Both the position numbers and the translations under genes were made by a program. Source: Chloroflexota bacterium (GTDB taxonomy: Bacteria; Chloroflexota; Anaerolineae; Anaerolineales; UBA4823). From it: a stretch of DNA of 64,000 bases. This document shows positions 1-64,000 of the stretch, one piece after another; position 1 is the stretch's first letter; every line of letters starts with the position of its first letter. The notes under the pieces are model-generated. The model ran no database searches. It was not told the DNA's origin and saw only the letters and a list, made by a program, of their open reading frames with translations. The stretch lies in NCBI GenBank assembly GCA_029782365.1, contig JAKOUW010000096.1:587432-651431 (forward strand). Reading direction: 5' to 3'.

Positions 1-1096
1 TCAGGCCGTGTTCGAAGCATTCCATGGCAAAAGCGATGGTGGCGCCGGTCGAAATCGAATCGAGCAGATACGAATTGCACAGCTCGTTCGCCCGGGCGAT
101 CAGCGCCAGGTCGGCCAGGCCCAGGTTCGAGCCGAAGGCCGCCACGGTTTCGTACTCTGGACCGCCGTATTCCGAAACCTTGCCGTCCACGGCGACTTCT
201 CGCTTGCAGCGCACCGCGCAGGCGTAACACGAGCGCCGGGCGGTGAGCAGTTCTTTCTCGTACGCTTCCCATTTCAAGGCATCCACCTGCTCAAAGACCC
301 CCTGGCGGAAATTGCGCGTCGGGAAGATGCCCCCGGCGTTCAAACCTTCCACCAATCCCGGTGTGCCGCGCCGCTGTAAATCCCAACTATTGGGGTGTTT
401 CTGCGCTTCCTGCGAGAGCCTTTTGCCCAAAGCTTGCAGTCCGGCCGCGTCTTGCGCCAGGCTGAGGTAGCGCTGGTGGCCGCGCACGGCCACCGCCCGC
501 AGATTCTTCGAACCCATCACCGCTCCCATGCCGTTGCGGCCGTTGAAATGCCGCAGGTCATTCGTCACGCAGGCGTAGCGCACCAGGTTTTCCCCCGCCC
601 GGCCAATCTGCAGCACCCGGATTTTGTCGTCGCCCAGCTCACTGCGGATCTGCTCCTGCACATCCGCCGGAGAATGCCCCCACAGGTGTTCGGCTGTGCG
701 CAGTTCCGCCTGGCCGTCTTGAATCCACAGATACACCGGGCGCTCCGACCGGCCGCTGATCAGGACGGCCTCGAACCCGGCCATTTTCAGCTCTGGTCCC
801 CAAAAGCCGCCCGCCTCCGATTCGCCGTAAGCGTTGGTCAGCGGCGAGCGCGCTGAGATGACATAGCGCGTGGCGGTGGAGACCGGCGAGCCTGTCAGCA
901 GTCCGTTGGCAATGACCAGTAGGTTTTGCGGTCCGAGTGGATCAACATGCGCCGGCGTCTCTTTCAGCAGAAAATATCCGGCCAACGCTTTGCCGCCGGG
1001 GTAAAGCCGGTAAAAATCATCATCGATTTCTTCGCTGCTGATGCGGCCGGCTGTCAGGTCGACGCGCAGCAGGCGGTTGGTGCTTCCGTATGCCAT
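1..1096 (-). CDS. aldehyde:ferredoxin oxidoreductase (tungsten/molybdopterin AOR family), N-terminal ~365 aa; C-terminus lies beyond the left edge
   Basis: My own translation of the minus strand from ATG 1096 (absent from the track because there is no stop in the window): MAYGSTNRLLRVDLTAGRISSEEIDDDFYRLYPGGKALAGYFLL...GRNGMGAVMGSKNLRAVAV...CYACAVRCKR...GPEYETVAAFGSNLG...DSISTGATIAFAMECFEHGL. This is colinear with Pyrococcus-type AOR as I remember it. AAGGAGAG Shine-Dalgarno lies just upstream. The start is 2 nt after the stop of the upstream gene. Confidence 0.85.
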   Translation of the reverse strand, partial: MAYGSTNRLLRVDLTAGRISSEEIDDDFYRLYPGGKALAGYFLLKETPAHVDPLGPQNLLVIANGLLTGSPVSTATRYVISARSPLTNAYGESEAGGFWGPELKMAGFEAVLISGRSERPVYLWIQDGQAELRTAEHLWGHSPADVQEQIRSELGDDKIRVLQIGRAGENLVRYACVTNDLRHFNGRNGMGAVMGSKNLRAVAVRGHQRYLSLAQDAAGLQALGKRLSQEAQKHPNSWDLQRRGTPGLVEGLNAGGIFPTRNFRQGVFEQVDALKWEAYEKELLTARRSCYACAVRCKREVAVDGKVSEYGGPEYETVAAFGSNLGLADLALIARANELCNSYLLDSISTGATIAFAMECFEHGL

Positions 1097-1098
1097 GG

Positions 1099-1989
1099 TT
1101 ACTCTCCTTGGGAGCTGGAGTCTGCTGGGAATTGAATTTGGCGGATTGGGTTTTCCAGGCGGCCGATGCTCTCAATTTCGGAAACCAGCATATCTCCATC
1201 CTTAAGAAACACAGGGGGCTTGCGCGACATCCCCACCCCGGCCGGGGTGCCGGTGGCGATCAGGTCACCGGGCTCCAGGGTGAACGCCTGGCTCAAATCG
1301 GCAACCAGGTGCGCTACCCCGAAGATCATCTCGGCGGTAGATGAGTCTTGCATCACCGCTCCATTGACACTGCAGCGCAGCCGCAGGGCCTGCGGGTTGG
1401 CAATTTCTGAGCGGGTGACAATGCACGGTCCAACCGGGCAAAAAGTGTCCAGGCTCTTGGAGCGCACCCACTGCCCATCTGAGAACTGCAGATCTCGTGC
1501 AGAGATATCGTTGACAATCGTGTAACCAAACACGTACTCCAATGCTCGCTCTTCAGGCACGTTGCGGGCGCGTCGTCCGATGACAACCCCCAGCTCGCAC
1601 TCAAAATCCACCTGCTGTGTGAGGCGCGGGTCAAAACACACTGCCTGCCGCGGCCCGGCCAGGCTAGAAACGAACTTTGCAAACACCAATGGGCGCACCG
1701 GCACTGGCAGGTTGGCTTCCAGGCAGTGGTCACGGTAATTCAAGCCGATGGCGGCAACCTTGCCTGGTCTGGTGAGCGGACTGAGCAGCTCGATCTCACC
1801 CATGTTGAATGCGTGATTCTCGCTCTCACCCGCCAGCCATTCCGCGAGCTCTTCGTGCACCTCAGGCCAGGCAGCGATCATATCCAACATATCAGCCGGG
1901 AAGCGCTGCGCAGGCACGGGAATCACCCGCTCACCTCGCCAGATCCCCAGGCAGACACGTCCTTCGTATCGATAGGTAACAAGTTTCAT
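1099..1989 (-). CDS. fumarylacetoacetate hydrolase (FAH) family protein (2-keto-4-pentenoate hydratase / diketo-acid hydrolase type)
   Basis: 296-aa ORF. MKLVTYRYEGR...IGLNYRDH...FECELGVVIG...VFGYTIVNDISARD...GDLIATGTPAGVG is the typical FAH-family C-terminal domain pattern. Confidence 0.85.
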   Translation of the reverse strand: MKLVTYRYEGRVCLGIWRGERVIPVPAQRFPADMLDMIAAWPEVHEELAEWLAGESENHAFNMGEIELLSPLTRPGKVAAIGLNYRDHCLEANLPVPVRPLVFAKFVSSLAGPRQAVCFDPRLTQQVDFECELGVVIGRRARNVPEERALEYVFGYTIVNDISARDLQFSDGQWVRSKSLDTFCPVGPCIVTRSEIANPQALRLRCSVNGAVMQDSSTAEMIFGVAHLVADLSQAFTLEPGDLIATGTPAGVGMSRKPPVFLKDGDMLVSEIESIGRLENPIRQIQFPADSSSQGE

Positions 1990-2030
1990 TCGTCCGCTCG
2001 TTTCACCAGGATATCTCGCCTCAATTTATA

Positions 2031-3563
2031 TCACAATGTAGCGCCGAAATGCCAGGGAGCGAATTCGTCTTCGCCGTACCCGAGCAACTCGCTTTTTGTT
2101 CGTCTTCCGGAAGCCGTTTCCACCAGCAGTTGATATATCTGCTCTCCAATCTCTGCCAGGCTTGCCCGTCCATCTGCGATTTGACCGCAGTTCAAATCCA
2201 TATCATCCAGCATGCGTTCATACAGCGGCGTGTTGGTCGCCAGCTTCAGGCTGGGAACCGGCTTGCAGCCGAAGCAAGAACCGCGACCAGTGGTAAAACA
2301 CACCAGGTTGGCGCCGCCCGCCACCTGGCCAGTGACCGACACCGGGTCGAACCCTGGTGTGTCCATAAAAACCAGGCCACGTTTATCCACCTGTTCAGCG
2401 TAATTGTACACCGCCTGCAGCGCGCTGCGCCCGCCCTTGGCAACCGCCCCCAGCGATTTTTCAAGGATAGTGGTGATGCCGCCAGTTTTGTTACCGGGCG
2501 CGGGGTTGTTGTCCAACGTTTCCTGGTGTTGTGCGGCATAACTTTGCCACCAATCCAACAGCTCCAGCAGTCTCAGACCGACAGATTGGTTAACCGCCCG
2601 GCTGAGCAAAATATTTTCAGCTCCGTAAATCTCGGGCGTTTCGCTCAAGATCGACGTGCCTCCCTTTTTGACCAGGATGTCGGACGCTACTCCAAGCGCC
2701 GGGTTGGCCGTAAGTGCCGAAAATCCGTCCGAACCGCCGCACTGCAGGCCGAGCTTCAACCGCGACACGGACAGCGGTTGGCGCACAACCTCGTTTGCCA
2801 TAGGCAGGAGCGACTGAATATATTCAACGCCAGCGCGGACAGCCGCACGCGTCCCACCTAATTCCTGGATGTAAAAGCTTTTCAGCCGCTCCGAGGCTTC
2901 TAACCCCGCCTCTTCAAACAGCCGTTTGTGTTGGTTGTCCTCGCAACCCAATCCCACGATGAGCAGTGCGTAGAAATTCGGGTGGCGGGCAAAACCGGCC
3001 AGAGTGCGGCGCAGCAGATTGATGGCAGGACCTTCTTCGCCAGCGGCACAGCCGCTCTTGTGGGTTAAGGCCACCACGCCGTCTACATTCGGATAGGCCG
3101 CCAGGGTTTGATCTCCTTTGAACTGATCTGCGATCAACCGCGCTGTGGTGGCAGAGCAGTTGACAGACGTCAGCACCCCGATATAATTGCGGGTCGCGGC
3201 CTGACCGTCCGGTCGCAAAATCCCCATAAATGTATCTGGGCTGTCTTCTTGCCTGGTCGGAAACGCCTGGCGTTTCTCCTGAATTTCAGCCAAATGCCCA
3301 CCCTGACTGGGGACAAACACCAGGTTGTGGGTGTGGATATGCTCACCGGGCTGAATATCACGGCTCGCCAAGCCAATCACCTGACCAAATTTTCGCACCG
3401 CCTCACCAGCCGCGATGCGCCGCAAGGCCGCCTTATGTCCGCGCGGGATTGGCTGGAACGCGCGAACATTCTGCAGGCCCAACTCATCCCCGGCTATCAG
3501 GTCGCGCAAGGCGACTGCCAGTGGATCATCCTCATGTAATCGCAGCACAGCGGGTGGCACCAT
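2031..3563 (-). CDS. UxaA-family sugar-acid dehydratase (altronate/galactarate dehydratase-like)
   Basis: N-terminal SAF-like segment (LRLHEDDPLAVALRDLIAGDEL...IPRGHKAALRRIAAGE) followed by a UxaA-type catalytic region (GVLTSVNCSAT...GLGCE...LQCGGSDGFSALTANPALG...GRGS). The track ORF extends to 3665. I chose Met at 3563 because the upstream gene stops at 3583 and homologs begin near the SAF segment. Confidence 0.85.
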   Translation of the reverse strand: MVPPAVLRLHEDDPLAVALRDLIAGDELGLQNVRAFQPIPRGHKAALRRIAAGEAVRKFGQVIGLASRDIQPGEHIHTHNLVFVPSQGGHLAEIQEKRQAFPTRQEDSPDTFMGILRPDGQAATRNYIGVLTSVNCSATTARLIADQFKGDQTLAAYPNVDGVVALTHKSGCAAGEEGPAINLLRRTLAGFARHPNFYALLIVGLGCEDNQHKRLFEEAGLEASERLKSFYIQELGGTRAAVRAGVEYIQSLLPMANEVVRQPLSVSRLKLGLQCGGSDGFSALTANPALGVASDILVKKGGTSILSETPEIYGAENILLSRAVNQSVGLRLLELLDWWQSYAAQHQETLDNNPAPGNKTGGITTILEKSLGAVAKGGRSALQAVYNYAEQVDKRGLVFMDTPGFDPVSVTGQVAGGANLVCFTTGRGSCFGCKPVPSLKLATNTPLYERMLDDMDLNCGQIADGRASLAEIGEQIYQLLVETASGRRTKSELLGYGEDEFAPWHFGATL

Positions 3564-3582
3564 GTTAACACCTAGAGTGGTT

Positions 3583-4665
3583 TTATTGACCGGGAAGCCG
3601 GAGGCCAAATCTGCTCGCCCAAGGAGCAAGCGATTCCAGCACACCCGGGTGAAGTATAACGCCATTTGCTAAACCCTGCAGCCGCCTGTGCCAGGCGGCT
3701 TGCCCGGGCAGCCGCACCGGTTTGCGAGCATCGACTGGAGGGCTTGAAAGGCAGGCCGCAGCAGTCCAATCCATCTCTGCAGTCAACTCCTCAAGGCCGG
3801 CAAACAGTTCTGGATCAATCACCTGGATGTACACACTGGCGCCCCATGTGGTCGGTTTCTGGCGGCGGCCGTACCCGCTCAACCCTTGCGAGAGCGCTTC
3901 GACCAGCCACGCCAGGGCATATCCTTTGTGACCGTGATCGCAGCCCCCTGTTGGCAAAAGTGTGCCGGGGGGGTCGCTGAATACCACCGCCGGGTCATTG
4001 GTGGGGTTTCCGGCCGCATCGAGCGCCCACTGACCAGGAAAATGATCTCCGGCACGCGCCAGGCGGGCGCTCAGCGCATTGGTGGTGATGGAAGCGCTCA
4101 TGTCGATCCAGATCGGCTCCCCGCTGGTAGGGATACCAACCGCCAGCGGGTTGGGGGTAAAAACCGCACTGCGGCCGCCGAACGGCGCCACGCTGGCTGC
4201 CGATGGGTCACTGCAGGCGATGAGGGCCATCAGCCCCTGGCCGGTGGCGCGTCCCAGATATGCTTCCAGGCAGGCAATATGATGGCTGCGCCGGATAGCC
4301 ACGCAGAACACTCCGCTTTGTCTGACCCGCTGGCAGGCCAGTTCTAACGCTTTGACCACCAGCCATGGACCTGGTAAACGCTCGCCATCCCATACAGCCA
4401 GCGCCGGGCGCTCGACAATAATTTTCGGTTGTCCGGCGGCGCACAAGCCGCCGCTTTCCAGTTCCAGCAGGTAATCGGCTGCCAGCGCCAGGCCGTGAGT
4501 GGTGTGGCCTAAAAGATCCGCTTCTACCAGGATTTCGGCCAGCACTTCTGCTTTTTCAGTCTCACAGCCGGCCGCGTGAAATAACTCTCTTGCAAAATTA
4601 ACCAGGTCTGCTGCTGGATAGGATCGAGTGGGGTTTGGATGCATTGGCTCCATCCATCTAACCAC
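3583..4665 (-). CDS. Ldh_2 family (malate/L-lactate/sulfolactate dehydrogenase-type) NAD(P)H oxidoreductase
   Basis: 360-aa ORF with HGLAL...RRSHHIACLEAY...GGCDHGHKGYALAWLVEAL motifs typical of the Ldh_2 family. The start is uncertain: GTG 4665, ATG 4653 or ATG 4644. Confidence 0.8.
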   Translation of the reverse strand: MVRWMEPMHPNPTRSYPAADLVNFARELFHAAGCETEKAEVLAEILVEADLLGHTTHGLALAADYLLELESGGLCAAGQPKIIVERPALAVWDGERLPGPWLVVKALELACQRVRQSGVFCVAIRRSHHIACLEAYLGRATGQGLMALIACSDPSAASVAPFGGRSAVFTPNPLAVGIPTSGEPIWIDMSASITTNALSARLARAGDHFPGQWALDAAGNPTNDPAVVFSDPPGTLLPTGGCDHGHKGYALAWLVEALSQGLSGYGRRQKPTTWGASVYIQVIDPELFAGLEELTAEMDWTAAACLSSPPVDARKPVRLPGQAAWHRRLQGLANGVILHPGVLESLAPWASRFGLRLPGQ

Positions 4666-5791
4666 TCAACCGGAAGCGCGTCCCCCAAATGCAGGTTACC
4701 CCATCGCTGTCCTGGGCATAGTATATTGTGAACAGGCTGCCATCGCGGCACAGAACTGTAGCTGGGTATCCCAGGTCCCTATTTGGCAGGCCATCACGAA
4801 TCACCAGGCATTGTTCGCTGTCCCAGGTGCGGCCTTCGTCTTCAGACAGCACCGCCCGGATGCTGAAAGGCGCGTAACGGTAACCATAAGTGCACATGAT
4901 GCGCCCATCAGGCAGACGCAGCAGGTGAGCCGGGTAACCGAGGATAGATGTCTGCCGAGGTTCTGACCAGGTATGCCCACTATCTTCCGAGACCGCGCTG
5001 TGCAGGTAATGCGTGATGTTATCGCGCAGCATTAACAACAGCCTGCGTTCATCCAAAGCCAACATCGCCGGTTCTTCCAGTTCTCGGCCAGCCAGGCGCG
5101 CCGCTTCTTGAGGCGCACTCCATGTGCGCCCTCCGTCGTTGGAGCGCACGACAAACACAACCTTGTAATTCGGCACATCGCACAGCGGCAGCACGATCTC
5201 ACCGCTGGCAAGTTCGACGCCGCCGCGCATATTGTAGCCGCCCGAGTAAGGTGCAGTTTCAACCCTGGCTGTGTGATCCCAGGTGCGGCCGCCGTCTGTC
5301 GAGCGGTGAACGTACGCCGCGCCGCCGCTGCGCGCCCAAGGTGCGTATTCGGCCATTTCGGCTGGAAGGGCATCCGAGGTTGGCACTTCCCCACCAGATT
5401 TCAATTCCGCCGCCCAATCCTGTGGAAACGAGAACTCCTGGCTGCTTGCCAGCTTATGGGCAGTTTCCAGAGGATACCAGTTGAAGCGCCACTGGTTCAA
5501 GAGCAAAGCGCCATCGCGCAGCGCGGTCAGGCCGGCGCATTCAACGCCGTGCCATTCATATCCAGGCGTCACGCGCGGCGTATTCCAGGTGCGGCCTTCA
5601 TCTTTCGAGCGGATCATCAAGTTGTAAAATTGCGGGTCATTGGGTGGGTGCAAGATAATCGGCCGCCGCATCACCTGGTTGAAAACCGCCACCCACTCGC
5701 CATTCGCCAGCGCGCTGATAAAGGCATGCGCACTGTAAGCATATGGGTTTTTATGAATCAAACTGTGGCTGGCTTCCTGAATCATTTTCAA
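4658..5791 (-). CDS. BNR/Asp-box repeat beta-propeller protein (sialidase-superfamily-like), cytoplasmic
   Basis: Five Asp-box motifs (SKDEGRTW, STDGGRTW, SNDGGRTW, SEDSGHTW, SEDEGRTW). No signal peptide. The start is TTG 5791 (4-nt overlap with the upstream stop) or ATG 5785. Confidence 0.8.
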   Translation of the reverse strand: MKMIQEASHSLIHKNPYAYSAHAFISALANGEWVAVFNQVMRRPIILHPPNDPQFYNLMIRSKDEGRTWNTPRVTPGYEWHGVECAGLTALRDGALLLNQWRFNWYPLETAHKLASSQEFSFPQDWAAELKSGGEVPTSDALPAEMAEYAPWARSGGAAYVHRSTDGGRTWDHTARVETAPYSGGYNMRGGVELASGEIVLPLCDVPNYKVVFVVRSNDGGRTWSAPQEAARLAGRELEEPAMLALDERRLLLMLRDNITHYLHSAVSEDSGHTWSEPRQTSILGYPAHLLRLPDGRIMCTYGYRYAPFSIRAVLSEDEGRTWDSEQCLVIRDGLPNRDLGYPATVLCRDGSLFTIYYAQDSDGVTCIWGTRFRLSG

Positions 5792-7008
5792 TCCGCCAGC
5801 TCAAACCGGGTGCATAAAACCTGCTGGATCGGGTTGTCGTCAGCAGTCCATTCATGGTAACCTGCCAGCAGGCTGCCGTCGCCTAGCTGAACAACGCTGG
5901 GGTAGCCGATATGCTGATACAGGCCGGGGTTGCGCCAGTTGATGCCCCCGCCGCGCATCCGCCCGCTGGTGGGATCCATCATGGTCGATGCCGGCTGATC
6001 GCTTGCATGCTGACCGGGCACACCTCCCAGGCGAATGACAAATTCGTTCTTTACATCCCAATGCAAACCATCGTCAGAAATGATGGCCCGCACGCCGTAC
6101 GGCGGTCGGCGGTAGCCGTAAATCATCAGGTAACGCCCATCCTGAAGCGGTGTCAGCTCGGCCGGGTAGCCCCAAATGTTGGTCCATTTGGGTGGTGTCC
6201 ACGAAAAGCCATTGTCTTCCGAGACGATCATCACCATATTCTTGGCATCACCGCTGGGGTTGACATGCGTGCGCAGGAAACACACCAGGCGCCCGTCAGC
6301 CAGGCGCAGCAGCGCCGGTTCTTCATAATCGATGATGCTGGCGGGGTCATACGCCAGCGTTGAATAATATTCCCAGTTCTCCCCGCCATCATCGGAGCGG
6401 ATCAGCGCCGAACGGGTGGACTCTCCTTCGCCCTCCTCGCCGTAACCCCGAATGCGCCCATACACACCCAATAAGATCGATCCGTCCGGCAGAGGCCAGC
6501 ACCCCAGGCGGGTGCCGGCGTGTTTGAGCGGCAGCACATTGATCGGGATCGGCGCGCTCCAGCTCAAGCCGCCATCCTGTGATTTGAGGGCGTATGTTCC
6601 AATCCAATTACGCAGACGGTAAGCCCAGGTCCAATCGCCCCATTCGGTGGTCAGCGGTTCGGAAGACCAGGAGGGCTGCTCCGGTCGCACGCCGCGTTTG
6701 AAGAAGGCGCAGATCGTCAGGCTGATGAGCAGTTCACCGTTCGCCAGCTCGGCGATGCCACAGTCCCAGTTGCCGGTCGTTGGGGTGAACGGCAGCACCA
6801 CCTGGTAATCACGCCAGGTATGGCCGTTATCATCCGAACGCATCAGCACAGTCTGGCCGGTGTCATGATGGTAAGGAAACCGCTCCTCATTAAAAACAGC
6901 CAGCACTTGCCCATTGGCGCGTTGTTTCAACACGACCTGGTTTACACAGCGCGCCAGGCTTGGGTCTTTGTAGATCGTTGTATGTGAGACGTTCTTTATA
7001 GTGGTCAT
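5788..7008 (-). CDS. BNR/Asp-box repeat beta-propeller protein (sialidase-superfamily-like), cytoplasmic paralog
   Basis: Asp-boxes SDDNGHTW, SQDGGLSW, SDDGGENW, SEDNGFSW and a degenerate SDDGLHW. No signal peptide. AAGGAA SD lies upstream of ATG 7008. Confidence 0.8.
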   Translation of the reverse strand: MTTIKNVSHTTIYKDPSLARCVNQVVLKQRANGQVLAVFNEERFPYHHDTGQTVLMRSDDNGHTWRDYQVVLPFTPTTGNWDCGIAELANGELLISLTICAFFKRGVRPEQPSWSSEPLTTEWGDWTWAYRLRNWIGTYALKSQDGGLSWSAPIPINVLPLKHAGTRLGCWPLPDGSILLGVYGRIRGYGEEGEGESTRSALIRSDDGGENWEYYSTLAYDPASIIDYEEPALLRLADGRLVCFLRTHVNPSGDAKNMVMIVSEDNGFSWTPPKWTNIWGYPAELTPLQDGRYLMIYGYRRPPYGVRAIISDDGLHWDVKNEFVIRLGGVPGQHASDQPASTMMDPTSGRMRGGGINWRNPGLYQHIGYPSVVQLGDGSLLAGYHEWTADDNPIQQVLCTRFELAD

Positions 7009-7024
7009 TTATTCCTTGATTGCA

Positions 7025-7891
7025 TCAACCTTTTATGCCGGTGCGTGTGACCCCTTCGATGAAATAATTTTGTAAGAAGATGAACAGCAGGACGCTGGGT
7101 ATGGTCAACAGAGTAACACCAGCCATCGCAGGGCCAAAGCCTTCGATTTGAGTGTGAGCGCCGATCACAGGGGCATACATCGCCAGGCCAACCGGCATCG
7201 TCTTCATTTTATCGGTGAAGGTGATCAACAACGGCCACAAAAACGCATTCCAGTTGGCCGTGAATAACAAGATTGTCGTGGCGATGGCCGGTGAGCGCGC
7301 TAAAGGCAGCGCCACCAGGCTGAAAATTTGGAAGCGGTTGGCGCCATCGATGGCGGCGGCGTCTTCCAACTCGGCCGGCAAGCTGAGAAAGAACTGCCGG
7401 AAGATATATACCGAAATCACGCTGGCTACCGAGGGCAGAATAATGGCAGGGTAGTTATCCACCAGGCCGACTTTCAAAAAGGCTATGAACAACGGAATGA
7501 TGGACATTTCGGTCGGTATCATCAGCGAGGCCAGCAGCAACCCAAACAACAATCCTTTGCCAGGGAAATGCAGGCGCGCCAGGGCAAACCCGGCCATGGC
7601 GCCCAGCCCCACCCCGAAGGCTGTGGCGGTGACGGCCACGATCAGGCTGTTCAGCGCCCAACTGGCAATCGGCGACTCGAACACCTTGGCGTAATTGCTC
7701 AGCACCCAGGTGTGCGGCAGCCACTCCACATAAGGCGTCATCACTTCCTTGGGCGGTTTGAACGAGGTGCTGACCATCCAAATGAAGGGAGCGATCCAAA
7801 ATGCGGCGAAGAGCAGGCCGGTCAGCCAGATGGGAATATCGATCAGCGCCATTTTACGGGCGCGCAGCGCTCTCCGCAGGCTTATCAACAT
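7025..7891 (-). CDS. carbohydrate ABC transporter permease (CUT1, MalG-like)
   Basis: 288 aa, multi-pass, with an EAA-loop-like segment (ELEDAAAIDGANRFQIFSLVALPLA). Confidence 0.9.
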   Translation of the reverse strand: MLISLRRALRARKMALIDIPIWLTGLLFAAFWIAPFIWMVSTSFKPPKEVMTPYVEWLPHTWVLSNYAKVFESPIASWALNSLIVAVTATAFGVGLGAMAGFALARLHFPGKGLLFGLLLASLMIPTEMSIIPLFIAFLKVGLVDNYPAIILPSVASVISVYIFRQFFLSLPAELEDAAAIDGANRFQIFSLVALPLARSPAIATTILLFTANWNAFLWPLLITFTDKMKTMPVGLAMYAPVIGAHTQIEGFGPAMAGVTLLTIPSVLLFIFLQNYFIEGVTRTGIKG

Positions 7892-7892
7892 A

Positions 7893-8804
7893 TCAATCTT
7901 TCTCCCGGATGAATTTGAGCTGGGCCAGCGTGATCACCAGAATGACCAGGAACAGCATCAGGGATAGCGCAGAAGCAAATCCGAGGTGATTCCTCGAAAC
8001 GCCGGTCCGGTAAATATAATAAATCACCGACATCGAAGCGCTGGCTGGTCCGCCATCGGTCATCACCAGCACCTGGCTAAAAATGCGCAGTGTGGTGATC
8101 AACTGCAAAGTGATCACCATGCTCAGCGTTGGACGAATGAGCGGCAGGATGACATACCGAAACACTTGCCAGCGGTTCGCACCATCCAGGGCTGCCGCCT
8201 CTTTTTGTTCGTTATCTACTTCCTGCAGCGCAGCCAAGAACAAGACAAAGGCCAGGCCGGTATCCCACCAAACCGAAGCCAGGCTGACCCCAAAGATTGA
8301 CCACTGCGGGCTGGTCAGCCAGGGAATGGAGATACCCAAGTATTGGTTGATCACCCCGAATTTTGTGTCCAGCATCCACACCCACACCAGAGCGATCACC
8401 GTCGCCGAGACCACGTTCGGCGCATAAAAGGCGGTGCGGGCGAAGATATAACCAGGCCAGCGCTGGTTGACATACAAAGCGAAAAGCAGCCCCAGGATGA
8501 CGACACTGGGGACAATCATCAGCGCATAGCGCAGGGTGTTCCAGAAGGCAATCCACACCTGTTCATCGGCGAACACATCCTGAAAGTTTTGCAAACCCAC
8601 CCACTGCGGCGCGCCAACAATCCCCCATTTGGTGAACGCTACATACGCCCCAAACAGCACCGCGCCAACTGTGAAGAGCAGGAACGGCACAACAAACGGT
8701 AGGATGAACACATAAGCCGACCAGTGGATCGCTTTTCCTTGCCAGCGCAGCCTGGAAAAAATGTTTTGTCGATTGGAGAGCGGATGGACCTGCATAACGA
8801 TCAA
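7893..8804 (-). CDS. carbohydrate ABC transporter permease (CUT1, MalF-like)
   Basis: 303 aa, multi-pass, with EAA loop (QKEAAALDGANRWQVFRYVILPLIRP). There is a 1-nt gap to the downstream permease gene. Confidence 0.9.
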   Translation of the reverse strand: MIVMQVHPLSNRQNIFSRLRWQGKAIHWSAYVFILPFVVPFLLFTVGAVLFGAYVAFTKWGIVGAPQWVGLQNFQDVFADEQVWIAFWNTLRYALMIVPSVVILGLLFALYVNQRWPGYIFARTAFYAPNVVSATVIALVWVWMLDTKFGVINQYLGISIPWLTSPQWSIFGVSLASVWWDTGLAFVLFLAALQEVDNEQKEAAALDGANRWQVFRYVILPLIRPTLSMVITLQLITTLRIFSQVLVMTDGGPASASMSVIYYIYRTGVSRNHLGFASALSLMLFLVILVITLAQLKFIREKD

Positions 8805-8885
8805 ACCTTGCCTTCAATTTAACAATCGAGAGGCGGGTGGGAGGTGATTTCCTCCCACCCGCACTGAGCATCGCAAATCTTGGCT

Positions 8886-10256
8886 TTAGCCTGCATCCAA
8901 ATCTTTCTGCCACTTTTCCTGCAGTGCCGTCATGAATTCATCAATCGTCTTTTGCCCGGCGATGACCGCCGATACCTGCGTAGCCAGGAAGTTGCCGCCT
9001 GCATAAATCTGGAAGTCGTCGGCTGCCAGCACAGGCACTGGCACGATGGTGGCGAAGCTCATGCTGTCCACAAAAGCGCCGCGCACTTTCCAATCCGAAC
9101 CGGCTGTGTTGTAATCGGGCCGGCTGGTGATCGATTTTCTTGGCGAAGCGCCGCGACCCTTTGTGGTCCATAGGAAGCTGTTATCGGAGAGCCACTTGAT
9201 GGCCTTCATTGTCGCCTCGTAGCGGCCTGTGTCTTTCTGGGAATACATCTCGAGGCCGCCGAGCTCGTAATAGGTGATCTGCTTACCTCCGACATTGGGG
9301 AATGGCGCGCTGATGAACGGCAGGCCTTGCGTCACGTAACCGTTAATCGTCCAGGGACCAGTCCAGAACATCGAACCCTGCCCGTTGCCAAATGCTTTGT
9401 AGCGGTCGGTGACATCGCGAGTCGACACCTGGTGTTTGTCGAACAGGTCGAGCACCCACTGCATGGCTTCTTTGCCTTTGTCGGGGTTGACACAAGCTGT
9501 CTTAAGATCATCGCTGGCGCGCTTGAAACCCATCTGCTCGGCGACCATGCCCCAGGTGACAGTTGGCTGGACTCCAGAACCGGTCATCATGATACCCGAG
9601 CGGTCCACTTTCCCATCTTTCATCTTGGTCATCGCCTTCGCCCAGGCAAGCAGTTCGTCGCCGTTCTTGGGGGGATTGTTGATATCCAGTCCGGCTTCCT
9701 TGGCATGATCGGTGTTGATCTCCACGGCTTCACACATGGCGTCCATGGGGATCATGAACAGCTTATTGTTCATCCTTGGCACGCGTGATGCTTTGAGCGA
9801 AGTGTCGCTGAAATCCGTCATATCCAGACCAGTCTTGGCAGCCAGGTCATCCAGCGGGATGATCACACCGTCATTCGCCCACTGGGCTTGCAAACCGCCG
9901 GTATTCCAGCCGAAATCGGGCGCCTGACCCGCCGCCACCGAGCCCAGCACTTTCTGGCTGATCTGATCATCTGGGACAATCTCCATGCGGATCTGGATAT
10001 CTTTGTTGGCGGCATTGAACGCGTCAATCATTTTCTGCCAAACTTCACCGTCAGACGCCACGAGCCAGCTCCAGTGAACCAGCTCAATGGGTTTGGCGAC
10101 AGACGGAGCTCCGCCAGTGGCAATCGCTGCTGGTGTATTTTGAGCTGGCGCGGCAGTTTGCGTTAAAGCCGGCGTGCAGGCCGCCAGGGTAGCCCCAACG
10201 GTTGCCAGGCCGGCTGCTTTGATAAAATCTCTACGTGTAATTTTTCTATTCGACAT
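8886..10256 (-). CDS. extracellular solute-binding protein (sugar ABC transporter), Tat-signal lipoprotein
   Basis: The N-terminus RRDFIKAAGLATVGATLAAC has a twin-arginine motif plus a lipobox Cys. The 456-aa length and sequence pattern are typical of family-1 SBPs. Confidence 0.9.
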   Translation of the reverse strand: MSNRKITRRDFIKAAGLATVGATLAACTPALTQTAAPAQNTPAAIATGGAPSVAKPIELVHWSWLVASDGEVWQKMIDAFNAANKDIQIRMEIVPDDQISQKVLGSVAAGQAPDFGWNTGGLQAQWANDGVIIPLDDLAAKTGLDMTDFSDTSLKASRVPRMNNKLFMIPMDAMCEAVEINTDHAKEAGLDINNPPKNGDELLAWAKAMTKMKDGKVDRSGIMMTGSGVQPTVTWGMVAEQMGFKRASDDLKTACVNPDKGKEAMQWVLDLFDKHQVSTRDVTDRYKAFGNGQGSMFWTGPWTINGYVTQGLPFISAPFPNVGGKQITYYELGGLEMYSQKDTGRYEATMKAIKWLSDNSFLWTTKGRGASPRKSITSRPDYNTAGSDWKVRGAFVDSMSFATIVPVPVLAADDFQIYAGGNFLATQVSAVIAGQKTIDEFMTALQEKWQKDLDAG

Positions 10257-10424
10257 GGTCTCCTCCGAAATTGGTTGGATTGTTTTTTGCCCGGCTAGAT
10301 CTTGAAAGGGTGTAGTTTTAATCGAGAGATAGGCACCTCCTGTGCAAGCCGCCGCCTGCCTTAACCTGAAACAAATTGAATGCCAGCCGTCCCAGGTTGG
10401 GGCGCCGGGCTGCGGGGAAAGAGG

Positions 10425-11381
10425 TTATCCCGGGAAAGGGATGACATTCGGAACGCCTGCATTGACCAACATATGCCAGGCTCGGTCACGGTATTTCTCG
10501 CGCACATCGCGCGTTGGCGGGCGGCAGCGGCTCGATTCCAACCCGACCAGTTCCATGCAGAGCTTGTCGAGATAACCGTCGCCGCTGGTGTACTGTTCCA
10601 TTTCCACCCACAGACTCATAAACGGCATCGCCACCTTGACCAGTTCCTTCTGTGCTTCGATATAACGCCGCTCTTCCAGCAAACTCCATATCCGCACGCC
10701 CCATTGAGGCCAATAATTGCACACGTGAACTTCAATCCCCCGCCCTCCCAGCATGTGACTGGTGACAAAGCGCATCTGGTTATCGATAATGGAAAAATGA
10801 TTTGCATACGCGGTGTACACTTGCTCAAATTCCATGTTGCCCATGTCGGGCATGGCCCATTTCAGTCCGATGACATTGGGCACCGCTTTGAGTTTCTCCA
10901 CCATTTGGGTGGATACGCTGTAACTGGTCCAAAATGTGTTGTAGATGACCAGACCGATATCGGCCGCTTGCGCCGCTGTCAGCACATATTCGTAAAAATC
11001 GGCTTCGGTGTGTGCGAAATAAAATGGAGGCGATACCTGAATAAATTCAGCTCCAATGCGTTGGGCGGCTTTTGCCAGGCGCGCCAGCTCGAGTGTGCTG
11101 GTGGTTTGAGCGCCCATCACCACCGGCACACGGCCCTGGGATTCCTCGATGATGGCCTCGGCGACCATGATTCGCTCATCGAAACTCAGAGTCGAAAAAT
11201 CACCGGCCGCGCCTCCCGCCAAAAGCACACCTGTGCCAGTGACAATGCCGCCTTCAATCACAAACCTCACATGCCGGCGGATGGCTGGCAGGTTGATGGA
11301 CATTTCCTGGTCATCATGAAAAAGCGTGGGAATGGTTACGTAACATCCGGTCAGGCGGCTGCGAGCGGTAGATGGATTCAT
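10425..11381 (-). CDS. dihydrodipicolinate synthase/N-acetylneuraminate lyase family (class I pyruvate aldolase)
   Basis: 318 aa. GGIVTGTGVLLAGGAAGDFSTLS...VVMGAQT...FIQVSPPFYF...VIYNTF...IGLKWA (Schiff-base Lys context). 4-nt overlap with the gntR-type gene. Confidence 0.8.
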   Translation of the reverse strand: MNPSTARSRLTGCYVTIPTLFHDDQEMSINLPAIRRHVRFVIEGGIVTGTGVLLAGGAAGDFSTLSFDERIMVAEAIIEESQGRVPVVMGAQTTSTLELARLAKAAQRIGAEFIQVSPPFYFAHTEADFYEYVLTAAQAADIGLVIYNTFWTSYSVSTQMVEKLKAVPNVIGLKWAMPDMGNMEFEQVYTAYANHFSIIDNQMRFVTSHMLGGRGIEVHVCNYWPQWGVRIWSLLEERRYIEAQKELVKVAMPFMSLWVEMEQYTSGDGYLDKLCMELVGLESSRCRPPTRDVREKYRDRAWHMLVNAGVPNVIPFPG

Positions 11382-12088
11382 TCTGTCTCCCCTTTTTGAT
11401 TGTTCTCATTTCCGAATGATTGCACCAGGTCAGACAATTTGAGAGATATATGGTTGCGCACCGCCTCTGCGCAGCGATCAGGGTCACGACGCCGCAGGGC
11501 GTCTAACAGCTCGCGGTGGCGAGTTTGAAATGTTGCCCAACGCTCTTCGCTGAAGGGATACATTTCCAATTCCGGCGACCAAACAAGAAAATGCAGGCCG
11601 GTAGTGCGCCAAATGCGTGAAAGATAACCGTTTTCTGCGGCATCGATCAACATGGTGTGCAGTTCGATATCCAACCGGGTTGTGTCAATCGGGTCATCAT
11701 TTTGGATCGCTGTGCCCATCGCCGTATAGATCGTTTCCAGGTGAGCGCACAGGTTGTTCCACTCTTTGATCGACATGTGTTGGATCGCCTGGCGGACGGC
11801 AAATTCCTCTAGAGCCATGCGTACCAACAGACCATCCTGCACTTCCTCCCAGTTCAGGCGCGCTACGTACGTGCCGCTTTGCGGTCTGGTTTCCAGCAAA
11901 CCCTGCTGTTCCAAGATGCGGATTGCTTCGCGGATCGGTGTTCGGCTGACTCCCAATTGGTCGGCGAGGTCTTGCTCCGGAATTTTTTCACCCGATTTGA
12001 ACTTACCCTGGATGATTGCGTCACGGATGGCTTCAACGATCTGGTCACGCAAAGATGGCTGAACAATTTTGTTGAGACGGGTACTCAT
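11378..12088 (-). CDS. GntR-family transcriptional regulator (FadR/FCD subfamily)
   Basis: N-terminal wHTH (IPEQDLADQLGVSRTPIREAIRILEQQGLL) plus a helical FCD-like C-domain. It is the first gene of the minus-strand operon. Confidence 0.9.
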   Translation of the reverse strand: MSTRLNKIVQPSLRDQIVEAIRDAIIQGKFKSGEKIPEQDLADQLGVSRTPIREAIRILEQQGLLETRPQSGTYVARLNWEEVQDGLLVRMALEEFAVRQAIQHMSIKEWNNLCAHLETIYTAMGTAIQNDDPIDTTRLDIELHTMLIDAAENGYLSRIWRTTGLHFLVWSPELEMYPFSEERWATFQTRHRELLDALRRRDPDRCAEAVRNHISLKLSDLVQSFGNENNQKGETE

Positions 12089-12119
12089 CGATTGGTTCTC
12101 CAGAGAAGTGGAAATTCTT

Positions 12120-12139
12120 GTATCTTGTATACATGATAC
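12120..12139. promoter_or_regulatory. near-perfect 20-bp palindrome, candidate GntR operator
   Basis: GTATCTTGTATACATGATAC lies 32 nt upstream of the GntR start codon in the divergent intergenic region. Two mismatched positions relative to its reverse complement. It contains the GT-N-AC core typical of GntR-family operators. Confidence 0.55.
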
Positions 12140-12341
12140 ATTAATTAATCAAGAAAGTCAACCGCCAATTTTAACCATTCTCTGACAATCAAGGTCCGGA
12201 TGATAAGCCAGCACCTTTCAGCCAGAGTTCTCGCTTGCTGGACGCCCAGCCCTTATGCGAGATCCGCTTCTCAAACCGCTGGAGTATAATTAATGAGTAA
12301 CCTGGGATCCTCTATCAATTTGAATACTGAAGGGCAGCACA

Positions 12342-12794
12342 ATGACCGGTCCGATCCCCCTCCAATCCATCCAATTCCTGCAAGGCGAATGGCAGGCCGA
12401 TAGTTCCGCGGGCGAAGCCAGCGGCGGCTTCACTTTTTCCTCTCAGGTGCAGGGCCGAGTCATGCTGCGCCGCAATTGTGCCGATTATCCGCCGCAAGGT
12501 GAGCGCCCCGCGCTGCATCATGAGGATCTGATGGTCATTTACGAAGACGCGGAGCTGGCCCTGCGCGCCGATTATTTCGACAACGAGGGTCACATCATCC
12601 ATTACTCCGGCCTCTCGCCAACGACCGGCCGGGTGGTTTTCATCAGCCAGGCCACTGCCCCCGGTCCGCAGTTCCGTCTCAGCTACGAGCTGGACCCGCA
12701 AGGGTCACTGCACGGGACTTTTGAAATCTCGCCGCCCACTGCAGGCGGAGCTTTATTGCCCTACCTGGCCTGGACGGCGCGCCGCATCGGCTGA
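12342..12794 (+). CDS. hypothetical protein (small all-beta, lipocalin/DUF1579-like by pattern only)
   Basis: 150-aa ORF with coding-like composition and a TATAAT box about 55 nt upstream. No recognisable motif. Confidence 0.5.
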   Translation: MTGPIPLQSIQFLQGEWQADSSAGEASGGFTFSSQVQGRVMLRRNCADYPPQGERPALHHEDLMVIYEDAELALRADYFDNEGHIIHYSGLSPTTGRVVFISQATAPGPQFRLSYELDPQGSLHGTFEISPPTAGGALLPYLAWTARRIG

Positions 12795-12826
12795 CTCTTG
12801 AAATGTAATTCGTCTGTTATCCCACG

Positions 12827-15115
12827 ATGAACCCGGCAGTAACGATCCTGATTGTGTTGGCTCTTTTCCTGACAATCGCCGGGATCGCCTTTGCGTTAAA
12901 CAGCAGCCGGCCCGCCTCGATCCGTGAACTGAAAGCCCAGAAAAAGATTCGCGATATCGTGGCGATTTTCCAAGACCAGAAGGGCAGCCTGCCTCAACGC
13001 CAGGAAGCGCTGGCCGCCCTGGCATCTTTGGCCGACCCGCTCGGGTTGGAAGCGCTGGTCGCCCACCTGGGTGAGAAGGATGACCCTCTGCTGCCCATGC
13101 TGCTCAGCGAACTGCCGAAAGCCGGAGAGCCAGTGCTGCCTTTCCTGAGCAAAGCCTTCCGAAACCCTGCCATCCGCCCCCAGGCGGCGCTCGTATTGGA
13201 AAAATTTGGACTCAGCTCAGCGCAGTGGCTCATCCCCTACCTGAGCGACAGCAACAGCCGCCTGCAGTATGATACTGTGCAAACGTTGGACAAGTTGGGC
13301 TGGCTGCCTGGCAAAGACGCCGCCGGCGCAGCATATTGGATCGCCCGCCGCGAGTACTTGAACTGCGTCAGCATCGGCGAGCCGGCGGTCTTGCCGCTGA
13401 TCGAGGCGCTGGAAAATCCAGGTTCAACCGAAGGAGCCATCCTCGCCCTCGGCATGCTGGGCGATGTGCGCGCCACCCTGCCCCTGCTCAAGCTGTGCAA
13501 AGACGGCAGCCTGGCTTTACTGGCGGTGCGCACCATCGCCAGGTGGAAAGAAGCTGCCCTGCCGCCGCTGCTCGCCGCCCTCAGCCACAGCGAGGAAACT
13601 GTGCGCCAGGGCGCGGTGGATGCCCTTGAGCTGATCGAGTGGCTGCCGCCGGCCGATGAAAGCGGCGCACGCTTCTGGCTGATGAAAAAGCGTTGGGATA
13701 TTGTCGAAAAAATCGGCAAACCAGCCGTCCGCCCACTGATGGACGCGCTGTTGGACAAAGACATCCAGGTGCGCCTGAGCGCCGTCCGCTGCCTGGGTGC
13801 GATCGCTGACGAGACCAGCCAGGCCATGCTGATCACACTGCTCAGCGACAAGGAATTGAATATCCAGCTCGGCGCGGTGGAAGCGTTGGGCCACTATCAG
13901 ACCCCGGATGCCATCCAGGCGCTTGTGCAAACCCTGGGAAACGATGATCTATCACCCACCAACCTGTCTGCCCTGGCCAGCATCGGCGCGCCGGCCATTC
14001 CCTTCCTGGCGTCTCAACTCAAAGCAGACTCCACAAAGGTGCGCAGTCGGGCCGCCGAAGTCTTGCGCACCCTCAAGTGGGCGCCGGAGGCAACAAGCGA
14101 CAAGGCGCTCTTTCTCCTGGCTATGCAAGATTGGGAAGGCCTGGTCAGGCTGGGCGTACCAGCCTTCGATCCACTCATTCAGGAGTTGAACCGCCTGGAA
14201 ACCTGCGGGCAGGCTGGCCAGGCCCTGGCAAAACTCTGCCGCCCACTGCTGTCCAGCGAGCCGGAGCGCGCCCACCTGGCGATCATCGCGCTGATCAAAG
14301 CGGTCGCGAGCAAACCGCTCGAGGCTCAATCGGCGCTGGTTGGCGCCCTGGCCAGCCTGGCGCCGGAGAGTGTCCAACCCATTTTGGATGCCTTGGAAGA
14401 CAGGCGGCCAGACAGTTTGCCTCTGATCGAAGCGTTGGGTAAAATTGGCGACGTGCGCGCCGCCGCGCCTCTGGCGCAGTACCTGACGACCCAACACACT
14501 CTCAGCGAACGCGAAGCTGCCGCCGAAGCGCTCGGCGGCATCGGCCCACCAGCGGTCAACCCCATATTGGAAATCCTGCGCTCTCAGAGCGTTGACCCGC
14601 GCAGCGCCGGCGCCGCCCTCGGCCTGGCCGGGCGCAAAGCGCGCGACCGCCTGGTGGAGGCGCTGAACAGTAAACAGTACGACGCCCAGGTGATTGTTTA
14701 TGCGCTGGGCAAAATACCTGATCCACAGGCGGCGGCGGCTATCATTGGCACCCTGCGCGGCGGGCAGGGTGGCCATTTCGGACAGGAGATCAAGAACACC
14801 GCTCAAACTGCTCTGTTCGAGATTGGATACCAGGCAGTTCAGCCCTTGATCGACGCCCTGGCGCTCTACCCGGCTGACCAGGAGAATTTCAAGCCCATTC
14901 TGATCAAGATGGGCCGCATGGCGCTCGACCAGCTTATTTCAAATCTGATTTCCAGTTCCTCCAGCAAACAGCGCGAGGCGATCATCGATGTGCTGGGTGA
15001 GATTGGTGAACGCAAGGCCATCACCGCGCTGTTGGCGACGATGAACGCATTGCCCATACACCGCAACCATGTCAACGCCGCCCTCGCCCGCATCCAGGCT
15101 GCCAATCTCAGGTAA
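12827..15115 (+). CDS. HEAT-repeat (PBS-lyase-type) protein with N-terminal membrane anchor
   Basis: N-terminal TM (VTILIVLALFLTIAGIAFAL), followed by many copies of the ~30-aa pattern ..A..ALG.IGD..A..PL...L. Confidence 0.8.
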   Translation: MNPAVTILIVLALFLTIAGIAFALNSSRPASIRELKAQKKIRDIVAIFQDQKGSLPQRQEALAALASLADPLGLEALVAHLGEKDDPLLPMLLSELPKAGEPVLPFLSKAFRNPAIRPQAALVLEKFGLSSAQWLIPYLSDSNSRLQYDTVQTLDKLGWLPGKDAAGAAYWIARREYLNCVSIGEPAVLPLIEALENPGSTEGAILALGMLGDVRATLPLLKLCKDGSLALLAVRTIARWKEAALPPLLAALSHSEETVRQGAVDALELIEWLPPADESGARFWLMKKRWDIVEKIGKPAVRPLMDALLDKDIQVRLSAVRCLGAIADETSQAMLITLLSDKELNIQLGAVEALGHYQTPDAIQALVQTLGNDDLSPTNLSALASIGAPAIPFLASQLKADSTKVRSRAAEVLRTLKWAPEATSDKALFLLAMQDWEGLVRLGVPAFDPLIQELNRLETCGQAGQALAKLCRPLLSSEPERAHLAIIALIKAVASKPLEAQSALVGALASLAPESVQPILDALEDRRPDSLPLIEALGKIGDVRAAAPLAQYLTTQHTLSEREAAAEALGGIGPPAVNPILEILRSQSVDPRSAGAALGLAGRKARDRLVEALNSKQYDAQVIVYALGKIPDPQAAAAIIGTLRGGQGGHFGQEIKNTAQTALFEIGYQAVQPLIDALALYPADQENFKPILIKMGRMALDQLISNLISSSSSKQREAIIDVLGEIGERKAITALLATMNALPIHRNHVNAALARIQAANLR

Positions 15116-15551
15116 AATCAAACACTGCGCGGCGTATGCGCCATAACAGCCAGGCCGTCAGCGGCCCCAGGCCAAGCAGGCAGAGCACAATCAACAGACC
15201 AATCAGCGAGGCGCCATCCAGCGTGACAAACATGTGATTTTCGAGGTCATAAGTCATGTCTTCCAGACCCAGGAAGAGCGCCATGCCGGCCGCCAGCCAC
15301 AGCGCATAATAGCCCCAGGCGCGCCGCCGGCGCAAGGCCAGCGCGCCGCCCAGCGCCAGCCCAGCGAGTGTCATATCTGCCGCGGGAAAAGCCTGCTCAT
15401 AAGCGGCATAACTGGCATACCCTGGATCGCCGGGCTGGCGCATTTGCACCGTCCCCGGAAGGAAAAACCAGCAGATCCAGTACAGCAGGATGGCCGCACC
15501 AGCCAGCAGGCCAATGCCGGTCAGCCAATGAACTTCGCTCGGGGTTTTCAT
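15108..15551 (-). CDS. integral membrane protein (4 predicted TM), unknown function
   Basis: 147 aa, hydrophobic segments. 4-nt overlap with the upstream DHDPS-family gene. Confidence 0.6.
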   Translation of the reverse strand: MKTPSEVHWLTGIGLLAGAAILLYWICWFFLPGTVQMRQPGDPGYASYAAYEQAFPAADMTLAGLALGGALALRRRRAWGYYALWLAAGMALFLGLEDMTYDLENHMFVTLDGASLIGLLIVLCLLGLGPLTAWLLWRIRRAVFDFT

Positions 15552-16468
15552 CCCGATGCGCCTGCCTGGCCTGGATTCCCCTGGCAGAGGCCCAATGCTC
15601 TTAACTGGGCTAAGATTTCTTCGCGCGCCGCTGCATCCAGCGCCAGCAGCGGGCGGCGCGCCGGGCCGCCGTAATAGCCGCAGGCGTCCAGGGCAAATTT
15701 CAAGCCGGGCACACCGTAGCGGCTGGTGACGCTGTTATTGATCTCCGCCAGCGAACATTGAACCTGGCGGGCTTCTTCCCGGCGGCCCTGGTGAAAGGCA
15801 TCCCACACCTTGCGCAGCGGCCCTGCGGCGAAATTGGCCAGCGCCATGATGCCCCCAACCGCCCCCAGCGACAAAAACGGCAGCAGCGCGCTGCCCGTCC
15901 CTGCCAGCACCTGCAGGTCGGGCCGCTTGCTCAGCACAGACGCCAGCTTGACCACGTTGGCGCTGCTGTCTTTATACCCCACAATCATCGGGTGCTCGGC
16001 CATCTTGAGCAAGACAGACGGCGTAAAATCGATGCCGGTGAAGGCCGGCACATTGTACACCAGCACAGGGATGGGCGATTCCTTAGCCACCGCATGGAAA
16101 TGCGCGCTGAGCACTTCGTTGGTGAGCGACTGCTTATAGAAGTAGGGCGGCAGAACCAGCGCCGCCTGGGCGCCGATTTGGGCAGCGGCTTGCGTCAGGG
16201 CGATAGTCTCGGCCGTCGATTCAGCGCCGGTGCCAGCGATCAGCCGCTTGCCGCTGCCCTCCAACCGCTCAACGCACACTTTCCAGGCGTCGATGCGTTC
16301 CTGCCGGGTCAAGAACGCCGCTTCGCTGTTCGATCCGGGCATCACGATGCCCTCCAGCGGCTGAGCCAACCAGCGCTCCAGGTTGCCAGCCAATAAGTCA
16401 TATGCCACCCTTTCGTCAGGATGGAACGGTGTGGGGATGGGCGGGTAAATGCCGGATAGATCAAGCAT
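15548..16468 (-). CDS. dihydrodipicolinate synthase family protein (DapA/HOGA-like aldolase)
   Basis: 306 aa. IPTPF...GIVMPGSNSEAAFLT...IAGTGAEST...ALVLPPYFY...VLVYNVPAFTG...VGYKDSS (catalytic Lys context). Confidence 0.8.
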   Translation of the reverse strand: MLDLSGIYPPIPTPFHPDERVAYDLLAGNLERWLAQPLEGIVMPGSNSEAAFLTRQERIDAWKVCVERLEGSGKRLIAGTGAESTAETIALTQAAAQIGAQAALVLPPYFYKQSLTNEVLSAHFHAVAKESPIPVLVYNVPAFTGIDFTPSVLLKMAEHPMIVGYKDSSANVVKLASVLSKRPDLQVLAGTGSALLPFLSLGAVGGIMALANFAAGPLRKVWDAFHQGRREEARQVQCSLAEINNSVTSRYGVPGLKFALDACGYYGGPARRPLLALDAAAREEILAQLRALGLCQGNPGQAGASG

Positions 16469-16571
16469 GGCGGGCCTCCTTCGATACCGTATTGTACCCT
16501 CAGGCCTGCCAGGCTGTGAAAATTTTAATGCCGCGGCCCCAGCGCACTTTTGCCCGGAACCCGCAGTACTC

Positions 16572-16820
16572 TCAAACCGGGCGCTTCAAGTTCCGGATGA
16601 TATCCACCAGCGCTATCAGCATGCCGGTGCCCATCAGGCCGTCGCCGATCCAGCGGCTGGTGCCGCCGAACAACAAGCCCGCCAGGACAAAGCCGAATGC
16701 CAGCCCCGCCAGGGGCGTGATGCGCTCCATCCGGCGAGTTTTACCCAGCAGCAGCAGCGCCCCAAGAATCGCCAGCAGCACCACCGCACCGATCAAAGGG
16801 AAAAACAAAGCCGCGTTCAT
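16572..16820 (-). CDS. small membrane protein (2 TM)
   Basis: The track ORF runs to 16979, but its upstream part overlaps the neighbouring gene and is Trp/Arg-rich. The Met at 16820 starts the hydrophobic MNAALFFPLIGAVVLLAILGALLLLG segment. Confidence 0.45.
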   Translation of the reverse strand: MNAALFFPLIGAVVLLAILGALLLLGKTRRMERITPLAGLAFGFVLAGLLFGGTSRWIGDGLMGTGMLIALVDIIRNLKRPV

Positions 16821-16848
16821 CCAGTCTCCACGATTCAAACCCAGCCGA

Positions 16849-17286
16849 TTACGCCAATTGACCTTTACCGCGCAGCAGATCGTTGACCAGCAAAATGCCG
16901 CCCACCCCAGCCGCCGCCAGACCCGCAGTGTAAACTGCCAGGCAGGCCAACACCACCGCCATCCAGGCCGGCGACTCATTCGAGCCGTTGGCTAGGCCGC
17001 TGGCCGAAGCGATGACCAGGCTGGTGATGAGTGCGGCCAGCGCCGCCGCCAGGCTCCAGCCGACCAGTTTGAGCCGGTCATGCGCCAACCAGGCCGCCAT
17101 CAACAGCAGAATTCCGCCTACCGCCGCCAGGGGAAACAACTCGGCAGGCATCAAGTAGTCAATCAGCAGGCGCTGGCGAGATAGGGCGCTCGCCGCCCCA
17201 AACGCCAGCGGCGCTGCCAGGGGCAGCCACAGGATAATGGTGCCGGTCAATGCCAGTGTTTTGATCATCCAGGTGTTGTTTTTCAT
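16849..17286 (-). CDS. integral membrane protein (4 TM), unknown function
   Basis: 145 aa, strongly hydrophobic, Ala/Leu-rich helices. Confidence 0.6.
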   Translation of the reverse strand: MKNNTWMIKTLALTGTIILWLPLAAPLAFGAASALSRQRLLIDYLMPAELFPLAAVGGILLLMAAWLAHDRLKLVGWSLAAALAALITSLVIASASGLANGSNESPAWMAVVLACLAVYTAGLAAAGVGGILLVNDLLRGKGQLA

Positions 17287-17299
17287 TGCACTCTCCTTT

Positions 17300-18397
17300 T
17301 CATGGCAGGGCAGTCTTCAAAGCGCGCACCGCCCGCAGGCTGACCCATTTGTTGGCTTTGTTTTTCTCGCCAAAATTCGACCATGTTTTCCCCTTATAAT
17401 CGTATTCTAGCGGCCAGCGGCCCTGGGCATCCTGCTTGTCCGCCACCACCCGCAGGGCATGCGCCAGGCGCGGCTCGCCGCCGCAGCCCAACCCGGCCAG
17501 CCCTTCCACGATCTGCAGCAGGTCGGTGATGTAAAACACCGGAAAGCCGAACTTCCACCAGTTACCGCTTGGCTTGTCGGTCCAGCCATTCGGATAGGGA
17601 GCATCGGCTGGGTCGCCAGCCAGGAAGAAATCCACCCCGGCCTGGATCGCCCGCTCGATCAGCGGGCTGCGCCAATTGGGCGGCAGCAAGCTGAACGCCC
17701 ACATAACCTTGGCGCCGCCCCAGGCGCAAGCCAGTTTGTTGTTTGCCCCGCAGGCAAAAAACGGCCCGCATTTACCGGCATAATAACGCAAGGTGGTGTC
17801 TTTGCTGCCCATCGACGCCACACCCTCGCCGGTCACACTGCGCGCCATCCATTCGAAAGCCAATTGCAGGCGTGCGTCACGGCAGCCCAGCGCCAGCAGT
17901 GCCGCACACAGGTTGCCTTGCAGACAATCCACCGTGCCGCCTGGCGCTCCGTTGGAACTGAACTGCCCGGCAGGCGTCAGAGCCTCGTGCAGGATGTACT
18001 GGCAGGCGCGCTCCAGGCGGGCATCCGCCTCGATTTGAGCGCCGGCTTGCGCCAGCAGAATCAGAGCCCAGACTGTACTGCGGTACTTGGGTAAATATCC
18101 AGGGCCTGGACTCTCCCAATAGCCAGGCGACTGCATTGCTTCCAGCGTCTCAGCGATTGGCCCACAGCGGTGAGCCTGCGCCTGGGCTTCGACCACCTGC
18201 GGATCATCCGGAGCCAGCCCAGCCAGGTCGCGCAGCGCCTGATAACGCACGGCGGGAATATCGGTCTCAGAGAGCCACGACAGGGTATCGCCTTTCAACA
18301 ATTCTCGCCACGTCACAAACGCCTCCGTGGCGCGCAGTTGTGAAGCACCGCGCTGCCATCCATCTGGTTTGTTAATTCCAGTATAGAAGAATTGCAA
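17300..18397 (-). CDS. hypothetical protein, possibly alpha/alpha-toroid (prenyltransferase/terpene-cyclase-like repeat) fold
   Basis: 365 aa. Repeated helical hairpin pattern with conserved aromatic/Gly positions (WALILLAQAG, LQGNLCAALLALG, ACAWGGAKVMWAFS, LLQIVEGLAGLG). The fold assignment is pattern-level only. Confidence 0.4.
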   Translation of the reverse strand: MQFFYTGINKPDGWQRGASQLRATEAFVTWRELLKGDTLSWLSETDIPAVRYQALRDLAGLAPDDPQVVEAQAQAHRCGPIAETLEAMQSPGYWESPGPGYLPKYRSTVWALILLAQAGAQIEADARLERACQYILHEALTPAGQFSSNGAPGGTVDCLQGNLCAALLALGCRDARLQLAFEWMARSVTGEGVASMGSKDTTLRYYAGKCGPFFACGANNKLACAWGGAKVMWAFSLLPPNWRSPLIERAIQAGVDFFLAGDPADAPYPNGWTDKPSGNWWKFGFPVFYITDLLQIVEGLAGLGCGGEPRLAHALRVVADKQDAQGRWPLEYDYKGKTWSNFGEKNKANKWVSLRAVRALKTALP

Positions 18398-18428
18398 TCT
18401 AAATGCAACCCCCTACGTTGGTTCAATA

Positions 18429-19541
18429 TCAAGCAGTCAATGCGTTGACCACCAGGCGCGGCACACGCGCATGGATGTGCGTGCACAGATCCGATTGGGT
18501 GACCCCGTACAATCCGGCCAGGTCATGCACGCCGATCTCCTGCTCGCCCTGCCGGCCGATGATCACCACCTCTTCACCCACCGGGTAGGCGCGCGGCAGG
18601 CGCACAGCCAGCGAATCGAGCGACAGGCGGCCCACCGTGGGAAAGCTCTGCCCGCCAATTAACACCCGGTTGCCCGGCACGCGCCGCAGGCCATCGCCAT
18701 AGCCGACCGGGATCGCGCCTATCCATTCTTCTCCCTGGGTGATGTAGGTGGAGCCGTATCCCACACCCCAGCCTGGGGGCAGGCGCCGGCAGGCCGCCAG
18801 GCGCGCTTTCCAGGTCATAGCCGGTCGAAAACCGGGCGGCAGTGGGTCGTCCAGGCTGATGCGCAGGCCCAGGCACAGGTTGCCGGCCCTCAGCATGTCG
18901 AAATGCGCCTCTGGCAGGGCATACACTCCTGCTGAATTGGCCAGGTGCGCCCAGCGCGGCCGCAAAGAGGCAGACTGCAAAGCTTCCAGCGCCTGCCTGA
19001 AACGTCCAATCTGCAGGGCGTTGAGCGGGTTGTGCGGTTCCTCGGCGCAAGCCAGGTGACTGAACACCCCGTCCACGGCCAGCCCGTCCTGCGCCGCCTG
19101 GCGCGCAAAATCCACCGCCTGGTCGGGGAATATTCCCAGCCGCCCCAGGCCGGTGTCCAGTTTCAAATGCACTTTGGCCGCTCTGCCAAGTGCGCGACTG
19201 CGCCCCGCGTACAGGGCCAGCGATTCGGGGCTGTGCAGGGTCAGCGTCACCTCATTGGCAACAAGTTCATCCACTTCGCCAGGCGCCACGGCGCCCAACA
19301 CCAACAGCGGAGCGCGGATGCCGGCCTGGCGCAGGCTGAGCGCTTCGCAGCCGCGCGCCACGCCCAACCAGGCCGCCCCTGCCGCCAGGGCAGCCTCACC
19401 GCACACAGCCGCCCCGTGGCCGTAAGCGTCACCTTTCAGCACCGCCATCAACGGCTTGCCCGCATCGCCTAACACTCGAGTGCAGTTATCAAAAACCGCG
19501 CTCTGGTCGATTTCCAGCCAGGTGGGGTGATCGTCCATCAT
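18429..19541 (-). CDS. alr: alanine racemase
   Basis: PLP-Lys motif MAVLKGDAYGHGA near the N-terminus. C-terminal beta-domain pattern (VGYG..Y......IAIPVGYGDG). 370 aa. Confidence 0.9.
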   Translation of the reverse strand: MMDDHPTWLEIDQSAVFDNCTRVLGDAGKPLMAVLKGDAYGHGAAVCGEAALAAGAAWLGVARGCEALSLRQAGIRAPLLVLGAVAPGEVDELVANEVTLTLHSPESLALYAGRSRALGRAAKVHLKLDTGLGRLGIFPDQAVDFARQAAQDGLAVDGVFSHLACAEEPHNPLNALQIGRFRQALEALQSASLRPRWAHLANSAGVYALPEAHFDMLRAGNLCLGLRISLDDPLPPGFRPAMTWKARLAACRRLPPGWGVGYGSTYITQGEEWIGAIPVGYGDGLRRVPGNRVLIGGQSFPTVGRLSLDSLAVRLPRAYPVGEEVVIIGRQGEQEIGVHDLAGLYGVTQSDLCTHIHARVPRLVVNALTA

Positions 19542-20239
19542 TTACCAGGTAGAGGATCCTGGCCGGGCAGCTCGCTGTGCAGCAGGCCCAGGCGCTGAGC
19601 TTTGGCCAGCGCCGCCGTGCGCGAGTGTACTTGCAGCCGCTCGTATACACCTTTCATCGTGTTGCGAAAAGTGGCCGGCTTAATCTCCATGCGCGTGGCA
19701 AGCTGCTCACTTGTCTCGTCGGGGAACGCCGCGCACAGTTTCAGCGCCTGCCGCTGGCGGTCGGTTAATAACGTGGTTTGCTCCACTTTCTTCGCACTGC
19801 GCAAATAATCATATGCGCCAGGGCTGAAGTAATAACCGCCGTTTTGCAGCACCCAGATCACACTCGCCAGTTTTTCAATTGACTCTGTGTCATTCTTGAA
19901 GATATAGCCGCGCACGCCCATGTCGATCAGGCTTTCGATGATCACCTGCTCGGTGTGCATCGAGATGACCAAAATCTTCAAGGATGGGTGATTTATTACC
20001 AGATTGGGGATGAACGTACGCACCGTGTAATGCGCCTCATTTTTAGCGGACATCGGCACCGAGATATCTAACAGCAGAATATCAACTGGCCTTTGCTCCA
20101 GAATCGGTTCCAATTCATCTGCGAAATGGGCCACACCGCTCAAGCTGAGGCGCTTATCCTGGTTGAGTCGAAACAGGTAACCATCGATGATACTTTGATG
20201 ATCGTCTAAAACAGCAATGTGAACGCGTTGATCTATCAT
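19538..20239 (-). CDS. response regulator, NarL/LuxR family
   Basis: Receiver domain (VLDDHQ...DILLLDISVP...) plus a C-terminal LuxR-type HTH (LTDRQRQALKLCA...SEQLATRMEIKPATFRNTMKGVYERL). Its stop overlaps the alr ATG (ATGA). Confidence 0.9.
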   Translation of the reverse strand: MIDQRVHIAVLDDHQSIIDGYLFRLNQDKRLSLSGVAHFADELEPILEQRPVDILLLDISVPMSAKNEAHYTVRTFIPNLVINHPSLKILVISMHTEQVIIESLIDMGVRGYIFKNDTESIEKLASVIWVLQNGGYYFSPGAYDYLRSAKKVEQTTLLTDRQRQALKLCAAFPDETSEQLATRMEIKPATFRNTMKGVYERLQVHSRTAALAKAQRLGLLHSELPGQDPLPGK

Positions 20240-20267
20240 AAAATTAAGTCATATCGCCGTTTGGGTG

Positions 20268-21407
20268 CTACGCCATCGGCACGCTGAATGACAGGCAGGT
20301 GTGACTGCCGCCTCCAGAGCAAATTTCCAGGCTGCCGTTCAACAACCTGGCGCGTTCGCGCATCCCGACTAAACCAATACCCGGTCGGACGGTATCGGGG
20401 TCAAAGCCTTGGCCGTCGTCTTCAACGTTCACCTGCACCTGCTCGCCAACGGCGTGCAGACTCACCCAGGCTCGCCTGGCGCTGGCGTGTTTAACGATAT
20501 TGGTCAGACCTTCTTGCGCAAAGCGGTACAGATTGATGGCAACCTCGTCCGAAACACCCACCAGGTTGGCGCCAGAATATTCGATCAGCAGGCCGGTTTG
20601 CTCGCCAAAGTCAAAACACAACTGTTTGAGCGCCGCATCGATGCCTAACAGGTCGAGCACTGGTGGGCGCAGGCTGTACACAATGGAGCGGATGTCGCTC
20701 AGGGTGCTCTCAGCGATGCTGATGGCATTCAGCAGGCGCGCGCGCTTCTTTTTGAGATCGCTCGAAGAATCGTTGAGCAAATTTTCCAGGCTCATGCGCA
20801 GGCCGATCAAAGCCTGGCCGGCCTGGTCGTGCAGTTCACGAGCGATAAAGCGGCGCTCTTCCTCCTGTGCCAGGATAACCGCCCGGTAAACGCGTTCGGT
20901 CGCTTTTTGCGCCTGCTCGCGCGCTGCCTGCACTTCGGAGAGCGATTTTCGCAAGGCAATTTCGAACGCCCTGCGAAACTCATCCTGCTCTTTGAGCACT
21001 CTGGCTTCGTGAGCTTCATAATACCCGCGCGTCACCTGACTGCGGTAATAAGCTCCCATATCCAGGATCGCCCGGCTGGCGCGGAAATGGTTCCAAAGGA
21101 AGTCGCGGTTGATATCCATGAAATTGATCACAACTTGCTTGCCCAGTCCCGCGTCGGCCAACTGGGCGCCATGTTCCACCGCGCCTTTAAAACCGGCGGA
21201 AATATACCCAGCAAAAGCATCCGCTTCTATCGCCACAATCTTGGAGGCATGCCGCGGATGAAATTCCAGGCGGTTGCTGAACAGACCGCTGGACAGCGAC
21301 CGGCTGTATTCCTCCACCAATATGCTATGGTTTTCCTCCAACAAGCAGACCAAAACCGCCAGGTGGTCTGGGGGGATGGAGCTTGGAGAAAAAGGCTGAA
21401 CTGGCAT
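20268..21407 (-). CDS. sensor histidine kinase (HisKA_3/NarX-type), no TM segments
   Basis: H-box ARELHDQAGQAL, N-box EGLTNIVKHA, G-boxes DDGQGF/GIGLVGMRERA. The N-terminal ~170 aa is soluble with unknown sensor function. Confidence 0.9.
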   Translation of the reverse strand: MPVQPFSPSSIPPDHLAVLVCLLEENHSILVEEYSRSLSSGLFSNRLEFHPRHASKIVAIEADAFAGYISAGFKGAVEHGAQLADAGLGKQVVINFMDINRDFLWNHFRASRAILDMGAYYRSQVTRGYYEAHEARVLKEQDEFRRAFEIALRKSLSEVQAAREQAQKATERVYRAVILAQEEERRFIARELHDQAGQALIGLRMSLENLLNDSSSDLKKKRARLLNAISIAESTLSDIRSIVYSLRPPVLDLLGIDAALKQLCFDFGEQTGLLIEYSGANLVGVSDEVAINLYRFAQEGLTNIVKHASARRAWVSLHAVGEQVQVNVEDDGQGFDPDTVRPGIGLVGMRERARLLNGSLEICSGGGSHTCLSFSVPMA

Positions 21408-21427
21408 CGCCTTATTGCTGGGATGGC

Positions 21428-22228
21428 TTACTTGACCAGGTAAGCCCCGTACCCTGGGCCCATCGGTGCCAAAAGATCCCGCTCCTCTTGCGTAAACTTA
21501 GAGAGGTCCATCCCGTGCCAATCAAACAAAGATACCCATTCGCCCTTCTCTGTTTTCCAGGGTTTAACCAATTCATCCACCAGCTCAAGAGTGCGCGGGT
21601 TAGATTCCTGGCCAAAAGAGGCGTACACAGCCAGCATATGCTTGATTGCAGGGTGTTCCATATCCCACCCGGTGGATTGGGCATTGTAAGCCAGCACAGC
21701 GCCGGGCGCAGCCCATTCATACAGGGCCTGCATGGCGTGGGCAATCTCATTGTTATTTAAAAAGCCGCTGATGCCCCAAAAACATATCCCGACTTTGCGG
21801 CGGCCGCCCAGGATCTTCTCCACTTCAGGGTTGTTGAGCAGCTCTTCCGGGCGGCCGCAGTCGTTCTCGAAGAAATACACATTGGGCGTATCGCCCAGGA
21901 TCTGCCGGCCGTATTCCACCACCACCGGGTCATAATCTGAATAAATCACGGTCGTGCCGGGGGGAACGGCTTCGTGAATGTGGTCGACCGTAGGCAGGCC
22001 GGTGGCGTAATCGATGATCACGTCGAAGCCGCGCTTCTGGGTAAATTCCCTGGCGATGTCCTGCAATGCCCAGCGCTGCAGGTGGCAGTAGGGAGTAATG
22101 AATGGCAGCAAAGTCATGACTTGGTTTGCCGCCAATCGGTCCACCTCGAAGTTGTGGTTGCCGCCCAAATAATAATCGTACATGCGTCCAGGAGATGGTT
22201 TTGTTGTATCAATGACATTATCCCGCAT
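21428..22228 (-). CDS. SAM-dependent methyltransferase (DUF574-type)
   Basis: N-terminal signature PSPGRMYDYYLGGNHNFEVDR and a Rossmann segment (IIDYATGLPT) are typical of this family. Confidence 0.75.
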   Translation of the reverse strand: MRDNVIDTTKPSPGRMYDYYLGGNHNFEVDRLAANQVMTLLPFITPYCHLQRWALQDIAREFTQKRGFDVIIDYATGLPTVDHIHEAVPPGTTVIYSDYDPVVVEYGRQILGDTPNVYFFENDCGRPEELLNNPEVEKILGGRRKVGICFWGISGFLNNNEIAHAMQALYEWAAPGAVLAYNAQSTGWDMEHPAIKHMLAVYASFGQESNPRTLELVDELVKPWKTEKGEWVSLFDWHGMDLSKFTQEERDLLAPMGPGYGAYLVK

Positions 22229-22348
22229 AAGCTGCTCCTTTTGTAGATGATCTCATTTTAACGTAATTTTGCAAGTTTGTATAAAGAATCATCCGTGCTG
22301 CCTTGATCTTGATGGCCTGGTCGGCCTGAGCGAGTATAATAAGCGACC

Positions 22349-22990
22349 ATGCCGACGTATCACCTGCCTTATTCGGTCCCCTATTACGCCCAGATCGCCA
22401 GCCCCGAGCTGGCCGAAGCAATTTTTGTCCAGGGTCTCGACCCCATCCACGATCCGCACTGGGCTGAGAGCGGCGCGGCAACGCCGGAGGAATACGCCTA
22501 TTGGGTGGAGCGTGCCTGCGGGGTGGCCTGCTTGAAGATGTGCGTGGAAGCGCTGGGCGGTCCGCGCCGCAGCCTGGTGGAGTGGGCGCGCCTGGGCGTG
22601 GCGCGCGGCGGCTACCTGGTGCGCACCAGTCCAGATGGCTCTCAGCACGAAATCGGCTGGACGCACCGCGCTCTGGCCGAGCTGGCGCAGGAGGCCGGTT
22701 TGCACTCCTATCATAAGCCCGCCGCCTTGTTTGAAATAGTAGACGAACTTCTGCAGGAGCACCTGGTGATCGCCTCAGTCTCGTACGAAGCCGGGGACGA
22801 CCGCCTGCCGATCACCAAACAGGGGGGGCATCTGATGGTGATCACCGGGGCGGAGTACGACGAATCTGGCCCCGCCGCTTTTTATGTCAACAATCCATCC
22901 GGACGCCGGGCCAATTTGCAGGCCGGCGCCCGATTAGCTCTCGAACGCTTTGCCCCGGCCTACGCCGGACGCATCATCGCCATTTATTGA
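22349..22990 (+). CDS. peptidase C39-like / papain-fold domain protein
   Basis: YSVPYYAQ...ERACGVACLKMC (Cys in the nucleophile context)...GGHLMVITG (His context). 213 aa. A TATAAT box lies 8 nt upstream of the ATG. Confidence 0.55.
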   Translation: MPTYHLPYSVPYYAQIASPELAEAIFVQGLDPIHDPHWAESGAATPEEYAYWVERACGVACLKMCVEALGGPRRSLVEWARLGVARGGYLVRTSPDGSQHEIGWTHRALAELAQEAGLHSYHKPAALFEIVDELLQEHLVIASVSYEAGDDRLPITKQGGHLMVITGAEYDESGPAAFYVNNPSGRRANLQAGARLALERFAPAYAGRIIAIY

Positions 22991-24042
22991 TGCGCCTCGA
23001 CCGGCCAGGCCGGTGTCTGGATGACCGGCGGTTGGGTCAGGCGACCCTTGGTCCCGCCGTACACCCGCTCGGCGGTGCGCCAGCACACGTCGGCGCGCGC
23101 CTTTTCGGAGAGCAGGTCAAGAAACACATCGTAGCGCTGCAGTTCAGGTCCGAGGCGCTCGAACTTGGTCACCAGGTCTGAGCCCAGGCAGATGCGTTCG
23201 GAATACTTCTCCGTCAGCGCCAACCAGTCGGGGCTGGGCACGCCTTCTGGGCAGATCACCACATCATAAATGATCCACGAGTAATCCACCACCAGATTGG
23301 GGTACTGCTCCAACAGGCGGTCGACCATCTGATAGTAAAAAGGCACATTCACCCGCCGCGACATGCCGCAGTGAGCGAAGATGAAGCGCGTGCGCGGAAA
23401 CTCGGCCACCGCCTCTTCCAGCTCGTGCAGATACGCCGGGTGGTCATTTTTCGTGACCGAGGTGACGTTCTGGTGCAGCAGTACCGGCAGGTCATGCTCA
23501 GCGGCAAACTGGTACACCGGCCACAGCGCTGGATGATTGGCGCGTGCCGTTTCACCGTAGGTGAAGGCAGTCAGATCGTCGTGGCGCAGAAGGATTTCGC
23601 CAATTCCGCTCCACACCTCGGGGTACTGGGCGTAAAGGCGCTCGATGTGCCGCAAAGCAAAGCGGTCCACCGGGTTAAAGCCGCAGATCAATGGGTACAG
23701 GCGCGCCTGCTGGTCGGCTGGCAAGGCGCGCACCATTTCGGCGACGATCACATCGGTGTAGCCATAATAGTAGCAGGGCGAATCGTTGGCCAGGTAATAA
23801 TCAGGCGCCTCTCGCTCCGATAGAGCCCACATCTTCGTGACCGGCAGGCCGAAAATCACCGCCTTGCGGATGTTGGAGCGATCCATGGCATCGACCAGGG
23901 CAAACCCGCCGGGCGTCTCCTGGGTGAAGTTGACCACGTGCAGGTGCGCGTCAATCAGCGGATATTTGCTGCCGCGCAGCGGAGTGAGCGAGCCGGCCGT
24001 CCGGCTCTGGCGTGACCAGGTGGGTATTTGTTCGTGCGGCAT
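22984..24042 (-). CDS. amidohydrolase-family (TIM-barrel metal-dependent hydrolase) protein
   Basis: LIDAHLHV metal-binding motif, later VLLHQN and FAHCG histidines. 352 aa. Confidence 0.75.
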   Translation of the reverse strand: MPHEQIPTWSRQSRTAGSLTPLRGSKYPLIDAHLHVVNFTQETPGGFALVDAMDRSNIRKAVIFGLPVTKMWALSEREAPDYYLANDSPCYYYGYTDVIVAEMVRALPADQQARLYPLICGFNPVDRFALRHIERLYAQYPEVWSGIGEILLRHDDLTAFTYGETARANHPALWPVYQFAAEHDLPVLLHQNVTSVTKNDHPAYLHELEEAVAEFPRTRFIFAHCGMSRRVNVPFYYQMVDRLLEQYPNLVVDYSWIIYDVVICPEGVPSPDWLALTEKYSERICLGSDLVTKFERLGPELQRYDVFLDLLSEKARADVCWRTAERVYGGTKGRLTQPPVIQTPAWPVEAHQ

Positions 24043-24045
24043 GGC

Positions 24046-24801
24046 TCACTCCTCCTGCAGAAGATTCACCAGAAACGCCGCCTCGGCTGTCTCGAGGCGC
24101 TGGTAAACATACTGCCAATCATGAGCGTTGCCGATCAGGCTTTTCAGTTCTTTGGCCTGGAAATGCCCCAACAGGCGCTGGCTGCTCTCGGCCGGCAGGG
24201 CGCGCAGCAGCAGAGCCAGCCCCGGCCCATCGACGACCAGGCTGGCCACGAACGACCAGCCCAGGTTTTCGACCAGGGATTCCTGTAAAGCCGGGCTCAG
24301 TCCGCGCAGGATGGCCGCCAGGTCGGCCGCCTGCCGGCAGAGGCCGCGCACATACGCCAACCCCAGCAGATCGAGAAGGAGATTGTCGCACTGCCCGTAC
24401 ACCCACTCGAGCACCTCACCCAGCTCCTCCGCCGTCTGGATCAGGCGGCGTAAACCGCCTGTCCCGAGTGTGCGCAGGAGCGCCGCCTCCACCTCCTGGT
24501 CGGCCATGGTGGCTAACTGGTCGCGCAGCCGGCCTGCGTTCGATATCACCTGCGCCAGGTCTGCCCCGATGGCATCGATCAAGAATAGCTGGTCAGGGGA
24601 TGATAATGATTTCAAAACCAGCATCAGGCCCGGTCCGTTGGCGATGATCTGCGCCAGGTGCGCTCTGAGCTGGTTCAGCACCTCACGATCACGCTGGCCT
24701 TTCAACACATCCAGGGCAATCGCCAATTCGTTGGCGCTGCCGATCTCGGCACGCTCGTTATCGACGGTGATTGCAAATCGTTCTAAGATTTGGCTGGACA
24801 T
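24046..24801 (-). CDS. hypothetical helical-repeat protein
   Basis: Start chosen at ATG 24801, preceded by GGAGGTG SD; the track ORF starts 30 nt further upstream. Internal ~50-aa repeats (NGPGLMLVLKSLSSPDQ... / DGPGLALLLRALPAESSQ...). Confidence 0.6.
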   Translation of the reverse strand: MSSQILERFAITVDNERAEIGSANELAIALDVLKGQRDREVLNQLRAHLAQIIANGPGLMLVLKSLSSPDQLFLIDAIGADLAQVISNAGRLRDQLATMADQEVEAALLRTLGTGGLRRLIQTAEELGEVLEWVYGQCDNLLLDLLGLAYVRGLCRQAADLAAILRGLSPALQESLVENLGWSFVASLVVDGPGLALLLRALPAESSQRLLGHFQAKELKSLIGNAHDWQYVYQRLETAEAAFLVNLLQEE

Positions 24802-24839
24802 AACACCTCCAAAAGCTTGCTTCCGGCACATCCGGCCGG

Positions 24840-25526
24840 CTATTCGACATACACATACCTGGCGGGCGCAAAACCCAGCATGACCTGTTTTTCCCCCACT
24901 TGCAGAGTCATGGTCTGGTTAAAAGTCAGCACCTCGAGCACCTTGATCCCCGCTCCCGGCATGAGCCCGTTGTCGTGTAAAAACTTGAGCAGCGCCTGGT
25001 CCTCTTCGCCGAACTCATGCAGACGGCGCATCACGCCCTGAGCCCCTGCGGGCAGTTCGGCCAGCGGCTTCCATTGCTGTGCGGCCGCTTCACAGCCAGG
25101 AAAAGGGTTGCCGTGCGGGCAAAATTTGGGGTTGTGCAAGATGTCCACCAGGCGCTCTTCCAAAAGTGGTGAAATGGCGTGTTCCAGGTTGTGCGCTTCG
25201 GCATGGATTTGCAAAAAAGGCACTTTTAAGACTTTCAACAGCAGCCACTCAATCAGCATGTGCCGCCGCACAACCGAATCGGCAGCCGCCCGGCCGGTGG
25301 CTGTGAGATGCACCCCCTCCTGGCGTCCCCTGCCGGCGATCCAGTTATCGCGCTGCATGCGTTTGAGCGTCATGGCAACCGTGGCGGGCGTCACCTGCAA
25401 AATCTCAGCCAGCCGGGCGGCCACGATCTCGCCGTGATCGCGCTCCAGCACGTGCATGGTCATCAGGTAATCTTCCACCGTGTGCGTCGGGCGGGATTGT
25501 TCAGTTTGCTCTGGAAAATGTGACAT
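24840..25526 (-). CDS. DtxR/MntR-family metal-dependent transcriptional regulator with C-terminal FeoA/SH3-like domain
   Basis: N-terminal wHTH (EDYLMTMHVLERDHGEIVAARLAEILQVTPATVAMTLKRM), metal-site region (HAEAHNLEH), C-terminal FeoA-like segment. Confidence 0.85.
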   Translation of the reverse strand: MSHFPEQTEQSRPTHTVEDYLMTMHVLERDHGEIVAARLAEILQVTPATVAMTLKRMQRDNWIAGRGRQEGVHLTATGRAAADSVVRRHMLIEWLLLKVLKVPFLQIHAEAHNLEHAISPLLEERLVDILHNPKFCPHGNPFPGCEAAAQQWKPLAELPAGAQGVMRRLHEFGEEDQALLKFLHDNGLMPGAGIKVLEVLTFNQTMTLQVGEKQVMLGFAPARYVYVE

Positions 25527-25570
25527 TCATCACCCCAAATTAGCGCGTAACAGCCTGTACTGTATTTTTT

Positions 25571-25588
25571 TGTTAGTGTATACTAACA
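25571..25588. promoter_or_regulatory. inverted repeat TGTTAGT-N4-ACTAACA, candidate DtxR-family operator
   Basis: Perfect 7-bp arms sit between the divergent dtxR-like gene and feoAB. The TTAG...CTAA half-sites resemble IdeR/DtxR boxes. Confidence 0.55.
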
Positions 25589-25645
25589 TCAATCATTATC
25601 CTGCTCTATCTTATTCTATCATCATCAAAAAGACTGTCAAGCTGT

Positions 25646-25900
25646 ATGAAGGAAAATCCCATGAGCCTCCTGGATGTCAAACAAGGCAGTTGGAGCAAAG
25701 TGCTGCGGGTGGAAGGCGGAGCCGCCCTGGCTGCCGCCCTGCGCCAGTACGGCGTGTTCCCCGGCGACCGCATCCGCGTCCTGCGCAGCGCGCCGCTCGG
25801 CGGGCCGCTGTTGGTGGAAGTGAACGCGCGTGAAGTCGCTCTGGGACGCGGTGTGGCGGCCTGCGTCGTTGTGGAGGCAGAAGCGTGCGCATCGCTCTGA
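25646..25900 (+). CDS. feoA: ferrous iron transport protein A
   Basis: 84 aa. LLDVKQGSWSKVLRVEGG...LRQYGVFPGDRIRVL...VEVNAREVALGRG is the FeoA SH3-like pattern. It overlaps the feoB start. Confidence 0.85.
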   Translation: MKENPMSLLDVKQGSWSKVLRVEGGAALAAALRQYGVFPGDRIRVLRSAPLGGPLLVEVNAREVALGRGVAACVVVEAEACASL

Positions 25901-27621
25901 TCGGCCAACCCAACTGCGGCAAGAGCACGCTGTTCAACCAGGTGGCAGGCTACAAAGCCGAGACCGGCAATTTCAGCGGCACCACAGTCACTTTCACCGA
26001 AAGCCGGGTGCGGGTGCGCGGCAAGATCATCGACCTGGTGGACCTGCCCGGCACCTATGCCCTGGAAGGCACCAACCCTGCCGAACGCGAGACCCTCAAG
26101 TACCTGAACTCCAACGAAGTGGATGTGATCATCAATGTGATGGACGCTTCACGCATTGCGCAGGGGCTGGAACTGACCCTTGAACTGCTCGCCTTGCACA
26201 AACCGCTGGTGGTAGCGCTCAATATGATGGACGAAGCCGCCCGCCTGGGCTTTCGCATCAACGGTCCCGCTCTGCAAGACTGCCTGGGTGCGCCCGTCCT
26301 GCCGTTGATCGCCAGCAGAGGGCGCGGCATCCAACCATTGTTCATCACAGCTCTGAATTTGGGCGGTCAGCCTGCCCCCGCCGCCGACCCCGCCCTGGCA
26401 GTTGAGTCTCCTTTTCAGCGCCACCAGCTTTCCGAAACCCTGGCCGGGCGCTACGTGGAAAAAGGCGCCAGCCGGGCGCACTGGCGAGATCGCCTCGATG
26501 ATCTGCTTCTGCACCCCGTTTGGGGCTACGCCGCCTTGATTTTGATTTTATTTGTTTTCTTCCAGGCGGTGTATGGATTGGGCAGCGCCCTCGAACGACC
26601 GGTGCTGACTTTCTTCAACTGGATGAACGCTGGGCTGACGGCGCGCCTCAGCCTGGATACATTCTGGGGCCAGCTTGCCTCAGGACTCCTGCAGGGCGTA
26701 TCCGGTGGTTTTGCCATTGTCCTTCCATACCTGGTGCCTTTTCTGGTCGGCCTGGGTCTGCTGGAAGATATCGGTTACCTGCCGCGCATTGCTTTCTTGA
26801 TGGATGCCCTGATGCACCGCCTGGGCCTGCACGGCAAGGCGATTGTGCCGTTCATCCTGGGCTATGGCTGCAATGTACCCTCAATTATGTCTACACGCAT
26901 TTTAGAGGAGCCCAAGGACCGCTTTATTGCCTCCGCACTGGCTGTCTTGGTGCCCTGCGCGGCGCGCCTCTCGGTCGTCTTCGGCCTGGTGGCTTTTTAC
27001 CTGGGGCCGCTGTGGGCGCTGGTTATTTACCTGTTCAATATTGTGGTGATCGCCTTCGTTGGCCGCCTGCTCACATATCTACTGCCTGAAAAAACTCCCG
27101 GTCTGATCATGGAAATGCCGGTGTACCGCCTGCCCACCCTGCGCACCGTGACCAACAAAGCCTGGTTTCGGGTGCGTGAGTTCATCGTCGAAGCCTGGCC
27201 ACTGCTCATCGTCGGCAGCGTGGCGCTCTCCACACTCACATATTTTCAACTCAGCCCCTGGATTGACGGCCTGGTGCGCCCGGTCACCTGGCTGTTAGGC
27301 CTGCCCGCCGCCACCGGCGTGCCGCTGCTCTTCGGCGTACTGCGCAAAGAGCTTTCGCTGATCATGCTGCGCCAGGCGCTGGGGGTCAATGATTTCTCCG
27401 CCGCCCTGACTTCCGTTCAAATGCTGAGCTTCACCGTTTTCGTCGTCTTTTACATCCCCTGCCTGCCCACCCTGGCCGCCCTGCGCCGTGAGCTCGGTTG
27501 GCGATCCATGCTCGCCATCGCCGCCATGACGGTGGTGGTCGCCACCCTGGCCGCCCTGCTGGTGCGCGGCGGCGCGCTTGGACTTCAGGAGGTTCGGCAT
27601 TTCCTGAGCCTGGGCGGTTAA
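25885..27621 (+). CDS. feoB: ferrous iron transporter B
   Basis: N-terminal G-domain (IALIGQPNCGKSTLFN, DLPGTY, NMMD) followed by a polytopic membrane domain. GTG start. Confidence 0.9.
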   Translation: MRIALIGQPNCGKSTLFNQVAGYKAETGNFSGTTVTFTESRVRVRGKIIDLVDLPGTYALEGTNPAERETLKYLNSNEVDVIINVMDASRIAQGLELTLELLALHKPLVVALNMMDEAARLGFRINGPALQDCLGAPVLPLIASRGRGIQPLFITALNLGGQPAPAADPALAVESPFQRHQLSETLAGRYVEKGASRAHWRDRLDDLLLHPVWGYAALILILFVFFQAVYGLGSALERPVLTFFNWMNAGLTARLSLDTFWGQLASGLLQGVSGGFAIVLPYLVPFLVGLGLLEDIGYLPRIAFLMDALMHRLGLHGKAIVPFILGYGCNVPSIMSTRILEEPKDRFIASALAVLVPCAARLSVVFGLVAFYLGPLWALVIYLFNIVVIAFVGRLLTYLLPEKTPGLIMEMPVYRLPTLRTVTNKAWFRVREFIVEAWPLLIVGSVALSTLTYFQLSPWIDGLVRPVTWLLGLPAATGVPLLFGVLRKELSLIMLRQALGVNDFSAALTSVQMLSFTVFVVFYIPCLPTLAALRRELGWRSMLAIAAMTVVVATLAALLVRGGALGLQEVRHFLSLGG

Positions 27622-27751
27622 GGGAGGCTTCCCCTCTGCCTGCCGGGTTTGCACGGCTGGCTGCAGATGGCCACATCTTTGTCAAGGACAACGCCCCACT
27701 GCCAGGAGTTGTTTTGATGTATTTCAAGGTCCGTGCAATTTAATTGACCTC

Positions 27752-27811
27752 TTGACAGACTGCTCCTTTTATTGTAAACTACAAACTAGTTTGCAATACA
27801 AACATGTTTAC
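27752..27811 (+). promoter_or_regulatory. candidate promoter (TTGACA-17-TAAACT) with overlapping palindromes (AAACTAGTTT; GTAAAC...GTTTAC)
   Basis: TTGACA at 27752-27757 and TAAACT at 27775-27780. The perfect 10-bp palindrome at 27783-27792 sits at the predicted transcription start. It lies upstream of the operon that encodes a small wHTH regulator. Confidence 0.45.
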
Positions 27812-27820
27812 GGAGCAGTT

Positions 27821-28447
27821 ATGAACGATCCATTCCAACAAGCTGAAAAACAAGCCCTGCGTTACTGGTATGTCGACGGCCTGAGCGAGATCGCCGCCGG
27901 CCTCATCCTGCTGGTCATCGCCTTGTATTATCTCCTGCTCGCCTGGCTGCCCCTGGATGCCTCCGCAGGCTGGCTGGCAACGGTTGGCCAGCTCGTCGTG
28001 CTGGCGGTACTCGTGGTGCTGGCCCGGCTGGTCGTGCAGGCGCTGAAAGAGCGCATTACTTACCCGCGCACCGGCTATATTGCATTGCGCCACGGCGGCC
28101 TGCCCCGCCGCGCCATCGTCGCCGCCCTGGCGGTCATGTTCGCGGCGGTATTCGCCCTGGCGGTTGGCCTGTCTAAGAATGCCTTCGTGCGCCATTGGTT
28201 GGTGCCGCCCTTCCCCGCTCTCTTTGTGGCCTTCATGGGCTATACCTACGGCTTGCGCCGCTTTTACCTGATGGCGATCTACACTCTGCTGATTTCCATC
28301 GCCAGCACTTTTCTCGGCCTTGGCTCGATATTTGACAGCGCGGCTTTCCTGGCGGCTTTCGGCATGGGTTGGGTGGTCACCGGAGCCTTCGGCCTAGCCC
28401 GCTACCTGCGCTCCACCCGCCCGGTTGGCCTGGAGGGCGGCGAATGA
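27821..28447 (+). CDS. integral membrane protein (about 5-6 TM), unknown function
   Basis: Start at ATG 27821 after a GGAG SD; the track ORF starts at 27752, inside the promoter. Hydrophobic helices throughout. Confidence 0.6.
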   Translation: MNDPFQQAEKQALRYWYVDGLSEIAAGLILLVIALYYLLLAWLPLDASAGWLATVGQLVVLAVLVVLARLVVQALKERITYPRTGYIALRHGGLPRRAIVAALAVMFAAVFALAVGLSKNAFVRHWLVPPFPALFVAFMGYTYGLRRFYLMAIYTLLISIASTFLGLGSIFDSAAFLAAFGMGWVVTGAFGLARYLRSTRPVGLEGGE

Positions 28448-28758
28448 ACCCCGATCTGCGCTCTCTCGGCGACCTCGACCGCCTCTTGCACGAGCCGGCC
28501 CGCTTGCTGATCGCATCGATCCTGTACTCTGTCGAGGAGGCCGATTTTCTCTATCTATTGAACAACACCAACCTGACGCGTGGCAACCTGTCCACCCACC
28601 TGAGCAAGCTGGAAGAAGCCGGTTATGTGCAGATTGAAAAGACATTTAAAGGCAAGCTGCCTCGCACCATCTGCCGCCTGGCGCCAGCCGGCCGGGCGGC
28701 GTTCGATGAGTATCGCAAAAAATTAAAACATATATCCGATGCGCTCAACCGCGGCTGA
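28444..28758 (+). CDS. small winged-helix (ArsR/PadR-like) transcriptional regulator
   Basis: The ATG overlaps the upstream stop (ATGA). LHEPARLLIASILYSVEEADFLYLLNNTNLTRGNLSTHLSKLEEAGYVQIEK is a wHTH pattern. Confidence 0.7.
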   Translation: MNPDLRSLGDLDRLLHEPARLLIASILYSVEEADFLYLLNNTNLTRGNLSTHLSKLEEAGYVQIEKTFKGKLPRTICRLAPAGRAAFDEYRKKLKHISDALNRG

Positions 28759-28815
28759 ACGGCCGCTGTTCACAGATAATTCACCCATTTACTGTTCATT
28801 TTATTGGAGGTAAGT

Positions 28816-29742
28816 ATGCAAGACAATGTCATCCACACTGAAGGGCTGAGCAAGCAGTTTCACGGCCGGCTTGCCCTGGAAAATCTCTCCATCGACGTGC
28901 CTGCCGGCGTCATCTTTGGCTTTTTAGGGCCAAACGGCGCTGGAAAGACCACCACCATCCGCCTGCTGTTGGGCCTGCTCGAGCCAACGGATGGGAGGGC
29001 TGTGGTGGTGGGGTTGGACACGCGCACGCAGGCCGCCGAGATCCGCCGCCAGTCTGGCGCGCTGCTGGAGTTCACCGGCCTGTACGAACGCTTATCGGCG
29101 GAGGACAACCTGGATTTTTACGGCCGCCTCTGGCATATGCCAGGCGCCGAGCGGAAGGCTCGCCTGCAAGAACTGCTGACCCCCCTTGGCCTGTACGAGC
29201 GGCGCAAAGAGACTGTGGCCGCCTGGAGCCGCGGTATGAAGCAAAAACTGGCGGTGGCGCGTGCCCTAATGCACCGTCCCCGGCTGGTTTTCCTGGACGA
29301 GCCCACCGCCGGCCTCGATCCGCTGGCCTCCGCCGCCTTGCGCGACGACCTGACCACCCTGGCGCGCCAGCAGGGCGTGACGATTTTTCTCACCACCCAC
29401 AACCTGGCTGAAGCCGAGAAGATCTGCCAGCAGGTGGCGGTGATTCGCCAGGGCCGCCTGCTCATGTGCGGCTCGCCCGATGAACTGCGCCAGAGCCGGG
29501 GCGGCCGGCGCGTCGAATTGTTCGGCCGCGGTTTCAGCCCCGATTTGCTGGCCAGATTGAACCAGCGCCCAGAGATCGCCCACCTGGAACAGGCCGATCA
29601 TCACCTGTTCATCGATTTGAACGGCGACCCCGACACAGCCGGCATTGTGCGCGACGTGGTGCTGGCTGGCGGCCAGGTTGATGAAGTGCGCAAAAGCGCC
29701 GCCAGCCTCGAAGAAGTTTTCTTAGCCTCGATGGGAGCTTGA
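28816..29742 (+). CDS. ABC transporter ATP-binding protein (ABC-2/drug-exporter type)
   Basis: Walker A GPNGAGKTT, signature WSRGMKQKL (degenerate LSGGQ), Walker B LVFLDEPTAGLD. GGAGG SD 5 nt upstream of ATG 28816. Confidence 0.9.
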   Translation: MQDNVIHTEGLSKQFHGRLALENLSIDVPAGVIFGFLGPNGAGKTTTIRLLLGLLEPTDGRAVVVGLDTRTQAAEIRRQSGALLEFTGLYERLSAEDNLDFYGRLWHMPGAERKARLQELLTPLGLYERRKETVAAWSRGMKQKLAVARALMHRPRLVFLDEPTAGLDPLASAALRDDLTTLARQQGVTIFLTTHNLAEAEKICQQVAVIRQGRLLMCGSPDELRQSRGGRRVELFGRGFSPDLLARLNQRPEIAHLEQADHHLFIDLNGDPDTAGIVRDVVLAGGQVDEVRKSAASLEEVFLASMGA

Positions 29743-29743
29743 T

Positions 29744-30484
29744 ATGATCTACGATGTGTTTACCCTTGTCCGGAAAGAATGGAAAGAAATGTTCCTGCAG
29801 CGCGGCAGTTGGAAGAGCGGCCTGCTCAATCAATTGGTCGTGCTGGCAGTGTTGGGTGTGTTCCTGCCTCTGCAAGCCGGCGCCCACTGGCTGGCCAACC
29901 CAGCCCTGGCCCTGAGCTGGCTGTGGCTGCCCGTCTCCCTGACCATGAACCTGGTTGCCGACGCCTTTGCCGGCGAACGTGAGCGCCACACCCTGGATAC
30001 CCTGCTCGCCAGCCGCCTCTCGGACCAGGCTATTCTGATCGGCAAGCTGGCAGCCGCTTCTTTATACGGCTTCAGTCTGGCGGTGCTCTCCATGCTGACG
30101 GCCGCTGTCACCATCAACGTCGCCTTCCCTGCCGGTTACGTGCAGTTTTACCCACTCGATACCTTCCCTGTCTTGCTGGCCGCTGTGCTGTTGATCAATG
30201 TGCTGATGGCCTCTCTGGGAGGGCTCGTCTCCCTGCACGCCCAAACTGCCCGCCAGGCATTCCAATACCTCAGTATCGCCATGCTCGTTTTGTTCGTCGG
30301 CCCACTGTTGGTGTTCCAATTCGCCCCTGCCGGCTGGAAAGAGACAATGGCCGCTGCCTTGGCCGGCTGGAGCACGGCCCGCCTGCTGTCTGGCTTGCTG
30401 GTGACATTGGCGCTGTTGGATGCGGGCTTTCTAGGTGCTGCGCGCCTTCGTTTTCAAAGAGCGAAGTTGATGGAGGATATTTGA
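29744..30484 (+). CDS. ABC-2 type transporter permease
   Basis: 246 aa, about 6 TM, immediately downstream of the ATPase (1-nt gap). Confidence 0.75.
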   Translation: MIYDVFTLVRKEWKEMFLQRGSWKSGLLNQLVVLAVLGVFLPLQAGAHWLANPALALSWLWLPVSLTMNLVADAFAGERERHTLDTLLASRLSDQAILIGKLAAASLYGFSLAVLSMLTAAVTINVAFPAGYVQFYPLDTFPVLLAAVLLINVLMASLGGLVSLHAQTARQAFQYLSIAMLVLFVGPLLVFQFAPAGWKETMAAALAGWSTARLLSGLLVTLALLDAGFLGAARLRFQRAKLMEDI

Positions 30485-30608
30485 CATCCATTTTCTTGGA
30501 GAGGATAGGTGCAGGCGGCAAGTGTATTCCCAACCTTGAAGCCATACATGCTGGTAGCTTTTTTTCGGGCGGGCGCGGCGGTCTTTTCGCCGCTGCCCGC
30601 CTGCGCTG

Positions 30609-30962
30609 TCAGCGCGTATGGGATGATTGTTTATTGAAGCGCTGATTTTCAAATTGCTGCAGCAGCCAGGCCAGCTTCACCCCTTCCAGCGAAGGTCGTG
30701 TCACGTCCGACCACCCTACGCGTTCAGCCGGCCCGAGCCCCAGGCAGAGAAAGCCCCCCGCATGCGCCGCCTCAATACCGGCCGCCGCATCTTTCACCAC
30801 CACACACCGCCCAGGGGCCAGGCCGAGCAGTCCGGCGGCGTGGAGAAACAAGTCGGGAGCTGGCTTCTGGCGGACCACACTGCTGCCGTCGGCAATTGCC
30901 TCAAACAGCTCCACAATGCCCAGGCCGGCTAAAACCTGCGCGAACGTTCGCTTAACATACAC
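30609..30962 (-). pseudogene. truncated HAD-superfamily hydrolase (beta-phosphoglucomutase-like), C-terminal half only
   Basis: The ORF encodes only HAD motifs III/IV (GSSVVRQKPAPDLFLHAAGLLGLAPGRCVVVKDAAAGIEAAHAGG). The N-terminal DxD nucleophile motif and cap domain are absent, and the upstream DNA is non-coding. Confidence 0.55.
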
Positions 30963-31082
30963 AGAAATATTCCTTGCTTGTCAAGAGGCAATTAATCGTT
31001 CTGATTTTGCCCTTGTACAAACAGGCCGAGTGAGATAGACTTTTGAAATGCCCGCACGATTCAAAACGCCGCGCCAGAGCGA

Positions 31083-31478
31083 ATGCCCAACCAACCCGTC
31101 CATCTCCGCCGAGCCTGGTTAACCTGGGCGATCACGTTAGGCGCCGCCCTGCTCAGCCTGCTGGCTTTGCTGGCGACTCTGCAGGGCCTGCGCGGCAGCC
31201 AGGCAGCCGGTAACAGCCCGCTGGTCAGTGTGCTCAACTTGCTCACGGCTGTGTGCGGTTTAGCCGGCACGCTGGGGTTTGCCCTGCGCCGGCGCTGGGG
31301 TGCGCTCCTTTTCGGCTTTTCCACCATTGGCCACTGGCTGGCCCACATCGTCCTGCTGGTCGCCCTGTTTTCTGCCGGCCGCGGCACTCTTTTCGGCGCG
31401 GTTGGCCTGCTGGCTGTCCCTGCAGCGGCGGCGCTGGTCTGGTCTGCCATGTACCGGCAGGTGCGCCCGGCCAGCTAA
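31083..31478 (+). CDS. small integral membrane protein (4 TM)
   Basis: 131 aa, four hydrophobic helices. Confidence 0.55.
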   Translation: MPNQPVHLRRAWLTWAITLGAALLSLLALLATLQGLRGSQAAGNSPLVSVLNLLTAVCGLAGTLGFALRRRWGALLFGFSTIGHWLAHIVLLVALFSAGRGTLFGAVGLLAVPAAAALVWSAMYRQVRPAS

Positions 31479-32764
31479 GACGGCTGGGCCAGGACAGTCT
31501 GGTTGCGCCCGGCGTTCTTGGCCGCGTACAAAGCCTGATCTGCGCTGTGGATCAAGTCGCCGCCGCTGTAACCATTCGCCGGAAAGATCGCGATGCCGCT
31601 GGAGATTGTCACCACGCCCAGCAGATTGCCTTCGTGCGTCACGCGCATGTTTTCCACCGCCACGCGCAGTTCTTCGATGCGGGTGTAGGCATCCGTTGAG
31701 CTGATATCCGGCAGGATGACGGTGAATTCCTCCCCTCCGTAACGGCAGGCAATATCACTGCCGCGAAAACGCTGGCGCAGTAAAACACCCAGTTCGCGCA
31801 TCACCACGTCGCCCGCGTCGTGCCCGAATTCATCGTTGAAACATTTGAAATGGTCGATGTCGAACATCACCACCGCCAGGCTGGCATGTCCTCTGCGGGC
31901 GCGCATCACTTCTCGCTCCAGCGTTTCTTCCAGGTAGCGCCGGTTGAACAGACCGGTCAGTGGGTCACGGATCGATTGACTGCGCAGCGACTCGCGTAAC
32001 TGCAGGTTCGCCAGCGCCAGTCCGGCTTGCTCTGCGAAGGCGCGCGCCAGTGATTCTTCCATTACTGCGAAAGGTTGATCTGTGCCGCTGTCGGCCGCGG
32101 CTTGAGCATTGGTGTGCATATAAATCACCCCCAGCGCCTCGCCGTGCGCCATCATCGGCGCGCAAACGGTCGTCCCAGGGCTGACGTGCAGGTAATGCTT
32201 GCAAGCTGGCGCGTCCTGGCCGCCCTGCGTGCAGTACACCTGGCCGCGGCGCAGCGCCCAACACTCGTCCGGCGGAAACACCACGCCTTCCGCGGGTAAA
32301 ATCAACTCCCCCCAGCTTTGGCGCATTTCCAATTCGTTGCGCGAAGCGCTGTAGATGAACATGGCGCCCTGCGAGCCTGCCGCCAGGTTAATCGCGCTGT
32401 GTTTGATAATGTCATATGCCTCAGCTTCGGTGTTACAGGCTTGCAGGTAACTGCTCATCATAGCCAGCTGGGCGCTCTGCTTGTTCTTGTGCTCCAACAG
32501 CTCCTGTGTTTTCATCAGGTCAGCCTCTGCCTGCTCACGCTCGGCGATCACCCGCCTCAGCGGCTGGACTTCCAGCATATAGAGCATGGGCAGGACCAGC
32601 GCGCTCAACAGCAGCGCGTCAATCAGCGCTTCAATGAACTGCGGCAGAGGCGGCAGCAGGGAAACGACAAACATAGACGCCAGCTCGCTGATGAAAATCG
32701 CCAGCGAGAGGATCAACAGCAACTGCAGGGGAGATTGATCGAATTTTGGTGGATGGGATTTCAT
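31475..32764 (-). CDS. diguanylate cyclase: N-terminal 2-TM region, GAF-like sensor, GGDEF domain
   Basis: C-terminal RDPLTGLFNRRY...FDIDHFKCFNDEFGHDAGD...RYGGEEFTVIL (GGEEF active site, RxxD-like I-site upstream). Confidence 0.9.
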   Translation of the reverse strand: MKSHPPKFDQSPLQLLLILSLAIFISELASMFVVSLLPPLPQFIEALIDALLLSALVLPMLYMLEVQPLRRVIAEREQAEADLMKTQELLEHKNKQSAQLAMMSSYLQACNTEAEAYDIIKHSAINLAAGSQGAMFIYSASRNELEMRQSWGELILPAEGVVFPPDECWALRRGQVYCTQGGQDAPACKHYLHVSPGTTVCAPMMAHGEALGVIYMHTNAQAAADSGTDQPFAVMEESLARAFAEQAGLALANLQLRESLRSQSIRDPLTGLFNRRYLEETLEREVMRARRGHASLAVVMFDIDHFKCFNDEFGHDAGDVVMRELGVLLRQRFRGSDIACRYGGEEFTVILPDISSTDAYTRIEELRVAVENMRVTHEGNLLGVVTISSGIAIFPANGYSGGDLIHSADQALYAAKNAGRNQTVLAQPS

Positions 32765-32943
32765 AAATAAAGTTCGGCTTTAAAACCAGGATAAGATAAT
32801 CATACACGCTTAATCAAAAAAAATCTATAAAACCAGGGTGAAAAAACTGCAAGCCTAAAAGGAAAATAAACCCGTGTGCCTGGACTGCCCGCACCCATAA
32901 CAACCTGCGCGCCAGAATCGGTGCAATTCGTTATAATGAGTGT

Positions 32944-34449
32944 ATGACAAACGAACCGAACCACACCACCGAATCTGAACCGTTGGAGCCTGCCCTCCCC
33001 GGCGGCCCGGCTAATCCAGCGGAAAACCAGCCGGATATCCTGCCAACCGCCTCGCTGGCTGACCTGCCCGAAAAAATACGGCAGGGAGCGGCGGCTGCCG
33101 GCTGGACGGAGCTGATGCCCGTCCAGGCGCAGGCCATTCCTTACCTTTATGCCCAACGCGATATGATGATCCAATCGCACACCGGCAGCGGCAAAACTGG
33201 CGCCTATTTGTTTCCCCTGCTCGACCTGGTTAACCCACTGCAGCGCACGACCCAGGCGCTGGTGCTGGTGCCGACGCGCGAATTGGCGCTTCAGGTCACT
33301 TCAGAAGCCGGGCTGTTAGGCGGCGCCACCGGCGTGCGCTCCACGGCTGTGTACGGCGGTGTGGGCTACGGAGAACAACTGGATGCATTCAAGGCTGGCG
33401 CTCACCTGGTGATTGGCACACCCGGGCGTGTGCTCGATCACCTCCTGCGCCGCTCGCTCAATCTGGATAAACTGCGCTTCCTGGTATTTGATGAGGCAGA
33501 CCGCATGCTCTCGATGGGCTTTTACCCCGATATGCTGCGCGTCCAGGCGTACCTGCCCGGCGGCGGGCTCGACCCCCACCGCCACATTCCCAGCTATATG
33601 TTCTCTGCGACTTTTCCGCCTCAAGTGGTGCGCCTGGCAGCCCAGTTTTTACACGACCCAGGCTTTCTCAACCTGTCCAGCGAGCACATCCACGTCACCG
33701 AAGTGGAACACGTCTATTACACCATCCCCGGCCTGGACAAAGACCGCAGTCTGGTGCGCATCATCGAGATTGAAAACCCGCCTTCCGCGCTGATCTTCTG
33801 CAACACAAAGGCGCGCGTTGATTATGTCACCACCGTATTGCAGCGCTTCGGTTATGACGCCGACCAGCTCACCTCTGATCTCTCACAGCCGGCGCGTGAG
33901 AAAGTGCTGGAGCGCGTGCGGCGCAGTGAACTGCGTTTTCTGGTCGCCACCGATGTGGCGGCGCGCGGCATCGACCTGCCCGAGCTCTCGCACGTTTTCC
34001 AATATGAGCCGCCCGAAGAGATGGAAGCGTACATCCACCGCGCCGGGCGCACCGGCCGGGCTGGCGCCAGCGGCACAGCCATCTCGCTGGTCAGCCCGCT
34101 GGAGAGCCTGGAACTGAAGCGCATCGCCCGCCGCTACACCATTCAACTCATTGAACGCCCTCTGCCTTCTGACGAAGATGTAGAGCGCGTGGTCGGCGAG
34201 CGCATCATCGCCCTGCTGGAGGCGCGCCTGCGCGGGCGCGACCGTCTGCAGAGTGAGCGCATGGGGCGCTTCCAGTCCCTGGCCCGCAGCCTGGCTGAGA
34301 ACCCGGATGAGAGCGCCCTGCTGGCGATGCTGTTGGATGATTTTTACCAGCAGTCCTTCCACGGCCCGGTGGTGCCGCCCGCCGCCGCTGTCAAGAACAC
34401 CTCGGGCAGGCCCGGCGGCGGAAGCCAGCGGAGAAAGAGAAGGCGCTGA
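32944..34449 (+). CDS. DEAD-box ATP-dependent RNA helicase
   Basis: Q-motif region, Walker A SHTGSGKTGAY, DEAD (VFDEADRM), SAT, HRAGRTGRAG, basic C-terminal tail. Confidence 0.92.
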   Translation: MTNEPNHTTESEPLEPALPGGPANPAENQPDILPTASLADLPEKIRQGAAAAGWTELMPVQAQAIPYLYAQRDMMIQSHTGSGKTGAYLFPLLDLVNPLQRTTQALVLVPTRELALQVTSEAGLLGGATGVRSTAVYGGVGYGEQLDAFKAGAHLVIGTPGRVLDHLLRRSLNLDKLRFLVFDEADRMLSMGFYPDMLRVQAYLPGGGLDPHRHIPSYMFSATFPPQVVRLAAQFLHDPGFLNLSSEHIHVTEVEHVYYTIPGLDKDRSLVRIIEIENPPSALIFCNTKARVDYVTTVLQRFGYDADQLTSDLSQPAREKVLERVRRSELRFLVATDVAARGIDLPELSHVFQYEPPEEMEAYIHRAGRTGRAGASGTAISLVSPLESLELKRIARRYTIQLIERPLPSDEDVERVVGERIIALLEARLRGRDRLQSERMGRFQSLARSLAENPDESALLAMLLDDFYQQSFHGPVVPPAAAVKNTSGRPGGGSQRRKRRR

Positions 34450-34484
34450 GGTTTGCCGGCCGGCAGCCAGGCTCTGCTCGGCGG

Positions 34485-35951
34485 TTACAAGATCACCGTC
34501 CTGTCACGCCCGCTCTGCTTGGCGGCATACATGGCCTCGTCGGCGCGGCGGAAGATCTCTTCGGCGCTTTCCGGCGTAGCGTCTAAACGCATGCCCACGA
34601 TGCCCATGCTGAGGGTGATGCTGGCTTCACCCTTCGCTGTCTGGATGCGCAGATTTCTTGCCGCCTGCCGCAGGCGCTCTGCCAGCACAAACGCCTGGTC
34701 CACTGCGGTGTGCGGCAGCACCACCACGAATTCTTCGCCGCCGTAGCGGCCAAACACATCTGCGCTGCGCAGACCAGCGCTCACCACAACCGCCATTTCT
34801 TTCAATAGTTGATCACCTGCCGCATGACCAAAGGTATCGTTGACCAGCTTGAAGTGATCGATATCAAACATCACCACCGCTAATGGCTGCTGGTAGCGGG
34901 CTGCCACTTCAATTTCGTGCTCTGCCCGGTCGTACAAATGACGTCGGTTGTAGATTCCGGTCAGCGGGTCGATTTGCGCCAGCTCTTCCGCGCGCGCCAG
35001 CGCCGCTTGCAGCGCGTTGTTCGCCGCTTCGGTGCCTGCCTGGGCGCGCCCGCGTTCCAGGATGATGGCGCTGATAAACAGCCCGGAGAAAGCTGTCACA
35101 GCCAGGAACACCTGCAGGGAGACCATGTGCTCCACGCGTGTTTGGTTGGCAAAGCTGAAAATGCCGTACCCCTGAATGGTGCACCCGATGGCGATGATGC
35201 TGATCAACAGCAGTAAATTGGCCATACCGCGCGTGGAAAGCCGGAAAGCCGCCCAGAACAGCAGGGGGTAGAGCATGTAATTGCGCAGCACCGGGTGTTC
35301 TGCCTGCGTCCAGGGTCCGAACAGCAGGAACGAAAACACAAACGTGACAAAAATAATCAGCCCTGTTTCCACGAGCTGAAGCGCAGTGCCGGTGGGGATC
35401 AGGCGCTGGTTATTGGCCCAACCGACCACCACCGGTGTGACGATCAACACGCCCAGGCCATCCGCCGCCCACCAGATCGCCCAGGCATTCCACAGCGGGC
35501 TCTGGTATGCCAGCGCAGAGATGGCGGCGGCCAGCAGGGAAGAAACGCCGTTGACCAGGCTCGCCGCGAGCATCAGGATCAGCACACTGCCGATGCGGTC
35601 AAAAGTGGGGCGCGGCCCGCACAACTGCGCCAACAGCGCTCCACCCAATCCCACCAGCAGGGTGTTCGAAAATCCATAACCCAGGCTGACCAGCAGTGAA
35701 TTGCCGTTTCCCATGTTGCTGATCGTGTTGATCGCCAGCATGATGCTCAATAGATACGCCCAATGACGCCGCGGCCGGTTTAGCATGATGCCCAACATCA
35801 ACCCGCTGGCTGGCCAGAGCGGTGAAAAACGTTCGGGCTGGATGAACATAAACAACCCCAGGCGCACACACAGCCAGTAAACAAAGACGATCAAGGCCCA
35901 ATCACCGGCCAATTTCCAATACCTGGTTCCTGAATTTTCTGTTTCGCTCAA
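34485..35951 (-). CDS. diguanylate cyclase with MASE1-type membrane sensor domain
   Basis: About 8 TM N-terminal domain with a MASE1-like pattern. C-terminal DPLTGIYNRRH...FDIDHFKLVNDTFGHAAGD...RYGGEEFVVVL. Confidence 0.88.
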   Translation of the reverse strand: MSETENSGTRYWKLAGDWALIVFVYWLCVRLGLFMFIQPERFSPLWPASGLMLGIMLNRPRRHWAYLLSIMLAINTISNMGNGNSLLVSLGYGFSNTLLVGLGGALLAQLCGPRPTFDRIGSVLILMLAASLVNGVSSLLAAAISALAYQSPLWNAWAIWWAADGLGVLIVTPVVVGWANNQRLIPTGTALQLVETGLIIFVTFVFSFLLFGPWTQAEHPVLRNYMLYPLLFWAAFRLSTRGMANLLLLISIIAIGCTIQGYGIFSFANQTRVEHMVSLQVFLAVTAFSGLFISAIILERGRAQAGTEAANNALQAALARAEELAQIDPLTGIYNRRHLYDRAEHEIEVAARYQQPLAVVMFDIDHFKLVNDTFGHAAGDQLLKEMAVVVSAGLRSADVFGRYGGEEFVVVLPHTAVDQAFVLAERLRQAARNLRIQTAKGEASITLSMGIVGMRLDATPESAEEIFRRADEAMYAAKQSGRDRTVIL

Positions 35952-36239
35952 TTAGGATTTCCTTTGATCACGTACACCCACTGAACTCCAAGATACCATG
36001 TTTGGCTACTCCAATCATATCAGATTACAGGCTCTCAAGCTATAAATAATTGCTAAAGGTTCAATGCCTTTCCCTGCACATATCTCTGACTGGTAAGCTG
36101 ACTTGGATTAAAGAAAGCGTTATTGAGGCGCTGTGCGGCCTTGAGCGAGGCGGCTCTGGCCGCAGGAAAATCGATTAGAATCAAAGGGCTCTCCCTGCCA
36201 ATCAACCCCAAGCGGCGTTGACCCGCTGGAAAGGACACC

Positions 36240-36758
36240 ATGATTGATCATATTGTATCTCTATACGAATATGGCGAGTGGGCGACCCACCGCCTGCTGG
36301 AGCGCGTCGAGTTGTTGGACCCCGCGCAGTTCAAAATAAATCTGCTGCCCGGTTTTGGCTCGGTGCATGCCACGCTGGTGCACCTCCTGGGCGCAGAGGT
36401 GGTGTGGTGCGCTCGCTGGCAGGGCGAATCACCCAGGCAGCTGCTCTCTGCCGAAGACCTGCCCACCTTGCAGGTCATTCGAGCGCGCTGGGCGCAGTTG
36501 GAGCAGGAGCGCCGCGCCAGCCTGGCCGCTCTGGATGAGGCCGCCCTTGAGGAAATCATCCCTTACACCAACACGCGCGGCAGTTCTTTTACCCTGGCCC
36601 GCTGGCAGATGCTGCTGCACTGCGCCAACCATTCAACCCACCACCGCAGTGAACTGGCCGCCATGCTCAGCGAGATCGGCCACGAGCCTGACAGCCTGGA
36701 ACTGTTGGAGTTTTTCCTGCAGCGCACAGGCCAATCATGGAAACCGAGCAAGGTGTAA
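36240..36758 (+). CDS. DinB-family (DUF664-like four-helix bundle) protein
   Basis: 172 aa. YGEWATHRLL...HLLGAEVVW...HCANHSTHHRSEL is the His-triad pattern of the DinB superfamily. Confidence 0.75.
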   Translation: MIDHIVSLYEYGEWATHRLLERVELLDPAQFKINLLPGFGSVHATLVHLLGAEVVWCARWQGESPRQLLSAEDLPTLQVIRARWAQLEQERRASLAALDEAALEEIIPYTNTRGSSFTLARWQMLLHCANHSTHHRSELAAMLSEIGHEPDSLELLEFFLQRTGQSWKPSKV

Positions 36759-36831
36759 GCGGGCGATTGACGCGGCTAATTCCGCCACATGTTATAATAT
36801 ACGCCGACAACTTCAGATCGAGGAGGCGTCT

Positions 36832-37374
36832 GTGGACCCAGAGCTTGAAATGCTGATCACGAAGCAGTTGGATGAGCTTTGCTCGCTCAGTCCGGCTGCC
36901 CTGAACGTATTGGAGTATCTTTTCAAAAGCGGGCAGCCGGCGCCTCTGAGCAGCCTGGTGATGGAAGTCACCCGCATGGCGCCGCGCAGTTTTAAACCAA
37001 AAAGCATCCTGAATCTGCGCGCCGGCCCGGGTACCAACACGCCTGTGTTGGGCATGTTGGGACCAGACATGCCTTTGGCTGTCTTGAACCAATCCATGGA
37101 GTGGCGCCAGGTCTTCGTACCCCGCCGCTCTCAAATGGGTTATGTGCTCGCCCAATATCTCGATGAGGTTGACCCAGGCTCTCCGTATGGCCCCAAGCCG
37201 ACTGTCACCCTGGAGCGCATTCTGCAGGGCATGGTCTCCATGGAGCTCCTGGAAATCCGCACTTCCAAAACTGCCCCCGATGGCTGGGACGTCGTCTTGA
37301 CTCGCAAAGGTGTGTACCTGGCGAGCACCTTGTTTAAACAGTTGTCGCCAAACGACCAACAAGCCCAGGGATGA
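36832..37374 (+). CDS. hypothetical protein: winged-helix-like halves flanking an SH3b-like insert
   Basis: GTG 36832 lies 5 nt after AGGAGG. The track ORF 36355-37374 is an artefactual 5' extension overlapping dinB. ILNLRAGPGTNTPVLGMLGPDMPLAVLNQSMEWRQVF is a bacterial SH3-like pattern. Confidence 0.55.
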   Translation: MDPELEMLITKQLDELCSLSPAALNVLEYLFKSGQPAPLSSLVMEVTRMAPRSFKPKSILNLRAGPGTNTPVLGMLGPDMPLAVLNQSMEWRQVFVPRRSQMGYVLAQYLDEVDPGSPYGPKPTVTLERILQGMVSMELLEIRTSKTAPDGWDVVLTRKGVYLASTLFKQLSPNDQQAQG

Positions 37375-37383
37375 GGTGAACCT

Positions 37384-38454
37384 ATGGATGCTACAATCAA
37401 ACCAGCCCGTGCGCGCCTCGGTGAGGTTCTGCGAGATAGTTTCGTCCTGCTGTTGAAACTGGCCACCCTGGTTGGTTTTTTCGCGGCCATCTCACTTTTG
37501 TTATCCATCCAAATGAATCTGCAGGCGGCCTTTGTTGATTACCTGATGGTGATGCTCTTAGGCGCTATGGTAGGTTTCGTTGAGATCATCTCGCGCTACG
37601 CAGACGCCCCGTTTCCCACTTCCGTCACCTGGCCGGGCATCTTCTACATGCTGGTGAACGCCCTGGTGGCCGCCTCGGCCTTATGGGCGATCCGCCTGTT
37701 CAACTGGAATGTGGTGCCCGGCGCCAACGGTTCCACCGAGATCACCCGTTGGGCGCAGGTCATTGTCTCCGGGCTGGGGGCGATGGCGATCTTTCGCAGT
37801 TCGCTTTTTGTGCTGGGCAAAGAAGAGAACACCGTTTCTGTCGGCCCAAACGCCGTTCTGCAAATCTTACTGCAGGCGATCGACAAAGAGGTTGACCGCC
37901 AGCGCGGCCAGGAACGCGCCCGCACCGTGCGCCGCCTGATGAGCAAGGTTGAATTCGACAGCGCCGGCGTGATGACCGGAAACCTGATCGATATTGTGCG
38001 CAACCTGATGCAGAACCTGGGAGACGAGGATAGAAAGAAGATCGACGATTTGCGCGCCGTGGAAGGCAAAGTTCTGCTGGCTGGCATCGATCCTGAGTTG
38101 AAGAAGTATGTGCTCGGTCTGCAGTTGATGGACCTGGTGGGCGAGAATGTTTTACGCGATGCGATCACGATCATCACCGAGATTGCCAGCATGGAGAATC
38201 AAAACCGACCTGCTCCAACTCCCTCCGCTGGGAAAGCCGTTGAAGATAGCGTGCAGCTGGAAAGCTACACCTACACCACGCCAACTTCCTGGTCGGATGT
38301 GCTGAAGAACATGCCTCCCGAAAATATGCAGCCTCCCCAGCCCGAGGCCAACGCGCCGGAAGGCAATCCGCCTGTCAGCGCGCCGGCGGTGGTTAATCCA
38401 CCGCCCGCCAGCGGACCTGCGCCCAGCGCGCCCAACATCGACGCCGCGGGCTGA
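37384..38454 (+). CDS. membrane protein (about 4 TM) with cytoplasmic helical domain and Pro-rich tail, unknown function
   Basis: 356 aa. Hydrophobic N-terminal third, charged helical middle, C-terminal PPENMQPPQPEANAPEGNPPVSAPAVVNPPPASGPAPSAP. Confidence 0.6.
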   Translation: MDATIKPARARLGEVLRDSFVLLLKLATLVGFFAAISLLLSIQMNLQAAFVDYLMVMLLGAMVGFVEIISRYADAPFPTSVTWPGIFYMLVNALVAASALWAIRLFNWNVVPGANGSTEITRWAQVIVSGLGAMAIFRSSLFVLGKEENTVSVGPNAVLQILLQAIDKEVDRQRGQERARTVRRLMSKVEFDSAGVMTGNLIDIVRNLMQNLGDEDRKKIDDLRAVEGKVLLAGIDPELKKYVLGLQLMDLVGENVLRDAITIITEIASMENQNRPAPTPSAGKAVEDSVQLESYTYTTPTSWSDVLKNMPPENMQPPQPEANAPEGNPPVSAPAVVNPPPASGPAPSAPNIDAAG

Positions 38455-38626
38455 TTTCGCCCGCTTCCCCTCGCAGCCTCCTGGTCAGGGCAAAGCCAGG
38501 CGGGCGTTTAGTCATCCAACACGCTGTTGGAATGGCCAGGTGGCGGCGCGCAAGAATCTCACCCTGCCAGGCGCGCTGGCTTTCGTCTGTTCGCGCCGCG
38601 CTAAGGTATAATTGAGTCTCATTTTT

Positions 38627-40480
38627 ATGGAAAAAACAATCGTCTCTGCCCGCGAATACTGGCTTTTTTTGCGCCGTTACCTGCACGGCCGCCTCCTGTG
38701 GTCTGGCGGCCTGGGCCTGGTGCTGTTGGCCAACATTGCCCTGCAAATTGTCAACCCGCAGATCATGCGCCGCTTCATCGACGGCGCCCTGGGCGGCGGC
38801 GATTCCTTATCCACTTTGCAGAGCCTGGCGCTGGCTTTCATCGCCATCGCCATCATCCAACAGCTCATCGGCGTGCTGGCCACTTATCTGACTGAACTGC
38901 TCGGCTGGGCCGCCACCAATGCCGTGCGCCTGGATCTGGCGCGCTACATGCTCAGTCTGGATATGTCTTTCCACACCGGCCACACCCCCGGCGAGATGAT
39001 CGAACGCATCGACGGCGATGTGCTCGCTTTGTCCAATTTCTTCTCACAGTTCATCCTGCAGGTGTTTGGCAATCTTCTGCTGATCATCGGCGTGTTGATT
39101 GTTTTACTGCGTGAAGACTGGCGTGTCACGCTCTCTTTGGGGGTGTTTGTTGGCCTGACGCTGGTCATCCTGCTGCGCATGATCAACATCGCCGTGCCGA
39201 GTTGGGAAAAAGAGCGCCAGGCCAGCGCCGACCTGTACGGCTTCATCGAAGAGCGCTTGAACGGCGCAGAAGACATTCGCGCCAATGACGGTGTACCCTA
39301 CGTCCTGCACCGTTTTTACCGCCTGACGCGCGATCTGATGCGCATCACCATCCTGGCCAGCTTCCGCTGGGCGCTGGTTATGAACACCACCTGGGTGCTT
39401 TTCGCCGTGGGCAATGCCGTGGCGCTGGTGGTCAGCGCCGCCCTGTACCAGAGCGGAACCATCACTCTCGGCTCAGTTTACATGATCATTTACTACACCA
39501 ATATGATCAGTTGGCCGCTGGAGCGCATCACCCAGCAGTTCCAGGATTTGCAAAAAGCCGGCGCCAGCCTGGTGCGCATCATGGGCGTGCAAAAGATCCA
39601 GGGCAAGATCGCCGGCGAGGACGATTTCACTTCTCCCGCCCGCCCCGAACTGCCCGGCGGAGCGTTGGGCGTGGATTTCGACCAGGTCTCTTTCGCTTAC
39701 CACGACGATGCGCCGCTGGAAAAGCCTCAACCTGCCGTCCAGCCGACCGGGGCATCGCCAGCCGCCGCGCCTGCGGTGGAGGAGAGCGACATGGTATTGT
39801 GCAGTGTTGACTTCTGTCTGCGACCGGGCCGCGTGCTGGGCCTGCTGGGGCGCACCGGCTCTGGCAAGACCACCCTCACCCGCCTGCTCTTCCGCCTGTA
39901 TGACCCTTCCCACGGGGCAATCTGCCTGGGAGACCGCGACCTGCGCGATCTGCGCGTCGCAGAACTGCGCCGCCGGGTGGGCATGGTGACGCAAAACATC
40001 CAGCTCTTCCACGCCACCGTGCGCGAGAACCTGACTTTTTTCGACCCGGACATCGCCGACAAAGCCGTGCTGCAGGCGCTGGATGACCTGGGCATGATGG
40101 ATTGGCTGCGCTCCCTGCCCATGGGCCTGGACACCGAGCTTGAATCGGGCGGCGGCGGCCTTTCGGCCGGTGAGGCCCAGCTCTTGGCCTTCACGCGCAT
40201 TTTCCTGCGTGACCCCGGCCTGGTCATCCTGGACGAGGCCACCTCGCGCCTCGACCCGGCCACCGAACAGCGCATCGAACGGGCGGTGGACAAGCTGGTG
40301 CAGAACCGCACGGCGATCATCGTAGCTCACCGCCTGGGCACCGTGCAGCGCGCCGACGATATCTTGATCCTGGAGGATGGGCAGGTGTGCGAGTACGGCG
40401 AGCGCCAGGCGCTGGCTGGAGACCCACGCTCACGCTTTTATCGCCTGCTGGAAACCGGCATGGAGGAGGTGCTGGTATGA
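38627..40480 (+). CDS. ABC exporter, fused permease/ATPase (type I exporter half-transporter)
   Basis: 6-TM domain then NBD. Walker [19 protein letters not shown] signature, Walker [13 protein letters not shown]. The ATG at 38627 is preferred over the track's TTG at 38612. TATAAT at 38607-38612. Confidence 0.88.
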
Positions 40481-42327
40481 GCGAAGCCGCCCGCCCTACC
40501 TCCCCCGGCGACGCTAAAGAACAGCCGCCTGCTGGTGCCTGGCGCTATTTCGGTTCGATCATAAGCTTTTCTGGTTGGGTGTACAGCGCCATTGTGGTGA
40601 TGCGCATCTTCATCTTCGCCGGTGCGCCACAGCTCACCGGCCTGGTGATGCGTGAATTCTTCAACAGCCTGAGCGGCGCCAGCCAATGGAACTGGAGCCC
40701 GGCCGCCTTTGGCGCGGTCGTGATTGGCCTGGCCCTGGCGCGCGGCGTGGTGATCGTGGCTGATATGTATGCCCACAATCTGTACACTTTCCGCTCTGGC
40801 GCTCTCCTGCGCAAGAATTTGCTGACCCGCATCCTGGAGCGCCCGGGCGCGCGCGCCGTGCCGCAGTCGGCCGGTGAAGCGGTCAGCCGCTTCCGTGATG
40901 ACGTGGAACGCGCATCACAGTTTACCGCACAGCTCCCCTTTCTGGTCGGCATGTTTCTCTTTGCCGTCATGGCGCTGGTTACGATGCTGCGCATCAGCGT
41001 CACGGTCACGCTGGTGGCGTATGTGCCGTTTGTCCTGCTGGTGCTGGTGGGCAACTGGTGGATGAAAAGCGTGGAAAAATACAGCCAGGCCAGCCGCAAA
41101 GCCGCTGGCAAAGTCACCGATTTCATCGGAGAAGTGTTTGGCGCCGCCCAGGCCGTCAAAGTGGCCACCGCTGAAGCCAATGTCATGCGCCGCTTCGAGC
41201 GCCTGAACGAAAACCGGCGCAAAGCCGCCATCACCGAGCGGCTGTACATGACCTTTGTCGAATCCACCATCTGGAATTTCATGAACGTGATCACCGGCGT
41301 GATCCTGTTCATGGTGGCACAGTCTCTGCATGTGGGCGGGGCAGCAGTCGCTGGCAGCAGTCCGGCAATCTCGCTGGGCGATTTTTCCTTGTTCATTTAT
41401 TACCTCGGGTTCACTACCGAGTTCACTGCCTCCACCGGCGCAGTGTGGGCGATGTTCAAGCAAGCCGGCGTCTCGCTGGCGCGCCTGATCACCCTGCTGC
41501 AAGGCGCTGAGCCGCTCAGCCTGGTGCGCCACACGCCTGTGTATATGTCCGGCGAATTCCCCGCCTTGCCCTACACGCCCAAAACCGCCGCCCACCACCT
41601 GGAAAGCCTGGAGGTGAGCGGCCTGACATACCTGTACCCTGATACGGGCCGCGGCGTCGCTGAGATCAGCCTGCGGCTGCCGCGCGGCTCGTTCACTGTC
41701 ATCACCGGGCGCATCGGGTCTGGCAAAACCACCCTGCTGCGCGCCATTCTCGGCCTACTGCCCGCCCAATCCGGCGAGATTCGTTGGAACGGCCAGACGG
41801 TATACAACCCGGCCGATTTCTTCATCCCACCACGCGCCGCCTACACCGCCCAGGCGCCGGCTCTATTCAGCGAATCACTGCGTGAAAATATCCTCATGGG
41901 CCTGCCGGAAGGCAGAGTCGATATCCCTGCCGCCATCCGCCTGGCGGTGTTGGAAAAAGACCTGGCCGACCTGGAACGCGGCCTGGACACGCCCATTGGC
42001 TCCAAAGGCGTCAAGATCTCGGGCGGTCAGCGCCAGCGCGCCGCCGCCGCCCGCATGTTTGTGCGCCAGCCCGAACTGCTCGTCTTGGATGACCTTTCCA
42101 GCGCTTTGGACGTGGAGACCGAGCGCCAGTTGTGGGAGCGGGTCTTCGAACAGGCCGCCGGCGCCACCTGCCTGGTGGCCACTCACCGCCGCCCCGCCCT
42201 GCGCCGTGCCGACCAGATCATTGTGCTCAAAGACGGCCGCATCGAAGCCCAGGGCGACCTGGATTCACTGCTCGAGACTTGCGAAGAAATGCAGCGCCTG
42301 TGGCAGGGCGAGTCAAACCTGGAGTAG
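40477..42327 (+). CDS. ABC exporter, fused permease/ATPase (partner half-transporter)
   Basis: ATG 40477 overlaps the upstream stop (ATGA). Walker [18 protein letters not shown], Walker [13 protein letters not shown]. Likely a heterodimer with the preceding gene product. Confidence 0.88.
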
Positions 42328-42338
42328 CCGCCCCTGCC

Positions 42339-43988
42339 TTAATCTCCTTCCACCCACAATACCTGGTAAGGAGCAAGGCTAAACCGCCGCCCCGCGGCAT
42401 GGGCTGTTTGCGCCTGGCCGGTTATGTTCTGCAAACATATCATGCGCTGATTTCCTTGCGGCGAGCGGCGCAGCACCCCGAAGATGCCTGCGCCCACATC
42501 CAGGATTTCTTGGCTGCCGTGCGGGTGAAAAGCAGGTGAGCCGGCCCTGTAGGCTAATAGTTTGCGAAAGCGCCCAAACACGCGTGCTCGCCGACTGGCC
42601 GGCTGGCTCAGCTCATTCTCCAGCTCGTCAAACGCCAGTTTTTCACGGTTGATCGAGCGGTTCCTGCCGGTGATCTGCACGCCTTCCACCCAGCCGCGCG
42701 AACCAAACAGGCTGTGGAAATAAATCCCCGGCACCCCTTTCACAGCCAGCATGATCGCCTGAGCTGCCAGGAAGCGATCGATCTGCACCTGCAGATTTTC
42801 GCCGCTGGCTGGCGCCGAAAGTGCATCGAAGTAATTGATATTCATTTCATACGGGCTCTGGCTGCCGTCAGGGTTACTTTTATAGGAGATGAACCCACCG
42901 TGATTCACTGTTTGCTGTGCCAGCGCCTGGATATCACTTTCTGTTAAGATGCCGCGCACCGGGTTAAGGCCGATGCCATCGTGCGATGCCAGAAAATTAA
43001 AAAAGGTGGTGTGCTGGGAAGGCAGCGCCAGGCCAGCGGCCCATCCTGAAAGGGCAGTTGCATCGCCGGTGCGCATGGTGTGCAGTACGAGCGGCGGCAA
43101 GGCAAAATTGTAAACCATTTGGGCTTCATCCGTGCCATCGCCAAAGTAGGACAGATTCTCCTGATGCGCCACATTGGTCTCTGTGATCAGGCTGACATGC
43201 GGAGCGGCCTGGTTCAATACCTGCCGCAGAAGGCGTATCACGGCATGGGTTTGGGGCAGGTGGATGCAAGGTGTGCCCATCTCTTTCCACAAATAAGCAA
43301 TAGCATCCAGGCGTAAGAACTGCGCTCCCCGGCTGGCGTACATCAGCAGGATATCCAGAATTTCCAACAGCACCTCTGGATTGTGGTAATCCAGGTCTAC
43401 CTGGTCGGCGCTGAAAGTGGTCCACACTTTCTGGATGCCGTCAGCCGTGCGAAATTCAGTGAGCAAAGGCAAAGCGCGCGGCCGCACCACGTTCGACAGG
43501 TCGGGCTCTCCGCTGATTGTCAGAAAGTAATCCTTGTACGGCGCTTCGCCGCGCAAAAACGCCTGGAACCAGCTCCCCTGCGCCGATGCGTGGTTGATCA
43601 CGCCGTCAAACATCAGGCGAAACAGCCTGCCCAAATGTTCAATATCTTCCCACCCGCCCAGGCCAGGGTCCACCTGCCGGTAATCCATCACCGAAAATCC
43701 ATCATCCGAAGACCAGGGATAAAACGGCAGAATGTGCATCCCGCTGACCACGCCCTTCAAACGCCGTCCGGCGAATTGCGCCAGGCTGGTGAGAGGCGCA
43801 GCGCCGGGCTGGCGCACCTGGTCGCCGTAAGTGATCAGGATGGCATCCCGCTCAGACAGCCCAACTGCGGTTGGTTTTGAAATGCGTGAACGCCAGTGGT
43901 CGATGAGCGCCGCCAGGCGCGGCGCCACCTGTGCTGATCGCTCAGCCCCATACACTGCTGTTAAAAGTTGAAGAGAAGATTCTGCCAT
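42339..43988 (-). CDS. GH13 sucrose-phosphorylase-like sugar phosphorylase
   Basis: LITYGDQV...GMHILPFYPWSSDDGFSVMDYRQVDP...FDGVINHAS...FLRLDAIAYLWK...ETNVAH...FLASHDGIG are the conserved GH13_18-type regions. Confidence 0.85.
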   Translation of the reverse strand: MAESSLQLLTAVYGAERSAQVAPRLAALIDHWRSRISKPTAVGLSERDAILITYGDQVRQPGAAPLTSLAQFAGRRLKGVVSGMHILPFYPWSSDDGFSVMDYRQVDPGLGGWEDIEHLGRLFRLMFDGVINHASAQGSWFQAFLRGEAPYKDYFLTISGEPDLSNVVRPRALPLLTEFRTADGIQKVWTTFSADQVDLDYHNPEVLLEILDILLMYASRGAQFLRLDAIAYLWKEMGTPCIHLPQTHAVIRLLRQVLNQAAPHVSLITETNVAHQENLSYFGDGTDEAQMVYNFALPPLVLHTMRTGDATALSGWAAGLALPSQHTTFFNFLASHDGIGLNPVRGILTESDIQALAQQTVNHGGFISYKSNPDGSQSPYEMNINYFDALSAPASGENLQVQIDRFLAAQAIMLAVKGVPGIYFHSLFGSRGWVEGVQITGRNRSINREKLAFDELENELSQPASRRARVFGRFRKLLAYRAGSPAFHPHGSQEILDVGAGIFGVLRRSPQGNQRMICLQNITGQAQTAHAAGRRFSLAPYQVLWVEGD

Positions 43989-44109
43989 CTCCTCTTCATT
44001 TTACCTGGAAACAGAACCCAGGCATCTGACAAAAAACGCGTTGACCTGCCAACGGGCTGCGCGGCTGCGCGGCTGCGCCTCAAATTCCTTGAGCCAGCGC
44101 ACATATGAT

Positions 44110-44820
44110 TCAGATCATCTGCACGGCCCGCTGAGCAAACAGCGTGGGCTCCTGCAGGTGCTGGTTGAATTCGAGCAGGTGACCGGACTTGTGCGCTTTG
44201 GTGTGCAGGTAAAAAGCGTTGAATGGGTTCGGCGGGATTTCCAGCGGTATGCGCCCCTGCACCGGGATGCCGCATTCAGCCATCTGCGCCAGCTTGCGCG
44301 GGTTGTTGGTCATCAGGCGGATCGACCTGACCTGCAGGGAGCGCAGCATATGCGCGGCTACGCTGAAGTCGCGCTCATCGTCACGAAAGCCCAGCGCCAG
44401 GTTGGCTTCCACCGTGTCGAAGCCCAGGTCTTGCAGACCGTAGGCGCGCAGTTTGTTGGTCAGCCCGATGCCGCGCCCTTCCTGCCGCAGGTACAGCAAA
44501 ATACCCCGCTCCATCTCGCCGATGGCGCTCAGCGAGGCCTCGAGCTGGTCGCGACAGTCACAGCGCAGTGAGCCAATGGCGTCGCCCGTCAGGCATTCTG
44601 AATGGATACGCACAGGCACATCCTCTTCATTGATCACATCCCCATGCACAAATGCGGCGTGATCTTTGCCGTCAATATTGTTCCAAAAAGCCACCGCCTG
44701 GAACTGCCCGTAGCGTGAAGGCAGGTCGGCGACGGAGGCGATGCGCGCCTGGGGTTCACTGCTGTCAAACTGGCTGCGGCTGGCATCCAGCAAAGTTTCT
44801 ATCGGGAATGTGGCTAACAT
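44110..44820 (-). CDS. ribA: GTP cyclohydrolase II
   Basis: VRIHSECLTGDAIGSLRCDCRDQL (Zn Cys cluster)...LYLRQEGRGIGLTNKLRAY...DTVEAN...DERDF...MTNNPRK. Confidence 0.9.
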   Translation of the reverse strand: MLATFPIETLLDASRSQFDSSEPQARIASVADLPSRYGQFQAVAFWNNIDGKDHAAFVHGDVINEEDVPVRIHSECLTGDAIGSLRCDCRDQLEASLSAIGEMERGILLYLRQEGRGIGLTNKLRAYGLQDLGFDTVEANLALGFRDDERDFSVAAHMLRSLQVRSIRLMTNNPRKLAQMAECGIPVQGRIPLEIPPNPFNAFYLHTKAHKSGHLLEFNQHLQEPTLFAQRAVQMI

Positions 44821-44857
44821 AGCGTTTCCTTTCCGTAATTTCCATCCACTAATGTTT

Positions 44858-44879
44858 TGTATAGATATTGTATAGATAT
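44858..44879. repeat. tandem 11-bp direct repeat (TGTATAGATAT x2) in AT-rich ribA upstream region
   Basis: Read directly. It lies 38 nt upstream of the ribA start. On the minus strand each unit contains a TATACA -10-like hexamer. Confidence 0.6.
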
Positions 44880-45142
44880 TCTTATTATACGTGTTGCATC
44901 TTTTTTGTCAAGATTATTTCATTAAGAAAATGTAATCTGCGCCAGATCTGCTTCCGCGACTTTATCGTTCCTGCAAGGTGCGCGAAAATATTGATCATAT
45001 ATACGTTGCCCGCTGAAAATTGGATTTATTGAATCACGAAATTCCAAGAAATTCATCATGGTACAATCGAAATGCGATCATTTCTGCTGTTGAGCGCAGA
45101 AAAATAATAAAATTTGCACAAGAAATGACCCTGGGCGCGCCG

Positions 45143-45919
45143 ATGAACCAAATGACCTTTTCCAATAAACAGGGCTGGGACGGCCTGGCAGAGACTCATT
45201 ACAAGAATTACCATATCCAGACCCTGCTGGATGGCAAACCACTCCTGAATGAGCTGATCAGAAATGAAGTTGGCGATGTGCGCGGCAAATCGCTGGTGCA
45301 TTTGCTTTGCCACATCGGCAGCGACACCCTTTCCTGGGCGCTGTTGGGCGCGGAGGTCACCGGCATCGATATTTCGCCGCTGTCGTTGAAATATGCCCGC
45401 CAGTTGGCAGAGCGCTTGGGGATTCAAGCGGAGTTTATCGAAGCGGATGTCATGGAAGTGATGGAGAAGGTCGACCGCAAATTCGATATCGCCTTTTCTT
45501 CCACCGGCGTGCTGTGCTGGATTCCCGACATCCGGCGCTATGCGCAGACCGTGCGCTATCTGCTCAAGGACGGCGGTTTCTTTTACCTGTTCGACGGCCA
45601 TCCATTTCGCAGTGTGTTGCTTGACCCCGCCGGAGAGGCCAGCGATCACCTGCAGGGTGACTACTTCCGAAAGGAAGTTTGGCGTTATGAAAACATGGGG
45701 GATTACACCGAACCAGATTTGAAAATTCCGCTTCCATCTTATGAATGGAATTGGACGATGGGGGAAATTGTCACCGCTTTTTGCGATGCAGGCATGCGCA
45801 TTGTTTTCCTGCACGAGTACCCGCAGTATTTTTACAACGGATACACACCGTACGACGTGCAAAACGATCAAGTGGAGTTGTTTCCTTGCACCTTCAGCCT
45901 CCGAGCTTCAGCGGCCTGA
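45143..45919 (+). CDS. class I SAM-dependent methyltransferase
   Basis: GKSLVHLLCHIGSDTLSWALLGAEVTGIDIS (motif I)...FDIAFSSTGVLCWIPD...LLKDGGFFYLFDGHP. The frame is open from 45020. The start is uncertain (ATG 45125, 45143 or 45152). GC is visibly lower than in neighbouring genes. Confidence 0.8.
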   Translation: MNQMTFSNKQGWDGLAETHYKNYHIQTLLDGKPLLNELIRNEVGDVRGKSLVHLLCHIGSDTLSWALLGAEVTGIDISPLSLKYARQLAERLGIQAEFIEADVMEVMEKVDRKFDIAFSSTGVLCWIPDIRRYAQTVRYLLKDGGFFYLFDGHPFRSVLLDPAGEASDHLQGDYFRKEVWRYENMGDYTEPDLKIPLPSYEWNWTMGEIVTAFCDAGMRIVFLHEYPQYFYNGYTPYDVQNDQVELFPCTFSLRASAA

Positions 45920-46147
45920 TCCACACGCGCCTGGCAAGTTCCTCAGGCCGATCAGCCATCTTCCTGAGTCTGGACCGAACCTAGAAAAGTCCTCGGTGGG
46001 CGCGTCCACTAAGTTTTCTTTCCGTTTGGCTGTCGAAGGCGCAATCTTGAAGTCGTGCCTAGCTCAGCAACCAGGCCGGTTTCCAAGCCGCCAAGAAATG
46101 CGCATTGAAATCACGGTCAATCCAATGTAGCAGGTTCTATGATTAAT

Positions 46148-46189
46148 CCACTACCCTCCGTGTGCATGCGCATGGACGGAGGGCAGTGG
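46148..46189. terminator. strong hairpin (14-bp arms, one mismatch), possible terminator for the minus-strand small ORF
   Basis: CCACTACCCTCCGT (46148-46161) pairs with ACGGAGGGCAGTGG (46176-46189). It lies 20 nt downstream of the small-ORF stop. There is no clean U-tract, so intrinsic-terminator status is uncertain. Confidence 0.35.
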
Positions 46190-46208
46190 TTGTTACATCT
46201 TTCCCGGC

Positions 46209-46325
46209 TCAGGCGGGTTTCCTGGCAGGCAGTTTACTCTGTTGCTGTTGTTTTTTCTTTTCCACCTGCTGCTGCTTTTGTTTATCAGATTTGTTTTTAT
46301 CCTTTTTGCCGCCTTTATCTCCCAA
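46209..46325 (-). CDS. candidate small ORF (38 aa), extremely Lys/Gln-rich
   Basis: My own translation: (M)GDKGGKKDKNKSDKQKQQQVEKKKQQQQSKLPARKPA*. TTG start 6 nt after GGAGG (46332-46336). Minus-strand promoter-like TTTCAA-17-TATAAT, with the -10 at 46399-46404. Hairpin downstream. Too short for the supplied track. Confidence 0.3.
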   Translation of the reverse strand: MGDKGGKKDKNKSDKQKQQQVEKKKQQQQSKLPARKPA

Positions 46326-46616
46326 AGCATGCCTCCTTTGATGATCCACAACCTTGTGAGGTCGGAAAAGGCAGCCGTGCGCCGCCTTGTATCTGCATAT
46401 TATAGTCTCATTTCACCAAAATTGAAACACATTGACTTTGCTGTTGGCGAGCACCCATTGATGCGAGCAGATTCACCCCAAGATTCACCCCATTTGGGGG
46501 GGAGACTTTCCACCTGAATATCCGTTATTATACGATCATTCCAAAACATGAATTGCCATCGGGCTGAAGCTGGTTCAACGGATAAATGCCTGGTCAACGC
46601 TTCAAAGGAGACAAAA

Positions 46617-49600
46617 ATGAGATCCTTGCGCATTGGTTCAATCATCCTGGTGTTCGCTCTATGGTTTGGGCCATATTTACCTTCCGCTGTTGGCGCCGCC
46701 TCGGGGAGCGAGACAGCGCCTTCGACCCCACAGCGATCCAATGCGTCTATCGACATTCTGCCCAGCAGTTTTGTTCCCACCCTGGACGGCCAGTGCAACC
46801 TTGACGAATACAGCGACGCCTCGACGGAGACTTTTCTGGCGAACGGGCTGGACGGCGCCGCTCAGGTGACAGTGAGGATCAAGCACACCGACGCCGATCT
46901 GTATGTGTGCATGAGCAACCTGGCAAGACCGCAGGTCGCGGACGGTTTGAACGCCGTGGTCTATTTTAACCGCCTGGGGACTGGAGCGCAGGCTCCCTAT
47001 GCCGATGATTTCGCCCTGGCCGTCTCGTACAACGGTAACACCCGCCTGGAGCGCGGCCGGAGCGACGGCATGTATTTCAACACCAATGGCTATCCGAGCA
47101 ACTGGCAGGCGATGCGCACCATCCAGGCTGAGCCGCCGGCGTGGTCGGCTGAGTTTCGTATTGGTCTGGACGGGTTTCTCGGCGGTTGGGGGCATAACAT
47201 CAACATCGCCTTCATGGAACAGAATGTGATGGCCGCCGGGAACAATTTTGGCTGGCCCGACGGGGCGCTCACCGCCGCCCCCTCCACCTGGGGTGGCGGC
47301 AGCCTGGTTACCGACCCGTCCGCCGTCCTCTTGGATATGCAGCCCACGGTCATCGAGGTCACCCAGGCCATCCAGGATACGGCCAACCGAGTTCTGTTGG
47401 TGGCAGGCAAGGTCACCTTTGCCAGGGTCTATGTGGGCACGAATTTTCCTCGCACTGCTGTGCGAGCGCGGCTGTACGGCCTGCGCGGCGGCGTCTCGCT
47501 GGGTCCGCCGCTGATTCCCTCCAACCCGGGCGGGGTGCTCAATGTTCCTTATCCATCATCCATCAACGATGCCCGAAACAACCTGAATGACAGTTTCCTG
47601 TTCCTCCTGCCGCCATCCTGGACGGCCGCCGGTACGATCACCCTGCGGGCTGACATCAACCCTCTGCATGGCATCGCCGAAACCAATTACGCCAACAACT
47701 CACTCAGCAGCAGCCCGCTGACTTTTATTGCCACCCCGCCGCTCAAACTGCGTCTGCAAGCCATCAGCTACAACGCCAACGGGATGAACTTCACCCCGCC
47801 CACGCTGGACCAGGATATGCTGGTCTCGCAGATACGCCGCGAACTGCCCATCTCGGCGTTGAACCTGACACGCGGCACGATCTTCGATGGGGACCCACAC
47901 AGTCCGCTCCACACCGACCCTGGCACAGCCGGTCTGTTCGTCGTTGGGCTGGTGGACCGCAACCGCGACCGAACCGGCGCCGACCCCGGATGGATTCACT
48001 TTGGGCAGGTCTATGCCGGCCCGGCCAATGACCGCTTCATGCGCGGCATCACCCCGGCCGTACCAGCCTGGACGACCGTCTCCCCGACTGGTTTCAACCC
48101 CGGCTATCTGGGCGATTTCGATCCCAGCTACGGCGACACCTACGGTGTGCACGAGCTGGCGCATGCCCTGGGGCGTCCGCACGCCGGGCGGCAGTTCACC
48201 CCCAGCTTTAACTGTGGCGCCGATTTCTGGTTCTTCAATGAAGATTTTCCGTACGACGGAATTATCGGCGGGCCGCGCGGCGATCTCAACCGCTTCGTCG
48301 GTTTCGACCTGGGCGACAGCAGTCTGGGACTGGGGATGCGCTCGGTGCCTTCCAGCTTCGCTGACACAACCACGTACTGCGATAATGAGTGGATTTCGGA
48401 CTTCACCTACCGGCGCATCCACGATTACATCATGACTGCCTTCCCCTTAGCACTCGATCCTCAGTCATCGGCGCCCAACAACCTTCTCCCCGGTGATTTC
48501 GTGATGGTCCAGGGCGTGATCGACGCCTTCGCCCACACCGCCAGCCTGCTCCACACCGAGCGGATGCCCGAAGCCGGGTTGGTCTCACCTACCGGGACCG
48601 GCAGGTTCGCCCTGCGCTTCCTGGACGCCGCAGGGGCGGAGATCAAGCGGGTTCTGTTTGACGCACCTTCCGCCTCCGATGAACATTCGTCTTACTTCTC
48701 GCTGGTCGTGAACCTGCCGCCGGGAACTCAAAAGATCTCCGTTTTCGACACCCAGATCGCGGCCGACCTGGCCAGCCGCAGTTTCTCCGCCAATGCTCCG
48801 CTGGTCAAGTCGGTGTCGGTCAGCGGCGATACCACCTCAGGCAACAGCCCGCTGACGGTGAATTGGAGCGCAAGCGACGCCGACGGCGACCCGTTGAGTT
48901 TTGATCTGGAGTACAGCAATGACGGCGCCGGTTTTCGCATCCTGGCGACTGACCTGCCAACCGCCACCTTCACCATCACCGGTGGGATGCTGGCGGGCAC
49001 CAATGGGGCCACCCTGGGCATCTTTCGGGTGGTGGCCAACGACGGTTTCCTGACCGGCCGCAAAGACAGCGCCGCTTTTGTCGAAGGCGACAAGCCTCCT
49101 GAGCTGAAAGTCAGCGTGCAAGGCTACCCTGGTCCTGTGTGCTGCTGGGGCTACGGCCAGAACGTTCTGCTGGCGGCCGATGCGCTTGACCTGCAGGACG
49201 GCGTGCTGGACGGCAAGAGCCTGAGCTGGTTTTCGTCTCTCGACGGGGCGCTGGGGACCGGCAGTCAGATCTCGACCCAGTTCCTCAGCCCTGGCGACCA
49301 CACCATCACCGTCTCCACCCTCAATTCCGCTGGGCAGAAGGCCGAGGCCTCGCTCAAGTTGACGATCCTCGCCGACGCCGACCTGAGTATCCCCACCAAA
49401 TCTGAGTTCCAGGCAGCGCCGCAAATCTTAACATTCACCGAAGTCTGGCCGCACTGGCAGGACCTGACCCAGAGAATTTCGCTGCGTGACGCCGCCGGAT
49501 TGGCAATTAAATGGAACCTCAACAGCGTGCCGTCGTGGATCAAACTGAGCGCCGAGGCGGGCGCCGCCCCACAGATGGTGGATGTCACCGTCGACCCGAG

Positions 49601-49745
49601 CGGGTTGACCCCTGGCAGGCTCTTGACTGCCCCGCTGACTTTCACCCCAGAAGCCGGAAAGGGCGATCCGCGGACAGTCATGGTCTCTCTGCAGATCACC
49701 GGAGGAGGCCCGACCATGCTGGCGCTGCCGATTCTGATGAAGTGA
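46617..49745 (+). CDS. large secreted multidomain protein: signal peptide, CBM9/DOMON-like module, metzincin-motif (HExxHxxGxxH) region, Ig-like/BACON-like C-terminal modules
   Basis: ATG 46617 lies 7 nt after AAGGAG. Signal peptide MRSLRIGSIILVFALWFGPYLPSAVGAASG. HELAHALGRPH at nt 48150-48182. Confidence 0.75.
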   Translation: MRSLRIGSIILVFALWFGPYLPSAVGAASGSETAPSTPQRSNASIDILPSSFVPTLDGQCNLDEYSDASTETFLANGLDGAAQVTVRIKHTDADLYVCMSNLARPQVADGLNAVVYFNRLGTGAQAPYADDFALAVSYNGNTRLERGRSDGMYFNTNGYPSNWQAMRTIQAEPPAWSAEFRIGLDGFLGGWGHNINIAFMEQNVMAAGNNFGWPDGALTAAPSTWGGGSLVTDPSAVLLDMQPTVIEVTQAIQDTANRVLLVAGKVTFARVYVGTNFPRTAVRARLYGLRGGVSLGPPLIPSNPGGVLNVPYPSSINDARNNLNDSFLFLLPPSWTAAGTITLRADINPLHGIAETNYANNSLSSSPLTFIATPPLKLRLQAISYNANGMNFTPPTLDQDMLVSQIRRELPISALNLTRGTIFDGDPHSPLHTDPGTAGLFVVGLVDRNRDRTGADPGWIHFGQVYAGPANDRFMRGITPAVPAWTTVSPTGFNPGYLGDFDPSYGDTYGVHELAHALGRPHAGRQFTPSFNCGADFWFFNEDFPYDGIIGGPRGDLNRFVGFDLGDSSLGLGMRSVPSSFADTTTYCDNEWISDFTYRRIHDYIMTAFPLALDPQSSAPNNLLPGDFVMVQGVIDAFAHTASLLHTERMPEAGLVSPTGTGRFALRFLDAAGAEIKRVLFDAPSASDEHSSYFSLVVNLPPGTQKISVFDTQIAADLASRSFSANAPLVKSVSVSGDTTSGNSPLTVNWSASDADGDPLSFDLEYSNDGAGFRILATDLPTATFTITGGMLAGTNGATLGIFRVVANDGFLTGRKDSAAFVEGDKPPELKVSVQGYPGPVCCWGYGQNVLLAADALDLQDGVLDGKSLSWFSSLDGALGTGSQISTQFLSPGDHTITVSTLNSAGQKAEASLKLTILADADLSIPTKSEFQAAPQILTFTEVWPHWQDLTQRISLRDAAGLAIKWNLNSVPSWIKLSAEAGAAPQMVDVTVDPSGLTPGRLLTAPLTFTPEAGKGDPRTVMVSLQITGGGPTMLALPILMK

Positions 49746-49841
49746 GATGTTCCCTTGCCGTGAAAATTCTGCAGCCTGAGACAGGCGTCAGTCGATACTG
49801 CGTGATATACTCGGATGAGGTATGTTGCGAATGGTGACGCC

Positions 49842-50465
49842 ATGTCGGTAAAACATTGGTTAATTTTTCTGGCAGTGCTGCTCGCCCTGGTCGCTTGCGC
49901 TCCACCTCCTCCATCTTCCACGGAAACCGACCTGCCCAGCGCCAACCCGGTGGAAGCTCACCCCACTGACACCGCCCGGCCGTTTTCCACTGCGCCGCCA
50001 GCCGGTCTGCCCCACCTGGCGGCGGCCGCTCGCCCCCCAAGACCCACTCCCTTTCAAGGTCCCATTCACCTGGCTGGCGAGATCATCGAGATCGACAACC
50101 AGCAAATTGCCCTGTACGGCGCAAAGTTGGACGGCGGTGATCTGACCGCCCATTTCATTATAAAAAATAATACGCAGAGCGAGCTGACCGTCAGCCAACT
50201 GATCAGTTTCAGCGCTCAAAACCCGGATGGCACCCTCCCGGTGACGGATATTGTCTCCTGTCCGGGTTTTGCCGCGCCCATCCCGCCTGGCGGGGTGGAA
50301 AAAGGCCAGGTGTGCTGGACCAGCTTCCAGGCTGACGGGCGAGTGTTCTACCGGGCGAATCTTTTCGAACAGCAGTTGATCGCCTGGCGCATCCCCTCTG
50401 CGATCCCCGAGATGGAAATCACCTTCCAGGGCGTCCATCTGCTCGCTCATTTCCAAGCGGATTGA
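49842..50465 (+). CDS. lipoprotein, DUF4352-like beta-sandwich
   Basis: MSVKHWLIFLAVLLALVAC lipobox, Pro/Ser/Thr linker, then the ...LTAHFIIKNNTQSELTVSQLISFSAQNPDG... pattern. Confidence 0.65.
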   Translation: MSVKHWLIFLAVLLALVACAPPPPSSTETDLPSANPVEAHPTDTARPFSTAPPAGLPHLAAAARPPRPTPFQGPIHLAGEIIEIDNQQIALYGAKLDGGDLTAHFIIKNNTQSELTVSQLISFSAQNPDGTLPVTDIVSCPGFAAPIPPGGVEKGQVCWTSFQADGRVFYRANLFEQQLIAWRIPSAIPEMEITFQGVHLLAHFQAD

Positions 50466-50627
50466 TGAATGAGATGAAGCGCCGAAAAAACAAAGTCAAC
50501 TGATTGCAGGCGCAGGAATGCCGATTTTCCAGGGCGCTCGCCGCAGAGGTTCGAACACATCTTCACGCGCCCTCGAGAAGGCTTTAGCAGTTTGTTTACC
50601 TTTTTCCAGGTCAGCCCGCCGGACCGC

Positions 50628-50656
50628 TTGCAATTGAATTTTTTAATCGCTATAAT
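50628..50656 (+). promoter_or_regulatory. near-consensus sigma70-type promoter TTGCAA-17-TATAAT
   Basis: Read directly: -35 at 50628-50633 and -10 at 50651-50656. It implies a leader of about 210 nt before ATG 50874. Confidence 0.55.
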
Positions 50657-50873
50657 TTAATCATCAATTGTAGATAAGACCCGGTCTGGCCTGCCGTTTA
50701 CAGGTAAGGACAAACAATTGGCAGACCAGCGGCGGATCATTCAGCTCTCCTTGATGGATTTTCACGAGCTGTGTTTCACCTGGCGGTTACAGCGCTCTGC
50801 GTGGTGGTTTCAGCGCGCACGCCGTCAGGAGATCTGGCCTGTTCATCAATTGAACGAAAAGAAAGGATTTGCA

Positions 50874-52277
50874 ATGGACAAGAGATATACCCAATTGATC
50901 TGGATTTTGTCGATCGGTATCGCCTTGTTTGCGCTCAGCGCTCTGCCCGCCCGCCAGGCGTTGGGCCAAGACAGCGCAGAGCCTGCCGCCCCTTCTGCCG
51001 CGCTTGGCGGCGTCGGCTTTTCCATGCCTGTCCAGGGCCGTCTGACGGATGCCAGCGGTTACCCGCTGGATGGACATTACGATCTCACTTTCCGCCTGTA
51101 CACCGGCTTAGCCGACCCGGCGGCGGTTTGCGAAGACACCAACACGAACGTGGATGTGGCCAACGGCCTGTTCAGCACCTACATCTGGGGCGACTGCGGC
51201 TCAGTGGTCACCGGTCAACAGCTTTACCTGGGCATCCAGGTGGGCGCAGATGCTGAAATGACGCCCCGCCTGCCGGTTTATCCGGTGCCTTACGCCGCCA
51301 GCCTGATGCCAGGGGCTGTGATCAGCAGTACGATCAGCGGCTTACCGGTTTTGCACCTGGAGAATTCCGCGCCCACCGGCCGCGGCCTGCGCGCCTACGC
51401 CACGGCCACCACCGGTGTTAATTATGCCGTGATCGGCGCCTCCAAATCTCCTTCCGGTTATGGCGGGTACTTTTACAACAACGGCGGTGGGATCGGCCTG
51501 TGGAGTTGGACGAACAGCTCCTCCAAACCGGCCATTTTCGGTTGTGTGAATGCCTCTTCCGGGGCTTGCGCCTCCGGCTCGAATCCGGCTGGCGTGTTGG
51601 GCAAGAGCAGCCTGGGCGACGGCGTGCAGGGCGTCACCAGCAGCAGCTCTTTCCGCGGCGTGTATGCTGAAAACACCGGCGGCATTGCTCTGGCCGCCTA
51701 CAGCTCCGCCGCTGACCCAACAAACCACACCCTCGCCACGCTGTACCTGATCCAAAGCAACAGCTCTGGCGATTATGTCGTCGGCGCCAGCTCGTACTTC
51801 GGCTCGCGCACCTGGCGCGTCGACCGCACCGGCAAAGGCTTCTTCAACGGCGGCACCCAGGCCAGCGGCGCTGATTTTGCCGAACAGATCGCCGTGCAAG
51901 GTGACGAGGGCGCGTATGAAGTGGGCGATGTCCTGGTGATCAGCGCCGCCGCCGACCGCATGGTTGAAAAATCCAATTCGGCCTTCTCCCGCGCCGTCAT
52001 CGGCGTGTACTCCAGCGACCCGGCTGTCTTGGCTGGCGCTCCAGACCAGGACAGCCCGCTTTCAGGTGTGCCTGTGGCGGTGGTGGGCATTGTGAAGTGC
52101 AAAGTATCCACTGAGAACGGCCCCATCCAGCGCGGCGACCTGCTGGTGACCGCCAGCCTGCCAGGATACGCCATGCGCTCCGGCGATAACCCGCCCCAGG
52201 GCACGGTGCTGGGCAAGGCCTTGCAGACACTCGACGCCGGCACAGGCCTCATTTTAATCCTTGTCGTTTTGCAGTGA
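50874..52277 (+). CDS. secreted tail-fibre-like protein
   Basis: ATG 50874 after AAAGGA. Signal peptide. VQGRLTDASGYPLDGHYDLTFRLY...VDVANGLFS is the N-terminal pattern common in proteins annotated 'tail fiber domain-containing'. Gly/Ser-rich central beta region. Confidence 0.6.
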   Translation: MDKRYTQLIWILSIGIALFALSALPARQALGQDSAEPAAPSAALGGVGFSMPVQGRLTDASGYPLDGHYDLTFRLYTGLADPAAVCEDTNTNVDVANGLFSTYIWGDCGSVVTGQQLYLGIQVGADAEMTPRLPVYPVPYAASLMPGAVISSTISGLPVLHLENSAPTGRGLRAYATATTGVNYAVIGASKSPSGYGGYFYNNGGGIGLWSWTNSSSKPAIFGCVNASSGACASGSNPAGVLGKSSLGDGVQGVTSSSSFRGVYAENTGGIALAAYSSAADPTNHTLATLYLIQSNSSGDYVVGASSYFGSRTWRVDRTGKGFFNGGTQASGADFAEQIAVQGDEGAYEVGDVLVISAAADRMVEKSNSAFSRAVIGVYSSDPAVLAGAPDQDSPLSGVPVAVVGIVKCKVSTENGPIQRGDLLVTASLPGYAMRSGDNPPQGTVLGKALQTLDAGTGLILILVVLQ

Positions 52278-52289
52278 ACGGAGGCTGGA

Positions 52290-52619
52290 ATGTTGCCTTC
52301 CATTCGTTTCCCAATGCTGCTGCTGCTGGCCTGTTTACTGCTTGGCTTCAGCTCTGCCGGCCGCCCGCCGGATCCAGCCGCCGCCAGTTTCGGCCCATCA
52401 GACGCTCAAATGGTTTCGCCAGGGTACCGCCTGGATTGGCTCACTCCCCTGGCTATCAACGCCGGCGGTTCGATCGTCTCACCCAGCTTCCGGCTGGATT
52501 ACAGCCTTGGCCAAGTCGCCGTCGACCGCGCCGCTTCGAACAGCCGCCGCGTTTTCCTGGGCTATTGGTCCAATTACGCCTATCTGTACCATCTCCTGCT
52601 GCCGCTGATCACGCATTGA
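52290..52619 (+). CDS. small secreted hypothetical protein
   Basis: 109 aa, signal peptide MLPSIRFPMLLLLACLLLGFSSA, 12 nt downstream of the tail-fibre-like gene. Confidence 0.5.
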   Translation: MLPSIRFPMLLLLACLLLGFSSAGRPPDPAAASFGPSDAQMVSPGYRLDWLTPLAINAGGSIVSPSFRLDYSLGQVAVDRAASNSRRVFLGYWSNYAYLYHLLLPLITH

Positions 52620-52668
52620 TCTGAAACGACAATTCGCTGCGCGGCTGGCGGGAACCGAAAATCTGCGG

Positions 52669-53274
52669 GTGGTGTATAGTGTATGCATGCACTTTGACGC
52701 CGAAAACCCGCACGAACAGGTCAGGTTAATCCAGGCAGCCCTGCAGAGCGATGAGACAGCCTGGGAAGCCCTGGTGCGCGCCCACCAGGAGCCCATCTTT
52801 CGCTTCGCTTATTTGTTGTTGGGCGACAGCGCCGAAGCGCAGGATGTCGCCCAGGAAGCATTTATCAAGGCTTTCAAGGCCCTGCGGCGCTTCGACACCA
52901 GCCGTCCCCTGCGCCCCTGGCTGTTGAGCATCGCCGCCAACCTGGCGCGCAACCGCCGGCGCTCGGCAGGGCGATTTTTGGCCGCTCTGCGCCGCTTTGC
53001 GGCCAATGAGCCGGGCCAAACGACCAGCGTTGAAGCCCTCAGCCTGGCGCAAATCCAGGCCCAGACGCTCTGGCTCGCCGTGCAGAAGTTGGATGAGCCG
53101 GACCGCCAGGTGATCTACCTGCGCTATTTCCTCGAGCTGCCCGTGGAGGAAACTGCCCAGGTGATTCAGGCGGCGGAAGGCACGGTCAAATCTCGCCTGC
53201 ACCGCGCCGTTCAGCGGCTGAAAGCCATCATCGAGCGCGACTTTCCAGGACTGCGTGCAGGATGGAACCAATGA
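52669..53274 (+). CDS. ECF-type RNA polymerase sigma-70 factor
   Basis: Region 2 (FRFAYLLLGDSAEAQDVAQEAFIKAF) and region 4 (DRQVIYLRYFLELPVEETAQVIQAAEGTVKSRLHRA). The start could be Met 52687. Confidence 0.9.
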   Translation: MVYSVCMHFDAENPHEQVRLIQAALQSDETAWEALVRAHQEPIFRFAYLLLGDSAEAQDVAQEAFIKAFKALRRFDTSRPLRPWLLSIAANLARNRRRSAGRFLAALRRFAANEPGQTTSVEALSLAQIQAQTLWLAVQKLDEPDRQVIYLRYFLELPVEETAQVIQAAEGTVKSRLHRAVQRLKAIIERDFPGLRAGWNQ

Positions 53275-54056
53275 ATCCAAATTTTGAAACCCCCGAAGAA
53301 AGCGGCTTTCTGGCCGCCGCCCAGGCCTTTCCGTACCCGCCCACGCCCGATGTGGCTCGCTTTGCCGCCCGCCGCATATTTCATCCGGCGCCTGCCCGCC
53401 GGCAGTTGGCGCGCCGCGCCGCCCTGGCCGCCGCCCTGGCGTTGGTCGGCCTTCTCTTTCTGCTGGCGGCCCCCGGCGTGCGTGCCCAGTTCGCCGAATG
53501 GATTCAGATCGGTGTGGTGCGCATTTTCCAACAGGCCGTACCCACCCCCGAAATTTCCGCTCCAACCCCATCTCTCGACCGCTCCCCGGCGCCCACGCAC
53601 ACTTACCTCATTTCCCTGCTCGACCTGGGCAGTGAGACCACCCTGGAAATCGCCCGCCGGAAGGCCGGCTTCCCTGTGCGCCTGCCCACCTACCCGGCAG
53701 ACCTGGAAAGCCCAGACAAGGTGTACTTGATGGATATGGATAAACCTTTCCTCATCCTGGTGTGGCTGGACCAGACGAATCCCACTGCTGTGCGTCTCAG
53801 CTTGCAGACTTTCCCCCCAGGCTCAATTGCCGCTGAAAAGTGGTCCCCTGTTTTGGTCGGCGAGACCAGCGTCCACGGCCAGTACGCCGCCTGGGTGATC
53901 GGCCCGTATCTCCTGCGTTTGAAAAATGGCGATTATGATTTCCGCCGTCTGGTGGACGGCAATGTCCTGGTCTGGCAGGAGGGCGACCTGACATACCGCC
54001 TGGAATCCAGCCTGAAGATGGATGAAGCTGTCAGGGTGGCCGAATCGCTCAAGTAA
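53271..54056 (+). CDS. anti-sigma factor-like membrane protein (single TM, DUF4367-like extracytoplasmic domain)
   Basis: ATG 53271 overlaps the sigma-factor stop (ATGA). TM AALAAALALVGLLFLLAAPGV. C-terminal beta-rich domain. Confidence 0.65.
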   Translation: MNPNFETPEESGFLAAAQAFPYPPTPDVARFAARRIFHPAPARRQLARRAALAAALALVGLLFLLAAPGVRAQFAEWIQIGVVRIFQQAVPTPEISAPTPSLDRSPAPTHTYLISLLDLGSETTLEIARRKAGFPVRLPTYPADLESPDKVYLMDMDKPFLILVWLDQTNPTAVRLSLQTFPPGSIAAEKWSPVLVGETSVHGQYAAWVIGPYLLRLKNGDYDFRRLVDGNVLVWQEGDLTYRLESSLKMDEAVRVAESLK

Positions 54057-54138
54057 TTGCGTCTGGCTGGAACCTTCATAAGGCCGGCGGTGTATACAGG
54101 ATGAAGATAACCAAATTTCTCTTGATAAGGAGCTGAAA

Positions 54139-55026
54139 ATGCAGCGCACAATGTTAAGAATTGGCTTATTGCTTGGCCTGGCCTGCCTCTTCCTGTCTGC
54201 CGCGGGAAGCGCCTCCGCCGGCGGCTGGGCGGTCATCACCCTGACGCACCTGCCCGATTACGCCGTGGCCGGTCAGCCGGCGGGTTTCGAATTTGTCATC
54301 CGCCAGCACGGCCGAACGCCCTGGGTGAGCGACATGGTTTTGGTGAAAGCCATCCGGGTCGGCTCCAGCGACGCCCTGACCGGCAAAGCCGAGAGCGTTT
54401 CCGGCACGCCTGGCACCTACCGTGTCCAAATCACTTTTCCAGCCGCCGGCCTGTGGCGCTGGAGCGTATCCAGCGGCCTGTACCCAGATTTCCAACCCAT
54501 GCCCGACCTGACAGTGGTCGCCGCGGCGGCTTCAACCGCTGGCGCCCCCTTGCCCAACCGCGCCGCTCTGCTGTCTGGAGCCGCCGGCCTGGCCGGAGCA
54601 CTGCTCTTCGCCGTCCTGCTGATCCTGCGCCGCAGCCGCGCTCGCCAGGCAGCAGCCCTTTCGCTGGTCTGCCTGGCGCTTGGGTTGGCTGGGTTCAGCC
54701 TGGCAGCCGACCCCGGGCAGCCAGCTCAATCGACTGCGGCTATCCCGGCTTACACGCCTGCACCGTTGAGCCAGGCGGCATTGGGCGAGCGCCTGTTCAT
54801 TGCCAAGGGCTGCATTGTCTGCCACTCCAAAACGGCCAGCGGCCTGCCGGTCAATGTCTCTTTGGACATGGGCCCAAACCTGACGAAGGTGGACAAAGAC
54901 GCCCAATATTTGAAATATTGGCTGGCCGACCCTTCTGAGCTGAAACCGGAAACGACCATGCCCAAGCTCGGTTTGAGCGGCGAAGAAATCCAGGCGTTGA
55001 TCGCCTTCTTGAAAGCCGGCAACTGA
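54139..55026 (+). CDS. membrane-associated protein with C-terminal monohaem cytochrome c domain
   Basis: Signal peptide, beta-sandwich-like N-domain, TM (AGLAGALLFAVLLIL), CIVCH haem motif and a distal TMPK Met ligand context. AAGGAG SD. Confidence 0.75.
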   Translation: MQRTMLRIGLLLGLACLFLSAAGSASAGGWAVITLTHLPDYAVAGQPAGFEFVIRQHGRTPWVSDMVLVKAIRVGSSDALTGKAESVSGTPGTYRVQITFPAAGLWRWSVSSGLYPDFQPMPDLTVVAAAASTAGAPLPNRAALLSGAAGLAGALLFAVLLILRRSRARQAAALSLVCLALGLAGFSLAADPGQPAQSTAAIPAYTPAPLSQAALGERLFIAKGCIVCHSKTASGLPVNVSLDMGPNLTKVDKDAQYLKYWLADPSELKPETTMPKLGLSGEEIQALIAFLKAGN

Positions 55027-55078
55027 CCAGACAGGCCTCGCCGGCAGTCTTTCGCCGGGCAGATCAATCAATTGGCAA

Positions 55079-55113
55079 AGCAGTCTCTATGCACCGGCAG
55101 AGGCTGCTTTTTT
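55079..55113 (+). terminator. rho-independent terminator
   Basis: AGCAGTCTCT (55079-55088), 10-nt loop, AGAGGCTGCT (55099-55108), followed by a T-run that begins with the stem's last T (6 consecutive Ts, 55108-55113). It lies 53 nt after the cytochrome c gene stop. Confidence 0.75.
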
Positions 55114-55178
55114 CAATGCTGGGAGCTTTCACCCTTCCTAGACCTCCATTTCATCCCTGGGAATATTTTCCCATCCGC

Positions 55179-55207
55179 TTGACTTTCGAATTTCTTTCCT
55201 ATACAAT
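55179..55207 (+). promoter_or_regulatory. sigma70-type promoter TTGACT-17-TACAAT for the S8-led operon
   Basis: Read directly in an AT-rich intergenic region, about 50 nt upstream of ATG 55260. Confidence 0.55.
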
Positions 55208-55259
55208 ATAATTCAGACAATTCGAATCTAATTTATCCTATTTAGCAAGCCAACACAGG

Positions 55260-56558
55260 ATGAAGTACCATTTTGTCCTAAAAATCCGTCAAAAATTAAA
55301 TAGCGATCTCCACATTCCCTACTGGGTCGATTTCATCACCGATAAGTCGGTGGTGATCCAAAACCTTAACCCCGAGGTCGATGCCCTGATGTCCTCCGCC
55401 GGCTTGCAGTTCTGGCTGACCCGCGAATATGCGCCGGCCAACGCCTCCTGGAGCGCCTCAGAAGTCCTGCACGGCCTCGACCGCACCTACCGGTTGGTTC
55501 TGCAGCAGGAGTACACCCTGCCAGATGACCTGCTCGACCGTCTTCTTCAGCTCCCATCCGTGGAAACAGCCTGCGAGCTGACCATCGGCGAGGCGCACAT
55601 TCCCCAGCGCGATCTGTCTGTGCAGACCTCTCTGCCCGGCAGCCGCCCCGCCGATCTGATCTACCTGGCCTTTGCCAAGGCGCTGACGCGCGGCAGCCCG
55701 CAGGTCAAGATCGCCGTGCTGGATACCGGCGTCAACCTCAGCCACCCAGAGCTGGCCGGCAGGCTCCTGCCCGGTGCAGATTTTGTTGACCTGGAAGGCA
55801 TGGATACTTCAGATTTCATTGGTGATTACCTGGGTTATGATGATGTGCCCGAAGATGAAGTCGGTCACGGCACGCATGTCTCAGGCATCATCGCCAGCCG
55901 CGGCCTGCAGATGGATGAAGGGGTAGCGCCTGACTGCCGCATCCTGCCGGTGCGCGTGCTCGCCACCATGCGCACCGGCGGCCGCCTGGTGGGCGCCGGG
56001 ATCATCGACAACATCAACGCCGGCATCAAGTGCGCGGTTGACTGGGGTGCCGACATCATCAACATGAGCCTGGGCATCAAACACACCGGCGGCGGCCTGC
56101 CCCACGAGGATGTCATCCGCTATGCGCTCAGCAAGAATGTGACCGTGGTGGCCGCCAGCGGTAATGACGGCTCCCCTGAGCGTTACTATCCAGGCGCACT
56201 GCCAGGCGTGATCGCCGTCGGCGCCGTGGATTATTCCGGCCAGGTGACAGCTTTTACTTCGTACGGCGCCAACATCACCGTGGTGGCTCCTGGCCTCAAC
56301 ATCTACAGTTCATTTGCTAACAACAGCTACGCCGTGGCCTCGGGCACTTCCCAGGCCTCTCCCTTCGTCGCCGGCTCAGTTGGGTTAATGAAAGCCTATG
56401 CGAAAAGCATGGGCGCTTCCCTCAGCAACCAGGATATTCTTTCTATCCTCAAAAACACCTCCGACCGGGTTGACAGCCGCCTGCGATCCGTGCACGCTGG
56501 CTACGGCTTACTCAACCTGGCGGATGCGTTCAAATTGTTATCCCACCAGTTCCAATAA
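55260..56558 (+). CDS. S8 subtilisin-family serine peptidase, no signal peptide, with ~130-aa N-terminal non-catalytic domain
   Basis: Catalytic motifs in canonical order: VAVLDTGV (Asp), GHGTHVSG (His), AASGNDG (oxyanion Asn), SGTSQASP (Ser). The N-terminus MKYHFVLKIRQKLNSDLH is not signal-like. Confidence 0.9.
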   Translation: MKYHFVLKIRQKLNSDLHIPYWVDFITDKSVVIQNLNPEVDALMSSAGLQFWLTREYAPANASWSASEVLHGLDRTYRLVLQQEYTLPDDLLDRLLQLPSVETACELTIGEAHIPQRDLSVQTSLPGSRPADLIYLAFAKALTRGSPQVKIAVLDTGVNLSHPELAGRLLPGADFVDLEGMDTSDFIGDYLGYDDVPEDEVGHGTHVSGIIASRGLQMDEGVAPDCRILPVRVLATMRTGGRLVGAGIIDNINAGIKCAVDWGADIINMSLGIKHTGGGLPHEDVIRYALSKNVTVVAASGNDGSPERYYPGALPGVIAVGAVDYSGQVTAFTSYGANITVVAPGLNIYSSFANNSYAVASGTSQASPFVAGSVGLMKAYAKSMGASLSNQDILSILKNTSDRVDSRLRSVHAGYGLLNLADAFKLLSHQFQ

Positions 56559-56570
56559 AAAGAGGCAGGT

Positions 56571-58622
56571 ATGACCAACATCAATAATTTCTCTTTTGAC
56601 AGCAGTTCGCCTTTCCGCATCAAGCGGCCGTTGATCACCACCAACGGTTTTGTCTCAGAGGTGGATCCCACCATCAAAACCCATCTGGACGAGCTGGATG
56701 CTTTGCTCGGCAAGCGCATTTTTAAACGCCGCTCTGCCCTGGAAGAAAGCGAATTCGAAGCCCCAGCCAAGGCGCACGAGGCATCCAACGCTGCCTCAGC
56801 CGCCGCTTCACGCCGCGGGCGGCCCGGCGTGGTCACCGATCCAGATATCCGCCAGGTGGTGCGTTTACCCCTGACGCCCAAGCAGATCCCCACCAGCAAT
56901 AACTGGGAGCGCGGCAGTTTGCTGTATTTCATCTCCGAAGCCCCTGAGGCTGTCGACAATCTCACCATCTCCGAGTACATCGACCTGGTGGCCGATCTCT
57001 CGGCGCTCAAATACGCGTTTGAGAGCAACCTGACAGATAACTGGTTCAACCTGGATTTCAACACCAAAACAGTGCTGGACGGCTACCCGGGAATCAAAGA
57101 TTACCTGCTGGTCTTCGCCTTCCATGTGATGGGACTGGAAGAAGTCAACGGCCTGAAGAATTTCGTGCTCAGCAACCGGCAAGGCGCCAGCGCCATCGCC
57201 AATTACGCCATCATCAGCGCCGCCCGCCAGGTGATCCATGAAGAACAGCTCCGTGTGCCCAGCTACAACAATGACAACAGCGAGATCGTGCATGAGATAC
57301 TGGCCGCCAATCTTTCCCTCTCGCAGGCCTCTTTCCGGCCGGATGTGCAAAATGTCCTCAACAATTTCATTTTCAACGGCGCCGAGGCGCGGCTGATCGA
57401 CAACGCCAACATCGGCCCGATTCCGCCGGCGCTCAAACCGCTCTTGATCAAATATATCAAGCGCTCTACCATTCCCATCACCGCCCACAACATCAATTTC
57501 TTCCTGCCCTTGTTCCTCTCACAGATCCAGGCTTCCACGGGGATTCTGCAGCCGCAAGATGACCTGACCATCGCTGAATCGGACAAGGATTTCGACGTCA
57601 CCTTCTTCGAGGATGACAATTCCTTGATTCAGGTCAGCGTCTCGGCCGTCAAATGCGCCGCCCAACTGTATTACAGCATGGTGCTGGGCGACAAGCTGGA
57701 TGTCTTCGGCGCGATGCGCTACTTCACTAACAAGTACCTGCTGCGCGGCGGCCTGGAAATCCAGGACAGCCGCCTGCGCCAGGATTTGCAAAATTATGTC
57801 TTCTCCAACCGCTTCACCGACAGCACCGGCAAGCTGGTGGACTGCACGCGTGAAAAAGAGCGCGAAATGTTCTACTGCCAGGTGTTCAATTACAGCTGCG
57901 GCCAGGTGACCGAAGACCTGATCGTGAACAAGGAATTCCCCCGCCTGTGGAAGGTGTTGATGCTCGAATCGGCCAGGTACCTGGAACGCGCTCAGGTAAG
58001 CCCCAACCCCGACAGTTTCGTCTCACGCCAGAATGTGATGCAGGCGGTGGAAGACCTGCAGTACAACCTGTCCACTCACTGCACCGGCATGGCCAATGTC
58101 ATCACCCCGATCATTTACGCTGAGCTGGATTTCATCATCCGGCGGATTTTCATGCACCCCGAAATCCTGCGTCAGGTCGTGCCGCAGGGCGGCACCTGGT
58201 GGCGGGTGGTGGAGACGCTCTACATGCAGATGAAGCACGTGCGCCCCAAATCGACCGTTTATTACAATGAAGGCAAGCTGGGTTTTGAAATCTTGCGCCA
58301 GATCGCCGATTACAACCCGGCCACCTTTGAGACCGACGCCAACTTCTCCGCCTTTATCAGCAGCGTGGATGCCTTCATCACCACCCAAAGCATCCTTCAG
58401 CAGGCCCTGACAGACCAGCTCAAGCAGGCGCAAGGGGATGACGAGGATGAAGGCGAGCCGGCCATGGCCGGCTCGCCCAGCCTGAAGCTGACCCCCGACA
58501 GCTATCCGGGCGGCGCCGGCTACACTGGCAGCGGTTACTCCGGCAATGGCAACGGCAACGGCCATCAGCCCGCCGCGGCCATGCCTTCCGCCAAACCCAC
58601 CACCGATGAATGGGATTTCTAG
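56571..58622 (+). CDS. hypothetical 683-aa protein, no recognisable family; C-terminal disordered Gly/Ser/Pro linker ending in acidic-aromatic tip DEWDF
   Basis: Long ORF with coding-like composition and an AGAGG SD, 12 nt after the S8 stop. No signal peptide, TM segment, P-loop or metal motifs seen. Confidence 0.8.
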   Translation: MTNINNFSFDSSSPFRIKRPLITTNGFVSEVDPTIKTHLDELDALLGKRIFKRRSALEESEFEAPAKAHEASNAASAAASRRGRPGVVTDPDIRQVVRLPLTPKQIPTSNNWERGSLLYFISEAPEAVDNLTISEYIDLVADLSALKYAFESNLTDNWFNLDFNTKTVLDGYPGIKDYLLVFAFHVMGLEEVNGLKNFVLSNRQGASAIANYAIISAARQVIHEEQLRVPSYNNDNSEIVHEILAANLSLSQASFRPDVQNVLNNFIFNGAEARLIDNANIGPIPPALKPLLIKYIKRSTIPITAHNINFFLPLFLSQIQASTGILQPQDDLTIAESDKDFDVTFFEDDNSLIQVSVSAVKCAAQLYYSMVLGDKLDVFGAMRYFTNKYLLRGGLEIQDSRLRQDLQNYVFSNRFTDSTGKLVDCTREKEREMFYCQVFNYSCGQVTEDLIVNKEFPRLWKVLMLESARYLERAQVSPNPDSFVSRQNVMQAVEDLQYNLSTHCTGMANVITPIIYAELDFIIRRIFMHPEILRQVVPQGGTWWRVVETLYMQMKHVRPKSTVYYNEGKLGFEILRQIADYNPATFETDANFSAFISSVDAFITTQSILQQALTDQLKQAQGDDEDEGEPAMAGSPSLKLTPDSYPGGAGYTGSGYSGNGNGNGHQPAAAMPSAKPTTDEWDF

Positions 58623-59680
58623 GAATATACAGGGTGATGCGAATGGTTGACAATCAAACAGTTATTCCCAATGATGCTCAAATGCTGGAGCGTGCGCGCG
58701 GCAACGTGCGCGGCGCCCTGGCCCAGAGCATGGCCTTCCAGAGTCTGCCCATCAATGACCAGAAGAGCATTTACCTCTCGTTAGTGCAGGAAGACCTGGC
58801 CAAACAGCGGGAGAGTTATGGCCTTTCCAGCCAGATGGCCACCGATTCCGGTGCAGATATGGGCTATAAAGGTTACAACCCGGCCTTCGGCGCAGACACC
58901 GCCAATTTCAAAGAGCTGGTCGACTCGGTCGATTTTCCCAAGTTCGTTGCGGATCTGTTGAAAGCGGTTTTTGACGCCAATCTGAAGGTGATGAAACAGC
59001 AGACCGATGCGTACATCAAGCTGATGAAAGAAGCCACCAAATCGGCGGCCGATTTCATCAAGCAGGTCAAAGACGAAGACGCCTTCGCCCGCCTGGCCGA
59101 ATCTCACTCCGACCAATACAACGTGCAGACCGAGAAGCAGGCCGATGGCAGCAACAAATTGGTGCTGACCAAGCCCGAAGGCGGCAAGCATGACCTCCAG
59201 GATGCCGAGGTGATGAAAGACCTGTTTGAAGCCAAGCTGAAAATGGCCCAGGAGCACCGCGCCGCCATTCGTGAGATGATTGTGATCGGCGTGAACCGCC
59301 TGGTGGTGGAAAGCGGCGTGATCGAAGCCGGTGTGGATTTCTCGGTGAAAGCCACCCGCAACAGCGCCGCCCACCACGAAGACCAGAACGTCAATGTCAC
59401 AACCGCCAGCATGTCCTACGATTCTCCTCTCGGCGGTATTTTCGGCGGGCCGTCGGGCAGCATCGAGACCACCAACACCAACATCCAGATCAACACGTCT
59501 GACAAGAAAACATCTGACGAGCAGACTGCTACACTGCACGGCAAGGTGAACATCAAATTCAAGACCGATTACTTCAAGCTGGACAATTTCCTGACAATGT
59601 ATTCCGATGGCGGTACAGCCGCGCTGAAGCCAGCCCAGCAGGGTCAGCAATCTCAACTTGGACCGGCGCGCCCGGGATGA
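58610..59680 (+). CDS. hypothetical ~345-356-aa protein: charged helical N-terminal two-thirds, beta-rich C-terminal module
   Basis: The ORF is open from ATG 58610, which would overlap the upstream stop by 13 nt. Alternative in-frame starts are ATG 58637 and ATG 58643. No recognisable family. Confidence 0.75.
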   Translation: MGFLGIYRVMRMVDNQTVIPNDAQMLERARGNVRGALAQSMAFQSLPINDQKSIYLSLVQEDLAKQRESYGLSSQMATDSGADMGYKGYNPAFGADTANFKELVDSVDFPKFVADLLKAVFDANLKVMKQQTDAYIKLMKEATKSAADFIKQVKDEDAFARLAESHSDQYNVQTEKQADGSNKLVLTKPEGGKHDLQDAEVMKDLFEAKLKMAQEHRAAIREMIVIGVNRLVVESGVIEAGVDFSVKATRNSAAHHEDQNVNVTTASMSYDSPLGGIFGGPSGSIETTNTNIQINTSDKKTSDEQTATLHGKVNIKFKTDYFKLDNFLTMYSDGGTAALKPAQQGQQSQLGPARPG

Positions 59681-59687
59681 CCACGGC

Positions 59688-62006
59688 ATGGCGCTGGCGC
59701 TGTTGGAATGGTTGGGAACGGAGCGCGGCCAGGCGCGTTTGCTGGTGGACACCGGCACCAACCCCTACTACCAGCTCAAAGTTGGCCGGACGGTGGACCA
59801 GCGCGGCGGTGTGGATTGGGTCGACCAGGTGTACTACACCAGTCCTCTGCGGCGCAACCCGGCCAGCGCCAACTTGTTCCACACCGCCAGCGAGATCGTC
59901 GTGCCTGTCCAAAAGTTCGCACAAGGCAGAGCTTATGTACAGTTATTCAGCTATAAAGACCAACAGGGCAAATCGCCCGCTTTCTCCGCAGTCCTCCTTC
60001 TGCCAGCCGCTGGGGGAATTCTGCCTGGGGGCGGCTATGCCGCCCCCTATTCCAGGCAGGCCTCGATGAACAGCGGTGCGCCATCCCCGGCGCCGGCATT
60101 TGAAGCGCCGCGCCGCATCCCCTGCCAGTTGGCCCGCGAAGCGTATTCGCAGGCCGCATCCTACGATGATGTGCTCTCCAGCCTGCTCAAACTGGCCGGA
60201 CCGGTGGTGGCCAGCCTGCTAAAAGGAAGTTCCGCGCCATCCCCTGCCGGTACAGCCCAGGCTCCTGGAGGTAAGCCGCCCGCCAGCGGCGCAGATTCGT
60301 CCAGCCTGCTGGCCATTCTGCTGCAAGCCCTGCTTGGTTCATCCGCTGGCGCCGCCCCGTTGAGCGCCCTGGGCTTGTCGATGTCGGCGGAAGCCTATCC
60401 GGCGCGCAGCCCAAGCAGACTGCTCGACCCTCACCTGCAGGCCAACCGCTTTGCCGGTGAGCCGCAGGCCTATTCCCGTCCCTTCGTCGCTTTCATCGAT
60501 GACATCGCAGAGCTGGCCCCGCTTCTCGGCCCTTTGATGCAGATCATCCCGCAGGTGGTTGGACCAGTCGCCCAGGTTCTGCCAGGCATCATTCACGAGG
60601 AAGGCGTGGCGGGCAACGACACGCTCAGGCTGGTCAATGAAGCCAACCACCGCCGGGTGGAGCTGAAAGATGCCGACAACAAACTGATCTCCAACCTGCT
60701 CTCCGACGCCAGCCGCCGCCTGCTGATCAACGGTTTACAGCAGGCTGGCACCGACCAGGCGGGCGGAACGCTCAACCCCGACCAGGTCATGGCGCTGTTG
60801 AAAATGCTTCAGCAATTCGCGCCGGCGGCCAATCCAACGCCCGCCCCTGCTCCCGGAGGGAATGCCGCGCCGCCGCCGGACTCAGCTTCGGCTCCCACTG
60901 CTCCCAGGCCGCCTGCCGCGCCCCAGCCGCCTGCCCCGCCTGCCGCTCCCCAGGCGCCGGTCAAAGCGCAGTCCCTCAGCGCCGCACCCACAGCCATCCC
61001 CAGCGGCCGCGCCGTGCTAAATTTCGTGACAGCCCCGCCGCAAACCTGGAACGGCGCGCCGCAAGTTCTGTTCGCTAAAAACCAGGCCGTCAGCCTGCGC
61101 CTGCGCCTGGACGTGGCGCCCCCTGCCCCCAGCCGCCCTCTGCCCAAGGCCATCATCCATGTGTGCTTTAAAGACTGCGCCAAACAGGTGATCCTGGCGG
61201 AAAAAACCTTTAAGCAGAAAAACGTGCCAGCCAACGCCGAACTGCGCTTCTCTTTCAGCGCCGAAGAGCTGATGCACCTGCCCGCCAATCAAGGCCTGAC
61301 CATCTTCGCCTCCTTGCGCTGGCTCAGCCCGGCCTCAGGCCTGGAGCACAAGGCGCTCGGTTCGCTGGAGGCGGTATTCGTCGAGCAGTACTACCTCAAA
61401 GAGCAGGGCCAGGCACTGTCTGTCGAGCAAGAGCTGAAAGACATGCAGCGTTTCCGCCCGTTCTGGAACAAAGTCTGGGAATCGCCCTCGCTGGACAGCC
61501 TCAACCGCCAGCGCGGTGAAGACAAAAAATACCTGTGGGAGCTGGATGCCAGCGCCCGCTACACCATCCTGCTCTCGGCCGAACACACCTCGAACGGCTT
61601 GATGGAAACCAAACTGCTCGCCGACCCGCCCGGCCCTGAGGCGATCACGGTGCGCACCGCTGGACGCCTGAAAGCCGGCATCGAGCTCAGCCTGGATGAG
61701 CTGAACAAGCTCATCCCGCTGTGGGCCGGCCAGCCTGCCCTGGACTCAGTCCATTTGCAGGCTTTCAAAACCTGCGAATTCGCCCGCAGCCACGCCTGCG
61801 AATTCACCGCGCGTTTGAAGCTCAAAGGCAGCGCCGCCAACCAGGGCAGGGTGTTTGTGATTCCAGTGTTCAAACTGGTGGAGTTCACGCTGGCCTCGCC
61901 CGATAAGCTGGACGAAAACGGGCAGGTCCTGTCCGCCAAAGAAGAAAAAACCTACTTTCCCCTGCCGGTCGCGGCTCGCCTGATCGGCTTGAAATCCACC
62001 ACCTGA
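59688..62006 (+). CDS. hypothetical 772-aa protein: N-terminal beta-rich domain, long Ala/Pro/Ser disordered regions, C-terminal ~330-aa globular region
   Basis: ATG 59688 lies 7 nt after the upstream stop; the track begins at TTG 59658. Pro/Ala tract at about 60820-60970. No family recognised. Confidence 0.75.
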   Translation: MALALLEWLGTERGQARLLVDTGTNPYYQLKVGRTVDQRGGVDWVDQVYYTSPLRRNPASANLFHTASEIVVPVQKFAQGRAYVQLFSYKDQQGKSPAFSAVLLLPAAGGILPGGGYAAPYSRQASMNSGAPSPAPAFEAPRRIPCQLAREAYSQAASYDDVLSSLLKLAGPVVASLLKGSSAPSPAGTAQAPGGKPPASGADSSSLLAILLQALLGSSAGAAPLSALGLSMSAEAYPARSPSRLLDPHLQANRFAGEPQAYSRPFVAFIDDIAELAPLLGPLMQIIPQVVGPVAQVLPGIIHEEGVAGNDTLRLVNEANHRRVELKDADNKLISNLLSDASRRLLINGLQQAGTDQAGGTLNPDQVMALLKMLQQFAPAANPTPAPAPGGNAAPPPDSASAPTAPRPPAAPQPPAPPAAPQAPVKAQSLSAAPTAIPSGRAVLNFVTAPPQTWNGAPQVLFAKNQAVSLRLRLDVAPPAPSRPLPKAIIHVCFKDCAKQVILAEKTFKQKNVPANAELRFSFSAEELMHLPANQGLTIFASLRWLSPASGLEHKALGSLEAVFVEQYYLKEQGQALSVEQELKDMQRFRPFWNKVWESPSLDSLNRQRGEDKKYLWELDASARYTILLSAEHTSNGLMETKLLADPPGPEAITVRTAGRLKAGIELSLDELNKLIPLWAGQPALDSVHLQAFKTCEFARSHACEFTARLKLKGSAANQGRVFVIPVFKLVEFTLASPDKLDENGQVLSAKEEKTYFPLPVAARLIGLKSTT

Positions 62007-62019
62007 CCAGGAGGATAAG

Positions 62020-62172
62020 ATGATCCCCTCACCTTCTGCTGATAACCAGGACTCCCCAGACACCGGCCTGGCGGCTGAAAACGATGAACCCGAATACACC
62101 TTCGATGGCTACCAGGTGGAATTCTCGCAAAAGATCATGCTGACCCCGGCCGATCCCAAAAAGAGCGCCTGA
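62020..62172 (+). CDS. small acidic protein (50 aa), hypothetical
   Basis: My own translation: MIPSPSADNQDSPDTGLAAENDEPEYTFDGYQVEFSQKIMLTPADPKKSA*. AGGAGGA SD 5 nt upstream. Its stop codon shares one base with the next start (TGATG). Too short for the supplied track. Confidence 0.55.
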   Translation: MIPSPSADNQDSPDTGLAAENDEPEYTFDGYQVEFSQKIMLTPADPKKSA

Positions 62173-62441
62173 TGGACGAAGCCTTTTTGCCATTCCACCA
62201 GATGGTCGCCAGCCTGCTGGACTTCGCCGGCGACATCCACGATGAAGATGCTGGCGTGCATATGTATATTGCCGAATGCGAGATCGAAGCGCCGCTGGAG
62301 CTGGATGTGTTGACCGGCGAGCAGGGCGGCCTGCAGATCGGCTCGGTCCCGCCATTGTATTCCGTGGACACCACCTTCCGCCCTTCCTATCACAGGCTGC
62401 GCTTCACGGCTGAGCGCACCGAGGTGAGCCATGGCCAATGA
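62172..62441 (+). CDS. hypothetical 89-aa protein with trypco2/DUF2589-like beta-module (pattern-level)
   Basis: The ATG shares one base with the upstream stop. It is overlapped by the next gene by 11 nt. Contains ...VHMYIAECEIEAPLELDVLTGEQGGLQIG...YHRLRFTAE. Confidence 0.6.
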   Translation: MDEAFLPFHQMVASLLDFAGDIHDEDAGVHMYIAECEIEAPLELDVLTGEQGGLQIGSVPPLYSVDTTFRPSYHRLRFTAERTEVSHGQ

Positions 62442-63183
62442 GAACACTCCCTGGCAGTTGGAAGATTTCGTCGATTCGCTGGTGGTGGAGCTGGACAAGA
62501 CTCGCGACACCCTGGCGGTCAAAGCCATCAACAAGCCGCTGAGTTACACCGTCAAGGAAGTGGCGCTCGATCTGAACATCTTCCCCTCCTACGACGGCGA
62601 CAAGGTGAAATTCATCACCGCCCAGCCGGGCCAGGAAGGCGCCTCGAAAGTGACCATCCAGCTCGGCTCGATCACCGACCAGCAGGTGCGCGCCACCACC
62701 AAACTGCCCGCTGTCAAAAACGATGTCAGCCTGGCTGAGATCGGGCTGGACAAGACCACCCAGAAAAAGCTCGAGAAGATCGGCGTGAACTCGTTGGGCG
62801 ACCTGAAGCAGGTCGAACAGAAAAATGTGGATCTAAAGAAAGTCTCGGATAACGACATTGACTATACGAAGCTGGCGAATCAAATTCAGAAATCGCGCCG
62901 TGACCAGGCGCCGCCCCGCCTGCGCGAGATCAGTTTTTCGCTCAGCGATCAGGGCGCGCCGCAGTTGGTGATTCAGGGTGACAACCTGGCAGTCAACCCC
63001 AAGTTCCCACCGGTGGCGGTGCTCAACAACCAGCTCGCCGAAGTGCTCTCCAGCGATGAAAATGTGATGCTCATTCAGATCGGACCCCAGCACACCCTGG
63101 CCGAGGATAACGAGCTGATCCTGACCTTCGACCCGTATGCCATTCTCAAGGTGAATTTACACAACCGGAAAGCAGAACGATGA
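62431..63183 (+). CDS. hypothetical 250-aa protein: N-terminal trypco2-like module, helix-hairpin-helix-like motif, IPT/TIG-like beta domain
   Basis: WQLEDFVDSLVVELDKTRDTL + LSYTVKEVALDLNIF...KVKFITAQPGQEGASKVTIQLGSI. Then LAEIGLDKTTQKKLEKIGVNSLGDLKQV. Then ISFSLSDQGAPQLVIQGDNLAVNPKFPPVAVLNNQLAEVLSSDENVMLIQIG. Confidence 0.7.
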   Translation: MANENTPWQLEDFVDSLVVELDKTRDTLAVKAINKPLSYTVKEVALDLNIFPSYDGDKVKFITAQPGQEGASKVTIQLGSITDQQVRATTKLPAVKNDVSLAEIGLDKTTQKKLEKIGVNSLGDLKQVEQKNVDLKKVSDNDIDYTKLANQIQKSRRDQAPPRLREISFSLSDQGAPQLVIQGDNLAVNPKFPPVAVLNNQLAEVLSSDENVMLIQIGPQHTLAEDNELILTFDPYAILKVNLHNRKAER

Positions 63184-64000
63184 AACCACAAATACCGAAC
63201 TCTTTTGATGAATTGATGCGTTCTCGGTACGGTCACTTCAGCGCGGCTGAGGAAGCCGAAGCGCGCGACCTGAACGCTTTGTTGGGCCGTTATTACGGCG
63301 AAGCGCCGCGTCGCAAAAAGAAAAAGAAACCCTCCACCCCAGCCCAGAGCCTGAGCTGTGATGACGGTGAAATGCTCCCCCAGGCCGCCAGCCGCAGGAA
63401 CGACCTGGCCGCCCAATATTCATTGGGTGGCGGCCTGGACGAGGAGTATGTGCTGGGAACGCTGTGCGAAAGCCAGCCCGGCCGCGCCGACCTGCCGGCC
63501 GCCGGCCAGCCGCCGGCCTACACCGCACCCTCCACTCCAACCCAGCCCGCCCCGCCCCTGGCGGCTGCCAGCCAGAGCATGTCGCAGGTGGCGCCTGCCA
63601 GCCCGCAGGATGAATACAACCTGGACGTGCGCCAGCCGCTGTCCACGCCTTCCGCTGTGTACACCTCACCTCCAGCCGCCCGCCCGACCAATCCCCAGCC
63701 GGCCATCAGCCAGGCGCAGGTGAGCGAGGATGACTTCGTCAACGACATGAAAGCCATCCTGTCCGGAAAAAAATTGTACGATCAGGCCCAGGGCAGCGCT
63801 GGCGCCACCTCCGAAGGCGGCCAGGGCGCCGCCAGCCGGGCGCAGTCTACCCCTGGCGCAGATCCCAACAGCGGCCAGGCCATCTTCGACCGCATCGCCC
63901 AGAGCATGCAGTATGCCAACGCCTACGACATGGGCACGGTGGAGCTCAACAACCGCTTCGCCGATTTCGACCGTGCCTATGAGGAACAGCAAAAGGCGCG
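63180..64000 (+). CDS. hypothetical protein, N-terminal >273 aa (continues beyond right edge): poly-Lys patch, Pro/Ala-rich region, conserved-looking helical motif
   Basis: My own translation from ATG 63180 (ATGA overlap with the upstream stop): MKPQIPNSFDELMRSRYGHF...PRRKKKKKPSTP...(P/A/Q-rich)...DDFVNDMKAILSGKKLYD...GQAIFDRIAQSMQYANAYDMGTVELNNRFADFDRAYEEQQKA. No stop before the window end. Confidence 0.7.
   Translation, partial: MKPQIPNSFDELMRSRYGHFSAAEEAEARDLNALLGRYYGEAPRRKKKKKPSTPAQSLSCDDGEMLPQAASRRNDLAAQYSLGGGLDEEYVLGTLCESQPGRADLPAAGQPPAYTAPSTPTQPAPPLAAASQSMSQVAPASPQDEYNLDVRQPLSTPSAVYTSPPAARPTNPQPAISQAQVSEDDFVNDMKAILSGKKLYDQAQGSAGATSEGGQGAASRAQSTPGADPNSGQAIFDRIAQSMQYANAYDMGTVELNNRFADFDRAYEEQQKA

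Follow-up and report, generated by a model that had tools for sequence, protein, structure and literature searches.

A tightly packed operon led by a cytoplasmic protease of the subtilase (S8) family occupies the last part of the window, the 64,000-nucleotide stretch analysed here. In related contigs the operon belongs to a nine-gene cassette, which has the appearance of a machine for lysing or killing cells in a regulated way; our literature search found no description of it. Judged from their predicted domains, genes 8 and 9 are an effector-like terminal pair with swappable cell-wall-destroying enzyme domains. The window contains the following features.

55077–55113, + strand: rho-independent terminator-like hairpin and U-run (fold energy; a scanner also marks 55096–55108)
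55179–55207, + strand: candidate sigma-70-like promoter TTGACT-17-TACAAT (10/12 matches, the best site of the region)
55260–56558, + strand: gene 1, cytoplasmic subtilase (S8), 432 aa (Pfam PF00082, E = 1e-46)
56571–58622, + strand: gene 2, all-helical 683-aa protein (356 homolog clusters, 50–66% identity, none named)
58643–59680, + strand: gene 3, 345-aa core protein (start set by homolog alignments; alternatives 58637 and 58610)
59688–62006, + strand: gene 4, 772-aa protein (ATG set by homologs; the ORF runs from 59658)
62020–62172, + strand: gene 5, acidic peptide, 50 aa (13 orthologs aligned)
62172–62441, + strand: gene 6, small conserved protein, 89 aa (31 orthologs aligned)
62431–63183, + strand: gene 7, 250-aa protein (mean column identity 65%, n = 30)
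63180–64000, + strand: gene 8, first 273 codons, open at the window edge (module alignment with relatives)

The hairpin upstream (bases 55072–55118, U-run on its 3' side) has a fold energy of -18.9 kcal/mol, with z = -3.4 against shuffled sequences, one of 200 being equally stable. It closes the preceding cytochrome-c-domain gene (54139–55026). TTGACT-17-TACAAT is a plausible sigma-70-like promoter of the operon; promoter-like sites are not enriched in the region (4 observed, 2.7 expected from shuffles). The ORF listing of the window gives eight ORFs in 55260–64000, all on the + strand. The gaps from gene 1 to gene 5 are 12, 14–20, 7 and 13 nt in that order; genes 5 and 6 overlap by one base (TGATG), genes 6 and 7 by 11 nt, and genes 7 and 8 by ATGA. 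Thus, the hairpin, the promoter-like site and the eight near-contiguous ORFs lie where the first-pass annotation had placed them, and its single co-directional, tightly coupled unit headed by a cytoplasmic S8 protease is also conserved. Its count of at least eight genes is correct for the window, but the full set, known from related contigs, is nine. The operon of the relatives ends about 4.5–5 kb past the equivalent of the window edge.

In these contigs the S8 protease is followed by proteins of about 660, 345, 710, 55, 89, 247, 750 and 600–950 aa, the last of which usually has a T4-type lysozyme domain. All nine genes keep this order in about 30 genomes of soil bacteria. These represent at least seven phyla, monoderm as well as diderm, and S8 to gene 9 are collinear in every locus of sufficient length. 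Cross-phylum identity is about 56–73% for gene 3 and about 52–70% for gene 7. The genes on either side of the cassette vary between genomes and are unrelated to each other. Occurrence is sporadic; the hosts include Streptomyces, Actinoplanes, Couchioplanes, Chloroflexia, Tolypothrix and Leptolyngbyaceae, and many are unicellular. This distribution, together with the unrelated flanks, fits horizontal transfer.

Apart from S8, the gene products of the window have no match in Pfam, NCBIfam, PADLOC, PHROGs or PDB sequences. The partners thus stay unassigned after profile and structure searches, as first noticed, and Pfam and PADLOC searches agree with the earlier statement that they do not fit gasdermin, eCIS/T6SS, encapsulin or CBASS. 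No cassette protein family has a signal peptide or a convincing TM helix, and Pfam, NCBIfam and PADLOC profiles detect no NTPase anywhere in the unit. Other early suggestions were not confirmed. When the nine family profiles were aligned all against all with hhalign, no common domain emerged that could be the proposed recurring small beta-module, and the helix-hairpin-helix element is represented by sub-threshold Pfam matches alone (E = 0.15–0.16). The partners had also been called non-enzymatic, which is only partly right: relatives encode enzymes in genes 8 and 9, and an invariant His-Gly...Cys motif marks the constant N-domain of gene 9. The nine neighbourhoods with Pfam-labelled flanks show neither the suspected defence-island setting nor a prophage context, and no terminase, portal, integrase or tRNA was found near the cassette in the neighbourhoods examined.

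The catalytic triad and oxyanion Asn of gene 1 are D155, H203, N268 and S364. All 33 orthologs retain the triad motifs DTG, HGTH and GTS, and 28 of them have an NMSLG-type Asn motif. The PF00082 match, the intact triad and the lack of a hydrophobic N-terminus bear out its reading as an S8 subtilase without a signal peptide; no TM helix or membrane anchor was found either. Residues 1–140 form a conserved extension of propeptide-like appearance. The score with the mycosin model, 181 bits, falls short of its cutoff of 279, and similarity to the NCBIfam CspBA and CspC models (NF040809 and NF040808) is weak (51 bits against a cutoff of 1250 and 35 against 675). The best PHROG match of the S8 domain is the phage protease family phrog_3677 (E = 5e-61).

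S8, gene 3 and gene 7 are among the most deeply conserved genes over all variants. Homologs of gene 3 form 892 clusters, none named, with a mean column identity of 76%; the 807 representatives at the 50% clustering level include divergent paralogs of other S8-led operons. The gene caller starts gene 3 at 58637 (347 aa), and the longest ORF spans 58610–59680. The protein has an N-terminal helical hairpin, an invariant loop predicted to be disordered (A-T-D-S-G..M-G-Y-K-G-Y), long helices and a Ser/Thr/Asn-rich beta region. Its AlphaFold model is of low confidence (pLDDT 64) and has no significant fold match in PDB; an amphipathic beta-hairpin pattern was searched for and found imperfect. Gene 2 has conserved flexible tails at both termini and ends in an invariant or nearly invariant E-W-D-F (W681 and F683 are invariant). 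Its model (pLDDT 76) matches no PDB or viral fold, and its sequence has no PDB match. Gene 4 begins with a small domain, continues with Pro/Ala-rich linkers and ends in a conserved domain of about 300 aa; Pfam, NCBIfam, PADLOC, PHROG and PDB searches returned nothing for it, and a syntenic ortholog occurs at every locus of sufficient length. The conserved motif of gene 5 is P-E-Y-x-F-x-G-[FY]-x-V-[ED]-F-S-x-K-[IV]-x-L-T-P; in the remaining loci this gene is below BLAST detection (short or divergent). Gene 6 is also found in cyanobacterial and "type II" variants. In gene 7 a highly conserved N-terminal domain precedes a helix-hairpin-helix-like stretch and a C-terminal beta domain, and there is no PDB match.

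Genes 8 and 9 are modular, with constant N-terminal parts and varying C-terminal envelope-attacking domains. The N-terminal half of gene 8 is disordered and has the conserved short motifs EDDFxxDM..ILxG and AIFDRIAQSMxYANAYDxGTVELxNRFADFDR. In relatives it is followed by a variable effector domain, which is DUF4056 (Lipocone, TelC clade), an M15 peptidase (M15_4), trypsin-like or unrecognised, and then by gene 9. DUF4056 falls within the CapCone/TelC clade of the Lipocone domains, a group with links to both lipid carriers and peptidoglycan (bioRxiv 10.1101/2025.01.14.632903). Gene 9 of the relatives joins the His/Cys N-domain to a T4-type lysozyme, glucosaminidase or C70 peptidase and to a C-terminal domain that opens with a Gly/Ala-rich hydrophobic helix. 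E-X8-D-X5-T of the PF00959 lysozyme is intact in about nine loci; the domain is degenerate in actinobacterial copies and missing from four loci. No LysM, SH3 or PG_binding wall-binding domain was found in the gene 8/9 proteins scanned.

In many genomes dedicated regulators lie upstream of the operon: LuxR/GerE-type ones at 11 actinobacterial loci, Crp-like ones at three loci and, at six canonical loci, a sigma-54 enhancer-binding protein no more than 1.4 kb away. The enhancer-binding protein also adjoins some type II variants; where it adjoins, no sigma-54 -24/-12 element was found upstream of the operon. In divergent operons, S8, gene 7 and three or four gene-3 paralogs occur together with proteins of the Amidase_2, Amidase_3, Muramidase or C70 type. 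Cyanobacterial variants have an extra peptidoglycan-binding protein and another with a faint RicinB lectin match.

Wall-hydrolase effectors, the lack of an NTPase and the upstream regulators make the reading as a protease-gated conflict or lysis system more concrete. We tentatively prefer to read the cassette as a self-contained, transcriptionally licensed, protease-triggered autolysis module, and consider this possible. We infer the cleavage targets, pore formation by gene 3 and the lysis outcome. The nine products would be synthesised as soluble cytoplasmic proteins. A trigger would free S8, probably restrained by its own N-terminal extension, and the protease would cut its partners where conserved loops or tails are exposed, perhaps in the invariant loop of gene 3 or the tails of gene 2. 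The gene-3 family protein would then oligomerise and break through the cytoplasmic membrane, with genes 2, 4, 5, 6 and 7 as possible scaffolds or regulators. Both large effectors, whose domains have extracytoplasmic targets only, would gain access to the wall and destroy it, the constant part of gene 8 perhaps tethering the variable domain. The purpose may be abortive infection or altruistic release. Since the cassette has no signal peptides, convincing TM helices or NTPase, the substrate is out of the enzymes' reach unless the membrane is breached. Autolysis is also suggested by strict synteny over seven phyla amid unrelated flanks, by the constant/variable build and effector domains of genes 8 and 9, and by the recurrence of S8, gene-3 paralogs, gene 7 and peptidoglycan hydrolases in distant relatives. 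Monoderm and diderm hosts fit action from inside, across the sole membrane common to both, and the upstream regulators fit a dangerous function that is off by default.

There are precedents. Clostridial Csp subtilases, S8 proteases that retain their prodomain, cleave and activate a peptidoglycan-lytic zymogen in germination, the cortex hydrolase pro-SleC. The protease-effector modules of immunity include bacterial gasdermin, the protease-licensed pore formers Pepco and EACC1, MBL and alpha/beta-hydrolase zymogens, and other zymogen effectors (Evans et al., bioRxiv 10.1101/2025.11.14.688446). As in the cassette, the protease gene adjoins latent effectors, which in those modules become active through site-specific cleavage; in some the protease is subtilisin-like. 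Actinobacteria and cyanobacteria often have such modules, and the result is destruction of the membrane or cell. However, they consist of two genes with the protease fused to a sensor (STAND, DRT, Hachiman and others), whereas the S8 of the cassette is stand-alone, without a sensor NTPase, in a fixed nine-gene set. Their effectors are small pore formers or nucleases, in contrast to large wall hydrolases, and genes 2–8 match no Pfam or PADLOC model, gasdermin included. Several observations count against autolysis. The low-confidence model of gene 3, the missing fold match and the imperfect amphipathic beta-hairpin pattern lend no support to a pore role, the cassette has no holin-like protein, and six conserved proteins exceed the needs of a simple lysis switch. 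Genes 3 and 7 are so strongly conserved across phyla that an assembly with many contacts is a better fit than an immune sensor. The absence of a defence-island or prophage setting, the degenerate or missing lysozyme domains and the lack of a sigma-54 element also speak against it.

The chief rival is an inter-bacterial weapon, which we regard as doubtful. Here genes 2–7 and S8, as a maturation protease, would build a soluble carrier or particle loaded with the gene 8/9 toxins, bacteriocin- or Tc-toxin-like but made of new parts. Polymorphic toxins attacking the wall and lipid II would be held through their constant N-terminal modules and probably released by lysis of a subpopulation, killing neighbours. 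A constant N-terminal module with a variable C-terminal toxin is the hallmark of polymorphic toxins; in T7SS LXG toxins such as TelC, whose Lipocone clade includes DUF4056, the constant module serves trafficking, and genes 5 and 6 resemble their small companion proteins. The disordered half of gene 8 resembles cargo-loading regions, the tails and terminal EWDF of gene 2 are expected of lattice or docking contacts, and genes 3 and 7 are very highly conserved, which suits a structural assembly with many contacts. The added proteins of the cyanobacterial variants also favour a weapon. No immunity gene is conserved downstream, a difference from polymorphic toxins, but none is necessary if the target lies outside the producer cytoplasm. 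An S8 protease, mycosin, belongs to ESX-type T7SS, but the cassette has no EccC/EssC ATPase, membrane components or LXG or WXG100 matches, and gene 1 is below the mycosin cutoff and lacks a signal peptide or anchor. Furthermore, Pfam, PHROG and structure searches recognised no capsid, tube, sheath or shell fold, wall-binding domains were not detected in the scanned effectors, and the particle is hypothetical. Large enzymes would have no obvious passage through the outer membrane of diderm targets, yet diderm and monoderm cassettes are alike.

It is unlikely that the cassette is a non-lethal wall-remodelling complex of differentiation (hyphal or filament fragmentation, cyst or spore-like transitions, local wall opening), in which S8 activates hydrolase zymogens as Csp does SleC. 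The association of S8 with peptidoglycan hydrolases is consistent over all variants, filamentous or developmentally complex taxa (those listed above) are enriched, the upstream regulators are of developmental type, and gene 1 weakly resembles CspBA and CspC. However, gene 1 scores far under the Csp cutoffs, and the cassette has no spore context, hosts in seven phyla and seven additional proteins without a counterpart. The sporadic, transfer-like distribution is atypical of a core developmental function, swapped effector domains are typical of conflict systems, the enzymes lack an export route, and many hosts live as single cells. A domesticated or defective virus-like element, with a capsid-like shell, maturation protease and lysin but no packaging genes, is very improbable. 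The lysozyme domain is of phage type, the phrog_3677 match points the same way, and the layout of gene 3 (helical N-part, conserved loop, body) is loosely like a capsid with a cleavable delta domain. Yet tblastn found no gene 3 in 50,697 phage genomes and an IMG/VR pattern scan was empty; genes 2–8 have no PHROG matches, gene 2 has no viral fold, packaging and integration markers were not found nearby, and cross-phylum identity of about 60–70% is unlike viral structural proteins. The cassette also differs from phage lysis cassettes in having no holin, spanin or TM protein, in fusing its lysin to large domains of unknown type, and in its protease and five or six additional conserved proteins. 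In phage holin-endolysin cassettes and type 10 secretion, a cytoplasmic GH24 muramidase (E-X8-D/C-X5-T) must cross the membrane; that of the cassette faces the same crossing, and its multi-domain lysins are like the modular LysA enzymes of actinophages.

The S8 protease gene opens a string of eight same-strand ORFs in the window. ORF listing and translation reproduced this string as the first-pass annotation had drawn it. The genes, and the sigma factor gene that precedes them, are given below.

Features of the operon and its upstream region in the window (genes 1, 2 and 5-8 from ORF listing and translation)
52669-53274, + strand, ECF-type sigma factor (Sigma70_r2 and r4)
55260-56558, + strand, gene 1, S8 protease
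56571-58622, + strand, gene 2
58643-59680, + strand, gene 3; other starts at 58637 and 58610, with 58643 favoured by homolog alignments
59688-62006, + strand, gene 4; homologs prefer the ATG here over an upstream TTG
62020-62172, + strand, gene 5
62172-62441, + strand, gene 6
62431-63183, + strand, gene 7
from 63180, open at the window edge, + strand, gene 8

The window ORFs are separated by gaps of 7-20 nt and then overlap by 1, 11 and 4 nt. On contigs bearing homologs the full unit consists of the S8 protease, followed by proteins of about 660, 345, 710, 55, 89, 247 and 750 aa and, last, by a protein of about 600-950 aa that in relatives has a PF00959 phage-lysozyme domain at its centre. We refer to this nine-gene operon as the cassette. 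The terminator proposed upstream of it was recovered as a hairpin of -18.9 kcal/mol (z = -3.4) with a U-run after it. It lies between the cassette and its upstream neighbours, which encode the ECF sigma factor, what may be an anti-sigma protein and a protein with a cytochrome c domain (window 52669-55026, +). The possible anti-sigma factor is a 264-aa ORF that overlaps the sigma factor gene and has no Pfam match; the 295-aa protein with the C-terminal cytochrome c domain lies directly before the terminator. The TTGACT-17-TACAAT sequence previously read as a promoter is indeed the best sigma-70-like site of the region, but such sites are not enriched over shuffles. Therefore, it stays a candidate promoter upstream of gene 1. 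A second promoter-like site, TTGACA-17-AATGAT (window 58647-58675, +; 10/12 matches), is located at the junction of genes 2 and 3. It could give a separate transcript from gene 3 onward, or be due to chance.

The cassette scan covered one genome per species and returned 35 loci. The hosts belong to Acidobacteriota, Alpha- and Betaproteobacteria, Planctomycetota (Brocadia), Chloroflexota, Gemmatimonadota, Bacteroidota (Chitinophaga) and Actinomycetota (Streptomyces, Nocardioides, Actinoplanes, Couchioplanes, Mycobacterium, Agromyces, Microbacterium and others). When every ORF was compared with the window proteins by BLAST, the gene order proved to be kept across phyla, as had been supposed: it is identical in every sufficiently long locus, with zero rearrangements. 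Over all loci, including those of Actinomycetota, identity to the window proteins is 56-73% for gene 3, 52-70% for gene 7, 54-69% for the S8 protease, 35-59% for gene 2 and 28-44% for gene 4. The core of the cassette is highly conserved and is likely to make many contacts. The layout does not differ between monoderms and diderms. Beyond the final gene the flanks are unrelated from genome to genome. Upstream regulators aside, BLAST clustering of the flanks in other genomes revealed no conserved flanking family, and no conserved immunity-like gene was found downstream among the relatives' flanks. Several cassette genes are broken into 2-4 ORFs in three MAGs (L025, L028 and L037), which reflects either pseudogenised cassettes or frameshift errors of long-read assembly.

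The assignment of gene 1 to the S8 subtilases is unambiguous. It matches PF00082 with 159.9 bits (cutoff 21.8), and no signal peptide is predicted. Its catalytic residues, D155, H203, N268 and S364, lie in motifs that are well kept: all 33 orthologs have the three triad motifs intact, and 28 of them have the oxyanion Asn motif. Against the T7SS mycosin model TIGR03921 gene 1 scores 181.1 bits, below the equivalog cutoff of 278.75. It contains no hydrophobic segment, so a mycosin-like signal peptide or C-terminal membrane anchor is absent. In PADLOC only the generic 'subtilase' model matches it.

The non-protease products of the window resisted assignment, as the first reading of the DNA had claimed. 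When all eight window products were compared with Pfam, NCBIfam, PADLOC and PHROGs, the S8 protease alone was matched, and PADLOC gave nothing convincing for genes 2-8. PDB searches with single sequences and family profiles of genes 2, 3, 4 and 7 returned nothing credible. Homologs of gene 2 fall into 356 clusters (50-66% identity), and no cluster has a name. Its AlphaFold model is confidently all-helical (mean pLDDT 76, 280 residues at or above 90), with a disordered N-tail, two disordered loops and a disordered C-tail. In the gene 3 model (pLDDT 64), a helical hairpin at the N-terminus is accompanied by long helices and by long beta-hairpins. Comparison of the gene 2 model with PDB and BFVD and of the gene 3 model with PDB gave no match at E < 0.01, and TM-scores did not exceed 0.18. 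Gene 3 forms 892 homolog clusters at 90% identity and has 807 representatives when clustered at 50%. Each source name returned for the homolog clusters was 'hypothetical protein', and no Pfam, NCBIfam, PADLOC or PHROG family includes any of them. Signal peptides and convincing TM helices are absent from all nine families, and no NTPase is encoded in the cassette.

The recurring small beta-module thought to be common to the large proteins is unsupported, because the nine family profiles compared by hhalign do not have any common domain. The lone match, between genes 7 and 8, is an artefact of a fused ORF in L025. A tetrapeptide [LM][AI]T[TD] in the linkers of genes 2, 3 and 9 was considered as a common S8 cleavage motif and found uninformative because it also occurs inside structured helices. 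The N-terminal domain of gene 7 resembles Trypco2, but no Pfam or NCBIfam match appeared at E <= 1, and we do not claim this identity. In the locus of a Pyrinomonadaceae MAG (L006:15210-16193), the gene 5 peptide is lengthened to 327 aa by an added C-terminal domain with the motif ..GMRESSGQYCMGRD.. and no Pfam match. This domain may be an additional inserted effector.

Genes 8 and 9 encode modular effector-like proteins. The N-terminal half of gene 8, the part present in the window, is disordered and bears conserved short motifs. The C-terminal domain is variable. About three quarters of the loci have a common 430-aa domain of no recognised type with the motif DHFLTDAFAxGH, for which a PDB sequence search returned nothing credible. 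The motif suggests a Zn-dependent phospholipase C / P1 nuclease; no support for this assignment came from Pfam or PDB, and we treat it as a lead only. The remaining loci have DUF4056, Peptidase_M15_4 or a trypsin-like domain in this place, or a different domain of no recognised type. DUF4056 is a CapCone Lipocone domain and shares its clade with TelC, a toxin that is a lipid II phosphatase (bioRxiv 10.1101/2025.01.14.632903). A census of effector domains with the profile of the gene 8 N-module yielded only 15 short stand-alone modules. The N-module alone is seen at L045:16322-17365 (347 aa) and in metagenome proteins P0396-P0410 (140-280 aa). Thus, the constant module can exist without an effector domain.

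Gene 9 lies past the window edge and was read in relatives. Its constant N-domain of about 320 aa carries invariant ..ILTHG.. and ..VYMMNC.., each after a hydrophobic strand. The pattern resembles that of clan CD (caspase-like) cysteine peptidases; comparison of the N-domain with Pfam and PDB sequences gave no clan CD support. The N-domain is followed by a GH24 (T4-type) lysozyme, with PF00959 and an intact E-X8-D-X5-T in about nine of the relatives' loci (in L001, 131.9 bits and the catalytic motif EGFRATMYNDPVGHCT). In actinobacterial copies (L017, L020, L023, L025-L027, L030 and L031), an internal deletion has removed the Asp and Thr of E-X8-D-X5-T, and the start of the lysozyme domain and its C-terminal two thirds are retained. 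The domain is missing altogether in L009, L035, L036 and L038. The C-terminal part of gene 9 is Peptidase_C70, Glucosaminidase, M15_4 or a common 225-aa domain that starts with a Gly/Ala-rich hydrophobic helix. PDB sequence searches with the N- and C-domains found nothing credible.

The upstream regulators of the cassette vary by clade. A LuxR/GerE-type gene directly precedes the operon in 11 actinobacterial loci. Six other canonical loci encode a sigma-54 enhancer-binding protein within 0.15-1.4 kb upstream, and three loci have a Crp-like gene. Expression of the cassette appears to be tightly regulated. In loci where the gene of the enhancer-binding protein is adjacent, no sigma-54 -24/-12 promoter was found ahead of the operon. 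In several loci a small DUF3467-like gene (94-135 aa) lies between the sigma-54 activator and the operon (L019:8381-8665; L038:8383-8697; L007:7849-8235; L048:1388-1795). This gene may encode a regulator or else a clade-specific tenth component. A defence-island setting was not borne out: judged by Pfam labels, nine neighbourhoods with labelled flanks hold metabolic, regulatory and transport genes, with no likeness to a defence island or prophage.

We compared the cassette with known systems. It showed none of the tested hallmarks of gasdermin, eCIS/T6SS or encapsulin systems, in agreement with the first-pass annotation. Genes 2-8 have no gasdermin match in Pfam or PADLOC at E <= 1, and the gene 3 model, which is of low confidence, has none in PDB. 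Unlike eCIS, T6SS and tailocins, neither the window nor the relatives' precomputed Pfam lists contain a sheath, tube, baseplate, spike or AAA+ protein (Pfam, PHROG and NCBIfam). The best Foldseek match of gene 3 to a phage tail chain is not significant (E = 0.02, TM 0.13). No HK97-fold shell protein of the Linocin_M18 or encapsulin families was found in Pfam, and the models of genes 2 and 3 have no PDB fold match. The T7SS (ESX) has EccB/C/D/E, including an FtsK-like ATPase, whereas the operon and its relatives contain no ATPase or Ecc family. A phage holin-endolysin cassette has a small multi-TM holin; in contrast, we found no TM protein here and no prophage genes in the flanks. The gene content does not form the component set of any described defence system in PADLOC-DB v2.

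Divergent members of the gene 3 family occur in other S8-led operons. The gene 3 profile gave 807 matches at E <= 1e-3 among 1.84 billion representative proteins; all ten matches looked up lacked an informative name, and all ten scanned lacked a Pfam family. A cyanobacterial version includes the S8 protease, genes 2, 3, 4, 6 and 7, a gene-8-like protein and extra proteins. It is also present on a 190-kb Tolypothrix plasmid together with a peptidoglycan-binding protein. This locus, L047 (Tolypothrix sp. PCC 7712 plasmid NZ_CP063787.1, 137197-147368), encodes the peptidoglycan-binding-domain protein after the S8 protease and is directly followed by an IS701 transposase, so that effector genes may have been cut off; it is also found on plasmids of PCC 7601 and NIES-3275. 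Other divergent operons, which we call type II, contain a peptidoglycan hydrolase, gene-3-like, gene-6-like and gene-7-like proteins, S8, a gene-2-like protein and 2-3 further gene 3 paralogs. In L041-L044 and L048 there are 3-4 tandem gene 3 paralogs, and the gene-6-like and gene-7-like genes are upstream of S8. The type II hydrolases are of other classes, namely Amidase_2, Amidase_3, a Muramidase with C70 and an amidase of 1254 aa, and some of these operons have a sigma-54 activator upstream. In RefSeq (PGAP) all non-protease, non-hydrolase genes of the variant operons are named 'hypothetical protein'. The gene content of the cassette and its variants therefore defines a deep core of S8, gene 3 (often multicopy), gene 7 and at least one wall hydrolase.

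All recognisable activities of genes 8 and 9 are predicted to target peptidoglycan or its lipid carrier, outside the cytoplasmic membrane. We take as firm that these effectors can act only outside the membrane, that all their partners are soluble, that the protease is intact and cytoplasmic, and that the cassette lacks both an energy source and a route for export. The facts on the protease, solubility, export, layout, regulation and conservation are together most simply accommodated by protease-triggered lysis from within, which we put forward as a tentative possibility. The S8 protease would license an assembly, with gene 3 at its centre, that breaches the membrane, and the hydrolases of the wall and lipid carrier would then gain access to their substrates. 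Csp-SleC follows the same protease-activation logic. Protease licensing of this kind has been shown for Pepco, EACC1 and gasdermin modules (bioRxiv 10.1101/2025.11.14.688446).

That the cassette is a toxin carrier or weapon seems rather unlikely to us. Such a role gives a better account than lysis of the polymorphism, of the cargo-like gene 8 tether and of the conserved gene 2 tails, but it offers no route into diderm targets. Non-lethal remodelling of the wall is improbable, and a domesticated virus-like particle is very improbable; gene 3 was absent from 50,697 phage genomes and from an IMG/VR pattern scan.

A literature search found no description of the cassette, which may have been published beyond the literature searched. 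Only its generic parts (S8 and the lysin domains) and the placing of a protease beside latent effectors are familiar, and the function we give it is a predicted one. Hundreds of nameless homolog clusters and a core identity of 55-70% from Actinomycetota to Acidobacteriota mark a genuine gap in what has been catalogued of bacterial cell biology and conflict systems. In our judgement, the chances are evenly balanced that this is a new bacterial machine without an ATPase or membrane proteins, built from at least six families without known relatives and with at least one new fold among them. Matured or triggered by a subtilase, it would send swappable envelope-degrading enzymes across the membrane of its own cell (programmed lysis) or of a neighbour, and would have spread by horizontal transfer among soil bacteria of at least seven phyla, with a large family of divergent type II relatives. 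Should the cassette serve lysis or killing, it would represent a new route by which large folded enzymes pass a membrane with no ATP, holin or secretion system, together with a new family of effectors licensed by a protease and a source of modular lysins as possible enzybiotics. The system can be tested directly, since the cassette spans 13 kb and has one catalytic serine open to mutation. Hosts that can be cultured are, among others, Chitinophaga ginsengisoli DSM 18107, Caballeronia arationis, Couchioplanes caeruleus, Nocardioides zhouii and Tolypothrix PCC 7601/7712.

No tRNA and no Rfam family turned up when the full window was scanned. A little upstream of the cassette, at 46548-52624 (+), the window contains four co-directional ORFs of 1065, 216, 519 and 116 aa with no Pfam match at E <= 0.001, which look like another uncharacterised gene block.
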